Virus record (IMG/VR): IMGVR_UViG_3300043436_003945
Coordinates: 1-53,810 of that record
DNA length: 53,810 nt
Origin: a virus
Taxonomy: Duplodnaviria; Caudoviricetes
Reading direction: 5' to 3' (one strand)
The notes below the pieces were generated by a model. That model had not been told where the DNA came from and searched no databases. It saw only the letters and a program-made list of their open reading frames with translations. Both the position numbers and the translations under genes were made by a program. Shown here piece by piece: positions 1 through 53,810 of this stretch; the first letter of the stretch is position 1; each line of letters starts with the position of its first letter.

Positions 1-347
1 ACGTTAGTACAGGAAGATAACACTCCAGTTATCGGTACGTTTGGGAGTGGCGCTCCCCCGACCCGAGCCCGCCAGCAGTTTGCCCTACACTGCATCGCCC
101 GTAAACGGGAACCTATTTAGATTGGGCGTTTGGACGATGGCGGTTTACGGCGAGCCGCTACACAGAGCGACAAATGGCACGCCGGAAAATGATTGCAGCG
201 ACCGAGGGCGTTCATTGTCTCACCTAACTTTTAGTTTGGATATAACTTCAGCGTCAAAGGGATGACGCGCTTGGGTAGTATGGTAAACGCGCTCGGTATG
301 CCGAGGTGACGGTGCTGCAAAATTGGTGTTGGAAAGAACGAAAAGGA

Positions 348-463
348 TGCCCCCTAGAGGAATCGAACCTCTGCCCCCAGCGTCTTTATCGAATCGGCTG
401 CTCAGGCCTACTCTATCCGTGAGCGGTGGAAAGACCGGGAATCTGCCACTGAATTAAGGCGGC
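348..463 (-). tRNA. tRNA-like gene with a 45-nt insertion in the anticodon arm (Glu-UUC or Gln-UUG if spliced); no encoded CCA
   Basis: Reverse strand folds as acceptor GCCGCCT/AGGGGGC+A, D arm ATTC-AGTGGCA-GATT, anticodon stem CCGGT/GCTGG, 4-nt variable loop and T arm AGAGG-TTCGATT-CCTCT; 116 nt = 71-nt tRNA body + 45 nt. Confidence 0.75.
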
Positions 464-579
464 GTGTACTTAAAGAACGTGTCGCTGTCGACGTGGGAGA
501 ATCTGTATAAAAACTTTTATGTTAGCGAGTAAAACCTTTTGAGTGCTGGTGTCGGTTGTTGGGTGCCAACGGGTTATCG

Positions 580-2472
580 TCAAAGAGAATCCATCGTGTC
601 CGTGCTGCCGATACGCTGAACGTAGTCGTCGTTTGATTCGCGGACGCCCGCAGCACCGGTTGCGCTGGGACTGCCGTCCATCGACAGGCGGCAGACGTGT
701 ACGAGAATCGAGAGTGCGTCCGCTCGGTCTGGAGACTTGTTGCCTCTGGATTTGTACTCCTTCTTGGATTCGACCTTGATCTTTTTTCCGGAGAGCAGGA
801 ACCGCCGTCCTGTAAGTTCTGCCACGAGAGGATCGAGCGGGATGCTCGGCGAAATCTTGACGAGGCCGAACTCGATGAACTTGCGCATCGCGAACCAAAG
901 TTCGGAGACGAGGTAGGAGTATTCGTCGCACGGGAGCTGCGTGTCCTCGTCGAGAATCTTCCGTTCCGTAGGGGCGTGCGAGCCGTTGATTCCCTTGGTG
1001 CCGGAGTTGAACGTGGAGACCAACAAGTCGTGGACGCCTGCACCGTTGCCCGTCCGGTCGACGCCGAGGTAGTTGCCCTTCAGATACGCGCCGTTGCAGA
1101 TGCGGACAATCTCGTCGACGAGTTTGAGCGTGTCGCCCTTGGGGAGCGGGAACATCTGCTCGACCTGAAGGACTTCTCGACGGATCGTTTCGCCTCGGGC
1201 GTCTTTGAACGGAACGAAGACGCCGTTCTTTTTCCAGCCGGTCGCGAGTCCGAACTTGCCGAGGACGAAGATCGCGTTGTCGCCGCCCTCGAGCGCGACG
1301 TCGACCGCGCCCACCGTCGTCGGGGGCTCGGAAAATTCGTACGTGCCGTAGAGATCGTGGGTGAGGTGCTGCGGAATGATTGCGAGGTCGATACCCGTCG
1401 GAGGGTACCACCCGCGCGCCATCGTGTAGTAGCCTGCTGTGCCGACGCCGCCCGCGTTTCGGATAAGGGCGTCGAGGCCTTCGCGGGTCTGCATGCCGAA
1501 GAAGATTTCTTTTCCGGTCTGCACGTTCTCGGACTTGTACGCGTCAAGACGAATGACCTTCCAGCCGCGCTTTGATTCCCATTCGTGCGAGTTCTCAATG
1601 TCGATTGACGCCCACCCGTCCACGGGTTCAGTCCTGATTGCGCAGGGGCCGTTCGGGTCCTTCGGATTGAAAGGTGCGACAACCTTGAGCTGTCCGCCGG
1701 CACGAGCGTTCGAAACCAAGTTCGTCAAGTCCTCGAAGAGACCGATGGGGATGTTCTCCGCTTCCTCGAGGATTACCCGAACTCTCGTCCCGGGGCCGAG
1801 CTGGGGGTGGACCTTTGGACGGGCGAGGATCTTGACACCCTGCAAGCGCCCGGCGGCCTTCTTGCCGGTAGGGGCCACGATACCGAAGATGCCGCTGTCC
1901 CGGGCCACCGAGTCGAGCGTGATACCTAGCTGCACCAGTTCGCCGGGCCCGGGGATCGAGGCGTTCTTGTGGAGCTTTGCTAAGTGGGAGAAAAGATTGC
2001 GCTCCAAGTGGCCCTCGCTTGGGCCGGCGATGAGGATGTTGGTGAAGTGCGGATCGCGCCGCCAGTCGAGATAGCACCAGACGCCGACGTTGTACGACTT
2101 GCCCATCGACGCGGCCCCGGGCACCATCACCAGCGTGTTCTCGAAGATGCCCTTCCAGAGCCTCGAGACGTTCTGGGGTTCGCCGGAGAAAAGGTTGGCC
2201 GGCCAGAGTAGCGTCGCGGCGTCAACGTAGCGTTGCGAGTCGAGGAGGAACTGGAGGAACGACTGGAGGATCGCGATGGCGGTTTCCTCCGACATCTTTG
2301 CCGGCCGGGCCTGCTCGAGAAAGTCTAGCGTGAGCAGTGCTGCCGTCTGGCGGTTGCCCGTGTGCAGCGGAAACGACACCTGCTTGACGAAGTCGGCGAT
2401 GGGTCCGCCGGTCACGAGGGTAGTCGGGCTTGGAATCGTTGACGCGATGGGTGTGGCGGCTAAGTTAGACAT
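580..2472 (-). CDS. terL: Terminase large subunit
   Basis: Walker A GAASMGKS, Walker B VILEEAE, RNase H-like nuclease motifs AVDVALEGGD, GVDRTGNG, SPDRADAL. Confidence 0.92.
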   Translation of the reverse strand: MSNLAATPIASTIPSPTTLVTGGPIADFVKQVSFPLHTGNRQTAALLTLDFLEQARPAKMSEETAIAILQSFLQFLLDSQRYVDAATLLWPANLFSGEPQNVSRLWKGIFENTLVMVPGAASMGKSYNVGVWCYLDWRRDPHFTNILIAGPSEGHLERNLFSHLAKLHKNASIPGPGELVQLGITLDSVARDSGIFGIVAPTGKKAAGRLQGVKILARPKVHPQLGPGTRVRVILEEAENIPIGLFEDLTNLVSNARAGGQLKVVAPFNPKDPNGPCAIRTEPVDGWASIDIENSHEWESKRGWKVIRLDAYKSENVQTGKEIFFGMQTREGLDALIRNAGGVGTAGYYTMARGWYPPTGIDLAIIPQHLTHDLYGTYEFSEPPTTVGAVDVALEGGDNAIFVLGKFGLATGWKKNGVFVPFKDARGETIRREVLQVEQMFPLPKGDTLKLVDEIVRICNGAYLKGNYLGVDRTGNGAGVHDLLVSTFNSGTKGINGSHAPTERKILDEDTQLPCDEYSYLVSELWFAMRKFIEFGLVKISPSIPLDPLVAELTGRRFLLSGKKIKVESKKEYKSRGNKSPDRADALSILVHVCRLSMDGSPSATGAAGVRESNDDYVQRIGSTDTMDSL

Positions 2473-2630
2473 GGGCTTTGAGTTTCATGAAAAATTTTAA
2501 AAAATTGCGCGAGTAGCCTAGCCGGACGTTCTCGCCGATTCCCCCCGTCGGGGGTCCCCTTTTTGTCCGGCCGGTTGACCGGCTCAGAGGGGAGACGTCC
2601 GTCCGACTGATCGAGGCATGGACCTATCGA

Positions 2631-2648
2631 CGGCAGGGTAGGGGAGGG
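2631..2648 (+). promoter_or_regulatory. Overlapping KOPS-like octamers (GGGNAGGG) oriented toward the dif-like site
   Basis: CGGCAGGG (1 mismatch, 2631-2638), GGGTAGGG (2636-2643), GGGGAGGG (2641-2648). Confidence 0.55.
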
Positions 2649-2707
2649 GAGCAGGCTGATGGACTTGTGGCCTTTGCGTCGTGCTGGCGTGATGGCGGAA
2701 AGTCCAC

Positions 2708-2735
2708 ATTAAACATAATAAACATTGTAGGCACT
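2708..2735 (-). other. dif: dif-like XerC/XerD recombination site
   Basis: AGTGCCTACAA-TGTTTA-TTATGTTTAAT vs E. coli dif GGTGCGCATAA-TGTATA-TTATGTTAAAT: 22/28 identical, XerD arm 10/11. Confidence 0.75.
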
Positions 2736-3427
2736 TATGTTTGGGCGTTGGAATTGAACCACGATTGAGAGAGGTCCATGTCTGCGGGGTCGGGCTGGAC
2801 GTCGGCTAAGGCTGGCGGGGGGCTAGGAGGCCTCGCCGTTCTGATTCTAAGGCAATTGGTACAGACCACGTCGCACTTGGCCACCTCAAGCTCCAGCTTC
2901 GGTAATTGCAGCCAGCGGTAGGCAGAATGGATGAGGTGTTTTCTCTCGCCCCGAACATGGTGGAAGTTCATGCAGACCGAATCGAATGTACCTCCGCAAT
3001 CAACACACGGTCGTGCTTTCTTGGCGGCCAGCCACGCAACGCGCTCAGAAATGATTGACGAGGTTTTGGTTTTAAAGGCTCGGCACTGGTTGCACTGCCG
3101 GGATCGGTAAGTTTTACCATGTACGCGAGTCAACACGAACCGCCCGACAGGTTGGGACCTATGGCAGCGGCTGCACTTCTGGCTGTCTGTTGTCAGGAGC
3201 TGTTCGATGTGCTCGCCTGACACAGGCTGCAAACGGCTGGGAATACGCGTGGAGTTCGGAGTATGCGTGCCTGAGTCGATTGAGATGTCGTTCAGCGATG
3301 CAGGGGGACACGTTGGAACGTGAGTTGATGATTGCGTGTCGAGGGATGCGGGCGAATCGGCAGGTTCGTGACAACCACTCGTCTCCATACCAGCACTCAA
3401 AGAATTTGCGGAGCTGTTCGAGTTCAT
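2735..3427 (-). CDS. HNH endonuclease-like protein with Zn-binding CxxC pairs (true start may be internal)
   Basis: CSRC, CNQC, CVDC...MNFHHV...KCDVVCTNC; located between terS and terL. Confidence 0.7.
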   Translation of the reverse strand: MNSNSSANSLSAGMETSGCHEPADSPASLDTQSSTHVPTCPPASLNDISIDSGTHTPNSTRIPSRLQPVSGEHIEQLLTTDSQKCSRCHRSQPVGRFVLTRVHGKTYRSRQCNQCRAFKTKTSSIISERVAWLAAKKARPCVDCGGTFDSVCMNFHHVRGERKHLIHSAYRWLQLPKLELEVAKCDVVCTNCLRIRTARPPSPPPALADVQPDPADMDLSQSWFNSNAQT

Positions 3428-3432
3428 CGAAT

Positions 3433-4023
3433 TTACTCTGTTGCGAGCGTCTCATCTTTCACGGCCTTGAGAATTTGTTTGGTGGCATCGACCGCGTCGA
3501 CGTTAAATCGGTTGCCTAGTGCTTTGTATACGGCCAACGAAACCGCAGCAACTCCAGCCTCTGCGGTCGAGGTGTCGGCGTCCTGCGCCAGCTTATCACC
3601 CAGCGCACGGTACTTGATGTCGCCGAGGATCTGGGTGCCTTTAGCCAGATCGACGATATTCTTGACGCTGAACGAGGTCTCGCCCTGACCGTCCACCACA
3701 GTGCAGAATGCGCGCGCAAACTTCTCGTCGCTGTCGAGATCCTTGATGAGGTTGTTGAACACACGCTCGAGCCGCATCGCATTCGCGTACGTGGACACGC
3801 GGTTCATCACTCTCTCCGTCTCGATACCTTCGTCGGTATCCAACCGGCCACGACCGCCGGCCTTCGCCTTCCAATTGTAATCGTGCGCCAACTCCTCGAT
3901 CTGCTTGACGGGCGTACGAGTCACGACAGCGACGCGCTCGACGTTGCCACCGAACATCGTGTAAAGAGTAAACAGTTGGACTTGGTCTGGGTCGCGGACC
4001 CAGTCATCTTTCGTTACGGTCAT
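3433..4023 (-). CDS. Probable terminase small subunit
   Basis: N-terminal HTH-like segment (GGNVERVAVVTRTPVKQIEELAHDYNW), helical protein upstream of terL, preceded by the GATACT motif. Confidence 0.5.
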   Translation of the reverse strand: MTVTKDDWVRDPDQVQLFTLYTMFGGNVERVAVVTRTPVKQIEELAHDYNWKAKAGGRGRLDTDEGIETERVMNRVSTYANAMRLERVFNNLIKDLDSDEKFARAFCTVVDGQGETSFSVKNIVDLAKGTQILGDIKYRALGDKLAQDADTSTAEAGVAAVSLAVYKALGNRFNVDAVDATKQILKAVKDETLATE

Positions 4024-4029
4024 CTAATG

Positions 4030-4035
4030 AGTATC
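4030..4035 (-). promoter_or_regulatory. Late-gene GATACT motif
   Basis: GATACT-6 nt-ATG(4023); recurs before four other minus-strand genes. Confidence 0.6.
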
Positions 4036-4129
4036 GGTTAAACATTGAGCACGGAAGGGTCTAAACGAACAGACGGCACGACGGCCCACCGTTAAGGAAA
4101 AGGGCCTTGGCCGACCCTCTACCTCTCCG

Positions 4130-4314
4130 ACTCTACAAAGACCCTTTCTCACCGGACGAAAAAAACGGTCAGTTGAACCGGCGAGCTAAAACCAATTTCA
4201 AACTCTACAAACACCCTATCTCAAATAATATCTTTGTAGAGTTCTAACCATAGTTTGGCCAAGGTACCCCCGGACCCTGTTTTTTTGCCGGGACAGATTG
4301 TGTCTTTGTAGAGT
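4130..4314. repeat. Dyad-symmetric array of four 12-bp ACTCTACAAA(G/C)A boxes (candidate origin or regulatory centre)
   Basis: Direct copies at 4130 and 4202, inverted copies at 4231 and 4303; 72-bp spacing in each pair; common axis at 4222. Confidence 0.85.
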
Positions 4315-4376
4315 AAATCGTCGAAATCCGCTTAAAAACCCTCGCATAGGCGTACAAACACCACTATCCAGATACT

Positions 4377-5162
4377 ATGTCTCAGATACAAACACCCGGA
4401 TACAGATTCATCGCACTCAACGTCGGTAAGGGGGCCCGGGGCCGAGGTGGCTCGAAGGTCAGCCCTCATCGTCTATTCGTCGTCGATTCCGACGCTCAGC
4501 TTCCTAATCGGGTCTGGCTCGCGATGGCCCGGCACAGTCAGGTGTTCGTTCCGGAGGCCGACGGCAGTGTCGTTTACGCGCACGAGCTGGTGCTCGGCCG
4601 CAAGCCGACCGACCGCGAGCGCATCCTGTACAACAACACGGACCCACTCGACCTTCGAAAAGCGAACCTTTCGTACGTCAACAAGTACGACCCAACGATC
4701 CCGCAGGCCGTCTTCAATCCCTGCCCCGGCTTTGTAACGAGCCGGCTCGCTGGCTACGAAGAGGCCCTCAGCGAAGCCTACCAGAACTACGAGGCTCTGA
4801 GAAAAGTTCAACGGCAGGAGCACGGTTGGGCCATCGGCAAGAGCATGGGGTCGATGAGCAAGCACGAGGTGCTCTCGCTGCTGAAGTTCTATTCGCAGAA
4901 CTGGACCGACGAGGAGATTGAGTACCACACCGACAAGCGCCTCGGCACAAGCATGGACGACTGCGCGTGCTTTATCCGCGAGGACCTGCAGCACCCGAAG
5001 GTCCCGACCGAAGCGCATATTCGCAACATCCTCAAGGGCAAGTCTCTTCGACTGCAGGGTCAGGACGCCCTGTACGCAAAGATCGCGAAGCTGCTGCCCA
5101 CATACAAGAGCCTGCTCGTTCCGCTTCCGAAGACCCCGATGTTTCAGTCGATTAAACCTTAA
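4377..5162 (+). CDS. Protein with a degenerate HNH-like N-terminal domain; putative DNA-binding protein
   Basis: YAHELVLG...RILYNNTDPLDLRKANL resembles HRLIMG...VDHINGDxLDNRKxNL but lacks the catalytic His/Asn. Confidence 0.55.
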   Translation: MSQIQTPGYRFIALNVGKGARGRGGSKVSPHRLFVVDSDAQLPNRVWLAMARHSQVFVPEADGSVVYAHELVLGRKPTDRERILYNNTDPLDLRKANLSYVNKYDPTIPQAVFNPCPGFVTSRLAGYEEALSEAYQNYEALRKVQRQEHGWAIGKSMGSMSKHEVLSLLKFYSQNWTDEEIEYHTDKRLGTSMDDCACFIREDLQHPKVPTEAHIRNILKGKSLRLQGQDALYAKIAKLLPTYKSLLVPLPKTPMFQSIKP

Positions 5163-5167
5163 CAAAT

Positions 5168-5527
5168 ATGAACAAAGAACGACAAAGAATAGCCATCGCG
5201 GAAGCGTGCGGATGGAAGAACGCTGACCATCCCGACGCAATGAAGCTCAAGCAGGGTTGGACCATGCCAGAAAAGTGGTGCATGGACCCAAAGGGCGTTT
5301 TGCGCTTTAACCATCACAGGCCCGACTACTTAAACGACTTGAACGCCATGGCCGAGGCGGAGAAGGTGTTGCGGGACGACAGAGAAGCTGCCTTTCGTGG
5401 ATGGTTATGGCTTGCGCACGGACAACCGGAATTGCGGTGCGCTATCGTCCACGCCACCGCCGCCCAACGTGCCGAGGCTTTTCTTCGCACGATTGGCAAA
5501 TGGGAGGACGAAAAACAAAGCCGATGA
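5168..5527 (+). CDS. Conserved phage protein (phage ABA-sandwich-like)
   Basis: RIAIAEACGW...PDYLNDLNAMAEAE...ATAAQRAEAFL pattern. Confidence 0.6.
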   Translation: MNKERQRIAIAEACGWKNADHPDAMKLKQGWTMPEKWCMDPKGVLRFNHHRPDYLNDLNAMAEAEKVLRDDREAAFRGWLWLAHGQPELRCAIVHATAAQRAEAFLRTIGKWEDEKQSR

Positions 5528-5814
5528 AACCAACCTACGACAAACAGTACTTCATCGACAAGTTCGCCGCGATCCCCGAGGACCGCTGGATCACCTCATT
5601 CTATGCCGACCCCGACGACGACAGCCGCTGCTGCGCCTTCGGGCACTGCGGCGTGCGATTCCTGATGTCGGGGCCCAACGACGGCGAAGAAGCCGCCGCC
5701 CTCGCCAGTCTGCTTCAGCACCGCACCGCAAGCATCAACGACGGCCAGCACGAAAGCTACCAACAGCCGACCCCGAAGCAGCGCATTCTCGCAGCACTCA
5801 ACGACCTCCCGTAA
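5524..5814 (+). CDS. Hypothetical early protein (96 aa)
   Basis: ATGA overlap with upstream gene; YFIDKFAAIPEDRW, CAFGHCG. Confidence 0.7.
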   Translation: MKPTYDKQYFIDKFAAIPEDRWITSFYADPDDDSRCCAFGHCGVRFLMSGPNDGEEAAALASLLQHRTASINDGQHESYQQPTPKQRILAALNDLP

Positions 5815-5829
5815 AACCACGAAGCGCCA

Positions 5830-6027
5830 ATGAGCCAACTCAACTACACGTTCAAACACGGCGTGGCGAACGACAGGATTCTCATCGAGCTGCACTCGAA
5901 GTTTGGTGAATATGAAACTATCCTCAGCCGCACCGTCATCGACACGCAGGACAAAATCATTCGCAAGGGCTTGGTGAAGCTCGGCTGGACGCCGCCCTCA
6001 ACGACCTCCCGTAGGCACGGAAAATAG
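5830..6027 (+). CDS. Hypothetical protein
   Basis: ORF in the densely packed + strand cluster. Confidence 0.6.
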   Translation: MSQLNYTFKHGVANDRILIELHSKFGEYETILSRTVIDTQDKIIRKGLVKLGWTPPSTTSRRHGK

Positions 6028-6040
6028 TTCAAAATAATTC

Positions 6041-6075
6041 TCGACACGCGCGGGCCGCAGGTCCACAACAGGGGT
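6041..6075 (+). promoter_or_regulatory. Early promoter (leaderless type)
   Basis: A-tract + TCGACA beginning exactly 35 bp before ATG 6076. Confidence 0.6.
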
Positions 6076-6297
6076 ATGGAAATTTCCACCTCCGACGCGC
6101 GCCTCACTACTCTCCGCAACCTCGCCACCGCCGCCGAGCGAGCCGGGCTTACTGAAGCCTCTGCGGTTGCCTTTCGTCTTTTTTGGATGGGTGACACCGG
6201 CCGCGCCACGGTCGAACAAATCAGCAACACAACGGCCAACCTTCGGGACATCCTCGCTTACCGCCTCGGCCGCGACGTAGCCAACGCCATCCGTTGA
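6076..6297 (+). CDS. Hypothetical early protein
   Basis: ORF directly after the promoter motif. Confidence 0.7.
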   Translation: MEISTSDARLTTLRNLATAAERAGLTEASAVAFRLFWMGDTGRATVEQISNTTANLRDILAYRLGRDVANAIR

Positions 6298-6323
6298 GCG
6301 GCAAAAACAGTTGAAGATTTATC

Positions 6324-6358
6324 TCGACCTCGACAAAACTTCGGCCCAACTTCAGCGC
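6324..6358 (+). promoter_or_regulatory. Early promoter (leaderless type)
   Basis: TCGACC exactly 35 bp before ATG 6359. Confidence 0.55.
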
Positions 6359-6664
6359 ATGAACTCGACCAACAAAACTAAAGACGAACAGATCTCCGCG
6401 CTTTGCGCCCAGTGCGACTCGGCCAGCAGCGCAGCCTCCTCCTCTCTCGAACAGATCGCCGCCGCGACCAGCGCCCGCAAGCGTGCCTCTTGGAAACGCG
6501 AGCACGCTGTGCGCTTGCTGAAGCTCGAAAACGCTTCGCTGACCCTTGCGCTGGCTCTTTGCATGCAGCCCCATGCCGCCGACGAGCTGACGCCCTCGAT
6601 GCGCCAGCACGCCGAACACATCCACACCTACGCCATCCGCAGCCTCAAAAACTTCCGCGCATGA
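6359..6664 (+). CDS. Hypothetical early protein (start re-called to 6359)
   Basis: In-frame ATG fits the promoter spacing; ATGA overlap with next gene. Confidence 0.65.
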   Translation: MNSTNKTKDEQISALCAQCDSASSAASSSLEQIAAATSARKRASWKREHAVRLLKLENASLTLALALCMQPHAADELTPSMRQHAEHIHTYAIRSLKNFRA

Positions 6665-6966
6665 ACGCAGAACTCCAACCGCACCGCGTCGTGAGCAAAA
6701 CGCAAAACCTCATCTCGGCCATCCTTCCCGATGCGCTCAAGAAGGGTTGCACCTACGTCCCGAGCTACAACAGCGACGGATCGTTTCAAGCGGCGGTTCT
6801 GGCTCGCTTTTCAAAAGGCAAGCGGCCCCGCCTGCTCGCCGGGGTGAGAATTGAACCAACCGGCTGGGCGACGGATTTGACCGTCGATCTTTCGGTATCT
6901 CGCTCCTTCCGCGCCGACGAACGGACGGTTCGAGGGCTCTTGGGAATAACGCAATCTATCGCATGA
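6661..6966 (+). CDS. Hypothetical protein
   Basis: ATGA overlaps on both sides. Confidence 0.65.
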   Translation: MNAELQPHRVVSKTQNLISAILPDALKKGCTYVPSYNSDGSFQAAVLARFSKGKRPRLLAGVRIEPTGWATDLTVDLSVSRSFRADERTVRGLLGITQSIA

Positions 6967-7163
6967 CCGCCTCCGACCTCGAATCCAACATGAACAACCG
7001 CACAAAACAAATCCTCAAAACCGCTGCCTCGGTGGTCGTATCGACCGCATTCCTCGTCTACTCGTTCTCGGGCCTGCCGGGCTTTGAAATTGCGTTCTTC
7101 GCATTTATGGGCTTCTTCGCCACCCACACGTTCGGGTCGGTGTGCGGTCTGTTCGACCTCTAA
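6963..7163 (+). CDS. Small membrane protein
   Basis: Two hydrophobic segments (AASVVVSTAFLVYSF; IAFFAFMGFFAT). Confidence 0.6.
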   Translation: MTASDLESNMNNRTKQILKTAASVVVSTAFLVYSFSGLPGFEIAFFAFMGFFATHTFGSVCGLFDL

Positions 7164-7179
7164 TTTCAAAACTAATCCT

Positions 7180-7344
7180 ATGCTTGCCCTACTAAAACGT
7201 CTGCTCAAAACCACGGCGAAGCCGGCCGTCAAACCGGCGCACAGTCTCGCGCACGCCGAGTATCTCCGGCTCTACAACCTCGCATACTCTGAACCCTCAA
7301 GATTCCCTCGCTCCGCGCTGCTGGTCCGCTATTCTATACGATAA
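7180..7344 (+). CDS. Small basic hypothetical protein
   Basis: MLALLKRLLK...; TAATG coupling with next ORF. Confidence 0.55.
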   Translation: MLALLKRLLKTTAKPAVKPAHSLAHAEYLRLYNLAYSEPSRFPRSALLVRYSIR

Positions 7345-7508
7345 TGCACATCGACGACTTTACTTCTTCCCGCGCCCGCACCCCGACAGAGGTGCAGGCC
7401 GGTATGATTGCAGACCTCGAAGCGCGGCTCGCGCTTGCCGACGAAAGGCACTTCTTTTTGATGGCCGAGAACGCACGGTTACGAGCTGAATTGGAGGTCC
7501 ACAAATGA
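7344..7508 (+). CDS. Small coiled-coil protein (54 aa, not in ORF track)
   Basis: MHIDDFTSSRARTPTEVQAGMIADLEARLALAD...; coupled to both neighbours by TAATG and ATGA. Confidence 0.6.
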   Translation: MHIDDFTSSRARTPTEVQAGMIADLEARLALADERHFFLMAENARLRAELEVHK

Positions 7509-8275
7509 ACCCACCCGACCAACCCACCGCCACGCCGCGCACGCAATCGCAGTTGCTACCGATCAATAGCCACACGCTACCCGGCGACGTAGTTTATGCC
7601 GACTTCGCCCGCACCCTTGAACGCGAACTCACCGAAACCGAACGCCTGCGATTTGGTGCAGATGCGGACCGCCGCCGCCTCAGCGCCGAGGTGGAGCGGT
7701 GGAAAACCGTTGCCGCCGAGATGTCACAGCAACGAGAGCACAACGCCAACGAAGCGAGCCGCCTCCGCGCCGAGTTTGCCACGCTGACGATGCAGGCCTG
7801 CGCCGCCGCCGACAGGAATGTGAGCTTCCGCTTGGAGGTTGCCACCCTCCGCGCCGAGGTGGAGCGGCTGAACAAGGAGAACGATTCAGCACACGCGGCA
7901 CTCAGGGACAGCGTTGGGCATTTGGTTTATGCGGTTGAAGTCGCCCGCGCCGAGAAAGCTGAGGCCGACAACGCCAAGTGGCAAAGGCTGCTCCTCATGT
8001 CCCGCGACGACCGCGAGATTGATCTTATCAGCGAGGTTGAGGAGCAAGCCCGTCTGCTTGGCATGTCAGGAGAACGAGAAGCCGACCTGTTAGGAAAACT
8101 TGAACGCGCTAAGGTGACAGAGAGGCTTTGGAAAGAATTTATTACCGTACTTGAAATCGTTGAAGAAAGCGATTCCGGTTACAAATTTAACCCCAACAAA
8201 ATTAGCAGTTGTCGGGCACTGGATGGCCGCAAACTTAATGAGATTCTTGTACAAGCTCGGGAAATAGTTTTTTAA
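7505..8275 (+). CDS. Coiled-coil phage protein with internal repeats
   Basis: Repeated L(S/R)AEVER heptads. Confidence 0.7.
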   Translation: MNPPDQPTATPRTQSQLLPINSHTLPGDVVYADFARTLERELTETERLRFGADADRRRLSAEVERWKTVAAEMSQQREHNANEASRLRAEFATLTMQACAAADRNVSFRLEVATLRAEVERLNKENDSAHAALRDSVGHLVYAVEVARAEKAEADNAKWQRLLLMSRDDREIDLISEVEEQARLLGMSGEREADLLGKLERAKVTERLWKEFITVLEIVEESDSGYKFNPNKISSCRALDGRKLNEILVQAREIVF

Positions 8276-8296
8276 CCCCTAAAACACATAGAACCC

Positions 8297-8827
8297 ATGA
8301 AAAAAGACACAAATTGGATAAGCTATGTCGGCCCCGCCGACGACGGCCGCACCATCGGACCTGACGATTGGCACGCGCCAAAAAACCCACTCGACTACGA
8401 CGATCTCGTAAAGTGCAGCGATCTAAACGATTTTATTATCGAGGGTCTTGAGATCCCCGCAGGCCGCGAAGACTCAATTGACTGCGTGCGCGGCAGACGC
8501 TACATTATCCGCAACTGCGTTATTCACGGAACGGTTACGCTCAAAGGCGCAATCGACGGCTACTGCATCGAGAACAGCGTGGTTAGCGGAACGATTGAAA
8601 TCGGTCAGTTCGATAATTACTGGACCCCGGGCCGGTTGCCAACACGGCACGGCGTAATTAAAAACGTGATTAGTCCAGACGGCACGCCGGTACGCGTTAA
8701 ACTTTGGGACGCCACCCATCCGCTGGTGCTCAACTCAAAGTTAAGAATTACTACAATGCCGCGCTGGGTTTGGTTGCCGTATTTTTTCCTGTGCTTGACG
8801 CTAAGAAAACTAGCTACCCGCACATAA
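8297..8827 (+). CDS. Short beta-helix-like protein with a hydrophobic C-terminal anchor
   Basis: EDSIDCVRG/IIRNCVIH/CIENSVVS rungs; WVWLPYFFLCL tail. Confidence 0.55.
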   Translation: MKKDTNWISYVGPADDGRTIGPDDWHAPKNPLDYDDLVKCSDLNDFIIEGLEIPAGREDSIDCVRGRRYIIRNCVIHGTVTLKGAIDGYCIENSVVSGTIEIGQFDNYWTPGRLPTRHGVIKNVISPDGTPVRVKLWDATHPLVLNSKLRITTMPRWVWLPYFFLCLTLRKLATRT

Positions 8828-8877
8828 ACCCCTCGCGTTCCTTTTTGTTTTTACCGCATATAAGCACAGCCTAAAGC

Positions 8878-9471
8878 ATGAAACCAACGATACCTTTTAT
8901 CGGCTTTCCAAAGCTCGCACGGTTCTCCCGCGAGATTGTAATCACTGAAAAGATCGACGGCACCAACGCCCAAATTTACATCGAGGGCGACAACGTCTAC
9001 GCCGGTTCGCGGACTCGATGGATCGAGCCCGGCGACGACAATTTCGGCTTTGCGGCTTGGGTTGAGCAGAACAAGACCGAACTCCTGCAGCTCGGACCCG
9101 GATCGCACTTTGGGGAATGGTGGGGTGCCGGTATTCAGCGCAAATACGGCCAGACCGAGAAACGGTTCTCGTTGTTCAACACGACGCGCTGGTGCCGACA
9201 CGACGCCGTTCCTTCGGTCTTCCCGACCAACGACCCCAGAGTCGGCAAAACGCAAGAGTTCGCGCCCAAGTGCTGCGACGTTGTCCCTGAGTTGTATCGC
9301 GGGCCGTTTCTACCGCACATAATCGAGCCCGCAGTCCAAGCCCTCGTAGTTAGCGGAAGCGTCGCCGCCCCCGGTTTTATGGACCCTGAAGGCATTGTCA
9401 TCTACCACACCGCCGCCGGCACGCTCTTCAAAAAAACCTGCGTCGACGACCACAAACCAAAGTCGCTTTAA
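8878..9471 (+). CDS. ATP-dependent RNA ligase (Rnl2-like adenylyltransferase domain)
   Basis: Motif I EKIDGTN, SRTR, GEWWG, EGIVI, FKK. Confidence 0.85.
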   Translation: MKPTIPFIGFPKLARFSREIVITEKIDGTNAQIYIEGDNVYAGSRTRWIEPGDDNFGFAAWVEQNKTELLQLGPGSHFGEWWGAGIQRKYGQTEKRFSLFNTTRWCRHDAVPSVFPTNDPRVGKTQEFAPKCCDVVPELYRGPFLPHIIEPAVQALVVSGSVAAPGFMDPEGIVIYHTAAGTLFKKTCVDDHKPKSL

Positions 9472-9526
9472 ACCGCAAAACAGAGTCGCTTTAAACCGCA
9501 AAACAAAGTCGCTTTAAACCGCAAAC
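9458..9526 (+). repeat. 3 x 23-bp tandem repeat spanning the ligase stop codon
   Basis: CA(A/G)AGTCGCTTTAAACCGCAAA(A/C) at 9458, 9481, 9504. Confidence 0.95.
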
Positions 9527-9536
9527 TAACGATTCC

Positions 9537-10175
9537 ATGCACCACTGCCTCAACGCGTCCGTGCCCCAGCACCTCTACGGTCTGGTAGACAAAAACATCC
9601 TGCGCGGCTCGGTCGAAGACTCCGACAGTTTCGACCGCTGCGTAGTTTTTGGCGTTACCTCTATTCCGTCGCGGGCGCTGCACTTTTCTGTGCTGACCGA
9701 AGCCGGCAGCCAATGGGCCCGAATCCCGCTGCACAAGCTGCGGCACACCGAGCCCGACGAGGGCGGCCCCAAGCACTCCCTGCCCGAACTCCAAAGCTGG
9801 GACTGCCACGGGTGGGATTTCTCCGTCACCGCCTACGAGTACCTCCGGCAGATGGGCTGCTCGTTCCGCACGCGCGAGGGCCTGATGGTGCCGGCGGCGT
9901 ACTGGTTCACTTTGGACCACACCGACAACGGCTTCAGCCAACAGCCGTCGGAGCACAAATGCTATCACCTGTTGTTGCTGGAGGACGGCAGCGGCCAGAT
10001 TGCGGCGCAGCCGAACAATCGAATCCTCTGGAACGACGACAGCTTCGTCCGACCAAACCCGGCAACCCTCAAAGAGTACGCGGTGATGCCAGACGAAACT
10101 TGGCACGCCGAGATCGGCCGCAACGCCGACCTGAACACCTTCTGCCACAACCCAGCCCCTCAATCGACCGTTTAA
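9537..10175 (+). CDS. Conserved phage protein of unknown function
   Basis: WARIPLH, LQSWDC, YWFTLD, EHKC, AQPNNRILW motifs. Confidence 0.75.
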   Translation: MHHCLNASVPQHLYGLVDKNILRGSVEDSDSFDRCVVFGVTSIPSRALHFSVLTEAGSQWARIPLHKLRHTEPDEGGPKHSLPELQSWDCHGWDFSVTAYEYLRQMGCSFRTREGLMVPAAYWFTLDHTDNGFSQQPSEHKCYHLLLLEDGSGQIAAQPNNRILWNDDSFVRPNPATLKEYAVMPDETWHAEIGRNADLNTFCHNPAPQSTV

Positions 10176-10178
10176 TTT

Positions 10179-10448
10179 ATGACCGACAACATCCCAGTCC
10201 AAGAAAAGAAACCGCGCGACACGACGAACCGACTCGACGTCCGCATGCACAAAAACACGAGCTTCCTCGCGTTCGCGTATCGCGGAAATCTCTACACCTT
10301 TTTCCCTCGCGGAGCGTTTGACCGATTCCTCGGCTCAAATTGGGGTACCACCAAAGTCCGCTGGATCGCGCCGCAGATCGTGACGCCGATCCTGTTCGGT
10401 CTGCTCGCGTATCAGCGGGTCCCGTACAAACCCTCGAAGGGAGAATAG
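10179..10448 (+). CDS. Hypothetical protein
   Basis: ORF packed in the operon. Confidence 0.6.
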   Translation: MTDNIPVQEKKPRDTTNRLDVRMHKNTSFLAFAYRGNLYTFFPRGAFDRFLGSNWGTTKVRWIAPQIVTPILFGLLAYQRVPYKPSKGE

Positions 10449-10450
10449 AT

Positions 10451-10687
10451 ATGAGTAACCCATTTCAAGGGCGAGACGGCGGGCTGGCATTTCCGTATCG
10501 GGAGACAGAAGTCACCGGACAGTTCCAGCACCACTACGGCATGAGCCTACGCGATTATTTTGCCGGGCAGGCCTTGGCGGGGATGTTTGCCGACCCAGCC
10601 CGCGAGCTTCACAAAGAAAAACACGTCGCGCACGATGCCTATCTGTTTGCAGATGCCATGCTCGCCGCTCGGGAGAAACAACAGTGA
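10451..10687 (+). CDS. Widespread small phage protein (GMSLRDYFA family)
   Basis: GGLAFP...GMSLRDYFAGQAL...AYLFADAMLAAR. Confidence 0.8.
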   Translation: MSNPFQGRDGGLAFPYRETEVTGQFQHHYGMSLRDYFAGQALAGMFADPARELHKEKHVAHDAYLFADAMLAAREKQQ

Positions 10688-10815
10688 CCCACGAACTCAA
10701 AGTCCTGCTCCTCGCGCTGATTTTTTGTGCTGCGCTAGTATACGTAATCGCAACGCTTTGCAAAATCGGAGAGCGAAACAGAAAAATTGAACTCGACTCC
10801 ATCTGGGGCGGATGA
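10684..10815 (+). CDS. Small single-TM protein (43 aa, not in ORF track)
   Basis: GTG start overlapping the upstream TGA; VLLLALIFCAALVYVIATL. Confidence 0.55.
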   Translation: MTHELKVLLLALIFCAALVYVIATLCKIGERNRKIELDSIWGG

Positions 10816-10827
10816 TCCACTGCTCGC
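10793..10827 (+). promoter_or_regulatory. Early promoter (leaderless type)
   Basis: TCGACT-14 nt-TGA-TCCACT-6 nt-ATG 10828. Confidence 0.65.
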
Positions 10828-11196
10828 ATGTCCAACCCATACTATTCCACCGGCCACATAATTTTAAACATCGGCCTACGTCGTCCCGACAACGGCGAGC
10901 TGTTAAGCTATCTGTTTGTTGAGCAATCGCTCCGCGACCTCGGGCTCGACGTTCGCGACTTCAAGCTCTTTCAATCCGACTCCGAGCCGACGGCGGTCGT
11001 TGTTATCAAGGACCAAGGCTGCGTTTGCTACGAGATAGCCCTTTTGTTTAAGCAGGAGGCCGTTGCAGTTTACGATCCGCAGTATAAGGTCGGCGTCCTC
11101 GAAGGCCCAAAAGCCGACGCGTGGGGCCCCTTTAACCCGCAGTATTTTTTGATGCCCGACGGGCGTCGTCTCTCTGAACACAACCTTCAATCCTAA
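10828..11196 (+). CDS. Early protein, candidate SAM lyase (anti-restriction)
   Basis: SEPTAVV...FKQEAVAVY resembles T3 SAMase EEKTVRV...WEQDCVLVY. Confidence 0.45.
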   Translation: MSNPYYSTGHIILNIGLRRPDNGELLSYLFVEQSLRDLGLDVRDFKLFQSDSEPTAVVVIKDQGCVCYEIALLFKQEAVAVYDPQYKVGVLEGPKADAWGPFNPQYFLMPDGRRLSEHNLQS

Positions 11197-11201
11197 ACAA
11201 C

Positions 11202-12398
11202 ATGCCTAAAATCGACCCAGCAACTATTGATCTATCCAAACTCGCGGTCTCCGAGACCGGCGTCCCTATTGGCTATCGGGAGCTGCTCCCCGAAGACACT
11301 GTCCAGAACGGCGACATCTACGATTCACACTCCGGCGACTGGGGCGGCAACTTTGGGGAGCGTTGGCGAGTGCAAAAACGCGCGCAGCGACTTGAACCCG
11401 GCCGGGGTTTCTACGGCCCGCCTGAAAACGGCTGGCTCAAGCATTTTCGTTTGTTGGACGTCCCGTTTAACGTGCCGGAGGGTTACGGCCGCGTCACGGG
11501 CGGCACCACTAAGAAAGGCGACATCGTTGCCGACCGCTGGGGTCGTGTAGTCTGTGAGCCCTACGAGGCCGATCACGACTACCCGGCGACCAGTAGCGCC
11601 GACGTAGGCTTATACCGCCTGCAGCCCGCGTTCCCGGTCGCTCCAAAAGCCGAGGGGCCGTTCTGCTACGGCAACCTGTCCCTTAGACCGCCCGGCGTCG
11701 AAATGAAAAAGCAGTTCGTCTTCGACCGCGATTACAAGTCCGGCTGCGACAAACTGCAGGCCAAGGTCAACGAGCTGACGAAACGTCTCCGCGACTCCGA
11801 GACGGCCCGCCAAGACAACAAGCAGCTTGAAGAGTCCGTCGCCGAGCTTACGCATAAAGCAAACCACCAACGAGACATGCTCGATGCAAGCCACGCCGTA
11901 ATTCTGAAGTTGAAGGCCCGCATCACCGGTTGGGCCCTAGATCCCGGCGTCGGCGAAGGCTATCGCGAGCTGCTCCCCGACGAATTTCCGGAACCGGGCG
12001 ATGAGTTTTCGTACATCGACGAGTACACAAACGTCCGGTCGAACTGGCAAGTCCGCACTATTGCTCCAGACATAACCTACGGCAAGATGTTGCTGACCGC
12101 CGTCAAGGGCTTCAAGTACCGCCGCAAGCTGCTCGTGCCCGGTCCGGCGGCCGCTCCGGTTGATCCGGTTGATCCGGTTGATCCGGTTGATCCCGGCGTC
12201 GGCAAAGGGTATCGCGAACTCCGTGACGCCGAACTCCCGACGGCGCGCGACGAGTTTAGTTTTGCGCCATTCTCAAACGTACCTCGGATCTGGTCTTACC
12301 GAGGCTGGCCGAGCACCGGCCCAAACGAAACCTACGGCAACCTTAAACGAGAGCTGGGCGCGGGCCTACAGTACCGCCGCAAGGTCCGCGCATTCTGA
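11202..12398 (+). CDS. Modular protein with four GY(R/G)...(G/R)D(E/I) repeat domains and a central coiled coil
   Basis: GYRELLPEDTVQNGDI, PEGYGRVTGGTTKKGDI, DPGVGEGYRELLPDEFPEPGDEF, DPGVGKGYRELRDAELPTARDEF. Confidence 0.75.
   Translation: MPKIDPATIDLSKLAVSETGVPIGYRELLPEDTVQNGDIYDSHSGDWGGNFGERWRVQKRAQRLEPGRGFYGPPENGWLKHFRLLDVPFNVPEGYGRVTGGTTKKGDIVADRWGRVVCEPYEADHDYPATSSADVGLYRLQPAFPVAPKAEGPFCYGNLSLRPPGVEMKKQFVFDRDYKSGCDKLQAKVNELTKRLRDSETARQDNKQLEESVAELTHKANHQRDMLDASHAVILKLKARITGWALDPGVGEGYRELLPDEFPEPGDEFSYIDEYTNVRSNWQVRTIAPDITYGKMLLTAVKGFKYRRKLLVPGPAAAPVDPVDPVDPVDPGVGKGYRELRDAELPTARDEFSFAPFSNVPRIWSYRGWPSTGPNETYGNLKRELGAGLQYRRKVRAF
12156..12191 (+). repeat. 4 x 9-bp coding tandem repeat (PVD linker)
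   Basis: CCGGTTGAT x4. Confidence 0.95.
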
Positions 12399-12625
12399 TG
12401 CACCCGACCCTCTATCTGTCCGGCCGCTCAAAAACCGGCCAGACGCAAATCCTGCGCGTCGAGAATCGCACCGTCGAACAGACTCTGACGCTCGCGGAAC
12501 TGCTCGGCTTCGACGAGAAGACGGTGCTGATCTGCCTCTGGCCGGCCGAGTTCGATGCGCGCGAGACCGTCGAGATTACGTCGTCGGTCCGGCTAGTTGT
12601 TTGGCCCGGACGGGAGGCCGCTTGA
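12398..12625 (+). CDS. Hypothetical protein
   Basis: Coupled to both neighbours. Confidence 0.55.
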   Translation: MHPTLYLSGRSKTGQTQILRVENRTVEQTLTLAELLGFDEKTVLICLWPAEFDARETVEITSSVRLVVWPGREAA

Positions 12626-13728
12626 GTGTTGCGCTTCGAGATTACCAGTCTGAGGCAATTGAGTTCTTGCTGCCCCGCCGTCGTGGGTTTGTCGTGGCCC
12701 CGGCGGGCGCAGGTAAGACGCTGGTCGTTGCCGCTGCCGTTGCGCGGGTCGCGCGGCCGGGCTGGCGCATCGGCATCCTCTGCAACACGCGCGAGCAAGT
12801 GCAGCAAATGATAGATGCTTTTGGCCGCGTAAATGGACCCGAGGGGATCGAGATCGACGTGCAGTGCGCGGCCGCCCTGCCCGACTTTTCGAAGTGTAAC
12901 CTCGTCGCCGTCGACGAGGCCCACCACAGCGTCGCACCGTCGTGGCTGCGCACCATCGTGCAGTCGGGCGGCATTCTCTGGGGAGTCTCGGCGACACCGT
13001 TTGGCGACGACGAGGACCGCAACAACGCCCTGCGCGAACTGTTTCAAGAGTTCCATTCAATCGACCGCCAGAGGCTCCTAGACTCGGGGCATCTGGCCAG
13101 CGGCAAGGTGTTCGTGCATGACCTCGATGACGAGGGCGAGTTTGACGCGGACATCGGCCGCGAGGCGGGTATTGAAATCATCCGGCGCTGTCGCCGGTTC
13201 CCGCAGATACCGCGCTTCGAGCACGAGCGAAGGGCGACGTGGCAAATCACGCAGCAGTTCGTGCAGAAGAACCCCACACGCAATGCCGCCGCCGTTTCGC
13301 TTGCGGTCTCTGAGGCCGCAAGGGGCGAAAGCGTGTTGATGTTGATCCATTCCATCGAGCACGGCACCGAGCTGCAGGCGCAGATACCCGGCAGTGAGCT
13401 GGTGTTCTCGAAAATAGGAATCAAAAAACGCCGCGAGCGTATCGAGAATTTCCGTACAGGTGCGCTCAAGATTCTGATCGCGTCATCGCTCGCGGACGAG
13501 GGTTTAGATGCTCCGCGTGCGAGCCGATTGATCCTTGTCTGCGGCGGCCGCAGTGCGGGCAAGCTGGAGCAGCGCGCAGGCCGAGTGCTGCGCACGTTCG
13601 AGGGCAAGTCGGGCGGAGTGATCCACGACTTCTTGGACCTCGGCGCACGCTTCGCGCACGCTCAGGCCAACGCACGTTTTCGCGTGTATCAGAAACTCGG
13701 ATACAACCCCGAGATCGTGTCGTACTGA
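12622..13728 (+). CDS. Superfamily 2 DEAH-box helicase
   Basis: LRDYQ, APAGAGKT, VDEAHH, SATP, EGLDAP, QRAGRVLR; TTG start after GGGAGG. Confidence 0.92.
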   Translation: MSVALRDYQSEAIEFLLPRRRGFVVAPAGAGKTLVVAAAVARVARPGWRIGILCNTREQVQQMIDAFGRVNGPEGIEIDVQCAAALPDFSKCNLVAVDEAHHSVAPSWLRTIVQSGGILWGVSATPFGDDEDRNNALRELFQEFHSIDRQRLLDSGHLASGKVFVHDLDDEGEFDADIGREAGIEIIRRCRRFPQIPRFEHERRATWQITQQFVQKNPTRNAAAVSLAVSEAARGESVLMLIHSIEHGTELQAQIPGSELVFSKIGIKKRRERIENFRTGALKILIASSLADEGLDAPRASRLILVCGGRSAGKLEQRAGRVLRTFEGKSGGVIHDFLDLGARFAHAQANARFRVYQKLGYNPEIVSY

Positions 13729-13756
13729 GTCGAATAACAGCCGAATAACAAAGTCC

Positions 13757-13794
13757 TTTTTGTCACAAAAACATAGCTCTTTTTGTTACAAAAA
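13757..13794. promoter_or_regulatory. Tandem palindromic operator-like sites TTTTTGTNACAAAAA
   Basis: 13757-13771 and 13780-13794, 23-bp period, just upstream of the -35 box at 13813. Confidence 0.6.
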
Positions 13795-13812
13795 AATAGT
13801 TTGGAAAAGGTA

Positions 13813-13847
13813 TTGACGGGGGTGCGGCGAGCTGATCCACTGACCGC
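13813..13847 (+). promoter_or_regulatory. Early promoter (leaderless type)
   Basis: TTGACG-14 nt-TGA-TCCACT-6 nt-ATG 13848. Confidence 0.7.
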
Positions 13848-14168
13848 ATGAACCCAACCACACCAGTCCAAATGCTCAGTAACTCGCTGAGGGCTTCCGT
13901 CATCGCCAGCGAAAAAAACCAATGCGCCGAGGTGATTATTGCCCGTCGCGGCGATCTTACGGCTATCGTGAAGCGCACTTTCCCGAACCATCAGACCACT
14001 AAGTATTCCTTTGGATACGCGCGGTTTGGTATGCCGACCGTGTGGCTCCACAAGAACGTCGAGCTACCATTCATGCACAGCTACGACGAACTTGACTGCG
14101 TGCGGGCACGCGCCGAGCAATCCTTCAAGGCCGCCGACGAAGTTACCGCGCTACGCGCCGCCAAGTAA
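13848..14168 (+). CDS. Hypothetical early protein
   Basis: ORF after the promoter. Confidence 0.7.
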   Translation: MNPTTPVQMLSNSLRASVIASEKNQCAEVIIARRGDLTAIVKRTFPNHQTTKYSFGYARFGMPTVWLHKNVELPFMHSYDELDCVRARAEQSFKAADEVTALRAAK

Positions 14169-14204
14169 TAAAACCGCGCCGAGGTCACTAAGGCGCTTTT
14201 TACC

Positions 14205-14471
14205 ATGACCTCACTCGTACCCGCCACCATCCGCATCACCGAATTAACCCGCCTGCCAAAGTTTCCTATCGGCACGCAGTTCTGGAGCTCTGGAAAAAAC
14301 AAGCGACTCAGCACCGTGGTCGATGTTTACACCACCGTCGATTCCGCTGGAAACATTATGAACTTCCGTTACGTCGCCTCGCACGTTTTCCTCGGCCAAA
14401 CCCTCTTCAACTACGACGTGGTCGAGGCCAGCATCGCCCGCAATTTAGTTTCGCAGGAGGTTACAAAATGA
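14205..14471 (+). CDS. Hypothetical protein
   Basis: FPIGTQF..., ATGA overlap with next gene. Confidence 0.7.
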   Translation: MTSLVPATIRITELTRLPKFPIGTQFWSSGKNKRLSTVVDVYTTVDSAGNIMNFRYVASHVFLGQTLFNYDVVEASIARNLVSQEVTK

Positions 14472-14863
14472 AACCGACTATCCTCTTCCTTCTCCTCGCC
14501 CTCTCCGTTTCGGCGGAGCCGTCTGAGGCCTACTTCAAGGCGCTGCATCAGGTCGAGACAGGTGGACGCTTAGGTCCTACCCTTGGAGACTTTGTAGACG
14601 GCCGCGCACGGGCCTTGGGGCCCCTGCAGATTCACCGCATTTACTTCATCGACAGCGGCGTCTCCGACGGCCGATATGAAGACTGCGCCGACCTTGAGTT
14701 TTCGAAGCGCGTCGTCTCGGCCTACGCGAAGAAATACGAGCTCCGAGCGTGGCGCGACAATGACGTCGTCGTGCTCGCCCGACTGCACAACGGCGGTCCT
14801 CGCTGGGCCCAAAAAACGTCGACAATCGCGTACTCAAAAAAACTTTTAAAATTCTTAAAATAA
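14468..14863 (+). CDS. Lysozyme-like / lytic transglycosylase-like protein with signal peptide
   Basis: MKPTILFLLLALSVSA signal; QVETGG catalytic Glu context, GPLQI, HNGGP. Confidence 0.75.
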   Translation: MKPTILFLLLALSVSAEPSEAYFKALHQVETGGRLGPTLGDFVDGRARALGPLQIHRIYFIDSGVSDGRYEDCADLEFSKRVVSAYAKKYELRAWRDNDVVVLARLHNGGPRWAQKTSTIAYSKKLLKFLK

Positions 14864-14866
14864 GTA

Positions 14867-14901
14867 TCGACGCGCTCAAATTGATCTGATTGTCTCTGCG
14901 T
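14867..14901 (+). promoter_or_regulatory. Early promoter (leaderless type)
   Basis: TCGACG 35 bp before ATG 14902; TGA-TTGTCT. Confidence 0.6.
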
Positions 14902-15246
14902 ATGAACTTCACCTCCTCCTCCGCTCAAGTCGTCTCGTTCCTCGCCGGTTGCCAAGCGATCGTCGATGCCAACTCCGCTACGTTCTCCGAACTCTCCAAG
15001 ATCCAACGCGAACGCCTCATCCTTACCGAAGGCGGCCGTTACATCAAAATTGTCCGCGAGACGCTGCACCTCCCAACCGGCACCGTCAATTCGCGCTCGG
15101 CTCACTGCTTTATCGATCGCACCAACGGTGACGTCCTTAAAACGGCAAGCTGGGCGGCCCCCGCCAAGGGCGCTCGCGGCAATATCACCGACGACAAGAA
15201 CGGCCTCGGCCGCATGGGCTGCTACGGTGCCGGCTATAATCGCTAA
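14902..15246 (+). CDS. Conserved early phage protein (KxASWxAPAK family)
   Basis: GRYIKIV...SAHCFID...GDVLKTASWAAPAKGARGNI. Confidence 0.8.
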   Translation: MNFTSSSAQVVSFLAGCQAIVDANSATFSELSKIQRERLILTEGGRYIKIVRETLHLPTGTVNSRSAHCFIDRTNGDVLKTASWAAPAKGARGNITDDKNGLGRMGCYGAGYNR

Positions 15247-15255
15247 AAATAAATC

Positions 15256-15290
15256 TCGACACCGACGCACCGCTTTTATTCTTTACTTAA
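15256..15290 (+). promoter_or_regulatory. Early promoter (leaderless type)
   Basis: A-tract + TCGACA 35 bp before ATG 15291. Confidence 0.6.
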
Positions 15291-15545
15291 ATGAACTCCA
15301 ACACCGCAAAAATCGCTCCAAATCTAATTGGCGTAAAGTACACCCTCCGCACCGACCTCGGGACGGAGTTTCTTGAAGTCGAAGCCCCGGGCGGCTGGGA
15401 CGACGTCCAAAAACTTGTCGGCAAGGTGTTGGAGTACGACGGCCGCAACTTCCGCTACAGCGGCTGGAACAGTGACCGCAACGTCGCCTATTTCTCCCGC
15501 AGTCTGGTCGGCAACGAGGTCTACGGGATCGCCAAAATTCTTTAA
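15291..15545 (+). CDS. Hypothetical early protein
   Basis: ORF after the promoter; YSGWNSD. Confidence 0.7.
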   Translation: MNSNTAKIAPNLIGVKYTLRTDLGTEFLEVEAPGGWDDVQKLVGKVLEYDGRNFRYSGWNSDRNVAYFSRSLVGNEVYGIAKIL

Positions 15546-15546
15546 C

Positions 15547-15741
15547 ATGCCCGCCACCCAACTCCGCTTTAACGCCGCCATTGCGGCTCGCGTCAGCGCC
15601 TACCGCGCACAGGCGACCCTTATCCGCCAGATCGTCCGCGACGAAATCCTGAAGGACCGCGTCGCCCGCGCCCAAGAGCGGCTCGACCGCGCGACGGCCG
15701 AACTCGAAGCCACCAAGGCCGCAATCGCCAAGAAAAAATAG
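15547..15741 (+). CDS. Small coiled-coil protein
   Basis: ATG 1 nt after the upstream stop. Confidence 0.6.
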   Translation: MPATQLRFNAAIAARVSAYRAQATLIRQIVRDEILKDRVARAQERLDRATAELEATKAAIAKKK

Positions 15742-15815
15742 CCTCGCCTTGGACACTCTTTTTCCAACTATCTCCTCCGAACATTGGAGGCATTTCTTTA
15801 AGCAACCAAAACACA

Positions 15816-16106
15816 ATGCTGTCAGAACTCAAATCCGCTCCAGAATTGCCGCCCGCGCACCCCGTCCTTCGGGTATACGTGCAGACGCACAGCCTGTCCT
15901 ACTCCCTGTCGAGGGACGACCGCCAACTTCGGGAGGAGAACAACCTTGCGGCCAATGACACGACGTTCTCCGAGCTGGCCGGCTTCTGCCTCCGGGGCGG
16001 ATTCTTCGACGTCCGGGTCACCCCGGAGTGCAACAACCCTGCCGTGCAGGACATGTGCGAAGTTGCTTGCAAACACTACGGGTGGACCCTCTTTCCCTGC
16101 GCCTAA
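15816..16106 (+). CDS. Hypothetical protein
   Basis: ORF in the cluster. Confidence 0.55.
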   Translation: MLSELKSAPELPPAHPVLRVYVQTHSLSYSLSRDDRQLREENNLAANDTTFSELAGFCLRGGFFDVRVTPECNNPAVQDMCEVACKHYGWTLFPCA

Positions 16107-16107
16107 C

Positions 16108-16332
16108 ATGCACAACGAACTCCAAACTTATCTGAACCGTTTCGCCGTCCTCGCGACCGAGAGATTCCGCATCTTCAAGCCTGACGCCCTCGAACTTCGC
16201 TGGAACATTTTTGACACGCAGGAGAAGCGCACCGTCGGATTTGGCGGCACACCTGAGCAGGCCGCCGACCACGCGTTCGAGTATTGCCGCCGGAACAACG
16301 TCCACCTCGACACCAAAAACTATGTCTTCTGA
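16108..16332 (+). CDS. Hypothetical protein
   Basis: ATG 1 nt after the upstream stop. Confidence 0.6.
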   Translation: MHNELQTYLNRFAVLATERFRIFKPDALELRWNIFDTQEKRTVGFGGTPEQAADHAFEYCRRNNVHLDTKNYVF

Positions 16333-16534
16333 TCGCAACACGATGTCCCGGGACGACCGCGCAACCTATGGCATGACCGCCCGTGAAGAGGCCGCTTACT
16401 GGGCCCGCAAAGCCGAGAAAGAAGAGCGCGACCTTCGGGAAGAGATGGAGGCCGAGGCCGAAGCCGCCCTCGAAGCGGAGACCCTTGTCGCCGACAGCAA
16501 CGCAGCAACCGAAGAACAGGAACAACAAAACTAA
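16322..16534 (+). CDS. Small acidic protein
   Basis: Glu/Ala-rich ORF overlapping the upstream gene. Confidence 0.55.
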   Translation: MSSDRNTMSRDDRATYGMTAREEAAYWARKAEKEERDLREEMEAEAEAALEAETLVADSNAATEEQEQQN

Positions 16535-16541
16535 TTTTAAC

Positions 16542-17456
16542 GTGAAAGCAAAAACTATCGCCAAGGTCCTTGCCTCCAAACACGCAAGCTGGGTCAAGTC
16601 CATCACTGATCCCGAAGTTCAGAAGGTCGCCAACGACAGCACGATCATCACGGGCGGCTGCATCCCGTCGCTGCTGTTGAATACAGACGTCAACGATTTC
16701 GACATCTACTTTCGGTCGCCCGAGGCCGCTCTCACAATCGCGCAATACTACGCCAAGGTCTTCACGCAAAAAAACGGTGCCTACCGTATCGAGGCCCGCA
16801 TCGAAGGTGACCGCGTCAAGCTAAAGGTCGACAAGTCGAAGAACGTCGAGATTGCCGGTGACGTAGAAAGCCTCGAAGACACCGACAATGTCGTACCTAA
16901 TCGCAAAGATGGCACCGACGTCATCGAAGAGGCCGACGCAATCGACGCCGCGACTCTTGAAAAGGAGGCTGAAACGAAACGCTACCAGCCACTGTTCCTT
17001 TCGTCGAACGCAATCACCCTCTCCACGAAGGTGCAGTTGATTATCCGCTTCACCGGGGAACCCGAGTCGATCCACGAAAACTACGACTTCGTCCACTGCA
17101 CCAACTACTGGTGCTCTTGGGACGGTCAACTGACCTTCCGCAAAGAAGCCCTCGAAGCCATCCTGACGAAGGAACTCCGCTACGTCGGCTCCAAGTACCC
17201 GATTTGCTCCGTGATTCGCACCCGCAAGTTTCTCGCCCGGGGCTGGACTATCAACGCTGGCCAGTACGTCAAGATGTGCTTCCAAATCTCATTGCTTGAT
17301 TTGACCAACATCGAAGTCCTGAAAGACCAGCTCGTTGGCGTCGACTCAGCCTACTTCAACACGCTTATTTCAGAACTGAAGAAGAAACAGTTCGAGGACT
17401 CAAGTTTTGTCCTTGACCAAGGTTATCTCATTTCCATCATCGACCGCATCTTCTAA
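16542..17456 (+). CDS. Pol-beta-superfamily nucleotidyltransferase (CCA-adding/poly(A) polymerase head-like)
   Basis: ITGGCIPSLL...DVNDFDIYF (GG...DxD); YDFVHC at the position of the class II RDF motif. Confidence 0.7.
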   Translation: MKAKTIAKVLASKHASWVKSITDPEVQKVANDSTIITGGCIPSLLLNTDVNDFDIYFRSPEAALTIAQYYAKVFTQKNGAYRIEARIEGDRVKLKVDKSKNVEIAGDVESLEDTDNVVPNRKDGTDVIEEADAIDAATLEKEAETKRYQPLFLSSNAITLSTKVQLIIRFTGEPESIHENYDFVHCTNYWCSWDGQLTFRKEALEAILTKELRYVGSKYPICSVIRTRKFLARGWTINAGQYVKMCFQISLLDLTNIEVLKDQLVGVDSAYFNTLISELKKKQFEDSSFVLDQGYLISIIDRIF

Positions 17457-17460
17457 TTTT

Positions 17461-17946
17461 ATGCCTACAATCCAAAAAGAGCCCGCACCTCTTAAACTGC
17501 GCGACATCCGCATCCAAAAATTGCTCGCCGAACGTCCTGAGATTTTCCGGCCCGCACCGCTCCCGAAGGTTGACCTTCAGGAATTCCAAACGCAGTTGCT
17601 AAAGAAGCAGACCGACGAACGCATCGGCGAAGGCCTCAGGGCCCGCAACAAACGGCTCCGCAGCTTTTGTTTCCGCCGGGCCAACCCCGTCAAGCAATTG
17701 CCGCTTATCGAGTGCCGGGTAATCGACACCCGCAAGAGCTTTGACGGCAGTCGACTCTACTTCGAGCTGTCGAACGGCCAGTGCGTGCGCGCGGACCGAT
17801 TCTTTCCGGCGGCCTTTGAGTCTGGCTGGCGGTTTAACAAAAACGACGTCAAGCGTTTCTATTCTAAGCGCCGCAAGAATGAGATCCTCAGAGATCTTAT
17901 CGCCTCAGAAATTGCAAAGAACGCAGACCGGGAAACATCGAAATGA
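17461..17946 (+). CDS. Basic hypothetical protein
   Basis: ATGA overlap with next gene. Confidence 0.65.
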   Translation: MPTIQKEPAPLKLRDIRIQKLLAERPEIFRPAPLPKVDLQEFQTQLLKKQTDERIGEGLRARNKRLRSFCFRRANPVKQLPLIECRVIDTRKSFDGSRLYFELSNGQCVRADRFFPAAFESGWRFNKNDVKRFYSKRRKNEILRDLIASEIAKNADRETSK

Positions 17947-18566
17947 ACTCTCAAACTCTTGCAGACCACATCCTCTTTGGCTTCGGCGGTCCCTCGGTAC
18001 ACGTTCGGCCAGTGACGGTGCAGATTGAACAGGCCCCGGTTCCCGCAGCCCCGGCCGTGGAGCCGACCCGGCAGAACAAATTTGCCGCCAAGGGCAACCA
18101 GATCGACGAAGCCCTCGCGCAGCTCATGCAAACCCGCAAACCCGGCCAGACCTTCTCGCAAGACGAGATCGCACAGGCCTGTGGATGCCACCGCCGAAAC
18201 ATCCAGTTCATCGAAAAGCGCGCCATCTACAAGTTCACGCGCCGGCTCCTCGCGACCGCTCCGCAACTGGTCGCGGAATCGCTCGGCGACGGCGTGACAA
18301 TTGAGGACATCCTCCGGATTCATCACCCATCCAGTAGCGACAGCGGAAACTCGCAGCGTAAGCAGACCGACTTTCGCTGGCAGAAACGGGCCCGCCGCAA
18401 CCTCGGTCAGTTCGAGTCGACGGAGCGCAACACCTACGAGACCGTGAAGATCCTCCGAGCCCGCGAGCCCAACCGGCTCTACGGAAAGAAACCAACCCCG
18501 CCGCAGCTCGCCGAGATCCGGGCCGAGCGGATGCGCAGGAACCGGGAGGCCGCCAATGCCTCTTAA
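17943..18566 (+). CDS. HTH protein resembling sigma70 region 4
   Basis: FSQDEIAQACGCHRRNIQFIEKRAIYK. Confidence 0.7.
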   Translation: MNSQTLADHILFGFGGPSVHVRPVTVQIEQAPVPAAPAVEPTRQNKFAAKGNQIDEALAQLMQTRKPGQTFSQDEIAQACGCHRRNIQFIEKRAIYKFTRRLLATAPQLVAESLGDGVTIEDILRIHHPSSSDSGNSQRKQTDFRWQKRARRNLGQFESTERNTYETVKILRAREPNRLYGKKPTPPQLAEIRAERMRRNREAANAS

Positions 18567-18780
18567 CCTACTTGCGGTTCCATCTTCGGAAGCCCTTGCG
18601 TTTACCGCCCCGGCCGAAAATAGCGTGACATTTCACTGTGGAACAGAAAGCAAAGAAATCATGCGCCTCGATGGGCAAGGCATGACCTACATGGGCCAGC
18701 GCATTGAAGACGCGGGAGAAGCGCACCGGGCGTTTCTTAAAACGATGACCCAAATGCAAGAAAACATAAAAACCGTATGA
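18556..18780 (+). CDS. Hypothetical protein
   Basis: Overlaps both neighbours. Confidence 0.55.
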   Translation: MPLNLLAVPSSEALAFTAPAENSVTFHCGTESKEIMRLDGQGMTYMGQRIEDAGEAHRAFLKTMTQMQENIKTV

Positions 18781-20039
18781 GCCAACTCGACACCCAGACG
18801 CGCGGGCATCACCCCGATTCGCCTTCCTCGCTGCAGTCTTCCGAGGCCTGCCCGCTGTTCGAGAACGAGCAGCGCGACGGCAACGCATCGAAGATCGGCA
18901 CGTTCCAGCACAAGGCCGCCGAGACCGGGCACCTCGAGGCCCTCGACGAGCAACTGTCGGAGCTAGGTCTCTCGGAGGCCGACATCGCCGAAAAGATCGC
19001 CGGAGTGACCCGCGCCATCGCCTACGAAGAACGGCAGAAACAAGTCCTCTCCGCGCTCTTCGACGACAGGATCCCCGTAGAAACGATCCGGGAAAAATAC
19101 TTTCCGGTCGGCGACGACAGGGTAGCCGATTACATCGGCGTCACGGGCGGTTTCCCTGACACTGTTTTCCTCTGCTCCTACCTTTCCGCCGTACTCGACT
19201 GGAAGTTCGGCAAGGTGCCGGTAACGCCGACGAAGATGAACCTACAGGGAATTGCCTACGCGCTAGCTGTCCTGCAGGCCTACCCAAACGTCACCGAAGT
19301 TCAGGTGCATTTCTACCACCCGCATCAAGACTGGTCCGACGAAGAGCATCAGGAAAAATACGTCCACACGTTCTCGCGCTCAGACATGGCGGAAATGGAG
19401 TGCCGTATCAGGACCGTGGTGGCCATCAAGAAAGCCGCGCAGGCACGGTTAAAGGCCAGCGGAGACACCGACTGGACCGACGCCACCCCCAAGCACGATC
19501 TGTGCATCTGGTGCGCCCACAAGGGGGCCTGCACGAAGCTGCACGGTGTCGTCCTGCAGGGCGCATCGAAGCACCCGGACTTCCTCGTTCCGGACATCAC
19601 CAACCATCGGCTCCTGAGTCGCCCCGAGCAGGTCAAGACAGCGTTCCTTTGGGCGACGCAGCTCGAATCCATCGCCAAGTCTGTAAAGCAGCGCGCCGCC
19701 AACATGGTTCTAACTGAGGGGCTGGAACTCGGTACCGGCGTGAAGCTAGTCCGTCGTACCGAGCGGTACATTACATCCCCGGTTAAATTGGCTCGCGTTG
19801 CGGCCAAACACGGTCTAGGGTTGCTGGCGTTCGTTCGCAGTATCTCGATTTCGGTGTCGGCACTTGAGAAGCAAATCAAGGCCCGATCCGAGAAAGGACA
19901 CGGCGCAGCGAACGTTCGGGCCTTTCAGCTCGAGCTGGAGGAATCGGGCATCTCCAAGAAAGCCAAGCCCATCTATTTTCTCCAAGAGGCGAAAGCCCCC
20001 TCGGAAAAAAACAAAGACATAATCGAACTCGAACAATAA
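18777..20039 (+). CDS. Cas4-like PD-(D/E)XK exonuclease
   Basis: SPSSL..C, GTFQH, GFPD...LDWKFG, QGIAYA, CIWC-x5-C. Confidence 0.85.
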   Translation: MSQLDTQTRGHHPDSPSSLQSSEACPLFENEQRDGNASKIGTFQHKAAETGHLEALDEQLSELGLSEADIAEKIAGVTRAIAYEERQKQVLSALFDDRIPVETIREKYFPVGDDRVADYIGVTGGFPDTVFLCSYLSAVLDWKFGKVPVTPTKMNLQGIAYALAVLQAYPNVTEVQVHFYHPHQDWSDEEHQEKYVHTFSRSDMAEMECRIRTVVAIKKAAQARLKASGDTDWTDATPKHDLCIWCAHKGACTKLHGVVLQGASKHPDFLVPDITNHRLLSRPEQVKTAFLWATQLESIAKSVKQRAANMVLTEGLELGTGVKLVRRTERYITSPVKLARVAAKHGLGLLAFVRSISISVSALEKQIKARSEKGHGAANVRAFQLELEESGISKKAKPIYFLQEAKAPSEKNKDIIELEQ

Positions 20040-20048
20040 TCAAATAAT

Positions 20049-20858
20049 ATGGCAACCGCATCGTTCGCAAAGCCCAGCTTTGCAAAGAATCCCGGGGACG
20101 GCTCGTCCGCCCCTGTCGAAGTTGAAGTTTTGGACAAGTCCAACCCGGCACACCCTGCCGCGCAATCGCAGGCCCCCGCCGTGCAACAGCCCGCCGCCGT
20201 CGGCTTCTACACGGGCGACGAGGAGGGCGGCGGCGTAGATGCCGCTGACGTCAAGCTCCCGCGCCTGAACATGATTCAGGGCCTCTCCGGTGCCGAACTT
20301 AAAGCGTTGGGCAAGGAAGGTGACTGGGTACTCAAGGGCAAGCTCTTGCTGCCGAAGCCCGTCAGCATCGTCGCGGTCGGCCATCGCCCGAAGGTCTGGA
20401 TCGAGAAGGTGAAGCAGGGCGACAAGGCCCGCTTTGCTCGCTCGCTGCAGGAGGTGCAGGACCTTGGCGGCACGGACGAATGGCGTCTCTCGAAGTACAA
20501 CGAGAAGGTCGAGTCGAAGAAAGGCTGGTTCATGGAGTCGGCGACTTGGCTGCTGCTTGTTAAGCGCCCCGACGGAGCCGAAGAGGACTACTTCCCATTC
20601 GTCTCGGACGACGGCATCGCGTTCGCTGCCGCGCTCTACACGACGAAGAGCACCTCCTACGGCGCGTTTCACAAGGAAATCGCCTCCGAGAAGGCCTCCG
20701 GGCTTCTCCGTCAAGGCTACCCGACCCGCTACATCGAACTTGGTTCGGAGAAGGGTTTGAAACACCAAGCCTTCGAACCCCGCGTCAAGGTCGGCGCAGT
20801 CACTTCTGAGGGCGTCCGAGCCCTCGCCAAGAAAGCAATCGCAACCCTCACTTCGTAA
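20049..20858 (+). CDS. Probable ssDNA-binding/annealing protein
   Basis: DVKLPRLNMIQ motif; located between exonuclease and polymerase. Confidence 0.5.
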   Translation: MATASFAKPSFAKNPGDGSSAPVEVEVLDKSNPAHPAAQSQAPAVQQPAAVGFYTGDEEGGGVDAADVKLPRLNMIQGLSGAELKALGKEGDWVLKGKLLLPKPVSIVAVGHRPKVWIEKVKQGDKARFARSLQEVQDLGGTDEWRLSKYNEKVESKKGWFMESATWLLLVKRPDGAEEDYFPFVSDDGIAFAAALYTTKSTSYGAFHKEIASEKASGLLRQGYPTRYIELGSEKGLKHQAFEPRVKVGAVTSEGVRALAKKAIATLTS

Positions 20859-20876
20859 GAAGATCTCCTCCCAACT

Positions 20877-21236
20877 ATGCTCCTCCTCTCCCAAATTCGC
20901 GAAGAACTCGCCCTATACTTCGAACTGATCGGCTCGCCCAAGACGGCCACCGAAAAAGCGATCCGTGACCGCATCATCACCTTGCACAACGAACTCGTGA
21001 AGATCGAGGTCGTGGCGGCGGTGGTGCCGGTTGCGGACCTTGAGACAGTGGTTTCGGCGTTTGAAAAGACGACCGATAGCGACAGTCTCCCGCCGCCTTC
21101 GTTTACGGCGACGATTAAAGCCATCAACGAGCTGATCGAGTCCCGCAAGCCAAAGGCCGAGACTGCCCCGGTCGAGGTCGTGCCGAGCGTGCCGGCGTCA
21201 GCCGATACCGCAAAGCCGGTTCAAGCGGCCAACTAG
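20877..21236 (+). CDS. Hypothetical protein
   Basis: ORF ending just before a terminator. Confidence 0.6.
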   Translation: MLLLSQIREELALYFELIGSPKTATEKAIRDRIITLHNELVKIEVVAAVVPVADLETVVSAFEKTTDSDSLPPPSFTATIKAINELIESRKPKAETAPVEVVPSVPASADTAKPVQAAN

Positions 21237-21246
21237 AAAGGTTCTC

Positions 21247-21274
21247 AAGCCCCCTTACGGTAGGGGGCTTTTTT
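21247..21274 (+). terminator. Rho-independent terminator
   Basis: AAGCCCCC-TTACGGTA-GGGGGCTT-TTTT. Confidence 0.85.
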
Positions 21275-21288
21275 AACCCTTCTTATAT

Positions 21289-23424
21289 TTGAAAAAAGTA
21301 ATCTCTCTCGATTTTGAAACCCCCTACAACACAGATTTCTCGGTCAAAGATCTCAGTAATTGGCACTATGCGCGCGATCCGCGTTGCATTCCTTACATGG
21401 TATCAGTCTGCGACGGCACAGAAAATTGGGCGGGGCATCCGTCAGAGTTTAACTTCGGGTCGCTTGAAGGCCATACCTTAGTCAGCCATCACGCCGCGTT
21501 CGACGAAGAAATCGCGCTCGCCGCAAAAGAGCGCGCGCTGTTCGAGGTTCCGGGCCTGAATCCGGCACGGATGCCGCACTGGATGTGCTCATTAGATATG
21601 AGCCGGTATCTCTGGAATGTCGGCTCGCTGGCCGACGCCTGCAAGATGGGCCTTGGGATCGACGTCGACAAAGGCGTCCGCGACCGCGCCAAGGGCAAGA
21701 CCGTCGAGGACATGAAGCGCGAGGGGTGGTACGACGACATGCTCCGGTATGCCCGGCTCGACGCACAGTACTGCTGGCAGCTCTGGGATAAGCATTCCAA
21801 GAACTGGCCGGACATTGAGCGTCGCCTTTCGCAATGGACCCGCGAAGCCGGTCGGTACGGCGTCGCAATCGACACCCCGGCACTCGAAGAAGGTATTTCG
21901 ATATTGAAGCAGGTAGTCTTCAAAGCTAAAAACAATTTCCCTTGGGTGCTGCGCGGGTTTAAGCCCGGGAGCCCGATAGGTATCGCCGAGGAGTGCAAGC
22001 TTGCCGGCATCCCTCAGAGACCCGTGAAGGCGCACGAGGGCGAGGAAGCCTACGACGAGTGGGAGCAAAAGTTCGCCGACAAGCACCCGTTTGTGATGTC
22101 GCTGCGGAACCTGCGACGCGGCGAGAAGATGCTCGCGACCCTCGAAACGATTCAGCAACGCCTGCGTCCGGACGGCACCGCGTTCTTCTCCCTGAAGTAC
22201 TGCGGAGCGCACACGAGACGCTGGTCCGGCGACGGCGGATGGAATCTTCAGAACCCAAACCGCGAGCCGCTCTTCCTAAAAGACCTCGGATTCGTCTACG
22301 ACAAGAAACAGGTCGCCGCGCTCGCGGAGGCATTTTCGAACCGCGCCGTCGACGTTGCCGTAGGAGAGCTGGAGACCGGCCACACCTTCATCGACCTTCG
22401 CGGCCTCATTGTCGCCCGCCCCGGCAAGGTTCTATGCCCAGTAGACCTCGCCCAGATCGAGCCTCGGGTCGGAAACTACCTTGCGGCCAACTGGAAGCTC
22501 CTCGAAAAGATTGCGAAGGGCATGGGCATCTACGAGGCCTTCGCTCGCGATTCGCTCGACTGGAAGGGCGGGGAGCTGAAAAAGGAAAACAAGAAACTCT
22601 ACGCACTGGCCAAGGCCGATGTCCTCGGTCTGCAGTTCGGGGCGGCGTGGGAGAAGTTCATCACGGTCGCGTGGACGATGGCGCAAGTGGACCTTACGGA
22701 AGGCGACGCCGAGTTCGCGGTCCAGTACAGCGTCGACCACAAAATCCACAAGCGCACCCGCGTCGGTGACGCGTGGGTCTACTTGTCGGCCCCGGAGGGT
22801 ATCAAGGCACTCATCCACAACCCGGAGATCCCGCCGTCTGGGCCGGTCGAGGACTGCTGCTTCATCACCAAGAAAAAGAAGGACGGGCTGGTGGTAGTTG
22901 CGGTCGGAGTTTACGGCATGCGCAGCCGCATCACCGTCGAACAGTTCCGGCAATCGAATGCCGAGTTCTGCGTCCGGGTCTGGCGCGAACTCGACGCCGC
23001 GTTCCGCGACTCTGTCGGAGACGACCTGACCGTCGAGGCCCCGAACGGCGACAAGCTTGTCTACCGCGACGTCCGCAAGGGCAAGCAGACCCGCGTCGAC
23101 GCAGATACCGGCGAGGAGTACGAGATGAACTCGTACAGTTGCATGGTGGGTAAGAAACGGATACACACCCACGGGTCCAAGATTTTCGAGAATCTAGTGC
23201 AGATGACGGCGCGTCACGTTTTCGCGGAGCGGCAGATGGCGTTGCACGATCCGGAGAACGGTGTCTTCGTGCTCTTCACCGCGCACGACGAAGCGATCCC
23301 GGAGTGCGACGACCTAAACACGGACCCGCGAAAAATTGAGGCAATTATGTCGCTCGCCCCGGTTTGGATGCCGGGCCTGCCGGTCGCCGCCGAGGCGAAG
23401 CTGTCGAAACGCTACCTTAAATAA
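21289..23424 (+). CDS. polA: Family A DNA polymerase with 3'-5' exonuclease domain
   Basis: Exo I SLDFET, YARLDA, TRRWSG, NLQNP, motif A DLAQIEPR, motif B AKADVLGLQFG, motif C AHDE. Confidence 0.93.
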   Translation: MKKVISLDFETPYNTDFSVKDLSNWHYARDPRCIPYMVSVCDGTENWAGHPSEFNFGSLEGHTLVSHHAAFDEEIALAAKERALFEVPGLNPARMPHWMCSLDMSRYLWNVGSLADACKMGLGIDVDKGVRDRAKGKTVEDMKREGWYDDMLRYARLDAQYCWQLWDKHSKNWPDIERRLSQWTREAGRYGVAIDTPALEEGISILKQVVFKAKNNFPWVLRGFKPGSPIGIAEECKLAGIPQRPVKAHEGEEAYDEWEQKFADKHPFVMSLRNLRRGEKMLATLETIQQRLRPDGTAFFSLKYCGAHTRRWSGDGGWNLQNPNREPLFLKDLGFVYDKKQVAALAEAFSNRAVDVAVGELETGHTFIDLRGLIVARPGKVLCPVDLAQIEPRVGNYLAANWKLLEKIAKGMGIYEAFARDSLDWKGGELKKENKKLYALAKADVLGLQFGAAWEKFITVAWTMAQVDLTEGDAEFAVQYSVDHKIHKRTRVGDAWVYLSAPEGIKALIHNPEIPPSGPVEDCCFITKKKKDGLVVVAVGVYGMRSRITVEQFRQSNAEFCVRVWRELDAAFRDSVGDDLTVEAPNGDKLVYRDVRKGKQTRVDADTGEEYEMNSYSCMVGKKRIHTHGSKIFENLVQMTARHVFAERQMALHDPENGVFVLFTAHDEAIPECDDLNTDPRKIEAIMSLAPVWMPGLPVAAEAKLSKRYLK

Positions 23425-23465
23425 GGCTCGCCCTTAATTAAGCGAAACCATACAAACCCCGACGA

Positions 23466-25697
23466 ATGTTTTACGCCCTCGACAACTTAGTGTCCAAGGA
23501 AGTCAGTCCCTGCGAGACGCCTTGGACGGTCGCAGTCACAATCCCAGACGAAGTCCGGGGCAAGGCAGGCAAAAAAGCCCGTGACGCTTGGATCAACGAC
23601 CCGACGACCCAGCACAACGTCTATTCGTCGTTCGAAGGCTTCATCGACAACCTGCGCGTTTCCTCGCCGAAGAACGAGGAGGGCAACCCGCCCCTGCGGA
23701 TGCACGCGTTCATCGCGGACATCGACGCAGCCCTGACCCTCGACGAAGTCGAGAAAGGACTGCTGCGCGTGCCCTTTGCGCCGAACTGGCTGGAGCGCAC
23801 GCTGTCCGGAAACGTGCGGTTGATTTGGCTGCTGGAGAAACCGGTCTCGTTCCCGAACCGCCGATTTGCGATTGAATTCTTGGAGTTCTCTCTGGCTCGG
23901 CTTCGCCTCGACATGATAGCCGTCGGGTTCGACAAGGGCGCATATCTCGACCCAAACCGGTACTACACCAACTCGGGGGAGTGGCTTTGCGCGGACGCCG
24001 ACGCCCGCATCTCGGCCGAACTAATAAACGGCTGGGTGGTCGAGATTGCGGCCAAGCACGTCTGGAAGAAAGATCGCGGGGCGGTCGACATTCCGCTCCC
24101 GATTGTGCAGGCCGCAATCGAGAAAAAGTACCCGACCTTTGTTTCGGCTTGGGTGGGCGACTTTGTCGAGGGCGCAACCGGCCCGACATTCTGGGTCGAA
24201 GGCTCCTCCTCGCCGAAGTCCGCAATCGTAAAACCGACAGGCCTGTTCACCTTTTCCGCGCACGCAATCAAGCCGTTTTATTCTTGGGCGGATCTGCTCG
24301 GAAAATCGTTTGTCGAAACCTACTCGGCCGAGGCGATGGGCCGGGCGGTCGACGGCATTCTGTTCGACGGCCAGAAGTACTGGCGCAAGGACGGCTACGG
24401 CGACTGGAAGAATTATTCGAAAGAGGACACGGTCTCGCACCTCTCGATTGACCGAGGGCTTGAGAGCAAGAAGGGCGAGAACGAGTCCTCGGAGACCTCC
24501 CGGGCGATCCAGTACATTCAGAACTGGCAGAATGTCGTCGGGGCGGCTCCGTTTGTTTTCCAGCCGAACGGCGTGCTGTCGAAGCAGGGCAACAAGTTTC
24601 TCAATACGCACACCCGGCGCACCTGCCAACCCGCGCCCGGACCGGTGGTGTGGGGCCCTACGGGGCAGATGCCCTTCCTGTCGGCGTTCTTCGACGGGTT
24701 CTTTCATCCCGACTCGAAGGCCGACGTCCCGGGCAAACCGCTCGACTACTTTCTCGCGTGGCTGCACCGCTTCTACAAGGGTGCGTACGAAAACAACCTC
24801 GAGTCCGGGCAGAACATTTTCCTCTGCGGTGCCCCCGGGGTCGGAAAGACGTTTCTCAATCAAGGCGTGTTGCCGTATTTGCTGGGCGGCGGGGCCGACG
24901 CGGAGTCGTACCTCCTCGGCGTCTCGGAATTTAATTCGCAGCTCTTCGAGGTCGCATACTGGTCCATCGACGACAACTCCGCGACCGTCACTGAGGCCTC
25001 GCATCGCAAATTCTCGACGATGATTAAGAAGATGGCCGCGAACACGACCTTCCAATACCACGCGAAGTTCCGGGTGCCGTGCATGGTCGACTGGATGGGG
25101 CGGGTTGTGGTGACTCTTAACGGCGACGAGGCCTCAATGTCGATGTTCCCCGATTTCGCAATTTCGATCAAGGACAAGGTCGAAGTATTCCGCACTGCCG
25201 ACACGGCCGCAGTCGCTTTTCCCTCGCGTAACGAGTGCAACAAAATTATCAGTAACGAGGTGCCGTATCTGGCGCGCTTCCTCCTCGACTTTGAAATCCC
25301 GAAACACATCCAAGGCACCAGCCGCTTCGGCGTCGTGTCCTACCACGACAGCTTCCTCATCCGCACGGCCGAGCAAGGTAGCCTTACTTCGGCCTTCGTC
25401 GAAATCTTGGACGACTGGCGTTCTTCGTATTTCAACGAGCACGGCGACTTGGAATTTTGGGAGGGCTCCGCGTATCAGTTCCTCAAAGAACTCCACAAAG
25501 ATTCTGCTGGAACTGCTGCAGGAATTCGCAACTACACCGCAAAAAAGATTGGCCTCGAACTTGCCGCTGTTCGCTCCAAAGGGATCTCGGGGATCGAGCC
25601 GGTCGATACCGACGGCCTCGTCAGGACTTGGCGCATCTACAAGGCCCCGAAAGTGAAAACCAAAGAACTCCCAACCGGCAGCAAATTTCAAAACTAA
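23466..25697 (+). CDS. Primase-helicase (PrimPol-like N-terminus, SF3-like C-terminal ATPase)
   Basis: FIADID, RTLSGNVRLIW; Walker A GAPGVGKT, Walker B SIDD, VVTLN. Confidence 0.8.
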   Translation: MFYALDNLVSKEVSPCETPWTVAVTIPDEVRGKAGKKARDAWINDPTTQHNVYSSFEGFIDNLRVSSPKNEEGNPPLRMHAFIADIDAALTLDEVEKGLLRVPFAPNWLERTLSGNVRLIWLLEKPVSFPNRRFAIEFLEFSLARLRLDMIAVGFDKGAYLDPNRYYTNSGEWLCADADARISAELINGWVVEIAAKHVWKKDRGAVDIPLPIVQAAIEKKYPTFVSAWVGDFVEGATGPTFWVEGSSSPKSAIVKPTGLFTFSAHAIKPFYSWADLLGKSFVETYSAEAMGRAVDGILFDGQKYWRKDGYGDWKNYSKEDTVSHLSIDRGLESKKGENESSETSRAIQYIQNWQNVVGAAPFVFQPNGVLSKQGNKFLNTHTRRTCQPAPGPVVWGPTGQMPFLSAFFDGFFHPDSKADVPGKPLDYFLAWLHRFYKGAYENNLESGQNIFLCGAPGVGKTFLNQGVLPYLLGGGADAESYLLGVSEFNSQLFEVAYWSIDDNSATVTEASHRKFSTMIKKMAANTTFQYHAKFRVPCMVDWMGRVVVTLNGDEASMSMFPDFAISIKDKVEVFRTADTAAVAFPSRNECNKIISNEVPYLARFLLDFEIPKHIQGTSRFGVVSYHDSFLIRTAEQGSLTSAFVEILDDWRSSYFNEHGDLEFWEGSAYQFLKELHKDSAGTAAGIRNYTAKKIGLELAAVRSKGISGIEPVDTDGLVRTWRIYKAPKVKTKELPTGSKFQN

Positions 25698-26524
25698 TGA
25701 CACCAGAAGTCGATTTCTACCGGGCCCCTAAGTTCTATTCGAACTTCGAGTTCAGGGCCATGAGTTACCGCCTAAACGAACCCGTGAAGCGGGGGTACTA
25801 TCCTTTAGGAGTGCCGGAGATGCTCGTGCTGTCCGCCGTCGACGAGAAGGCTCTGTTCGAATCCTACGCGCGCCGCCGCACCGTCAAGACCCGCGAAAAG
25901 TTGGTTCGCCGGTACATTTGCTGGGCGTACAAGATGGCCACGAAGCTCTGCGGCCCGCGTCTCGAAATCGACGACGCGATCTCTGCGGCCAACGTAGGAC
26001 TCATGGAAGCCCTCGAGACTTTCGACGCCTCCAAGGGATCGAAGTTCACGACGCACTCGTATTTCGTGATCCGCAGACACTTAATCGAGGCGCTAGTCGG
26101 CACGTACCCGGTCCACGTCTCGCAACATATCCGGAAAAAGATGAAGATGCAGCCAATCTCCTCGGTCGAAACCGAAGAGGACGAGGCACCAAAAAGTCTC
26201 GACGAATTGTTTGAGCGACTAGGCGCGCAAACGGATTTTCAGATGGCCGAAATGTACGAACGTCCCGAAGACTGCACGTCGATTTCTCCGACATCGGTAT
26301 TGGCCGAGGACGAGCTGGATCGCTCGCAGACGTTGGACAAAATTCGTATTTTTGTCGACACGAAGCTAACGCCGCTCGAACGAAAAGTTTTTGTCGGCCG
26401 CCACTACAAGGACCCGCAGGTTTCTTTTGAGACGCTTTGCACCCGACTCAAGACCACCAAGTTTGCCGTCCGGGAGGCCTACCGGACCGCACTCGAAAAA
26501 GTTCAGGCCGAATTCAAACCATGA
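25697..26524 (+). CDS. Phage sigma70-family RNA polymerase sigma factor
   Basis: Region 2 DDAISAANVGLMEALETFDASKGSKFTTHSYFVIR; region 4 LTPLERKVF...AVREAYRTALEK; TAATG coupling at 25697. Confidence 0.88.
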   Translation: MTPEVDFYRAPKFYSNFEFRAMSYRLNEPVKRGYYPLGVPEMLVLSAVDEKALFESYARRRTVKTREKLVRRYICWAYKMATKLCGPRLEIDDAISAANVGLMEALETFDASKGSKFTTHSYFVIRRHLIEALVGTYPVHVSQHIRKKMKMQPISSVETEEDEAPKSLDELFERLGAQTDFQMAEMYERPEDCTSISPTSVLAEDELDRSQTLDKIRIFVDTKLTPLERKVFVGRHYKDPQVSFETLCTRLKTTKFAVREAYRTALEKVQAEFKP

Positions 26525-27057
26525 GTACAACTCTCGTCCCCGCACTTCCCCTTCTCCCGCATGAAACCGTTTACGCAATCGACCCGGGCAACTTCGAGAC
26601 TGCGTATTTTCTCCTAAAAGGCGACGGCACATTCGGGCACTTCGCAAAGATTCCGAATGCCGACTTTTTGGCGAACCTGCGCACTGCCGTTACGTTGAAC
26701 TGGGAAGGGATCGTGACGAGGCCGATATTCGCCTGCGAAATGGTAGGCAGCTACGGGATGGCGGTCGGGGCCTCGGTTTTTGAAACGTGCGTGATGATCG
26801 GCCGCATCCAAGAAATCGTCGGCCCACATTTGCGGCTCATTCCTCGCAGCTCCGTTAAGTCGACAATTAAAGGACGAAACGACAGCGAGATCCGCACCCG
26901 ATTGATCGAGCAGTTTGGACCCCCCGGCACAAAGAAAAAGCCCGGCAAGACGTATGGCGTTGTTGCTGATATGTGGGCCGCCTTGGCGCTTGCAGAAACG
27001 GTTCGCCGGGGCGGCTACAAGCCGTATATTTTCTCCTACGACAAGAAACACCTGTAA
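26521..27057 (+). CDS. RuvC-like Holliday junction resolvase
   Basis: YAIDPG, ACEMV, DMWAALALA. Confidence 0.8.
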   Translation: MSTTLVPALPLLPHETVYAIDPGNFETAYFLLKGDGTFGHFAKIPNADFLANLRTAVTLNWEGIVTRPIFACEMVGSYGMAVGASVFETCVMIGRIQEIVGPHLRLIPRSSVKSTIKGRNDSEIRTRLIEQFGPPGTKKKPGKTYGVVADMWAALALAETVRRGGYKPYIFSYDKKHL

Positions 27058-27069
27058 ACATATACTTAG

Positions 27070-27690
27070 ATGGCAAAATCAACCACACTCAATCAGGACA
27101 AGAACGACGGCGACAGCACGCCCTTGCAGCTCATCCGACTCAACAACACCGAGCGGACTTCCGTGCAGGTAAAGACGCTTCTTGAAATTGTGTCGAGCTG
27201 CGAGAATGCCGTCATTCTGATCCCCGAGGTCGGATGCACAGTGCAGATGGAAGATGAAATTAGAAAGAGCGCGACCGAGACCTACATGGCCGCACAGATT
27301 CGGTTGCGCGACCTGCTGGACGACCAAATCCGCTGGGGTCTGCACGACGAAAAAGACGATCAGGCCGCCGACCTTGTCGAGGGCAACCTCCAGATCCAAG
27401 ACGCGCAGATGGCCGCCCTGAAGGCCTCGCAGCTCCCGCACCGCCGGCTCAACTGTCAGCTCAAATTGTTTGACGTTGGTTGGATTGCGTGGACCGGAAG
27501 CGATAACCCGATGTCGGATGTGCTGCACGGGATCGGCCGCTCGCCTGAGGAGGCCTTGAACCAGTTCGACAAGAATTATTCCGATACTTCTATGGTGACC
27601 CCTGCCGAGACGCCCGAGACGCCCGAGACGCCCGAGACGCCCGAGACGCCCGAGACGCCCGAGACGCCCGAAACGCCCAAAAAGAAATAA
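27070..27690 (+). CDS. Hypothetical acidic protein with an (ETP)8 tail
   Basis: Clean ORF between resolvase and phosphoesterase. Confidence 0.7.
   Translation: MAKSTTLNQDKNDGDSTPLQLIRLNNTERTSVQVKTLLEIVSSCENAVILIPEVGCTVQMEDEIRKSATETYMAAQIRLRDLLDDQIRWGLHDEKDDQAADLVEGNLQIQDAQMAALKASQLPHRRLNCQLKLFDVGWIAWTGSDNPMSDVLHGIGRSPEEALNQFDKNYSDTSMVTPAETPETPETPETPETPETPETPETPKKK
27607..27678 (+). repeat. 8 x 9-bp coding tandem repeat
   Basis: GAGACGCCC x7 + GAAACGCCC. Confidence 0.95.
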
Positions 27691-27693
27691 CCT

Positions 27694-29007
27694 ATGCCAA
27701 TATGCCCCTACCGCCTCGCCTCAATTTCTGAGTTCCTGCACGACAACCCGACGGCTGGACGGGTTACTATTTCGAAGGCTACCGGCATTCCTCCTGCCGC
27801 TGTAGCTCGGGCCTTGAGGGCTCTGCGGTCCGAGAAACCGGTCGCATCGGCGGCTGTCCCGACAGTTCCAAAGGAGGGAAAGCAGGTTGAGTTTAGTAAG
27901 ACGAGCGGCGAGGCGTCTTTAGTGTCAAAACGCGTGCTGACGCTGGAAAACCTTATCGAGCAGACGAGGGTCGATTTAAAGATCTGGGAAGTAGACCGGC
28001 ATTTAGCTCACGCCTACCCGGTAGCTTCCAAGGATTCGAACGGAAAAGTCGTGGCTACGCAGATGCACGAAATCAAAGCGTGGTTTAAACGGCGCGCCCC
28101 GGTCGTAAACGCCAAAGCAGTACACGAACTGTTGGAAAAAGCAGTCAAAGGGCTTACGCCACCGCCTCGTAAGTTCACTGCGTCTCCCCTTCGTACCGCT
28201 GGCGTATCCGACCCGCACTTACTCGAAGTCAGCTTCCCGGACATCCATGTCGGCAAGCTGGTTTGGGGTAAAGAAATTGGAGGCAAGAACGGCGACATTA
28301 AGACGACTATCACTACGGTAATGGCTGCCGCCGAAGACCTTTGGTATCGGGCGTCGGTGTTTCCCATCGACGCAATTCTCTTACCTTTAGGGAATGATTT
28401 CCACCACACTGATACCCCTGCCAACACGACGACCGCCGGAACGGCTGTGGACGCCGACTCACGTTGGCAAAAAAGCTTTTCAGACGGCGTCGAACTTGCG
28501 ATTAAGCTGATCGAGTTCTTTCGCGGTAAAACCCCCGGCGGCATCGACGTGCTGATGATCGCCGGAAACCACGACACTACCCGGAATTTTTTTATGGGCT
28601 CGGTACTGGCCGCGATGTATCGAAACTCTCCAGACGTCCGCATCGACAATTCGCCGAACGTCCGCAAATATTTCCGCTACGGAACGACGCTACTCGGCTT
28701 TACCCACGGCGATAAAGAGAAAGCCGAATCTCTGCCCTTGGTCATGGCCGGTGAGCGACCAGATGATTGGGCGGCCACTACTTATCGAGAATGGCACTTA
28801 GGACACAGGCATCACATGAAAGAAACCCGCTACGTCGCGGGTAACGAATTCAGCTTTGTCCGCGTTCGGATTTTGAGTGCCCTAACCAGCACTGATGCGT
28901 ATCACCATAACCACGGTTACGTGGGGTCTCAGCAGGCTGCAGAAGTGTTTTTGTGGGCTTATAAAACTGGATACCGTGGTCACCTTTCTTACACCGTTCC
29001 AAAATGA
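27694..29007 (+). CDS. Calcineurin-like metallophosphoesterase with N-terminal HTH
   Basis: DIHVG, GNDFHHTD, GNHD, THGD, GHRHH. Confidence 0.88.
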   Translation: MPICPYRLASISEFLHDNPTAGRVTISKATGIPPAAVARALRALRSEKPVASAAVPTVPKEGKQVEFSKTSGEASLVSKRVLTLENLIEQTRVDLKIWEVDRHLAHAYPVASKDSNGKVVATQMHEIKAWFKRRAPVVNAKAVHELLEKAVKGLTPPPRKFTASPLRTAGVSDPHLLEVSFPDIHVGKLVWGKEIGGKNGDIKTTITTVMAAAEDLWYRASVFPIDAILLPLGNDFHHTDTPANTTTAGTAVDADSRWQKSFSDGVELAIKLIEFFRGKTPGGIDVLMIAGNHDTTRNFFMGSVLAAMYRNSPDVRIDNSPNVRKYFRYGTTLLGFTHGDKEKAESLPLVMAGERPDDWAATTYREWHLGHRHHMKETRYVAGNEFSFVRVRILSALTSTDAYHHNHGYVGSQQAAEVFLWAYKTGYRGHLSYTVPK

Positions 29008-29792
29008 CGGACGGAGAAATAAAAGAGCAAAGGCGGCTGAATAAGATCGCATATAACCGTGCGTACCGACAGACTAATGCGGAGGCAGTAAAAGCCAGAC
29101 GCATAGCACGTCACTTAGCGAACCCAGAAAAGCAGCGTAGGAGTAGCACTAAATATTCAGCGACTCACCGCAACGAGATAAAAGCGTACAACGACGCCTA
29201 CCGGGCAAAAAACGCAGAGAGATTACGGAAAAGCAAGGCGGCTTACAGCGCAGCCAACGTCGATCACATTCGGTCCAAAAACCTCGCATACTACGCCGCC
29301 AACAAAGAGAGGGTACGAGCCAACAACGCAGCGTATTACGCGGTCAACCGAGAAAAAGTGTTGGCACAGAACACTGTGTATAATGCTTTTAACCGCGCCA
29401 AGATCAGTCGCAATAAAGCTCGATACGAAAAGCAACGCGTTGAGACCGACCCCGTCTTCCGTCTCACTAAAAATTTACGTCGCCGTCTCAGTTTGGCTTT
29501 TAAGGCTCAAAAAGGTAGGAAGAGCCAGACAACTCTTGGGTTGATCGGTTGCTCCAGAGACAAACTCCGTCAGCACCTCGTCTCGCAATTCCGCGAGGGT
29601 ATGACTCTCGAGAACCACGGCAAGGTCTGGCACATCGACCACATCCGCCCGTGTTCTTCTTTCGACTTGTCCGACCCGAACCAAGCGATCCTCTGCTTTC
29701 ACTACTCGAACCTGCAGCCTCTGTTCGCGGACGAGAACATGCGTAAGGGCGACCGCTGGGGGCCTACTGAAACCCGTCCGTTGGCGGCTTAG
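29004..29792 (+). CDS. HNH homing endonuclease-like protein
   Basis: Helical AYxAxN repeats, then WHIDHIRP...HYSNLQPL...ENMRKG. Confidence 0.85.
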   Translation: MTDGEIKEQRRLNKIAYNRAYRQTNAEAVKARRIARHLANPEKQRRSSTKYSATHRNEIKAYNDAYRAKNAERLRKSKAAYSAANVDHIRSKNLAYYAANKERVRANNAAYYAVNREKVLAQNTVYNAFNRAKISRNKARYEKQRVETDPVFRLTKNLRRRLSLAFKAQKGRKSQTTLGLIGCSRDKLRQHLVSQFREGMTLENHGKVWHIDHIRPCSSFDLSDPNQAILCFHYSNLQPLFADENMRKGDRWGPTETRPLAA

Positions 29793-29814
29793 GTTAGGCC
29801 CGGAACTACTATCA

Positions 29815-29857
29815 AAATGAGCGATAACGGTCGAATTAGACCGATAATCGCTCATTT
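29815..29857. terminator. Long hairpin at the convergent transcription junction
   Basis: AAATGAGCGAT-AA-CGGTC-GAATTA-GACCG-ATA-ATCGCTCATTT. Confidence 0.6.
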
Positions 29858-29865
29858 ATGAGGCA

Positions 29866-30468
29866 TTAAAACGCCCGACGAGCCATCGCCGCTCCGGGGC
29901 CGCCGGTAGGCGTATTCACCTTGGGAGCCACCACGGCCTGTAAATTACGGGCGCGGGCCTCCTGCACGCCCGCAGGGGCATTGGGCGCAGGAATAGACAC
30001 TCCGGCCAACGGCGCAGCCGCAGCGGGCGCTTCCGCCGCCAAGACCGCCTCTGGGGCCGGCGCAGGGGCTGCAGCGGCCGCCATCGCAGCGGCGGCCGGC
30101 GGCGCAACCTGTTCGAGCTTCCCGGCCTTGTAGGCGGCCTTCAGATCCGCCTCCGTGATCTTGGCGGGGTTGAAGATCGCCGAAACACCGTCCGTGCCTT
30201 CAAACTCGGCGTAGTCGAGCCCGAGGTCCGGCAACGCGTTGAAGTTGGCGACAATGAACTCGTGTAGCGGATCGCCCTCCGCAAATGCGGCCAGTGAAAT
30301 TGCGGGCAGTTGTCCGGCCTGCACAGCGTCCAGAGGGCTGGGCAGGGCAACCGGCGCGGCGGGGGCTTGCGGTGCCGGGGCCTGCGGGGCGGGAGCCGCC
30401 ATTTCGGCAGACAGGGCGTCCGGGGCGATTGCAGGGGCCGCTAGGGTTGCGTTGGCGAGTTCGTTCAT
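29866..30468 (-). CDS. Ala/Pro-rich late protein
   Basis: Last gene of the late cluster; preceded by the GATACT motif. Confidence 0.7.
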   Translation of the reverse strand: MNELANATLAAPAIAPDALSAEMAAPAPQAPAPQAPAAPVALPSPLDAVQAGQLPAISLAAFAEGDPLHEFIVANFNALPDLGLDYAEFEGTDGVSAIFNPAKITEADLKAAYKAGKLEQVAPPAAAAMAAAAAPAPAPEAVLAAEAPAAAAPLAGVSIPAPNAPAGVQEARARNLQAVVAPKVNTPTGGPGAAMARRAF

Positions 30469-30474
30469 AATGTA

Positions 30475-30480
30475 AGTATC
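30475..30480 (-). promoter_or_regulatory. Late-gene GATACT motif
   Basis: GATACT-6 nt-ATG 30468. Confidence 0.6.
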
Positions 30481-33400
30481 CTAGAAGGGGTTTTCGTCGT
30501 CGGTCGGCTCAACCCGATTCCGGGTCGCCGTTTCCTCCGCGAGTGACTGGTCTTTAATCTTTTGCGCGCGTGCTACAACCCTTTCAAGAACTCGACGAGA
30601 ATCTTGGCCTCTTTCGAGCGTGATTCCGGCGAGGGGGAGGGTTGGGTCGGCTCCTGCTTTTGCAGGATTCTCGTTATCGAGGATTGCAGCCGTGTCAATT
30701 CCGAGTCTTTCGAGGACGGCTGCGACTTTTGGATTTTTGAGGAGTTCTTCATAGAATTCGGGCGTGTTAAGTATATCGCCTTGCGTTAGCGAAGCGAGGG
30801 TTTCCGCCGAAGAACGGCCCTCGACAGTGCCCTCAACGAGGGTCTTAAAAAACGACCAAATTGTCTCCTGTACTTCGGCGGGTTTGATGTCGAGCGTGTC
30901 GGCGACGCGGCGCACTTTGGCGTTGAAGGCCGCATATCCGGCCTTTGTGCCGAACAGAGTCTGCGAAATACCGGCGAACTGCGCCATCCACGAATCGTTT
31001 GTCGAGGCTTGAAGGTCGCCGAGGAGGTTGCGACGAAAACTTTCGACCTTAAAACCGGACATTTTGGTGTCTTCGTCAAATTTCTTCGACGACGCAATCG
31101 GGTTGTCTTCGAGGTCTTTTCCGAGCAGTGCGCGGATGGTGTTGTTTTCGCGGGCCGAAAGACCCACCAATGGTTTTACCAACTCTTTGATCGTCGCAGC
31201 CTCTTCCGGTCGTCCGGCTTCGAGATACTTTTCCCAAATATCGAACGCCATCTCCATGTTTAATTGCACGGACTGCCGGGGCGAAGTTGCGGCCAACACA
31301 CCGACAAAATTTTCGGTGTCGTTGCCGAAGATCGTGCGCAGCGAACGTCCGGCGCGTTCGTACCAGCCCTTTTTCAGCATGCCCATCTTGACGGCAGCCT
31401 CAAATTCCACGTCCGGCGGCAGCTCTTTAAAGATTTCGAGCATGTCGGCCGCAGTGTTTTTGCGGATTTTAGAGCGCTCTTCGGGAGTCAGGTATTTTGC
31501 GATTTCTTTGTAGGGGCGGGTCAGCCGGACGTCGTCGGCTTCCGGCATAAAGCGCCGGTTTATCTCAAACCCGTCGGCCTCCAGTGCTCGTCCTTCCGGA
31601 AGATTCCAGATCGACTTGCGAATGCCTTCTGCGGAGAGCTGCCCGGACGCCTCGGCAAGCTTTGCGGCCTCGACGCGAGTCATAAATTTACCTTTGTTGT
31701 CTACAAACCCGAAGGCCGAAGAAGGCACGTCGTCAGTCGTCGCACCTTCGTCTACAAAACCCTGCTCCTGCATCCGCTCAAAGGCGTCGTAGTGCTTTGC
31801 TCCCGTAAAGACTTCGCCGTCGAACCGGATCGCGGCTTTGTCGACGCGCCGCTTTCCTTCGGGCATAAAGCGAACATTTCCGGTCTTTTCGTATTCTTGC
31901 AGACGGTCAAAGTACGCGCCCGTGCTTCCGTACTTTTTGCGCAACTGAGCGGCGACCTCGCGGCCCTCCGGGGTCTCGAGTCGGCTGCGCGGCGTGCGGA
32001 CGTCGGTCTCCGATACCGGGGTGCCATCAACCGACACCTTCTCAAATATCTCGACCTGCTTAAAGAGATCTTTGCCCTCGCCGCGAGTGCGGATCAGCCC
32101 CACGTACCCGGCATCTTTCAGCATTATGTCCGCGCGCTGGCGGTTGGCGTCCTGCGTCCAGTCTAGCGCGTCAGTATCGCCGTCGTATATCCGTTTTCCG
32201 GAAACTGGAATTTCGTATTTGTTGCCCCGAAGCTGCGAGGGGTCGCCCTTGTTCTCAAAGCCCTTAACGTAGAAAAATACGCGCGGCTCGCCGGAGAGTT
32301 CGGACCGGGGCGTGATGCGGCTAGAGCCAAACTTTGCGGGGTCGAGTTCGCTTAGACCGGCCGCACCACGGTGGACGAGCGTGAGCGTCTTGTTTCGGAT
32401 TGCGTCCGGGAGTTTCTTCGGGGCGTCAAACTGCACTTCGGGCAGGAAGCGAATGTCGGGGTTCGTCGGGTCGAACGCACCGGAGTTGCCGGTCGCGGAT
32501 TTGACTTGGGTCGGTTCGAAGACGGCATAAGTATTTCCGACTTCAACGCCCGGACGAATCGGGTCTTCCTCAAAAATAACTCCGTCGTACCCGGCCTTTT
32601 TTAACCCTTCGGCAAACATTTTGCCGTCCTCGCCGTCGAGCAGCTCCCACCACGTGCGACGGTTCTGCAGCCAGTTGTAGTTCACGCCAGTCTCTTCGGC
32701 CAGAACATCGAGGTTGGTGTTTCGGTCGAGATACAGCGGGGACTTCATGTCCAAGTACGCGGGGATTGTGCGAGCGCCCGTATCGGCTCGACCTTTAGAA
32801 TCCGTGACGTAAGAGGCGGCTTGTTCCGGCACGTCTGAGAAAAAGATTGCGTGCCGATTGGTCTCCACGTTCCCAAAAAAACCCATGTCGTCAAAGGTCT
32901 TGCGGCCAGACTCAAACGCCGTAAAATCTTTGGTGGTGGCGTGGTAGACTCGCTTCGGTTGACCTTTTGAGTCTACCACCACCGACACCGGCCCCTTGCG
33001 GCGACTTGTAAAAGCCTTCGGGTCCTGCCAGTCGCCAAACCATTTCTTGAATGCGGGCGTATCCGGAGCCTCCGGCATAAACGTAGCGCCCGGACCGTAG
33101 TATTTCGTCAGGTCGTCGGCATACACGCTCGACTCCATGCCGTCCTCAAAACGAACGTACGCCATCTGCGCGCCGTCGCGTGCGCCGCCCTTTTTTGGCA
33201 GCAAATCGGACACGAACTCCACGACCTTTCCGGACGGGAGTTCAAACTTGTCGCCCTCCTCGTAGCCGGTCGGCTCGACCTTTGCTATCTTGGCGCGCAT
33301 CTTCTCGCGCATCGACTCACCGAAGCCCTCTAGCTGACTGTCTTCGGGCATGAACGCGGCCTGCGGGTCTGCAGCCTGCAGCAGCTCCGGCGGCACCACG

Positions 33401-36400
33401 GTATTTTTCTGGTCGGCAAACCGGCGTTTTGCAATCGGGACAAAATCGGCGTCCCCGGCTTTCGGCAGCGAGCCGTCTGCCCGACGCAACTGCGGACCAA
33501 AGTTCACCCAAGCATTCTGCGCCAACGTCTCGGCGGCGAGTGCGGGCTTTGCTTCGTCGGAGAACATGCGCGAGTGCGCAAGGTAGGCGTTGTACTCGCC
33601 GCGAGGGCCAAACTCAAACCCCTCGGCCGTGTGGCCAAAGTAATCGTGGACCGCCCGGAAGAGGTCGTTGTAAAGGAGGTCGACGCCGTTAATCTTGATG
33701 CCAGACTTTTCAAGCAACACGTTGTTGCCTGCGTCTGCGCCTTCACCAAAGGCGTTCTTTGTCAGGAAAAAATAGAGGTGTTTGTTGTCGCGAACGTCCG
33801 CGAGCATCGCCGCAGAGTTGGCGTATGGCTCGCCCTTGCCCTCGTAGGGCTCAATCTCGATGCCGTTGGCGAGCATCTCGTCGTACTGAGCGCGAGTCTC
33901 TTCGGAAAGCGCCCGATACGCCTTCTGAACCTCGGGGTTCTCGGGCTCGTTTTTTGCGTTCTCGTAAAAATCGGCGATGCGCCTAAGCGTCGTCTCGTTG
34001 ACGGGTGCGTAGGTGTCGTGCGGAGCGGCTTGGATTCCAGCCTTTTGAGTGTATCGGGCTGCGACACTGCGCGTTTCGTCGTTGCCTTGCGGGCGACGGG
34101 GAGATCCGGTCTCGGGCATAAAGCCCGCCTGAGTAATCGCGACATCCGCCGCAGGCATTGCGACATCGGGACGCACTTTGATCGCCGAGGTGAAATTCTC
34201 GGTCGGGAGATTCTCGACTGCGGAATTGAGGATGCGGGGGTCGAAGCCTTTCTGAAGCAGCGCAGCCCGGAGCGCGTTGTTGTCGGTGAGCGGGCGACCC
34301 TTATCGTCGAAACCGACCGTAAGGGGGTCAATGCCGTTCTGCTTTGCGAACCTCGCCGAGAACTCCATGCCCGGCGTGCGCGTCGCCTGCTGCTCGAGGT
34401 TCAGGAGCAGATTAAAGAGTTGGCGTTTGTTGGTCGGAAGAGCGACCGGGACGAAATTCGGGTCCTGCGCGGTAATGGTCCCGGGCCGGGTATCTGCGGG
34501 CAACGATAGCTTCTTCCCGTCGCCGCCGTAGCCGTGCGCTTGGTTGTCGAGGTAGGTCCTGAAATCCGAGACGAGAGCATCAGAGGCGAGATACTCTTGA
34601 GACACGCCAAAATTGGACAGAGTCTCCGCAATTGCCGGAGTCTCTTTTGCGAGCCCGCGCAACAGGTCAAGATTCTGACCAACCTTGTCGACCGACATGC
34701 CGTAAATGCCGCCCGGCTGACGTGGCGCACCCTCGCCGTAGAGGCGGGCGTTTGTGGCGGCGTCGAGCTTGTACGAAGACCAGCGATACGGGACAAAGAG
34801 CTTCTGAAACGTCGCGCGGAACGGGTTCGGTTCGCCGGATTTCTCGAGCGCGTCTGCGGCTTTTCGCTGGGCGGCTCGGACGATTGCGTCAGGAGACTGA
34901 ACCGGGGAGGCGGCCGCGTAGTAGTCGGTCTCGACGGCCGGGATCTCGGCGCGCGGGGCGGACATAAGGCCTTCGAGGACCTCGCGGTTTGCGGTGTGGA
35001 GCGCATCGGGGGCCTTGGCGGCGAACTTGGACGCGGCACCGGGGCGCAAGTTTGGCGTTGCGACCGAGCCCTGCGGACGAGCGACATTCTCGACCTGCTT
35101 TGGTGCAACGGTGGTGGCGGCGGTCGCAGGCGTAGGTGCAACGGCAGCACCGAACGGCGTCTGCGGCGTCACAGGCGAAGCCGGGAACACCGTCTTGTTC
35201 GGATCGACTTTGCCCGGAGAGATCGGGGAAACAAGAGAGGCCTCGTCGGTCGTAGCGATCAACCGTTTGCCGGTGTCGGGGTCGATGAACTCAATTTCGT
35301 AGGTGCCATCCTCGTTTTTCCGCAGAACCTTCGCGTCCTCGGCAACCAGCATTCCGTTCTTGTCGCGAATCTCGCCAATTGGGTCACCTTTCTTGAACCC
35401 GGGAACGACCGGCTTTGCTTCGACCTCGCGGATGTTGCCCAAAGGAGATGTTGGCGCATTTGCGGGAACCGGCGCGATTGGCGCATTTGTGGCGCGATCT
35501 GCAGGGCCTTCTACTGGCGGTAAGGTAACGTCAATTGGAGCGGTTTCACCGTTGATCGTTGCGACGGTCGTGTTGTCGAGCTGCCGGGCCTCGATGAAAT
35601 TTTGGTAGAGTTCCGCGAGCGCGGCCGACGGTTTGTAGCCGAGTTCGGTGCGGACTGCCGCACTGTTGTCGGTCGTCAGTCGGCGCGCGCCACCCTTTTC
35701 GAGAACCGCTCCAATAGAGACGCGAATGCGGTCGGCAAGACCGCGAGGCGTACCGAACTTTTCGATTGGGACGCCGTTTAGGTAGGCCGAAAAGTTCTCC
35801 GCAATGTACTCTTGGGCTGCGTAATCGTCAGAAATTTTGACCCGCTCGGCCTCCGGGACCGGAGTATAAGAACCGTCTTCGTTGCGTTTTTGGTTGAACA
35901 GATCCTCGTAGCGGGTTTTGAGCTGCGCAAAGTCGTCGGGCCGAATGGTTTTTGAGACCGTATCGAGCAGGGCCTTTTTCTGGGCGTACGGGAGGCTTGC
36001 ATAAAATGCGTGGCCGACTTCGTGCCCGAGCGAAATCCCGCCGTTGCTGTCGGCGTTGATGACAACAAGGCGGCGCTTCTGACCGGGAATCTCGACCGAG
36101 AACCCGGCCCGGCCCTGCTCCGACCCGGCGTATTGTTTTGCCAGAGCGTCTGCAGTGGCGCGGTCTGCCAGATAGATTTCGGTTTTGATCCCGTTGGCGT
36201 CCGGCTTGACAAAGAGCTTCTTCAAGGCCTCTACGGTCTGCGCGCCCTTGTTTGAGAGCGTGTCAAATACCTGCTTCGATTTGGCCTCGACGACGTTGCC
36301 TTGATCTTGAGAATAATAGGAAAACTCCGGACGCTCGTATGCGGAGTCCGGGGCCTTTGCGGTAGCATCCCGAAAAGCCGAGTCAATCGAGAAATATCGG

Positions 36401-37776
36401 TTGCCAGCACCTACGACTTGGCCGACCAGATGGCCGCCTACGCCAAAGGCCGCGCTAGAGCCCAACACATCCGCGACGTCCTGCTCGTCCCGGGCCGACA
36501 ACGCAAAAGGAAGCCCCAAGGCAAGACCGGTTTGACCGCCCTCAACAATAGAGGGCTTGACAAAATTGACCGCGCTCTCGGCAAATCGACCCATCGGTCC
36601 GAGTGAGGCCTTTCCGGCGATCTGGTCGCCAACTCGTACTAACGTACGCCCGCTTGATTTAAGGACATCCGCGACCGGTCCGGCACCCCTAACGGTTCCG
36701 GCCCCGATAAGGGTTGCGAGCATCGCGGTAATGGGCTCCGCGCCTCCGGCGAGCGCCGTTGCGCCCGCAACTGTTCCAACAACGGCCGGGCTGTCGGACG
36801 CACGGACGACTCTTTGGCCGGCCCCAGAAACCGTCGCACCAACGCCACGACGGAGCACACCGACCGTCTCTGCGGCGTTTTCAACGTCCGAAATCTTTTG
36901 TAATCCTTTCGCAACAACCTCTACACCGCCTGCCGTGCGAACTCCAAGCCCAAGAGCGTTGCCAACCTTGCCGACGACAAACCCGGCACCAAACGGAATC
37001 CAATTTAGCGGGTCGTAAGCAACCTGCAGGTTTTCCGAGACCTCGGGACGGATCGGTGAACCGAGTGCGGCGGCCTTCTCGCGAATACCTCCGGGCAAAA
37101 ACTTGCCTTCTGCGGCCGCTTTGAGAGTCTGCACACCGCTAATGTCTGCGTCAGCTCGACGTTCGTATTCTTCGTCGGATTGAAGGGTTACTTTTGCGGG
37201 TTGCGCAACGAGCAGCGGGTTGCGCAGAACGTCGAGACCGCGAGAGAGGCTCGGTTTGGAAAAAGTCACGGAGTCCGAAACATTCTCTACAGCCTTGCGA
37301 GCAAGTTCGTACGTTGATACAACTGCGCCAGAAATAGCGGAACCGGCCTCTCCGACGGCCTGTAATTGTTCGGCGGGATTACCCGCGAACAGGGATTTGA
37401 CGTTGTTTGCGACTGCCGGGATTGACTCGGTTACGACTGAATACAGGGTTCTACCGGCGACCCCCGGCAGAGCCAGCGCAATCTTTGCGACGTCGTTAAG
37501 GGAGTCCTCGGCAGACTTTGACGCCTGCTTTTTTTGACGGTCCGCGAGGGCCTTTACAAACAGGGGGCGGAGCGTCGGGTTGTCGCCGTATTCGGACGCC
37601 GTTTGGACGGCCGCGCTGTAACCATCTATCCCGGCCAGAGCCTCCGTAACAGTCTGCTCCGGGGTGTAGGTTGCAGGGATGAAATCTTCATCCTCCTGTG
37701 CTACAGGTGCGGGGATGAAGTCTTCGTCGGTCGCTATCGGAGCTGGAAAAAAATCGTCGGTAGGTGAGTCGGCCAT
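30481..37776 (-). CDS. Large polyvalent (probably injected) protein: zincin-like metallopeptidase, ADP-ribosyltransferase-like and other domains
   Basis: HEVGH...EYIAE; RAVHDYFGH; FKKWFG...VYHAT...IFFS...GYDGVI...FEPTQVKS (ART of polyvalent proteins); C-terminal WY..A/ATSP/ND.WM domain. Confidence 0.85.
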   Translation of the reverse strand: MADSPTDDFFPAPIATDEDFIPAPVAQEDEDFIPATYTPEQTVTEALAGIDGYSAAVQTASEYGDNPTLRPLFVKALADRQKKQASKSAEDSLNDVAKIALALPGVAGRTLYSVVTESIPAVANNVKSLFAGNPAEQLQAVGEAGSAISGAVVSTYELARKAVENVSDSVTFSKPSLSRGLDVLRNPLLVAQPAKVTLQSDEEYERRADADISGVQTLKAAAEGKFLPGGIREKAAALGSPIRPEVSENLQVAYDPLNWIPFGAGFVVGKVGNALGLGVRTAGGVEVVAKGLQKISDVENAAETVGVLRRGVGATVSGAGQRVVRASDSPAVVGTVAGATALAGGAEPITAMLATLIGAGTVRGAGPVADVLKSSGRTLVRVGDQIAGKASLGPMGRFAESAVNFVKPSIVEGGQTGLALGLPFALSARDEQDVADVLGSSAAFGVGGHLVGQVVGAGNRYFSIDSAFRDATAKAPDSAYERPEFSYYSQDQGNVVEAKSKQVFDTLSNKGAQTVEALKKLFVKPDANGIKTEIYLADRATADALAKQYAGSEQGRAGFSVEIPGQKRRLVVINADSNGGISLGHEVGHAFYASLPYAQKKALLDTVSKTIRPDDFAQLKTRYEDLFNQKRNEDGSYTPVPEAERVKISDDYAAQEYIAENFSAYLNGVPIEKFGTPRGLADRIRVSIGAVLEKGGARRLTTDNSAAVRTELGYKPSAALAELYQNFIEARQLDNTTVATINGETAPIDVTLPPVEGPADRATNAPIAPVPANAPTSPLGNIREVEAKPVVPGFKKGDPIGEIRDKNGMLVAEDAKVLRKNEDGTYEIEFIDPDTGKRLIATTDEASLVSPISPGKVDPNKTVFPASPVTPQTPFGAAVAPTPATAATTVAPKQVENVARPQGSVATPNLRPGAASKFAAKAPDALHTANREVLEGLMSAPRAEIPAVETDYYAAASPVQSPDAIVRAAQRKAADALEKSGEPNPFRATFQKLFVPYRWSSYKLDAATNARLYGEGAPRQPGGIYGMSVDKVGQNLDLLRGLAKETPAIAETLSNFGVSQEYLASDALVSDFRTYLDNQAHGYGGDGKKLSLPADTRPGTITAQDPNFVPVALPTNKRQLFNLLLNLEQQATRTPGMEFSARFAKQNGIDPLTVGFDDKGRPLTDNNALRAALLQKGFDPRILNSAVENLPTENFTSAIKVRPDVAMPAADVAITQAGFMPETGSPRRPQGNDETRSVAARYTQKAGIQAAPHDTYAPVNETTLRRIADFYENAKNEPENPEVQKAYRALSEETRAQYDEMLANGIEIEPYEGKGEPYANSAAMLADVRDNKHLYFFLTKNAFGEGADAGNNVLLEKSGIKINGVDLLYNDLFRAVHDYFGHTAEGFEFGPRGEYNAYLAHSRMFSDEAKPALAAETLAQNAWVNFGPQLRRADGSLPKAGDADFVPIAKRRFADQKNTVVPPELLQAADPQAAFMPEDSQLEGFGESMREKMRAKIAKVEPTGYEEGDKFELPSGKVVEFVSDLLPKKGGARDGAQMAYVRFEDGMESSVYADDLTKYYGPGATFMPEAPDTPAFKKWFGDWQDPKAFTSRRKGPVSVVVDSKGQPKRVYHATTKDFTAFESGRKTFDDMGFFGNVETNRHAIFFSDVPEQAASYVTDSKGRADTGARTIPAYLDMKSPLYLDRNTNLDVLAEETGVNYNWLQNRRTWWELLDGEDGKMFAEGLKKAGYDGVIFEEDPIRPGVEVGNTYAVFEPTQVKSATGNSGAFDPTNPDIRFLPEVQFDAPKKLPDAIRNKTLTLVHRGAAGLSELDPAKFGSSRITPRSELSGEPRVFFYVKGFENKGDPSQLRGNKYEIPVSGKRIYDGDTDALDWTQDANRQRADIMLKDAGYVGLIRTRGEGKDLFKQVEIFEKVSVDGTPVSETDVRTPRSRLETPEGREVAAQLRKKYGSTGAYFDRLQEYEKTGNVRFMPEGKRRVDKAAIRFDGEVFTGAKHYDAFERMQEQGFVDEGATTDDVPSSAFGFVDNKGKFMTRVEAAKLAEASGQLSAEGIRKSIWNLPEGRALEADGFEINRRFMPEADDVRLTRPYKEIAKYLTPEERSKIRKNTAADMLEIFKELPPDVEFEAAVKMGMLKKGWYERAGRSLRTIFGNDTENFVGVLAATSPRQSVQLNMEMAFDIWEKYLEAGRPEEAATIKELVKPLVGLSARENNTIRALLGKDLEDNPIASSKKFDEDTKMSGFKVESFRRNLLGDLQASTNDSWMAQFAGISQTLFGTKAGYAAFNAKVRRVADTLDIKPAEVQETIWSFFKTLVEGTVEGRSSAETLASLTQGDILNTPEFYEELLKNPKVAAVLERLGIDTAAILDNENPAKAGADPTLPLAGITLERGQDSRRVLERVVARAQKIKDQSLAEETATRNRVEPTDDENPF

Positions 37777-37784
37777 CTACCTAA

Positions 37785-37790
37785 AGTATC
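37785..37790 (-). promoter_or_regulatory. Late-gene GATACT motif
   Basis: GATACT-8 nt-ATG 37776. Confidence 0.6.
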
Positions 37791-37793
37791 CGA

Positions 37794-39224
37794 TTACTGG
37801 GCCTTCCAGCCGCTAAGACCGTTTGGCAACACAACAAACTCGTAGTTTCTACCGTTAGCTTGTTTCACTTGACCCGGCTTTCCTGAAACACCCGAGAGGC
37901 CTTGTCCGACGTTGGCCGGGGCTGCTTGATCCGACAGATTTCCCAGACGCGACTGCGTGTCCGATTTGCGTTTTTTGTAGGGTTCAGCGAGCGTGTTAAG
38001 ATACTTAATGGTCTCGTCTAGTTTGGCCTGCGCGGCCTTTGGATTTACTAGGTCACCGGTCGTGGGCAACATCGTCGTAAGCCGAGCAAACTCGTCGCCG
38101 GTGACGCCCGATCCCGACAAATCCTTAATGATCGTGTTGCTCAAAGCCGAAAGCTTTGAATTAAGACTTGCAGTTTCGGTCGATTGCAGCCACGTCCCAA
38201 AGGCTCGCGTACCAATAGAGGCCAGACCCTTTGCGGGGGTGTTAGCATAGTCTGCGGCCACGGTCTGCCAATAACCACCTCGGTTTTCGTCAGCGTACAA
38301 TTTTAGGGCCCCCTTGGCGTCTTCGGCCAACTTGAGGGTCTGATCCAGCGCAATTACTTTTTTTGCGTCGGGCGAATCGCCTCTGCGTATAGTGATGTTG
38401 CCGTCTGGGCGGTCTGCAGACGGGACGCGCGCACCGTTTAGCGTGCTGTAGGCAAAAGTTTTTTGAACGACCTCTTTTGTGATTGGGTCTTCTATCTGCG
38501 CAGTCCGGTATTCAATCAAAGGAGAGAACGGCAGGTCGTAGAGGCTTTTTTCGGTCCGCTGCGACAGGGCTCCGGGCTTTGCCAAATAAAAAGGAGCCGG
38601 AGGGCTGGAAGGTTGTATTGAAGCGGCTTGAGCTGCTTCAAGTTTACCTTCTATAGACCCTCTTTGTTTACCGGTCTCGGTTGCTAGGGCTATTGCTTCC
38701 GTTTGTTTGGGGGTACTTAAACCCGAGAAGTTGACGTTTGCGAGCAACGACCGCTGTTTATCTTCAAGGCCTAACTTGGTTATGTCGGTGGTAAATTGAG
38801 GCAGACCCGCCTTAATTCCGGCCTCCGTCTGCGCTTGCGAAAATTGCGACCCAGCCGTCTTTGCGCCTGCCTCTGCGATGGCGGCACCAGCAAGAGGCTG
38901 GAAAGTGGGGATCGAGGCCTGAGCCTGTGCGGTAGCGGCCTGCGCCTGCGCGAGCTGCTGCTGCACCATTTGCGGCAGAGTGATAACGGCCTGCTCGGCG
39001 GCCTGACGGTCGTACTCGTTCTTCGCTTTTCGTGCCGCAATCTCGGCCTTCTCGAGCGTGAGTCGGCTCTGCAGATTCTGAAGCCCGGCGAGTTCAGTCC
39101 CGAGCTGCACGCCCGCGCGCGCGGAAAGAAGCATCCCCGCAGCGTCTGGCGCGAAGAGGCGTGGATCGACCTGTGGGGCCTGCGGGACTACCGAGACGCC
39201 GGGGAGCTGTTGTGGGAGTGCCAT
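37794..39224 (-). CDS. Probable internal virion/ejection protein
   Basis: Ala/Gln-rich and helical; syntenic between the pilot-like and giant proteins. Confidence 0.6.
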   Translation of the reverse strand: MALPQQLPGVSVVPQAPQVDPRLFAPDAAGMLLSARAGVQLGTELAGLQNLQSRLTLEKAEIAARKAKNEYDRQAAEQAVITLPQMVQQQLAQAQAATAQAQASIPTFQPLAGAAIAEAGAKTAGSQFSQAQTEAGIKAGLPQFTTDITKLGLEDKQRSLLANVNFSGLSTPKQTEAIALATETGKQRGSIEGKLEAAQAASIQPSSPPAPFYLAKPGALSQRTEKSLYDLPFSPLIEYRTAQIEDPITKEVVQKTFAYSTLNGARVPSADRPDGNITIRRGDSPDAKKVIALDQTLKLAEDAKGALKLYADENRGGYWQTVAADYANTPAKGLASIGTRAFGTWLQSTETASLNSKLSALSNTIIKDLSGSGVTGDEFARLTTMLPTTGDLVNPKAAQAKLDETIKYLNTLAEPYKKRKSDTQSRLGNLSDQAAPANVGQGLSGVSGKPGQVKQANGRNYEFVVLPNGLSGWKAQ

Positions 39225-40288
39225 TATGCGACGTAGTTAGTTCTGACGGGGCTTCCTCCGGACTTAACCAGTCCTGCGACCGCCGTCGGGTTATAGCCAG
39301 TGGGCATAGGGGTGGTAGGAGCTGCGTTGAAAGCCCCGCCCGCGTAAAGACCGGCGGCGGTCGTGCCTAAGCCGAGCAGCGCGTTGAGCTGTTGATTCTT
39401 GGTCTGCTGCGCGATTGCGGCGTTGTTTGCATTGACCTGATTTTGGGCATTGCTCTGACCCGAGTAAAGATTTGCGATGTCGGTTGCAGATAGGCCGGCG
39501 TTCGGCATGGCTCGGCTGTCGATAATCTGGGCAAGAAGACCGGTTGACTGCAGGTCCTGTCCGGCAGCGCTCGAAGCCGCACCGTAACGATTCATAAAGT
39601 CTTGCAGCTTTAGGTTTTGGCCCTGCAGGCCGAGCTGCGCCATCATATTTCCTGCGGTCTGCGCGTTCTGAGTACGCATGTTGCCCAGCGACAGAGAGGT
39701 CAAACCCAGATCCCGGGCGACTAGCCCTCGAGCCGCGCCGGACCCCGAGATCCCGGCAGAACCGGCACCCTGCAGGGCCGCACGGGTCGCGGCCGATTGG
39801 GTCTCGGCGTCGAGCTTCCCGCCGAGGTTGAGCTGGCCCATAATCCGGTCCGCAGAGGCCTGCAGGAGTGGATTGGACGAGACAGAAGAGTCCGCGATAG
39901 GACCGCCCATCTGGCCGAGCAAAGAATTGCGGGCCGCGAAGCCTGCGGTGTTCTGGTTCGCGAGGTTGCCTAGAGCGATGTCGGTCGTGCCGCGCAGGAT
40001 CGTGGTCCCGGGAAAATACTGCGACTCCAGACTCTTAGACTGGGCAAGAGTCTCGGCGGCGTTTGTGCGCGAGTCCGCGATAACTTTGGAAATATCGAGC
40101 GGCGTGTAATTCTGGGATTTTGGCTTGTTGAGAAGCGTTACGCCCGCACCAAGAACGGCCGAGCCTCCGATAGCGGTCGCTACCCAAGTGGCACGGGAGT
40201 GCGTGGGGTGCTCGTCCGAGAACTGAGCGCGCTGCATTTCATCGTGCTCGTCCGTGCGGCGTTTTTTGCGGCGATTGAAGTCGATCAT
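39224..40288 (-). CDS. Probable ejection/DNA pilot protein (start re-called to 40288)
   Basis: WVATAIGGSAVLGAG segment, Gly/Ala/Gln-rich; ATGA overlap with the cupin gene. Confidence 0.65.
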   Translation of the reverse strand: MIDFNRRKKRRTDEHDEMQRAQFSDEHPTHSRATWVATAIGGSAVLGAGVTLLNKPKSQNYTPLDISKVIADSRTNAAETLAQSKSLESQYFPGTTILRGTTDIALGNLANQNTAGFAARNSLLGQMGGPIADSSVSSNPLLQASADRIMGQLNLGGKLDAETQSAATRAALQGAGSAGISGSGAARGLVARDLGLTSLSLGNMRTQNAQTAGNMMAQLGLQGQNLKLQDFMNRYGAASSAAGQDLQSTGLLAQIIDSRAMPNAGLSATDIANLYSGQSNAQNQVNANNAAIAQQTKNQQLNALLGLGTTAAGLYAGGAFNAAPTTPMPTGYNPTAVAGLVKSGGSPVRTNYVA

Positions 40289-40758
40289 TTGATTTCTGCC
40301 AGTGCGGCGACAAGATTTGACGGTAGAGCCGCCGCGTTGTGCGGGTCGTGCGGGAAGATGATTTCCTCTTCTACGCTCGCGACGCTGGTCTGCTGGGTCG
40401 GATGAAAGGTTTTCCAGACGCAATCGGAGTGAGTGTAGAGCGCGCGACGGGTTCCGGCTTTTGTGACGCCAAAATAGGGGGCCTTGATATGCTCGATACC
40501 TTTGCCCTCGATCCAGACCGAAACCTCGCCCGACACGACGACAAACTGGTGGTCTGTTTTGTGAATCTTTGAGGTCACAAAAGTGTCGGCGGGCATCGTA
40601 ATTTCGCGGCCGTAGAGGCCGGGCGTAAACGTGTGAACTACCGGGCACTCGACCTGCGGAAATCCCGCAACCGACGCCTCGAAGGCGTTGAGAGTGTCGC
40701 ACGTCGCGGCGAGCGCGGCGGCCTGTTCTCCGGGAGAGGTACGAGTGATCGAAAACAT
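40285..40758 (-). CDS. Cupin-fold phage protein
   Basis: HTFTPGLYGREITMP...KIHKTDH...GEV...GTRRAL. Confidence 0.7.
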   Translation of the reverse strand: MFSITRTSPGEQAAALAATCDTLNAFEASVAGFPQVECPVVHTFTPGLYGREITMPADTFVTSKIHKTDHQFVVVSGEVSVWIEGKGIEHIKAPYFGVTKAGTRRALYTHSDCVWKTFHPTQQTSVASVEEEIIFPHDPHNAAALPSNLVAALAEIK

Positions 40759-40759
40759 T

Positions 40760-41629
40760 TTAGACGAGCCGGAAACCGCCGAAGCGACTGTTAGCGTTAC
40801 CGGAAATGCGTAGGCCGTTTGCTACCGGGGTGGTTTCGGAGGCCGAGACAACGACCCGCGCGAAGTCCGTGCCGTTTGCGACCAGCGTGCCCATGCACGA
40901 CACGCCGAACCGGGAATTAAGGGCGGTGGCATTGGTGAGCGTAGAGGCGACCGCGCCGGGGTTGTTTACCGACTGGATGTTGGTAATAAACTGGACATTC
41001 GTCGAGGCTGCGGCGGTGTCGTCGACCTGAAGCTGAACGTAGAACATCCAAACCGATCCTGCGGGCATCGGCACCCGAAAATTTGCCGTATCAAAGGTAA
41101 CATTGCTCTGAAAGCGAACCGAGTTAAACTCGACCACATTGTCGTTGCCGTCGGTCGTGATTGGCTGCTCGGAACCAAGCGTGACCTCAAAGTAATTCGA
41201 CGTGACGAGCGGGGGCGGGGTCTGCCATGCCGGTAATCCGCCGACGAGGGTAAGCGTCTGACCGTTCGTGCCCGAGGATGCGAGCAGTTCGGCGGGCCGG
41301 CTGGACCCGTTGTAGTAGAGCAGGCTGCCCGCCGTGCCGCCCAAAAGTTTTGCGAGCGTTACGGTGTTGTTGACGAGTCCCGCGCCGTTCTGAGTCGCAA
41401 ACGTGTACGCGCCGAGTCCGACATCGAAGACGCGCCATTCTGTCCCGTTAAAGAGTACGGGCCCGAGGTCGCTCGACGGGATGCTACCGCCGTTCTGGAA
41501 GGCGCTCCACGGTGCCGTTGGGGCAATCGTCAGCCGATCCACAATTGCGGTCGCAAGCTGTTGCGGCGTGCCCGCGAAATTGTTCGGGAGCGGGGCGAGC
41601 GAGATGTTGAAGTCGACCGGGGCTGGCAT
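40760..41629 (-). CDS. Tail-associated protein with beta-rich C-terminal domain (C1q-like)
   Basis: GQTLTLVGGLPAWQ fibre motif; VVEFNSV...FDTANFR...FGGFRL. Confidence 0.55.
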   Translation of the reverse strand: MPAPVDFNISLAPLPNNFAGTPQQLATAIVDRLTIAPTAPWSAFQNGGSIPSSDLGPVLFNGTEWRVFDVGLGAYTFATQNGAGLVNNTVTLAKLLGGTAGSLLYYNGSSRPAELLASSGTNGQTLTLVGGLPAWQTPPPLVTSNYFEVTLGSEQPITTDGNDNVVEFNSVRFQSNVTFDTANFRVPMPAGSVWMFYVQLQVDDTAAASTNVQFITNIQSVNNPGAVASTLTNATALNSRFGVSCMGTLVANGTDFARVVVSASETTPVANGLRISGNANSRFGGFRLV

Positions 41630-41637
41630 GTTTTAAT

Positions 41638-43077
41638 TTAGTTGGTCACCAAGAAATTTACACGGCACTCACCTGAGTGCGCGGTATCCATGTAGATCGT
41701 GAACGACCCGGCCGCCGGGACTACTGCGCCAAGCCGGTGAGAGCCGGCGGTTCCCTTGGATACGAAAATAATGCTGTTCGTATTGACCAGACTGTTCGTA
41801 ACAACCAACGAAGAATCGCTTGAACCGAAATTTACGGAGCCGGATACTGCGTTGATCGTTCGAGCGCCAACAGTGCCGGGCGTAGTGATCGTTTTCCCTG
41901 TAAAGATTGGGTTTTTGCAGGTCACCGCCCCGTTTGTGGCAGAGATGTCGTTTGCCGTAATTTCTACGCCCGAGGTGGAGATGCTTCCCGACTCAACGAC
42001 TATGCTTCCCGGGTCTACGGTTAGCTGCCCATCGACATTTAGATCGCCGGCAGCGTTAATATCTCCGTTTGCGGTGACGTTGTCTGCGGTGAGCCCGTTT
42101 GTTAATGTGACGGTCCCTGCAGACGAGATCGTGACCGACGTGGTGGCCGCGTCGTTGCTCAACGTGAGCGTGGTCGGTTGGGGGGACGTTAAAACAGCAT
42201 TTAAAACCGCAAAGCTACCGTTGTTGTCCCAGAGGGTGTATAGCCCGTTATCAGTCGGGTTTCGTCCAACATAAATAGCCCCGTTGACGGTTGACACGTC
42301 GCCTACTTTAAATCCAAAATCGGGGCTTATCTCAACCCGGTTATAGAGGGTGCCGCCAAGGTAGGGGCTGATTAAGTTTCCGGTAAGTTTATTCGCCGCC
42401 AACGACGAGATCTGACTGTTCGTAACCTGTCCGGTAATCTTGGCCGCCGGCAGAGCGAAGAAGCTGTAGGCAACCGTAAAGTTGATCGCGCTTGCGCCAA
42501 TAATTGGCGGCGTCGCGTTTGAGAGCACCCAAAGCGAGCCCCCGTTGACGGTGCCGTATTTGACGTAGGTTTGAGCGCCGACCTTGAGTTCGCCGGTCGC
42601 ATTTGCATCGGCCGCACGGGTCCAAGTACCGTTAGACCCTGAGCCAACAGTCGCGACGTAATAGATTCCGTTTTGGCGGTTGTCTGTTTGATCCTTTACT
42701 AGGATTCGGTCGTTGAGCAGAAGCGTCCGACCGTCGAGCGTCGACGGGGCCGCACCCTCAAGCGTGAGGTTGGCGGTAGTGGCCGCATCGACGGCCGCGT
42801 GAACGTCGAACCCCTGAAAGGCGAGGGCGTCCGCGTAGGCTTTGGTCGCGGCGTCGGAGCTGACCGTCGGGGCCGGAAGACCGGTAACGCTGGAGCCCGT
42901 TATCGCGCTCCCGGAGATCGCGCTGCTGGTAATCGTGCCGACCGTGAAGGTCGAGCCGGTGAGCAGAACGCCCGCGTACGAGCCCCCCGAGGCGAAGGTC
43001 GGCGTGGGGTAGCAACCGCCCACGATGCTGTTCGCTTGATTGACTAGGTCGTTAAGATCGGTGCAGCCGCAGGACAT
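41638..43077 (-). CDS. Tail fibre-like protein
   Basis: DAATKAYAD, AATTANLTL, DRILVKDQT..QNGIY, WTRAAD. Confidence 0.7.
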   Translation of the reverse strand: MSCGCTDLNDLVNQANSIVGGCYPTPTFASGGSYAGVLLTGSTFTVGTITSSAISGSAITGSSVTGLPAPTVSSDAATKAYADALAFQGFDVHAAVDAATTANLTLEGAAPSTLDGRTLLLNDRILVKDQTDNRQNGIYYVATVGSGSNGTWTRAADANATGELKVGAQTYVKYGTVNGGSLWVLSNATPPIIGASAINFTVAYSFFALPAAKITGQVTNSQISSLAANKLTGNLISPYLGGTLYNRVEISPDFGFKVGDVSTVNGAIYVGRNPTDNGLYTLWDNNGSFAVLNAVLTSPQPTTLTLSNDAATTSVTISSAGTVTLTNGLTADNVTANGDINAAGDLNVDGQLTVDPGSIVVESGSISTSGVEITANDISATNGAVTCKNPIFTGKTITTPGTVGARTINAVSGSVNFGSSDSSLVVTNSLVNTNSIIFVSKGTAGSHRLGAVVPAAGSFTIYMDTAHSGECRVNFLVTN

Positions 43078-43084
43078 TTGTAGA

Positions 43085-43090
43085 AGTATC
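43085..43090 (-). promoter_or_regulatory. Late-gene GATACT motif
   Basis: GATACT-7 nt-ATG 43077. Confidence 0.6.
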
Positions 43091-43094
43091 GGAG

Positions 43095-46000
43095 TTACGG
43101 TCCGGGGTTAATTGCGCGCACCCGCCAAGTACCGCTGCCGGGGTCAATAGTCCCTCCGGTGGAGTTGTAAAGGGTTATGCGGACTACGTTGGGCGAATGG
43201 ACGTTGGCGGTCGCAGTCAAACCGTTTAGATCGTAGGGAACGCCAAGGGATATGGTCGCCCCAAACTTGACGCCGCTGACGGTTAAGGTGGTGTTATCTT
43301 GTTGACCGGGTATAAGGCTGCCCGGGTCCCAAGTTATAGACCCCTGACAGTCGACCGAATTGGTGGTTCCGCTGTCGTCGAGATAGGTAGGCGGGGCCGT
43401 TACAAATATGTTGTTTCGGATTTGGCAGTTTGACGTTGCAGGCCCTAAAAAGAAGCCGGTCGTAGCGACGCGATCAATGACGTTGTCGTGTATCTTCACA
43501 ATACCGCAGTTATCTGTAAGATAGAACGCGAAGTGGGGTCGGTTTTTGAGTTGGTTGTCGTAGATATCCGAAAAGGATACTCGATCTAAGTAGAAGTGAT
43601 ATTTTAAAAACGCATCGTTTTCGTCGTTAATCAGCAAGCAGTCACTGATGTTTACGTTTGCCACGTTGAATATCCGGAACGACCACCCAAGTAGGTAGGT
43701 CTCCATCTCAAAGTTGTTGACGTTAAACCAAGGGATTTGAGTGCTGTCTCCATTTAAAAAGGTTACCCCTTTCTGCAGCCCTACCGCAATGCAATCCCGG
43801 AGCGTCCAACCTTCGCAGCGAACTCCTACTGCGCCCGCCGTATCGTCGGGGTATCCGTTGGCGTCTAGCCCTCCGCAATAGAATGCGCGGGACATAAACG
43901 CAAACTGACACTCTGACACGAGGCCATTGACTGAAAACGCGTTGTCGGAGTTGACAACAATTGCGTTTCCGGTGCCGTTGACTGTCCCAACAAAGCCGTT
44001 TGTTTGGCCCACAAACAAACAGTTGCGGATAACTGTGTTCCAGCATCCGTCATTTTCTAAAGAGATGTTTGCGTAGTTGGTGAAGTCCCCTTGAAAGGCG
44101 ATGCGATAGAACTCGCAGCCGGGGGCTTCGTGGAATGAACCCATCGAGTTTTTTATCCGTATCAACCGCTTTACGTTTGGCGCAGATGGTTTAATTGTAA
44201 AATCCGAAAAAGTTGCAAAGTTGAAGCGTTGATCCCCGACGCCGGTAATAAAGTTAAAATCGAAAAGTGCCTCGGCAGTAGTGGATGAGAGGCGTAATAC
44301 TGTGACGCCTTTACCTTCTCCGCGAATCGCGAGTTGGCAATTTGGGTTGGCCCCTAAAGTGATCGCGGCGTTAAAGTCCCACTGTCCTTGTGGGATTACG
44401 ACGGTCCCGCGAGTAGCTGCGACGGCGGCGGTGACGGCCGCTTGTAGGGCGGTCACATTTTGTGAGGCTGTGTTTCCAGCTACAAGACCGTAATTTGAGG
44501 CGTTAAATACTCCCGACCCCGCCGGGTTGATGTAGTTTATGGAGACGTCAGTTTCAGCGGTGCCCCAGCATTGAAAGAGAAATTGAAAAGTCTGACCCGG
44601 GGGGATTGTCGTGGGGAGTACGCCGTTTGTTTTCCAAGAGGCAAGCAGCGACCACGTAAGTGTCAGACTGTTTGCTGTTGGGTTGTAGAGTTCAAGAACG
44701 CCTGAGGCGTCGTTTGCTCGGGTCCCTGTAGCTAAAACTCTGAGGTTGCCCGTAAGAACGATGCGACTGCGACTAAACGAAAAATTAAAGGTAATATCAC
44801 CCGCAGTGGCGTAGCCGAGTTCTGGCGCGAGTTTAAGTTGAGTGATGGCCGCGACGCTTAGGGTGGCGTTACCGCCCTGATACACCAATTCCGCGTTAGC
44901 GTCGGGAAGCGTAAAAGTTTTAATCGAGCCCGTAGGCCCGGAGAACTTTACAAAATCGCTGCCCCCTGCGAGCGCGGAAAGCGCGGTGTCGAGGGGCTGA
45001 GAAGCGGCAATGGCTGCGGCTTGAGCTGCGTTTGCTTTGGTTGTCGCGTCTGTCGCGGCTGCGGCAATGGCTGCGGCTTGAGCTGCGTTTGCTTTGGTTG
45101 TCGCGTCTGTCGCGGCTGCGGCAATGGCTGCGGCTTGAGCTGCGTTTGCTTTGGTTGTTGCGTCTGTCGCGGCTGCGGCAATGGCTGCGGCTTGAGCTGC
45201 GTTTGCTTTGGTTGTCGCGTCTGTCGCGGCTGCGGCAATGGCTGCGGCTTGAGCTGCGTTTGCTTTGGTTGTCGCGTCTGTCGCGGCTGCGGAGGCAACA
45301 GATGCGTCGTTGCCGTTAAGTTTTTGGATCGCACCCAAGATGGAGTCGGTTGCAGCAACCACGCCTGCGCCAGAAACGTAGCCGGTCAAAACCTTGGCGA
45401 TTACGGCACCGTTTGCGACGTCTGAGGCAATGCCGGTGACGTCGCCGGTGAGGTTGCCCGAGATCTGGCCGCTTGCCGAAAGGGTTCCGAGGATTGCGGT
45501 GCCCGTAGACGTGACAGTAAGCGGTTCGCTTGCGTTAGACCCGTTGGAGCGCGCCAAACGGACCGCAAAGGTGCCAAGAGTCGAGGCGTCTGGGCCCCAG
45601 CTCCAAACGCGCGCTTTGCCGCTGATGTAGTCGAGCGCGGACGACGGCCCGTCAATTGTGGCAGCCCCCGTAACGCGGACCGAGTTTACCGCCGAGAGGG
45701 CAGTAAACACGCCCGAGGTGCCGTTGATTACGCGGGCGCTAAAGTCTCCGTCAACGTTGCGCGCGACGATTGCGTTAATTACGTTTACCGAGGTCGCGGT
45801 CGTTGCGCTGTTGGAAACTTTTCCAGAACTGGAAATCGTAGCAAGTTTTGAGTCCGCGATGGCCGCGCTTAAGTTGATGTCGTCGTTTACAATCACGCCC
45901 GAGGCGATGCTCGTAGCGTTCCCGACGCTCAACACGTCGCCGGTTAGGTTCGCGTTCGTGGTTACAGTCCCTGCCGTGAGTCCGGAGGCGGTGCCGCTCA

Positions 46001-46538
46001 AATTAGTGGCCATGCCGCTAGCAGGGGTGCCGAGCGCGCCGCCAAAAACGACAGGTGCGCCGGCATTGCCGACGGCTACCGCGAGGGCTGCAGCGACGCC
46101 GGTTCCAAGCCCCGAGACGTGCGAGCCGATTCCGACCTTGCCCCAAGAACTGATGGTGTTGACTCCCCCGGAAAGCAGGACATTCCCGGCCGCGACGGCG
46201 GCGAGTCGAGTTAGCGCCGTAGACGAGCTGGCCTGAATTAAATCTCCGATTGCGTAGGTGGTGTTTCCGGTGCCTCCGCTCGCGGGCACGAGCGCTCCGC
46301 CGAGCTGGAGTGTGCCCGTTTCGGTAATCGGACTTCCGGTAAAGGAGAGGCCCGTAGCGCCGCCGTTGGCACTAACCGAGGTGACGGTACCGAGTGCGCT
46401 AAGTCTTGGATCGGTCGTAAGAACGAACGAGGACGCGAGAATTTTCCGCGATCCGCCGGAGACGCCTCCAAGCTCTACAAAGTCGTCTATGAGGGGACTT
46501 AGTGCGGTTACGGGAATTTGTGGGATCGTGTAGGACAT
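43095..46538 (-). CDS. Tail fibre/tailspike with a right-handed beta-helix (putative polysaccharide depolymerase)
   Basis: FNASNYG...TALQAA...GTVVIPQG...IRGEG pectate-lyase-like start, beta-helix rungs, Gly/Thr-rich shaft. Confidence 0.8.
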   Translation of the reverse strand: MSYTIPQIPVTALSPLIDDFVELGGVSGGSRKILASSFVLTTDPRLSALGTVTSVSANGGATGLSFTGSPITETGTLQLGGALVPASGGTGNTTYAIGDLIQASSSTALTRLAAVAAGNVLLSGGVNTISSWGKVGIGSHVSGLGTGVAAALAVAVGNAGAPVVFGGALGTPASGMATNLSGTASGLTAGTVTTNANLTGDVLSVGNATSIASGVIVNDDINLSAAIADSKLATISSSGKVSNSATTATSVNVINAIVARNVDGDFSARVINGTSGVFTALSAVNSVRVTGAATIDGPSSALDYISGKARVWSWGPDASTLGTFAVRLARSNGSNASEPLTVTSTGTAILGTLSASGQISGNLTGDVTGIASDVANGAVIAKVLTGYVSGAGVVAATDSILGAIQKLNGNDASVASAAATDATTKANAAQAAAIAAAATDATTKANAAQAAAIAAAATDATTKANAAQAAAIAAAATDATTKANAAQAAAIAAAATDATTKANAAQAAAIAASQPLDTALSALAGGSDFVKFSGPTGSIKTFTLPDANAELVYQGGNATLSVAAITQLKLAPELGYATAGDITFNFSFSRSRIVLTGNLRVLATGTRANDASGVLELYNPTANSLTLTWSLLASWKTNGVLPTTIPPGQTFQFLFQCWGTAETDVSINYINPAGSGVFNASNYGLVAGNTASQNVTALQAAVTAAVAATRGTVVIPQGQWDFNAAITLGANPNCQLAIRGEGKGVTVLRLSSTTAEALFDFNFITGVGDQRFNFATFSDFTIKPSAPNVKRLIRIKNSMGSFHEAPGCEFYRIAFQGDFTNYANISLENDGCWNTVIRNCLFVGQTNGFVGTVNGTGNAIVVNSDNAFSVNGLVSECQFAFMSRAFYCGGLDANGYPDDTAGAVGVRCEGWTLRDCIAVGLQKGVTFLNGDSTQIPWFNVNNFEMETYLLGWSFRIFNVANVNISDCLLINDENDAFLKYHFYLDRVSFSDIYDNQLKNRPHFAFYLTDNCGIVKIHDNVIDRVATTGFFLGPATSNCQIRNNIFVTAPPTYLDDSGTTNSVDCQGSITWDPGSLIPGQQDNTTLTVSGVKFGATISLGVPYDLNGLTATANVHSPNVVRITLYNSTGGTIDPGSGTWRVRAINPGP
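45004..45292 (-). repeat. 5 x 57-bp coding tandem repeat (AAATDATTKANAAQAAAIA)
   Basis: Near-identical units at 57-bp period. Confidence 0.95.
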
Positions 46539-46916
46539 TTAGAGGCTGATGACGCGGAACTCTTCGTCTGAGGTTATTCTTGCCGTTCCGTCCGCGACGG
46601 TGCGTAGATAAGGATCGGTGGTAGGGAGGGTTGCCGACTGCGTTACGTAGTCGGTTTCAAGCCCCGGCACGCGCGACGTGGGCAAGATAAACGCGAACTT
46701 GGGGGACTGGTTTCGGCTAGGTAAGACGACGTCGGAAATCGTGGCGTATTCGATTTCAAAAACACGCGGAGTAGGAAGACCGTAAGCAAATAGGGCGCGC
46801 TGTTTTCTCCCAAGTTGGATTGCGGAAACCGCAGTAGCGTACTCGATCTCCACCACGCGCGGAGTCGGTAGACCGTATACCGCCATGCCGCCAAAATTTA
46901 CGCGTGCGTCAGACAT
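46539..46916 (-). CDS. Small late protein with internal repeats
   Basis: YGLPTPRVxEIEYAT x2 plus a degenerate third copy. Confidence 0.6.
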   Translation of the reverse strand: MSDARVNFGGMAVYGLPTPRVVEIEYATAVSAIQLGRKQRALFAYGLPTPRVFEIEYATISDVVLPSRNQSPKFAFILPTSRVPGLETDYVTQSATLPTTDPYLRTVADGTARITSDEEFRVISL

Positions 46917-46953
46917 GGCGGTTATTCTTTAAGTACCCTTAGATTTACAGCAT

Positions 46954-48903
46954 TCAACTCCCGCACGACGCGGAAATTAAAACCCTGTCGCCGGTCTCGT
47001 TGAACGATTTATCGCCGGTCGAAGATTCCTGCTCTCCGTCCGCAAAAATACGGTAGCTTCGGATCGCGGCTACGCCCGACCAAACAATCAAAAGCGAGAA
47101 CGCGATGTCGATCCAATCGTTCTGGTTTGATTCGACCCCGCGCGAGGTGCAGGAGGACGAGTCCTCAAACCCTTGCACGGCCGGGGTGCGGACGATGCGC
47201 TGCTGCGGGTTGTAGGTCTCGTAAAGGGACGAAGTTTCCAAGGCGTTTGCGGAGCCTTCGGTAGCGTCAAAATTCCACTCGCCTAAAAGTTTGTAGCGCC
47301 CTCGGGTTCCGGCCCAATACACCTTCAAGTTTACCGCCCCGCGCACCTGCTCCAGCGATACCTCGGCAAATTTAAAGCGTTTGCGGTTAAGACCGGAGGC
47401 CTTTTCCCCAAAGTCGAGGTGGGCTTTTGTTTCGACAAAAGAAAGAATCGGAAGCCCGTCGTCTAGCCCCTCGGGTATAAACGAATCCCAAACTCGGTTG
47501 GTTCCGGATGCGTCTACGGAGGCGTGGGCGCTGCGCAGACTGCCGTTAAAGAGCCCGGTAGCCCACTGCACGGGACGTGTTCCGGTCCAGACCGAGGACC
47601 AGCCCTGCGTCGAGCTGCCCCGCGAATCCGAGAGAACGGTCTGATCGAGCACCCAAGTGTGGCGGTTAAATTTGTCGCCGTTTGGGACCGAGCAGACGAT
47701 AAAGTTTTCGTAAAAACCGAGCGCGGTCTCGGAGAGGTTGGCCCAAAGATTTGATTTGGATACGGCCATCGCGGTATCCTGTGGGACTAGCCTCGACGTG
47801 ACGTAGGCCGCTTGGGCGGCGTCGATATTTACAAGCCCGGTAGGGCTCATCCACCAAAGCATTCCATACGACTGTAGGACGGAGCGCGAGGATGCGCACC
47901 CGACATTAACTAGCAGGGGCCGCTGGAACTGGTCGGTAGTTTTCCAAGCACTCCGGTTTCGAATGTTGCTCCGAAGTATCCACGTTGAATTGAGGCAGAA
48001 AACAATCAGGACCGGGTTATCCGCCGAGGGCAGTTCGCGCAGCGCAACGACCTGCTCCGGAAATTGAAAGTAGCCGCCCTCGGCCGCGTATTCGTTTTCC
48101 TCAAAGGAAAAGGGGTTTGAGATGTCGCTCGCAAACACGAGATTGTTGCGGGCAACCCAGAGCCGATCCCCCGAGAATTCGATTGGGCCTCCGACTGGGG
48201 TCCCGATGCGCTCGTCGACCGAGGCCGACGAAGCGGTGCCGTCTCCTAGCCCCGCGCCGGTCGCGATAAACGAGGTGCCCGCGACCGAGTTTGCGGCTCC
48301 GATCAAAGTAAAATCCGTCGTGCCGGTTGAAACAATCGTGTACTGGGTGCCGACAACAAACGCCCCGGCGTCAATTATTGGGGTCGTGGTGACGAGCGGG
48401 TTGACGTGGCCGCTTGTTGCGCCATCCCAGAAGGCCGTCTTTGTGTACCCGCCGTCCGTTAGGAACAGGACGCGTTTGGGGGAGATGACAGAAATTGTGC
48501 CGTCGCTGTTTCGCTCCGAGGCTTGGACGGCCGTGCAGGCGTACACCTCTTTCGCATACTGATAGAGCTGGATATTTGGAAGTTGCGTGTAGGTGATTAC
48601 GTTGTCGGTGTTAGGAACGAGTGAGGACTCGTAGACCCTTCCGGCCACAATTGCCACGTAGCGGCCCTCGCCTGAGATGGGCCTGAAGTAGTAAAAGCCT
48701 TGGAGCTTTCCGTTTGGAAGCGCAAAAAGCTGACGATACCCGGGGCGTGTGCGAATGATGCCCCCGCGATGGATCGTGTTCTGCGCGTGCCGATACGAGC
48801 GGTCGTCGATAAACATCGGATCGACCGACGACGACATGCCGCTCGTAAAGAAAGCCGAACCGCTGATGCCCAGCCCCGCCTTAATGACTGTGGGGGAAAG
48901 CAT
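46954..48903 (-). CDS. Probable tail tubular protein B / nozzle (stabilisation protein)
   Basis: IRTRPGY near N-terminus, beta-propeller-like pattern, size and synteny. Confidence 0.6.
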   Translation of the reverse strand: MLSPTVIKAGLGISGSAFFTSGMSSSVDPMFIDDRSYRHAQNTIHRGGIIRTRPGYRQLFALPNGKLQGFYYFRPISGEGRYVAIVAGRVYESSLVPNTDNVITYTQLPNIQLYQYAKEVYACTAVQASERNSDGTISVISPKRVLFLTDGGYTKTAFWDGATSGHVNPLVTTTPIIDAGAFVVGTQYTIVSTGTTDFTLIGAANSVAGTSFIATGAGLGDGTASSASVDERIGTPVGGPIEFSGDRLWVARNNLVFASDISNPFSFEENEYAAEGGYFQFPEQVVALRELPSADNPVLIVFCLNSTWILRSNIRNRSAWKTTDQFQRPLLVNVGCASSRSVLQSYGMLWWMSPTGLVNIDAAQAAYVTSRLVPQDTAMAVSKSNLWANLSETALGFYENFIVCSVPNGDKFNRHTWVLDQTVLSDSRGSSTQGWSSVWTGTRPVQWATGLFNGSLRSAHASVDASGTNRVWDSFIPEGLDDGLPILSFVETKAHLDFGEKASGLNRKRFKFAEVSLEQVRGAVNLKVYWAGTRGRYKLLGEWNFDATEGSANALETSSLYETYNPQQRIVRTPAVQGFEDSSSCTSRGVESNQNDWIDIAFSLLIVWSGVAAIRSYRIFADGEQESSTGDKSFNETGDRVLISASCGS

Positions 48904-48906
48904 ATT

Positions 48907-49869
48907 TTACCAATCCAGCCGGTCCGTTTTGTCGGCGATAAGGTTTTGGTCCGCCATCTGAATAGACGGGCCGGACGGGACGTTGACCGAGAGCTGTTTT
49001 TTAATGAGGAGCTGCACGGCCTTCGTCTGGTAGAGTTCCGCCTCTTGCACGTTGTCCTCGTCGAGTTTTTTTAGGGCCTTCGCCATCAAGATTATGGCGT
49101 AGCGCGAGTGCAGCGGAATGATGTCGCTGTCCGAGGACAGAACCTGCGTGGCCTTACGAAAAGCGATGCGCGCCCATCCGCACCCGCAATCCGAGATTTG
49201 GAACTGGCGGTATTCGGGGTTTTTATCTTTTGGCAGATACTGCCCTAAGATATATTGGGGGACGTTGCCCGACGACAGCGCGTACAGGGAGACCACGCCC
49301 ACGGTAACGGGTTTTTCGATACGTACGATTGAGCGGATTGTTTGCGTTGTAAAGTTTGGAATAGTGCCCGTAAAAACTACCGGAACTAGAACGCCGTCGA
49401 CCGGTACTCCGGACTCAATCGAACGAATCCAATTTCCCGCGCCGTCGTAGCCGTAAACTCTGAACGAGGTACCGGCATCTGCGGCAACCTCGGATACCGC
49501 GCAGACCGTACTGCCGGGGCTTGGCGGATCGCGGAACACGCACACGGGGCGGTTCTCCATCCAGTGGCCGCTAACCCTGCGGTTTGCGTCGCCGGGACCG
49601 TTAAGATGGTATTTGAACAGAAAATCGTGCGTCTGCATCGGCCGTCCGCCGACATTTACCGCCAGAACGGTGCCGACGGCCGCCGGGAGCGTTACGATGC
49701 CGTCCTTGCCAACGATTACGTCAATCTGACCGAGAAGGGGGTCCCATTCGGATTCGGTCGCAAGGATTTCAACCGCGTCGTTGAGGCGGTTAAAGAAAAC
49801 GGTGTCATCGGCACCGCCGAGCACTCGTTTGACGTCGTCTTTGACGTCTGCGACGGTGAGCATCGACAT
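48907..49869 (-). CDS. Probable tail tubular protein A / adaptor
   Basis: Helical N-terminus (LNDAVEIL...W); directly upstream of the nozzle-like gene. Confidence 0.5.
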   Translation of the reverse strand: MSMLTVADVKDDVKRVLGGADDTVFFNRLNDAVEILATESEWDPLLGQIDVIVGKDGIVTLPAAVGTVLAVNVGGRPMQTHDFLFKYHLNGPGDANRRVSGHWMENRPVCVFRDPPSPGSTVCAVSEVAADAGTSFRVYGYDGAGNWIRSIESGVPVDGVLVPVVFTGTIPNFTTQTIRSIVRIEKPVTVGVVSLYALSSGNVPQYILGQYLPKDKNPEYRQFQISDCGCGWARIAFRKATQVLSSDSDIIPLHSRYAIILMAKALKKLDEDNVQEAELYQTKAVQLLIKKQLSVNVPSGPSIQMADQNLIADKTDRLDW

Positions 49870-49882
49870 AAAAGGCTCCCGT

Positions 49883-50224
49883 TTACTCTACTTCGTCTTC
49901 CGAGATGTCGGAAGAGGCCTCTTCAAACAGTTCGTCGATGGATTTGTCGGTATCCTGCTCGTCTTCGTCCTCTTCTACTTCCTCGGGCTCGCACGCGCGA
50001 ATCTCAAGCAATCGGAGAGTCGCGGAAGCGCGGGCCGGGGAGTCTCCGGAGGCCTCGGTGGCGGTCACGGGGCCCTTCTTGTACATAAAAGTTATGCAGC
50101 CCTCGTCCGGAAGGTCTAATACTGCAAGATCGTCAAGGTAGAGCGGCAGACCGCGACCTTCAAACATCGAGCTGGGCATGGCCGGCTCGTTGTACTGCGA
50201 CTTTTTGGTGAGATCTACTTTCAT
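49883..50224 (-). CDS. Small acidic late protein
   Basis: Asp/Glu-rich C-terminus; preceded by GATACT. Confidence 0.65.
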   Translation of the reverse strand: MKVDLTKKSQYNEPAMPSSMFEGRGLPLYLDDLAVLDLPDEGCITFMYKKGPVTATEASGDSPARASATLRLLEIRACEPEEVEEDEDEQDTDKSIDELFEEASSDISEDEVE

Positions 50225-50231
50225 ATCTTCA

Positions 50232-50237
50232 AGTATC
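50232..50237 (-). promoter_or_regulatory. Late-gene GATACT motif
   Basis: GATACT-7 nt-ATG 50224. Confidence 0.6.
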
Positions 50238-50250
50238 CGAGAAAGCGGAC

Positions 50251-50484
50251 CTACTCCTTCTTGAGTTTGTCAAAAGTGCGGCGCTGGATGCGGTAGGTGT
50301 AGAAGCCGGCGAGCGCGCCAAAGACGGCCGCCGCCAGAGCGAACAGGGTTTTTGCTAGGTCGGCGTGTTGGGCAAGAGCGTCGTACGCGGAGGTCGTCGC
50401 GGCGATGCTAATGCTGCCCGCGCTGCCGACGTAGCCGAGGCTGGGGTTGGCTTGGAGGGCCGATTCAAGACGTTGCAGGAGCAT
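50251..50484 (-). CDS. Holin-like membrane protein
   Basis: 77 aa, TM LFALAAAVFGALAGFYTY, basic C-terminus. Confidence 0.55.
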   Translation of the reverse strand: MLLQRLESALQANPSLGYVGSAGSISIAATTSAYDALAQHADLAKTLFALAAAVFGALAGFYTYRIQRRTFDKLKKE

Positions 50485-50485
50485 T

Positions 50486-51133
50486 TTAGACCTTCGGTTT
50501 GATGTATTTTTTGACTTGCGCGACTACGGCCTTTTCGGCGCGGTCGAGGTTTGAGGACTGACGAGCTTTAAGGCTTGCGGCGGCCTCGGGGTTTTCGGCG
50601 GCAAACTCTTCGACCGATTTTACGGTCTGCTGCAGCGTGAGTCGAAGACGACGCATCACAAAAAGCGCAACCGAAAGCGTGCCCGGGACAAAAATGAACA
50701 GGGCGATAAGGGTGCCGACTCCGAGGAGGGCCCCGGGGGCCGCAAGGTCGATCCCGGTGCCTTCGAGCTGAATGCCGCTGTATTTTTGCGAGAACTTTTT
50801 CCAGTCGTCGGCCTTTTTTTGTTCGGCGATTAGGGCCTTTTTAAGGGCCGCAATAACGGCCTCGCCGTTATCTGGAGTTACTTTCTTTTCGGGCTCCCCG
50901 AGCGACGCCGACAGCGGGGCCGCTACCGCGTGGATTTCTTCGATTGTTTTAACCGGGTCGGCCCCGGGACTTGCGGATTTCTGTTCGATGTACTCTGCGC
51001 CCTGCCGCTGGCCTTCGAGTATCTCCGGAGATATTTGCTCTACGGGGACTTTTTTTTGAAAGACGCGCGCCTCGGGCATGATACACCCCAAAAACAAAAA
51101 CGGCAGAAGCATAAAGATGCTCGCTTTTTTCAT
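50486..51133 (-). CDS. Lipoprotein with a second TM segment; candidate unimolecular spanin
   Basis: Lipobox FLG-C17, internal TM ALLGVGTLIALFIFVPGTLSVALFV, adjacent to the holin-like gene. Confidence 0.55.
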   Translation of the reverse strand: MKKASIFMLLPFLFLGCIMPEARVFQKKVPVEQISPEILEGQRQGAEYIEQKSASPGADPVKTIEEIHAVAAPLSASLGEPEKKVTPDNGEAVIAALKKALIAEQKKADDWKKFSQKYSGIQLEGTGIDLAAPGALLGVGTLIALFIFVPGTLSVALFVMRRLRLTLQQTVKSVEEFAAENPEAAASLKARQSSNLDRAEKAVVAQVKKYIKPKV

Positions 51134-51163
51134 GCTATTAGGGGTTTAAATTAGTTGCCTGAT

Positions 51164-51235
51164 TTACGCGTTGGTTAGCCCGTTGTCCTGCGGCCCAACG
51201 TAGCTGCGCCAGTTCGTGTCGGAAGTTCCGGCCAT
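51164..51235 (-). pseudogene. 23-codon remnant homologous to the N-terminus of ORF 8297-8827
   Basis: MAGTSDTNWRSYVGPQDNGLTNA* vs MKKDTNWISYVGPADDGRT. Confidence 0.7.
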
Positions 51236-51236
51236 G

Positions 51237-51377
51237 TTACTCGGCTTTCGGTTCCTTTGGCTTTAACGCCTCGGCGATCTGTTCCGCGCACTTGCGTAGC
51301 AAATCGTGGTCGTCGGCCTTTAACGGCGCTTGGCGGGCGGCTGCGTAGAGGTTGGCTAGGGCTTCGTTGGTGGTCAT
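51237..51377 (-). CDS. Small helical protein after the tail fibre (46 aa, not in ORF track)
   Basis: MTTNEALANLYAAARQAPLKADDHDLLRKCAEQIAEALKPKEPKAE; 1-nt gaps to both neighbours. Confidence 0.65.
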   Translation of the reverse strand: MTTNEALANLYAAARQAPLKADDHDLLRKCAEQIAEALKPKEPKAE

Positions 51378-51378
51378 G

Positions 51379-53808
51379 TTATTTGGATTCAAGAGCGGCG
51401 AGGCGAGCGCGGACGGATTGGAGTTCGGCGACTAGGTTGGCAATGACTTCGGCGGAGCTGGCTTGCATACCTTGATAGACAGGTTTTCCGTCACTATCTA
51501 CGGCATCCTTTTTGCCAGTGACGGACGATGGTGACACCTCGGCAAATTCGTGAGCAATAAAGCCAACACCCTTGTCACCCGTGTCCCAGTCAAACGTGCG
51601 AGGCTTTAGAGCGTCAATAAATGCTCCGCTGCCAGTAAGGTCTTTGACGTTGGATTTGCGGCGATAGTCGGATGAAGTATTATACGAAGTTGCTGTTCCG
51701 TTCGTTGTGATTGAACCTACCTTTGTTCCGCTGTAATCAAAATAAACCAGATTACAAGCTGTGTTAGAAACTTTTGCTAAAAATGCCGCATCGGCACCAA
51801 TACTTTCATTAAAAGAATAAATACCAGCACCACCTAGAGAACCTTTAAAAGCTATTTTGGTTGGATATGCTTCAGGCGCACTTGATATTCCCACTAACAG
51901 ACTACCAGAACTCGTCGCAAAGGTGGCTCCTGTGGTGCTCGACAACGCCCCGGTCACGGCAACTGCTCCAGCAAAATCAAAGTTTGATCCCTGAAACACC
52001 AGAGGCAACGCCGCCGAGTCCGCGTTGTTGCGCGACCCGATGACGTTGTAAACATTTGCGCCCTCGTCTTGGATTTTTACCAACCCGCTCGTTGCAGTTG
52101 TTTTGCTTGCCCGAAATCCGGGTCCGCTTAGTATTCCCGTGCTGCTCAACGTGCCAGTCACCGACGTGTTACCCGTGATTGCAATCGTCGCGCTCGCAAA
52201 TCCGGCTCGGTTGCATTGGAGCCAAGTGTTTGCCGCGCCGTTTGCATCATTTACGAGCCGGAAACTTTGAACGCCTCCCCCACTTAAAATATCCCATCGT
52301 TTAGCGTCCGTGCCCGCGCTAGTGTCGAACCACTCAATGCGAGGGTTTGAGTAATTTGCCGAAATTGCAGCGCCTGAGGTAAATGTTCCCGTGCTGCTCA
52401 ACGTCGTAAACGCGCCCGTGCTCGGCGTCGTGGCTCCGATGGCCGTGGAGTTTAGGCCGGTGGAGGTGAACTTACCCACAATAGCAGAGCCAGTGGCATC
52501 AAAAATAACGAGTGAACTGGTAACGCCAGCAATACCATCTCCTATGCGCCATGACCTACCGCCATTTGTGTTCGTGAGGGTAAGATCTCCACCGTTGGTG
52601 AGGTAATCTCCAGAAGCGGAAAGACGTGTGCCGCCAATAGTCGTTCCCACCACCGTGCTCGGCGTCGTGGCTCCGATGGCCGTCCCGTCAATCGTCCCGC
52701 CGTTGATGTCCGCCGTGTCAGCAACGAGCGAGTCAATGTTAGCCGTGCCGTCGATGTTCAGATTGCGCCACTCGTGGCCCGTTACGCCGAGGTCGTAGGT
52801 GTCGTCGGTCGATGGGTTGATGTTAGACGCCACGCGAGCGTTGAAGTTAACCGTGTCCGAGTTGCTGCTGCCGAGGGTCGTGTTGTCGTTCACGGTTAGA
52901 GAGGTAGCAGTCGCCGCTCCGAGAGCGGGCGTGACTAGCGTAGGGCTGGTCGCAAACACCAGCGCACCGCTTCCCGTTTCGTCGCTAATTACACCGGCAA
53001 GTTCTGCCGAAGTTGTGGCTGCTAAAGCCGAAAGTTTGTCCGTCGTTACCACCAAGGTCTTGGAGGCTGGAATCGTTGTTCCGTTAAGCGTGGTGGTGCT
53101 GGACGATGATAGACTTGTAAAGGCACCCGTAGATGGGCTAGAAGCCCCAATAGCCCCTTGTAAACCCGTGCTAGTGATCGAGGTCGTCGCTACGCCGCTG
53201 ATTTTAAACGAGTGGGAACTAGCATCAAAAATAGCAGGGCGGAAGGTTGTTTGAGCATTATCGAAGAACACCAAAGCAGTGCCGCTACCCGAAGCTTGAC
53301 CCGAAATACCTACACGGTCGCCGGTGGTAAGTTGACCCACAACCGCTTGATAGCCGCTATCACTAAGCGTGGTAACGGAGGTAAAAGCGCCCGTGGAGGG
53401 CGTTGTGCCGCCGATTGCGCCGGGTGCCGGGAAACTCGTGACATTTGCGCCGCCGTTAAAATTAGATCCGCCAATGGTGCGAGTTGTTTGAAGCTCTGTA
53501 GCCGTGCCGGCGTTGCCGGTTGTGCTTCCGCTCGACCCCGTCACGCTGCCAGAGATTGGCGCGGTAACGGTCAGACCGGCGAGAGTTCCGACACTTGTCA
53601 GGCTCGATGCGGTCACACCTGATGCCAGCGTTGCGCCGGTAAGCGTGCCGGCTGCGGCTGTGACGGTGATTGGCGCAGTCCCGTTGAAGTCGACACCGTT
53701 GATTGCGCGCGCGGTCTGCAACGCCGTGGCCGTGCCTGCGTTTCCGGTGATTGTCGTCTGGTCGCCGGTGTTCGTGCCGCTGACCGTAGCCGTAGCCGAG
53801 GCAGTCAA
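51379..53808 (-). CDS. Tail fibre with C-terminal intramolecular chaperone (peptidase S74); 5' end lies outside the window
   Basis: TSSDYRRK cleavage motif, GFIAHE, terminal coiled coil; AIGxxxPST repeats. Confidence 0.88.
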   Translation of the reverse strand: MTASATATVSGTNTGDQTTITGNAGTATALQTARAINGVDFNGTAPITVTAAAGTLTGATLASGVTASSLTSVGTLAGLTVTAPISGSVTGSSGSTTGNAGTATELQTTRTIGGSNFNGGANVTSFPAPGAIGGTTPSTGAFTSVTTLSDSGYQAVVGQLTTGDRVGISGQASGSGTALVFFDNAQTTFRPAIFDASSHSFKISGVATTSITSTGLQGAIGASSPSTGAFTSLSSSSTTTLNGTTIPASKTLVVTTDKLSALAATTSAELAGVISDETGSGALVFATSPTLVTPALGAATATSLTVNDNTTLGSSNSDTVNFNARVASNINPSTDDTYDLGVTGHEWRNLNIDGTANIDSLVADTADINGGTIDGTAIGATTPSTVVGTTIGGTRLSASGDYLTNGGDLTLTNTNGGRSWRIGDGIAGVTSSLVIFDATGSAIVGKFTSTGLNSTAIGATTPSTGAFTTLSSTGTFTSGAAISANYSNPRIEWFDTSAGTDAKRWDILSGGGVQSFRLVNDANGAANTWLQCNRAGFASATIAITGNTSVTGTLSSTGILSGPGFRASKTTATSGLVKIQDEGANVYNVIGSRNNADSAALPLVFQGSNFDFAGAVAVTGALSSTTGATFATSSGSLLVGISSAPEAYPTKIAFKGSLGGAGIYSFNESIGADAAFLAKVSNTACNLVYFDYSGTKVGSITTNGTATSYNTSSDYRRKSNVKDLTGSGAFIDALKPRTFDWDTGDKGVGFIAHEFAEVSPSSVTGKKDAVDSDGKPVYQGMQASSAEVIANLVAELQSVRARLAALESK

Positions 53809-53810
53809 AG

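Follow-up and report, generated by a model that had tools for sequence, protein, structure and literature searches.

A tRNA-derived gene whose anticodon loop spans 52 nt, located downstream of a terminase-like ORF in a lake phage

The IMG/VR virus record IMGVR_UViG_3300043436_003945 comprises 53,810 bases, with a GC content of 58% and an estimated completeness of 76%; it was analysed over its full length, which we refer to as the window. The phage is present in public lake-water DNA runs; no RNA run was listed as carrying positions 1-6000 of the window. A Pfam scan identified a phage ORF with sigma-70 region 2 (Sigma70_r2). Because of this sigma-70-type ORF, and because related phages carry tmRNA genes and CCA-encoding tRNAs, we judge from gene content that the host is bacterial; the idea of an archaeal virus was dropped in view of the sigma-70-type ORF and the relatives' tmRNA genes. 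A 630-aa ORF of the window has no sequence match in Pfam, PHROG or PDB, and its designation as terminase-like rests on Atlas look-alikes named terminase and on motifs that we take to be those of a terminase. The gene described here starts 116 nt past the stop codon of this ORF, and the contig ends 347 nt beyond the gene; within those remaining 347 nt, no nuclease gene, repeat or replacement tRNA adjoins it. In another part of the window, a 2431-aa ORF (30481-37776, minus strand) carries an ART-PolyVal ADP-ribosyltransferase domain and DUF7178, and looks like a polyvalent virion protein.

Through alignment of the 630-aa terminase-like protein, 53 related viral loci (484,634 nt) were fetched, and in 16 of these ARAGORN identified ordinary tRNAs, 22 in total. 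Downstream of the terminase-like gene lie a tRNA-Met and a tmRNA in closer relatives, and a tRNA-Gln(UUG), about 90 nt after the gene, in six more distant ones. Full-length tmRNA genes (Rfam RF00023) sit at the end of the small-RNA array in L002 (5156-5514, 89 bits), L008 (8266-8615, 88.3 bits) and L007 (7471-7779, 67.7 bits). Since tRNAs and tmRNA follow the terminase-like gene in these relatives, the gene in the window is, by its position, evidently one unit at the start of such a small-RNA array. The same tmRNA start and end were seen by eye in L059, and the window's contig stops before the spot where a tmRNA would be expected.

ARAGORN in its default mode predicts no gene in the window, and Rfam with gathering filters returns no match and misses the locus. 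When introns were allowed, as the sequence-only reading had proposed, ARAGORN called a tRNA-Glu(ttc) of 71 nt with a 45-nt intron at c[348,463]. In permissive mode the tRNA model RF00005 scores 33.6 bits against a cut-off of 29, with an E-value of 3.6e-5 (6.6e-7 per genome in the genome-wide search); all 71 of its 71 positions are aligned, and 48 nt replace three positions of the loop. This is the sole tRNA-like match in the record in the genome-wide Rfam search. Models of the tmRNA and Y-RNA-like families match merely fragments of 8-11 bits on the T arm. Together, the intron-mode call and the RF00005 score demonstrate that the gene is tRNA-derived, well beyond chance. The tRNA-like gene first noticed by eye at this place is therefore real, and we add that it lies on the minus strand, with the 5′ end of the RNA at 463 and the 3′ end at 348 (Table 1).

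The 5′ part of the RNA consists, in order, of the acceptor strand GCCGCCU, U8 and A9, the D arm, C26, the stem strand CCGGU and the start of the loop, CUUUC; the 3′ part consists of AC, the stem strand GCUGG, a variable loop GGGC, the T arm, the acceptor strand AGGGGGC and the discriminator A. The T arm (AGAGG-UUCGAUU-CCUCU) is perfect, and the nucleotides of the tertiary contacts are all kept (U8, A14, G18 G19, A21, G15/C48, G53 U54 U55 C56 A58 C61 and U33). Both stem mismatches that had been pointed out from the letters are present: G4.G69 in the acceptor stem GCCGCCU/AGGGGGC, and a D-stem mismatch that we identify as U11.U24 in the D arm AUUC-AGUGGCA-GAUU. CCA is not encoded; UCC UUUU comes after the discriminator A. 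The anticodon stem CCGGU/GCUGG forms three Watson-Crick and two G.U pairs and encloses, as had been seen, 52 nt rather than 7, so that the primary transcript lacks the 7-nt anticodon loop on a 5-bp stem expected of a tRNA. It is also correct that removal of 45 nt leaves CUUUCAC or CUUUGAC, depending on the choice of cut. The identity set of the gene presumably fits neither Glu nor Gln, and the codon usage of the phage (per thousand: GAA 21.0, GAG 28.2, CAA 13.0 and CAG 21.6) gives no indication either way as to whether a Glu or Gln tRNA is needed. Judging by this anatomy, the RNA as encoded most likely cannot decode.

Table 1. Coordinates of the tRNA-derived gene and of associated features in the window
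Feature	Position	Strand	Basis or remark
Whole tRNA-derived gene, 116 nt, cloverleaf frame	348..463	minus	ARAGORN -i; RF00005 33.6 bits
5′ part, RNA 1-35	429..463	minus	ARAGORN -i and stem/loop reading
45-nt insert at ARAGORN's cut	384..428	minus	cut can slide, giving other loops
3′ part, RNA 81-116	348..383	minus	ARAGORN -i and stem/loop reading
CGTTCTTT motif, part of the GTCGACAGCGACAC-GTTCTTT block common to L002 and L059	472..479	minus	ends 8 nt before the RNA 5′ end
Second CGTTCTTT motif	333..340	minus	7 nt after the gene
Terminase-like 630-aa ORF	2472..580	minus	Atlas look-alikes named terminase
Minimal Rnl2-like RNA ligase domain, 197 aa, KIDGTN motif	8878-9471	plus	Pfam, PHROG and T4 Rnl2 matches

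The insertion had been described as structured, and this description is not borne out, as the RNA folds no better than shuffled sequences. The whole 116-nt RNA has a minimum free energy of -35.7 kcal/mol, compared with -37.65 ± 3.71 for shuffles (z = +0.53), with 137 of 200 shuffles as stable or more so; the fold of lowest energy is not the cloverleaf. The 62-nt anticodon domain behaves likewise (-13.7 versus -16.0 ± 2.9 when shuffled, z = +0.79), with 163 of 200 shuffles equal or better. When the acceptor, D and T arms were held fixed, many alternative folds of the centre lay within 1 kcal/mol of each other, and the pairing probability of the 5′ anticodon-stem strand was split over three partners. 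The pairings UCUUU/AAAGA and GCUCA/UGAGC reported earlier are indeed complementary, although they compete with others. Inverting the segment between the UCUUU/AAAGA repeats, as judged by eye, restores no tRNA. The window holds no second copy of the insert (the best match, apart from itself, is 10 nt), and the 53 related loci contain no match to it above 12 nt; as a repeated mobile hairpin element of the MITE or REP type the insert therefore fails, for lack of further copies.

Searches of IMG/VR, JGI metagenome contigs and GTDB genomes yielded no orthologue of the gene or of the insert, and no intron-less allele. Contigs from two other lake runs, X3 (193-546) and X4 (387-654), are identical across the gene; because these strains are near-identical throughout, the identity tells nothing. 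In strain X5, represented by a 20-kb contig from a third lake run with both flanks aligned, 161 other letters replace positions 356-471 of the window.

The insert fits no known class of removable intron. Group I introns of bacterial tRNAs likewise lie in the anticodon loop, but those known measure about 200 nt or more. The sequence-only reading had held the present insert to be too short for this class; with 45 nt and no group I match it is, and no Rfam family, group I included, matches the insert or the locus at gathering thresholds or at E-values up to 10. In phages, the group I introns observed to date all lie within protein-coding genes, according to a review (PMC3984707).

Splicing of archaeal and eukaryal tRNAs depends on a bulge-helix-bulge (BHB), in which a 4-bp helix has a 3-nt bulge on either side (Yoshihisa 2014, PMC4090602). 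The insert is like these introns in its position in the anticodon loop; its 45 nt fall inside the archaeal range of 11-129 nt given in the same paper, and the central helix described there for archaeal pre-tRNAs has a 4-bp counterpart in the window gene, where loop nucleotides 32-35 (CUUU) form a perfect duplex with the AAAG that closes the insert on its 3′ side. However, the 3′ bulge adjacent to this helix is 2 nt, the paired 3-nt bulges and the inner helix are lacking, and the host is judged to be bacterial. None of the eight cuts that restore a 7-nt loop yields BHB geometry; at most three of the four helix pairs form, and the canonical 37/38 cut gives a pyrimidine, C37, at position 37. Among 55 candidate ORFs compared with Pfam and PHROGs, many of them matchless and drawn from a record that is 76% complete, no splicing endonuclease or healing enzyme was recognised.

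The phage does encode a predicted RNA ligase, which matches PF09414 (1.5e-14), phrog_548 (3.4e-32) and T4 Rnl2 (1.7e-4) and would keep a cut-and-rejoin route open. Ligases of this kind occur in the records of two of five relatives, G003 (51% identity) and G002 (a weak match), both of which have ordinary tRNAs only; they are absent from the other three of the five, some of these records being incomplete. G003 also has a weak tRNA-Gly(UCC)-like gene far from the array (G003:C1:11231-11298, L212 132-199; 31.4 bits), without the GG of the D loop and with an odd T loop.

Lak megaphages are reported to carry short 'enigmatic' tRNA introns that are left unexplained (Devoto et al. 2019, PMC6784885). 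The Lak introns too are missed by bacterial-mode tRNA finders and become visible when introns are allowed, and they too are short, of no recognised class and of a splicing route that is not known. Lak inserts are, according to the same source, identical across cohorts, with alleles that have or lack them defining the junctions, whereas the window gene is one sequence with no insert-less allele and two stem mismatches, in a lake phage with 58% GC and a genome of at least about 54 kb. With no BHB, a bacterial host, an insert too short for group I and without a group I match, and neither an intron-less allele nor an orthologue, nothing tested supports splicing, and we think, from these sequence comparisons, that the transcript is probably not spliced.

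The closest relatives of the phage, L002 (from IMG/VR) and L059 (from a metagenome), have 82% identity in the neighbouring protein and share with the window the upstream block GTCGACAGCGACAC-GTTCTTT and a downstream block beginning GCAGCACCGUCACC. The slot between these blocks (L002 3822-3894, L059 2273-2345) is occupied by a 73-nt tRNA-like RNA that is not the window's gene and has no sequence similarity to it. The two cassettes are alike in their slot and flanks, in the motif 8 nt upstream, in a score with RF00005 just above the cut-off (34 bits for the sister cassette) and in the lack of decoding. They differ in that the sister RNA is compact and very stable, and in that its 'anticodon arm', UCGGG-AGUA-CCCGA with a 4-nt loop, is shortened rather than expanded. 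The sister RNA folds on its own into a cloverleaf (z = -3.82, with one of 200 shuffles as good). The L002 and L059 cassettes differ at 13 of 73 positions and keep 21 of 21 cloverleaf pairs, two of them through changes on both sides, a covariation that rests on two sequences. These kept pairs and this fold provide modest but positive evidence that the sister phages maintain a non-decoding tRNA-shaped RNA in this slot. CCA is part of the gene in L002 for each of the three tRNAs, for the tRNA-like RNA and for the tmRNA. After the tRNA-like slot, a conserved stretch of about 130 nt (window 186-318, minus strand; L002 3898-4034; L059 2405-2542) is closed by a long helix (GCAGC...GCUGC; ACCGAG.GCG / CGC.CUCGGU) and terminates in a run of U. 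Rfam gives no match to it, 4 of its 28 predicted pairs are kept through changes on both sides among three sequences, and it is a candidate small RNA in its own right.

The two copies of CGTTCTTT bracket the window's cassette as a direct repeat. The 8-nt spacing between motif and gene is the same in the sister cassettes, and the same spacer motif precedes or follows RNA genes in the arrays of relatives. In the arrays of L002, L006-L009 and L059, (C)GTTCTTT is found upstream of tRNA, tRNA-like and tmRNA genes, 5-11 nt from their 5′ ends, and in L006-L009 GTGTGCTA lies 12-21 nt further upstream of it. Genome-wide, CGTTCTTT is not enriched (6 matches versus 3.8 expected). We infer that CGTTCTTT is a promoter-like or processing signal, and (C)GTTCTTT may be a phage promoter for small RNAs. 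In L006 (~6965-7430), the promoter-like motif and tRNA-Met are separated by about 470 nt that are GC-rich, contain many inverted repeats and have no Rfam match.

An 18-mer from downstream of the gene matched L002's contig and one coding region by chance, and an 18-mer from the sister cassette matched L002's contig and, again by chance, a coding sequence. The pattern of the upstream block was found in IMG/VR on L002's contig alone and elsewhere as a chance coding match in a Xanthobacteraceae MAG, while a 25-mer spanning the 3′ end and the spacer had no match. A scan with the spacer motif gave at least 114 chance matches, one of which had a loose match to a T-loop-like regular expression upstream, in AT-rich sequence that does not look like a tRNA. 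In our reading, units of the array bracketed by the CGTTCTTT motif would be exchanged between strains, in a fast-swapping fashion.

Parts of the gene resemble other tRNAs. The last 25 nt, comprising T arm and acceptor strand, are exactly those of nine bacterial tRNA-Arg genes; in nine of the nine the 5′ strand pairs fully, and thus G4 of the window departs from that type. An 18-mer of the D arm in the 5′ part has 24 exact matches in GTDB genomes, none of them in tRNAs. Within the insert, GCUC-ACGGAUA-GAGU could form a D-arm-like hairpin, and the 8-mer ACGGAUAG equals the D-loop region of four of the nine tRNA-Arg genes. The stem strand CCGGU has a second, proximal partner, ACCG, with which it can form four Watson-Crick pairs around a 6-nt loop, and a tRNA-Arg of Nanopelagicales (L070; one of the nine with the same 25-mer) has the anticodon-stem strands CCGGU ... 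ACCGG. These hints, which are post hoc, suggest that the gene may be a mosaic of two tRNA genes. An inner, 5′-truncated tRNA within the insert was also considered and has no support from covariance models; the insert and 3′ part alone gave no tRNA match above an 11.4-bit tmRNA fragment.

Intron-mode ARAGORN was also applied to the 53 related loci and made six calls, three on ordinary tRNAs, one poor and two on genes that look tRNA-derived; shuffled copies of the same DNA gave one call in six rounds. One of the two, in L008 (8062-8176), is tRNA-like and lies between tRNA-Met and tmRNA; its loop measures 47 nt, and no cut in it regains U33. The 5′ acceptor strand of this gene (GGCCGAUG) recurs within that loop, and of the two copies the inner one pairs better with the 3′ strand. 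The other, in L031 (2787-2926), resembles tRNA-Arg(CCG). Its 7-bp acceptor stem is perfect, CCA is encoded, and loop positions 32 and 33 are separated by a 61-nt insert with an 8-bp hairpin. This gene was detected by intron-mode ARAGORN alone and missed by the Rfam-based genome search, and a search for relatives with a 24-mer from its exon matched its own contig alone. In L059, the RNA array holds an ORF for a 139-aa HNH endonuclease (2572-2991; Pfam HNH at 21.4 bits, exactly the cut-off), whose end overlaps the start of tRNA-Thr (2954-3029); L002 has a small basic ORF in that place. The interrupted genes of L008 and L031 and the HNH ORF of L059 therefore point to the arrays of this phage group as likely sites of insertion and rearrangement.

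Of the readings offered from the letters alone, that of a protein-spliced intron has lost ground, given the lack of a BHB, the bacterial host and the missing intron-less allele, whereas an unspliced mimic and decay have gained from the sister cassette, the mismatches, the missing CCA and the swap in X5, a decoy for anticodon nucleases being a conjectural form of mimic. Our own leaning, which is tentative, is that the gene is a tRNA-derived relic of a rearrangement between tRNA genes of the array, perhaps still transcribed, rather than an RNA shaped by selection. We lean this way because of the two mismatches, the absence of CCA, an insert with no defined shape, the failure to find orthologues and the exchange in X5. 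The turnover of the slot (X5, the unrelated cassette of L002 and L059, and the HNH ORF in the L059 array) counts for the same reading, as do the proximal ACCG, the 8-mer shared with tRNA-Arg D loops and the nested acceptor copy in L008. Against a relic stand the intact tertiary nucleotides and the perfect T arm, which would be unexpected under free decay, the conserved 8-nt spacing of the motif, and the fact that phage genomes carry little junk. The apparently maintained non-decoding RNA of L002 and L059 also speaks against a relic, and favours a selected tRNA-shaped RNA. Such an RNA would remain unspliced and act as a mimic, its acceptor/T/D body offering bait or a substrate to some tRNA-binding factor, such as a tRNA-targeting defence nuclease of the host or a processing enzyme; the anticodon domain would be free to vary, as decoding would not be its job. 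The well-folded sister cassette, with its 34 bits, 21 of 21 kept pairs and lack of decoding, agrees with this, as do the tertiary-contact nucleotides, T arm and motif spacing of the window gene. Yet the two cassettes share no sequence, so a function of one is not transferable to the other; two stems of the window RNA contain a mismatch and its fold is not stable, there are no orthologues to show selection, strain X5 lacks the sequence, and imitation of a tRNA anticodon loop would require a normal loop. We therefore regard a selected mimic as possible but doubtful.

A true intervening sequence, cut at both junctions by an endonuclease and with the halves joined by an RNA ligase into a tRNA with anticodon UUC (or UUG), appears improbable to us. 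It draws on an exon frame in which the cloverleaf is complete, with U33 present and A37 obtained at one of the cuts, on the resemblance of the CUUU/AAAG helix to the central helix of archaeal pre-tRNAs (PMC4090602), on the 197-aa ligase, on the Lak introns (PMC6784885), on the L031 gene with its perfect acceptor, CCA and 61-nt insert, and on the tRNA-Gln(UUG) directly after the terminase-like gene in six more distant relatives. It is opposed by the 2-nt 3′ bulge and missing inner helix, by the failure to recognise a splicing endonuclease among the ORFs scanned, by the occurrence of the ligase in relatives with ordinary tRNAs only and its absence from three of five records (some incomplete), by the stem mismatches and a body like that of tRNA-Arg rather than of Glu or Gln, and by the absence of an intron-less allele. 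More specifically, a phage or host endonuclease that went unrecognised might excise the 45 nt from a non-BHB intron and the phage's Rnl2-like ligase reseal the halves into a tRNA with UUC that host anticodon nucleases could not pre-empt; to this version we give rather little credence. Finally, the hairpin CGGU-CUUUCC-ACCG could be the real anticodon arm and the extra 47 nt a giant variable region, giving a class-II-like or 'allo' tRNA shape. The four Watson-Crick pairs of this proximal arm, set against three plus two G.U pairs distally, and the same arm strands in the Nanopelagicales tRNA-Arg are in its favour, but a 6-nt loop would not decode either, the distal pairing is the one chosen by both ARAGORN and Infernal, and the pairing probabilities are split among several partners, and we consider this arrangement very improbable.

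On the preferred reading, that of a relic, the gene would combine a T arm and acceptor like those of an arginine tRNA with a loose 62-nt domain in place of the anticodon arm. It would be transcribed from the motif 8 nt upstream, would adopt a tRNA-like shape by means of its acceptor, D and T arms, which are intact, and might be trimmed like a tRNA, and the locus itself would be a by-product of rearrangement between the tRNA genes of the array. Should this be so, tRNA finders in intron mode would give the name 'tRNA-Glu with intron' to such debris, which calls for caution; the value of the finding would be modest, in that it documents rapid exchange of cassettes in a phage small-RNA array that also carries tmRNA. 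If the insert were instead spliced out, it would represent enzyme-dependent tRNA splicing in the bacterial world, so far not shown, with the phage ligase as a candidate. If the RNA were a selected mimic, the slot and its sister cassette would define a set of non-decoding, tRNA-shaped phage RNAs, which would bear on phage answers to tRNA-cleaving defences, a matter of current interest.

Follow-up and report, generated by a model that had tools for sequence, protein, structure and literature searches.

Gene context of the locus

The stretch of DNA analysed in this study (hereafter the window) is the whole of an IMG/VR virus record of 53,810 bases, which is classed as linear and 76% complete and has a G+C content of 57.6%. 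The gene at 580–2472 on the minus strand encodes a protein of 630 aa with the Walker A motif GAASMGKS, which is probably a divergent large terminase subunit (terL) as judged from its sequence: the nearest named ESM Atlas clusters are labelled 'putative Terminase', and Terminase_6N/6C is found in 10–20% of their members. The protein gave no match in sequence searches of Pfam, PHROG or PDB, and it defines a divergent family that extends over at least 50 phage contigs from lakes and soils. Upstream on the minus strand, an HNH endonuclease gene (2735–3427; phrog_2255, E 4.9e-24) lies immediately next to the cassette described below, followed by a gene for a 196-aa protein (3433–4023, minus strand) that is a candidate small terminase subunit (terS) by its position; this gene is conserved in the related loci L002 and L003, and its product has no family match in Pfam or PHROG. 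The first-pass annotation had placed the site between terS/HNH and terL. The HNH gene bears this out and terL is probable, whereas the terS label was not confirmed.

The other products of the window include a tail fibre, a head decoration protein, DNA polymerase A, a primase-helicase, a PD-(D/E)XK nuclease, a helicase, an RNA ligase, a sigma factor, a Holliday-junction resolvase and endonuclease VII. The sigma-factor-like protein is encoded at 25457–26524 (phrog_351, 9.1e-18). Genes for ParB, a repressor or an integrase were not found, and positions 1–8000 of the window had no megablast match among GenBank phages.

Two further conserved elements lie between the cassette and terL. A short G+C hairpin of the form CCCCC-loop-GGGGG at 2537–2556 probably terminates transcription of the unit upstream. 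A leader element, CTA(A/G)G...AATTTTTTAAAATTTTT, immediately precedes terL at 2473–2521 on the minus strand; it is unique in the window and may be a promoter or leader of terL. The 17-nt A+T run of this leader is the sole A+T run of at least 14 nt in the window, and the terL start has no obvious Shine-Dalgarno sequence.

The dif-like core and the G-run

A Xer-type core of 28 bp occupies 2708–2735 on the minus strand and is composed of a XerC-like arm, AGTGCCTACAA (2725–2735), a 6-bp centre, TGTTTA (2719–2724), and a XerD-like arm, TTATGTTTAAT (2708–2718). Compared with E. coli dif in the sequence given by Kono et al. (PMC3025954), the core agrees at 7/11, 5/6 and 10/11 positions in the three parts, giving the 22/28 with a XerD arm of 10/11 that had been claimed initially. 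The core starts on the final base of the HNH stop codon and lies 236 nt upstream of the gene at 580–2472. It is present once in the window and likewise once per genome in those genomes of relatives that were searched.

On the XerD side of the core, a G-run block, CGGCAGGGTAGGGGAGGGGAG, is located at 2631–2651 on the plus strand and is a putative FtsK loading site. Two perfect and overlapping GGGNAGGG octamers start at 2636 and 2641, and an octamer matching at 7/8 positions, CGGCAGGG, starts at 2631, all on the plus strand; the three overlapping octamers described by the first-pass annotation were thus recovered. The block (21 nt) reads 5'→3' towards the XerD arm and ends 56 nt from it, the spacer covering 2652–2707, and so it stands on the XerD side in the permissive KOPS direction, which was calibrated on a chromosomal dif (G035). 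Neither the sequence nor the length of the spacer is conserved in relatives. On visual inspection, the window, L002 and L012 showed RGTCCAT-like repeats in their spacers, which were considered as accessory sites; the repeats are not family-wide and were rejected as such.

Neither the core nor the KOPS is significant from the window alone. KOPS octamers are not enriched in the window (8 found against 6.57 ± 2.31 expected), and, as estimated from the KOPS counts of the window, the probability that a KOPS of specified orientation falls within 100 nt of any chosen point is about 0.006. The XerD-arm motif with at most one mismatch is expected 0.40 times in the window and occurred at least once in 32 of 100 shuffled sequences.

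Conservation in related loci

Relatives were collected through the terL protein and terL alignments, which yielded 53 IMG/VR loci, three MAG contigs and 15 metagenome contigs. Twenty-six loci were checked for TTATGTNNANT within 800 nt upstream of terL, and 39 loci had been covered by an earlier and looser screen. Exactly one TTATGTNNANT was present upstream of terL in 21 of the 26 loci, each time after a 6-nt centre and a XerC-like arm, and the remaining five, which are more distant, had none within 800 nt. The statistics below refer to a set of 20 loci with terL 48–82% identical, obtained after removal of L011, which is almost the same as L010, and of two duplicates (L066 and L068).

Mean pairwise identity among the 20 loci was 0.26 in the 30 nt before the site, 0.69 in the XerC arm, 0.53 in the centre, 0.87 in the XerD arm and 0.30 in the 30 nt after the site. 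Conservation stops exactly at the borders of the 28 bp, and the inner halves of the arms are the most conserved. The family consensus of the core is ACGACGCACAA-N6-TTATGTTTA(g/a)T; in the XerC arm the four outer positions are variable, whereas the seven inner ones (CGCACAA) hardly change. In 161 proteobacterial dif sites, the XerD arm is more conserved than the XerC arm and the inner parts are conserved most, according to PMC2731167, and the variability profile of the phage family is the same as the profile reported there. The same paper describes the A at dif position 25 as highly conserved in proteobacterial dif; position 25 is T in the window and in 15 of the 20 loci, and A in L006, L057, L061, L062 and L007.

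The centre is constant in length and was found in 16 different versions among the 20 loci. A centre that is fixed in length and free in sequence would be expected of the overlap region of a tyrosine recombinase, which need only match itself. The centres of the window (TGTTTA) and of L002, which is 82% identical (TAAACA, L002:1610–1615), are exact reverse complements, and that of L009 (TATACA) stands in the same relation to the canonical TGTATA; such pairs may be due to chance among A+T-rich near-palindromes.

The G-run was detected in 19 of the 20 loci, with the consensus CGGcAGGGTaGGGGAGgG, always on the XerD side and at 31–109 nt from the arm. Identity was 0.74 within the G-run block and 0.31 and 0.28 on either side of it. 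A perfect GGGNAGGG on the XerD side and aimed at the site was carried by 18 of the 21 loci (17/20 in the statistics set), whereas none of the 21 had one on the XerC side aimed at the site and a single locus had one there directed away. Seven of the 21 loci had an additional GGGNAGGG on the XerD side that was directed away, always farther out. The three loci lacking a perfect KOPS are L007 and L063, which carry GGCAGGGTGGGG... with no perfect octamer, and L074, which has neither a G-run nor a perfect KOPS. Since both elements and their geometry are conserved in relatives, the arrangement is more than chance, and the co-occurrence and orientation of dif and KOPS for which the first-pass annotation had proposed to scan related phages were found in most loci of the family.

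In L007 (2160–3000), a short truncated frame and then an extra gene come after the cassette and leader, before terL resumes. The end of the extra gene is HNH-like by eye (...WHVDHVKP...), and the insertion looks like a second homing-type HNH at the terL start.

Phylogeny and inversion of the site

A quick maximum-likelihood tree of terL was constructed with 35 rows. All of the 18 cassette-bearing rows group in a single clade (SH-aLRT 86), which splits into two subclades (support of 100 for both); six of these rows have the site in the reverse orientation with respect to terL, and they make up a single clade nested within it (SH-aLRT 99). The cassette loci therefore share one ancestor and one inversion, and the family counts given above are not independent events. 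In the six inverted rows, the core and the G-run are flipped together, and the hairpin and the A+T-rich leader keep their orientation, the hairpin being oriented in the same way relative to terL under both cassette orientations. The joint inversion of the core and the G-run indicates that the two blocks travel as a unit. In members of the inverted clade (L010:2650–2700, L011, L014 and L065), the G-run is bordered on its outer side by a C-run, CCCTCCCCCAC, so that two KOPS-like motifs diverge and the outer one is directed away from the site.

The inversion bears on the possibility that the site is some other cis element (an operator, a promoter or an origin) which is bound by a non-Xer protein and resembles dif by accident. 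The XerD-like arm does contain the −10-like hexamers TTTAAT and TATAAT, the phage encodes a sigma factor, and the motif lacks significance in the window alone. However, the site was flipped while the leader stayed in place, which argues against a terL promoter or an RNA element, and the motif is unique in each genome. No Rfam match exceeded the threshold, and the single-strand DNA fold of the cassette was not unusual (z −0.84). Together with the chromosomal likeness described below, these observations make an accidental resemblance highly unlikely. In the Rfam search of 2300–2900, the only hit was malK-III, with 16.3 bits against a gathering score of 50, and it was rejected. A repeated late promoter was likewise discarded, as the XerD-like motif and the leader motif each occur once in the window.

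Candidate host order and its chromosomal dif

The relative L057 was binned in a MAG titled Nitrosomonadaceae, and binning is weak evidence of a host. A search for the dif of this MAG matched only the phage site itself. Among 301 genomes of the order to which the MAG belongs, GCAYAA-N6-TTATGTNNANT was present in 118, nearly always once; the dominant centre in these 118 genomes is TGTATA, and TGTTTA occurs in about 11 as counted by eye. The XerD arm of two genomes of this candidate host order, TTATGTCTAAT, also occurs in the phage loci L070 and L072.

The site of one genome of the order (G035) is ATGTCGCATAA TGTTTA TTATGTCTAAT, and it is located at the GC-skew switch in the 400 kb examined. GGGNAGGG converges on this site within 200 kb, with 15 octamers towards and 4 away on the left and 31 towards and 0 away on the right, and it thus acts as KOPS in that order. 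A similar convergence of GGGCAGGG in most Proteobacteria is reported in PMC3384302. The nearest KOPS to the G035 dif are 2.7–3.3 kb away. The G035 dif shares with the window both the centre and the unusual T at position 25, and the arms of the phage family consensus equal those of this chromosomal dif at 18 of 22 positions, which counts against an accidental dif likeness of the phage site.

Recombinases and integration

The Phage_integrase family was absent from the window and from the genomes G001–G005, in keeping with the earlier statement that the window holds no integrase of its own. Resolvase, FtsK_SpoIIIE and ParB_N were absent from the genomes G000, G001 (97% complete), G003, G004 and G005. 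Given that the phages encode no recombinase, any reaction at the site would depend entirely on the host.

An integrase-less phage might use the site as an attP and integrate at the host dif through XerCD, in the manner of integrative mobile elements exploiting Xer (IMEX), which the first-pass annotation had offered as one of two roles. Such lysogeny would accord with the lack of an integrase and with the window centre TGTTTA, which is also the chromosomal centre in about 11 of 118 candidate-order genomes (by eye; confirmed in G035); the lineage described in the next section even has the canonical centre TGTATA, and PMC2680272 gives a precedent in E. coli, where a dif-carrying plasmid integrates at the chromosomal dif. 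However, the occurrence of 16 centres among 20 relatives speaks against it, and no phage centre other than that of the window was noticed by eye among the centres listed for candidate-order genomes. No integrated copy was detected in one genome each of 185,579 species, among which the hosts may be unsampled; only three MAG contigs of about 11–18 kb were retrieved. The class of the phage records in IMG/VR is linear rather than provirus. Moreover, known IMEX work without FtsK (bioRxiv 10.64898/2026.06.12.731946) and have no need for KOPS. Integration at the host dif is therefore disfavoured, the prophage copies sought at host dif did not appear, and we regard an IMEX-like attP as quite unlikely.

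The phage genomes also differ from chromosomes in the distribution of KOPS. A genome-wide strand polarity of KOPS towards the site, for which the first-pass annotation had suggested a count, was absent in five genomes, in which KOPS are few and of mixed direction, and no GC-skew switch was observed at the phage site.

A second tailed-phage lineage and wider scans

A scan of IMG/VR for the exact core GCATAATGTATATTATGTTAAAT returned at least 114 stretches, of which 80 were kept as loci. Most of the contigs with the exact core measure 5–15 kb and carry it close to one end, a pattern that IMEX-type elements would be expected to produce. Within 200 nt of the core in these 80 contigs, KOPS were found on the XerD side directed towards the core in 7 cases and away from it in 0, and on the XerC side towards it in 1 and away in 0. 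Three of the seven (L109, L154 and L168) belong to one tailed-phage lineage (lineage 2) with genes for terS (phrog_51), terL (phrog_38), the portal and the major head protein. In this lineage, the canonical dif core is exact at 23/23 positions with the centre TGTATA and sits in the gap immediately before terS-terL; CAGGGCAGGGCGGG or GGGCAGGGGAG, each holding GGGCAGGG, is placed 38–44 nt from the XerD arm and aimed at it. Among the terL relatives of lineage 2 (n = 75), the cassette was confined to the five closest (82–100% identity). No integrase was found in the three lineage-2 records, which are 73%, 44% and 20% complete.

A second IMG/VR scan with dif variants covered 45 contigs and gave one KOPS on each side and no further tailed-phage cassette. 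Across 125 other viral contigs with a dif core, a KOPS within 200 nt on the XerD side was present in only 8.

The position beside terminase genes in both lineages raises the question of a packaging signal (cos/pac), in which the terminase and HNH would cut the near-symmetric 28-bp block, the G-run would bind the small terminase subunit, and the likeness to dif and KOPS would be coincidental. The site of the window does lie between the HNH gene and terL, with the HNH beside the terminase genes as in cos phages, an arrangement that Kala et al. reportedly described in 2014 as typical of such phages; the lineage-2 site is likewise directly upstream of terS-terL, and the inversion of the core and G-run as a unit fits a two-part packaging site equally well. 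However, two unrelated terminase families would then need the same host-like sequence, the exact 23/23 canonical core of lineage 2 cannot be a coincidence, and a hypervariable A+T-rich centre of 6 bp would make a poor cohesive end. Logan contigs from four lake-water runs span the site with no pile-up of ends, although contigs cannot show termini. A packaging signal is thus an unlikely explanation, and the link with packaging consists of the recurring position beside terminase genes only.

Comparison with known Xer systems

The phage site shares with chromosomal and chromid dif (E. coli dif, and V. cholerae dif1 and dif2; PMC2533119, PMC2673442) the 28-bp order of XerC arm, 6-bp centre and XerD arm, the orientation of GGGNAGGG towards the site, and the placement on the XerD side, which is the FtsK-activating side. 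It differs from chromosomal dif in that the phage genome is about 70 kb, the site is not at a skew switch or terminus, and KOPS have no genome-wide polarity. The phage instead has one compact triple G-run at 31–109 nt, whereas the nearest KOPS of G035 is 2.7–3.3 kb away.

ColE1 cer and pSC101 psi (PMC5357621) are comparable as sites of small replicons that have no recombinase and borrow the host XerCD, and the XerC arm of the window ends in TACAA as in these sites. However, cer and psi work without FtsK and require about 180 bp of accessory sequence bound by PepA, ArgR or ArcA (PMC5357621), whereas the 30 nt on the XerC side of the phage site are unconserved (0.26), the HNH stop codon abuts the site, and the KOPS-like loader stands on the XerD side. 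IMEX such as CTXphi, VGJphi, TLCphi and the gonococcal island (PMC5357621, PMC6744903) resemble these phages as integrase-less viruses with a dif-like site. They are small and mostly filamentous, integrate at the host dif and bypass FtsK, whereas the phages considered here are tailed, with a large genome, hypervariable centres and an FtsK-loader motif, and no integrated copies were found. A further counterpart in layout is man-made: the 3CD89 and 3CD109 substrates of Bonne et al. 2009 (PMC2673442), of which the phage cassette would be a natural and conserved version with the same arrangement.

Proposed mechanism

Loading of FtsK on KOPS is directional, and the loaded translocase travels towards dif (PMC3130261, PMC2673442); on plasmids, three overlapping KOPS have been used experimentally to steer it (PMC2680272). 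Bonne et al. 2009 (PMC2673442) present dif with a triple KOPS directed towards it and a XerD-side arm of 89 or 109 bp as a minimal in-vitro substrate, and with XerD-side arms shorter than 114 bp the triple KOPS raises recombination more than 10-fold compared with none. The first-pass annotation had stated that FtsK must arrive on the XerD side. This holds in vitro according to PMC2673442, whereas in vivo an approach of FtsK from either side is expected (Graham et al., PMC2800217).

The idea of a self-contained cis cassette, that is, a Xer core with an FtsK loading motif on its XerD side, gained comparative backing from the 18-row clade with its one inversion. It is further supported by the lack of a phage recombinase, the same layout beside terS-terL in an unrelated lineage, and the match with the Bonne substrate. 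We consider it fairly probable that the site is a host XerCD/FtsK site at which phage DNA recombines with itself, so as to separate multimers or circularise the genome. The binding, the FtsK loading and the biological role set out below are inferred from sequence comparison. The XerC and XerD proteins of the host would bind the 28-bp core, and the host FtsK would load at the G-run 56 nt away, translocate from there to the XerD side and activate XerD. The site would pair with a second copy of itself on phage DNA rather than with the host dif, and the reaction would convert circular dimers, multimers or catenanes into unlinked monomers.

In an alternative version of this scheme, the site would lie in the terminal redundancy near the packaging start and would serve to circularise the injected genome, like Cre-lox in P1. 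The loxP of P1 is a single site near the packaging start that serves both the cyclisation of terminally redundant DNA and the resolution of dimers. P1 encodes its own recombinase (Cre), whereas here the recombinase and its activator would be those of the host.

Divergent centres on the replicons of one cell prevent fusions (Val et al., PMC2533119), and the divergent centres of the phages could in the same way keep them from fusing with the host chromosome. Extending this to the two lineages, we tentatively propose, with rather less confidence than for the role of the site as such, that virulent-looking tailed phages of several unrelated lineages carry a minimal 'FtsK loader plus dif' beside their terminase genes. 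The host XerCD/FtsK would circularise the injected, terminally redundant genome or keep circles monomeric and unlinked, and the drifting centre would be a private address against fusion with the host chromosome and with other phages.

Several observations stand against a Xer/FtsK reading. Position 25 is T in most loci, and three loci (L007, L063 and L074) have no perfect KOPS. Outside the cassette, KOPS lack polarity towards the site, the counts within the family go back to a single ancestor, and few of the other viral contigs with a dif core have a nearby KOPS on the XerD side. The genes are virulent-looking (polymerase, primase-helicase, sigma factor and nucleases), and with such a gene content there is no evident moment for septum-bound FtsK to meet the phage DNA.

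Plasmids, genomic islands and small integrating elements, filamentous ones among them, are known to exploit Xer, in most cases without FtsK. A search at the level of titles and abstracts, with most subscription journals outside its reach, found no published description of a dif and KOPS cassette in tailed phages. If the proposal is correct, large and integrase-less tailed phages would represent a new viral use of the host chromosome-segregation machinery, the cassette would be a recombinase-free analogue of P1 Cre-lox, and XerCD/FtsK would have a minimal substrate of natural origin. The cassette might also account for the circularised or monomeric genomes of some phages that have no recombinase of their own. 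Because its arms resemble the dif of the candidate host order, the cassette could additionally give a signal for host prediction.

Other features of the window

A giant ORF of 2431 aa at 30481–37776 lies in the structural module, and its PHROG matches are to families of unknown function only. The contig depth rises 3- to 17-fold at 5074–5607 and 7477–8000 of the window in three lake runs, and a junction from 5511 to 7592 that skips 2080 bases was seen in X1, X2 and X4. The depth peaks and this junction point to a segment that is shared or mobile, or else to an indel of 2 kb that distinguishes related phages.
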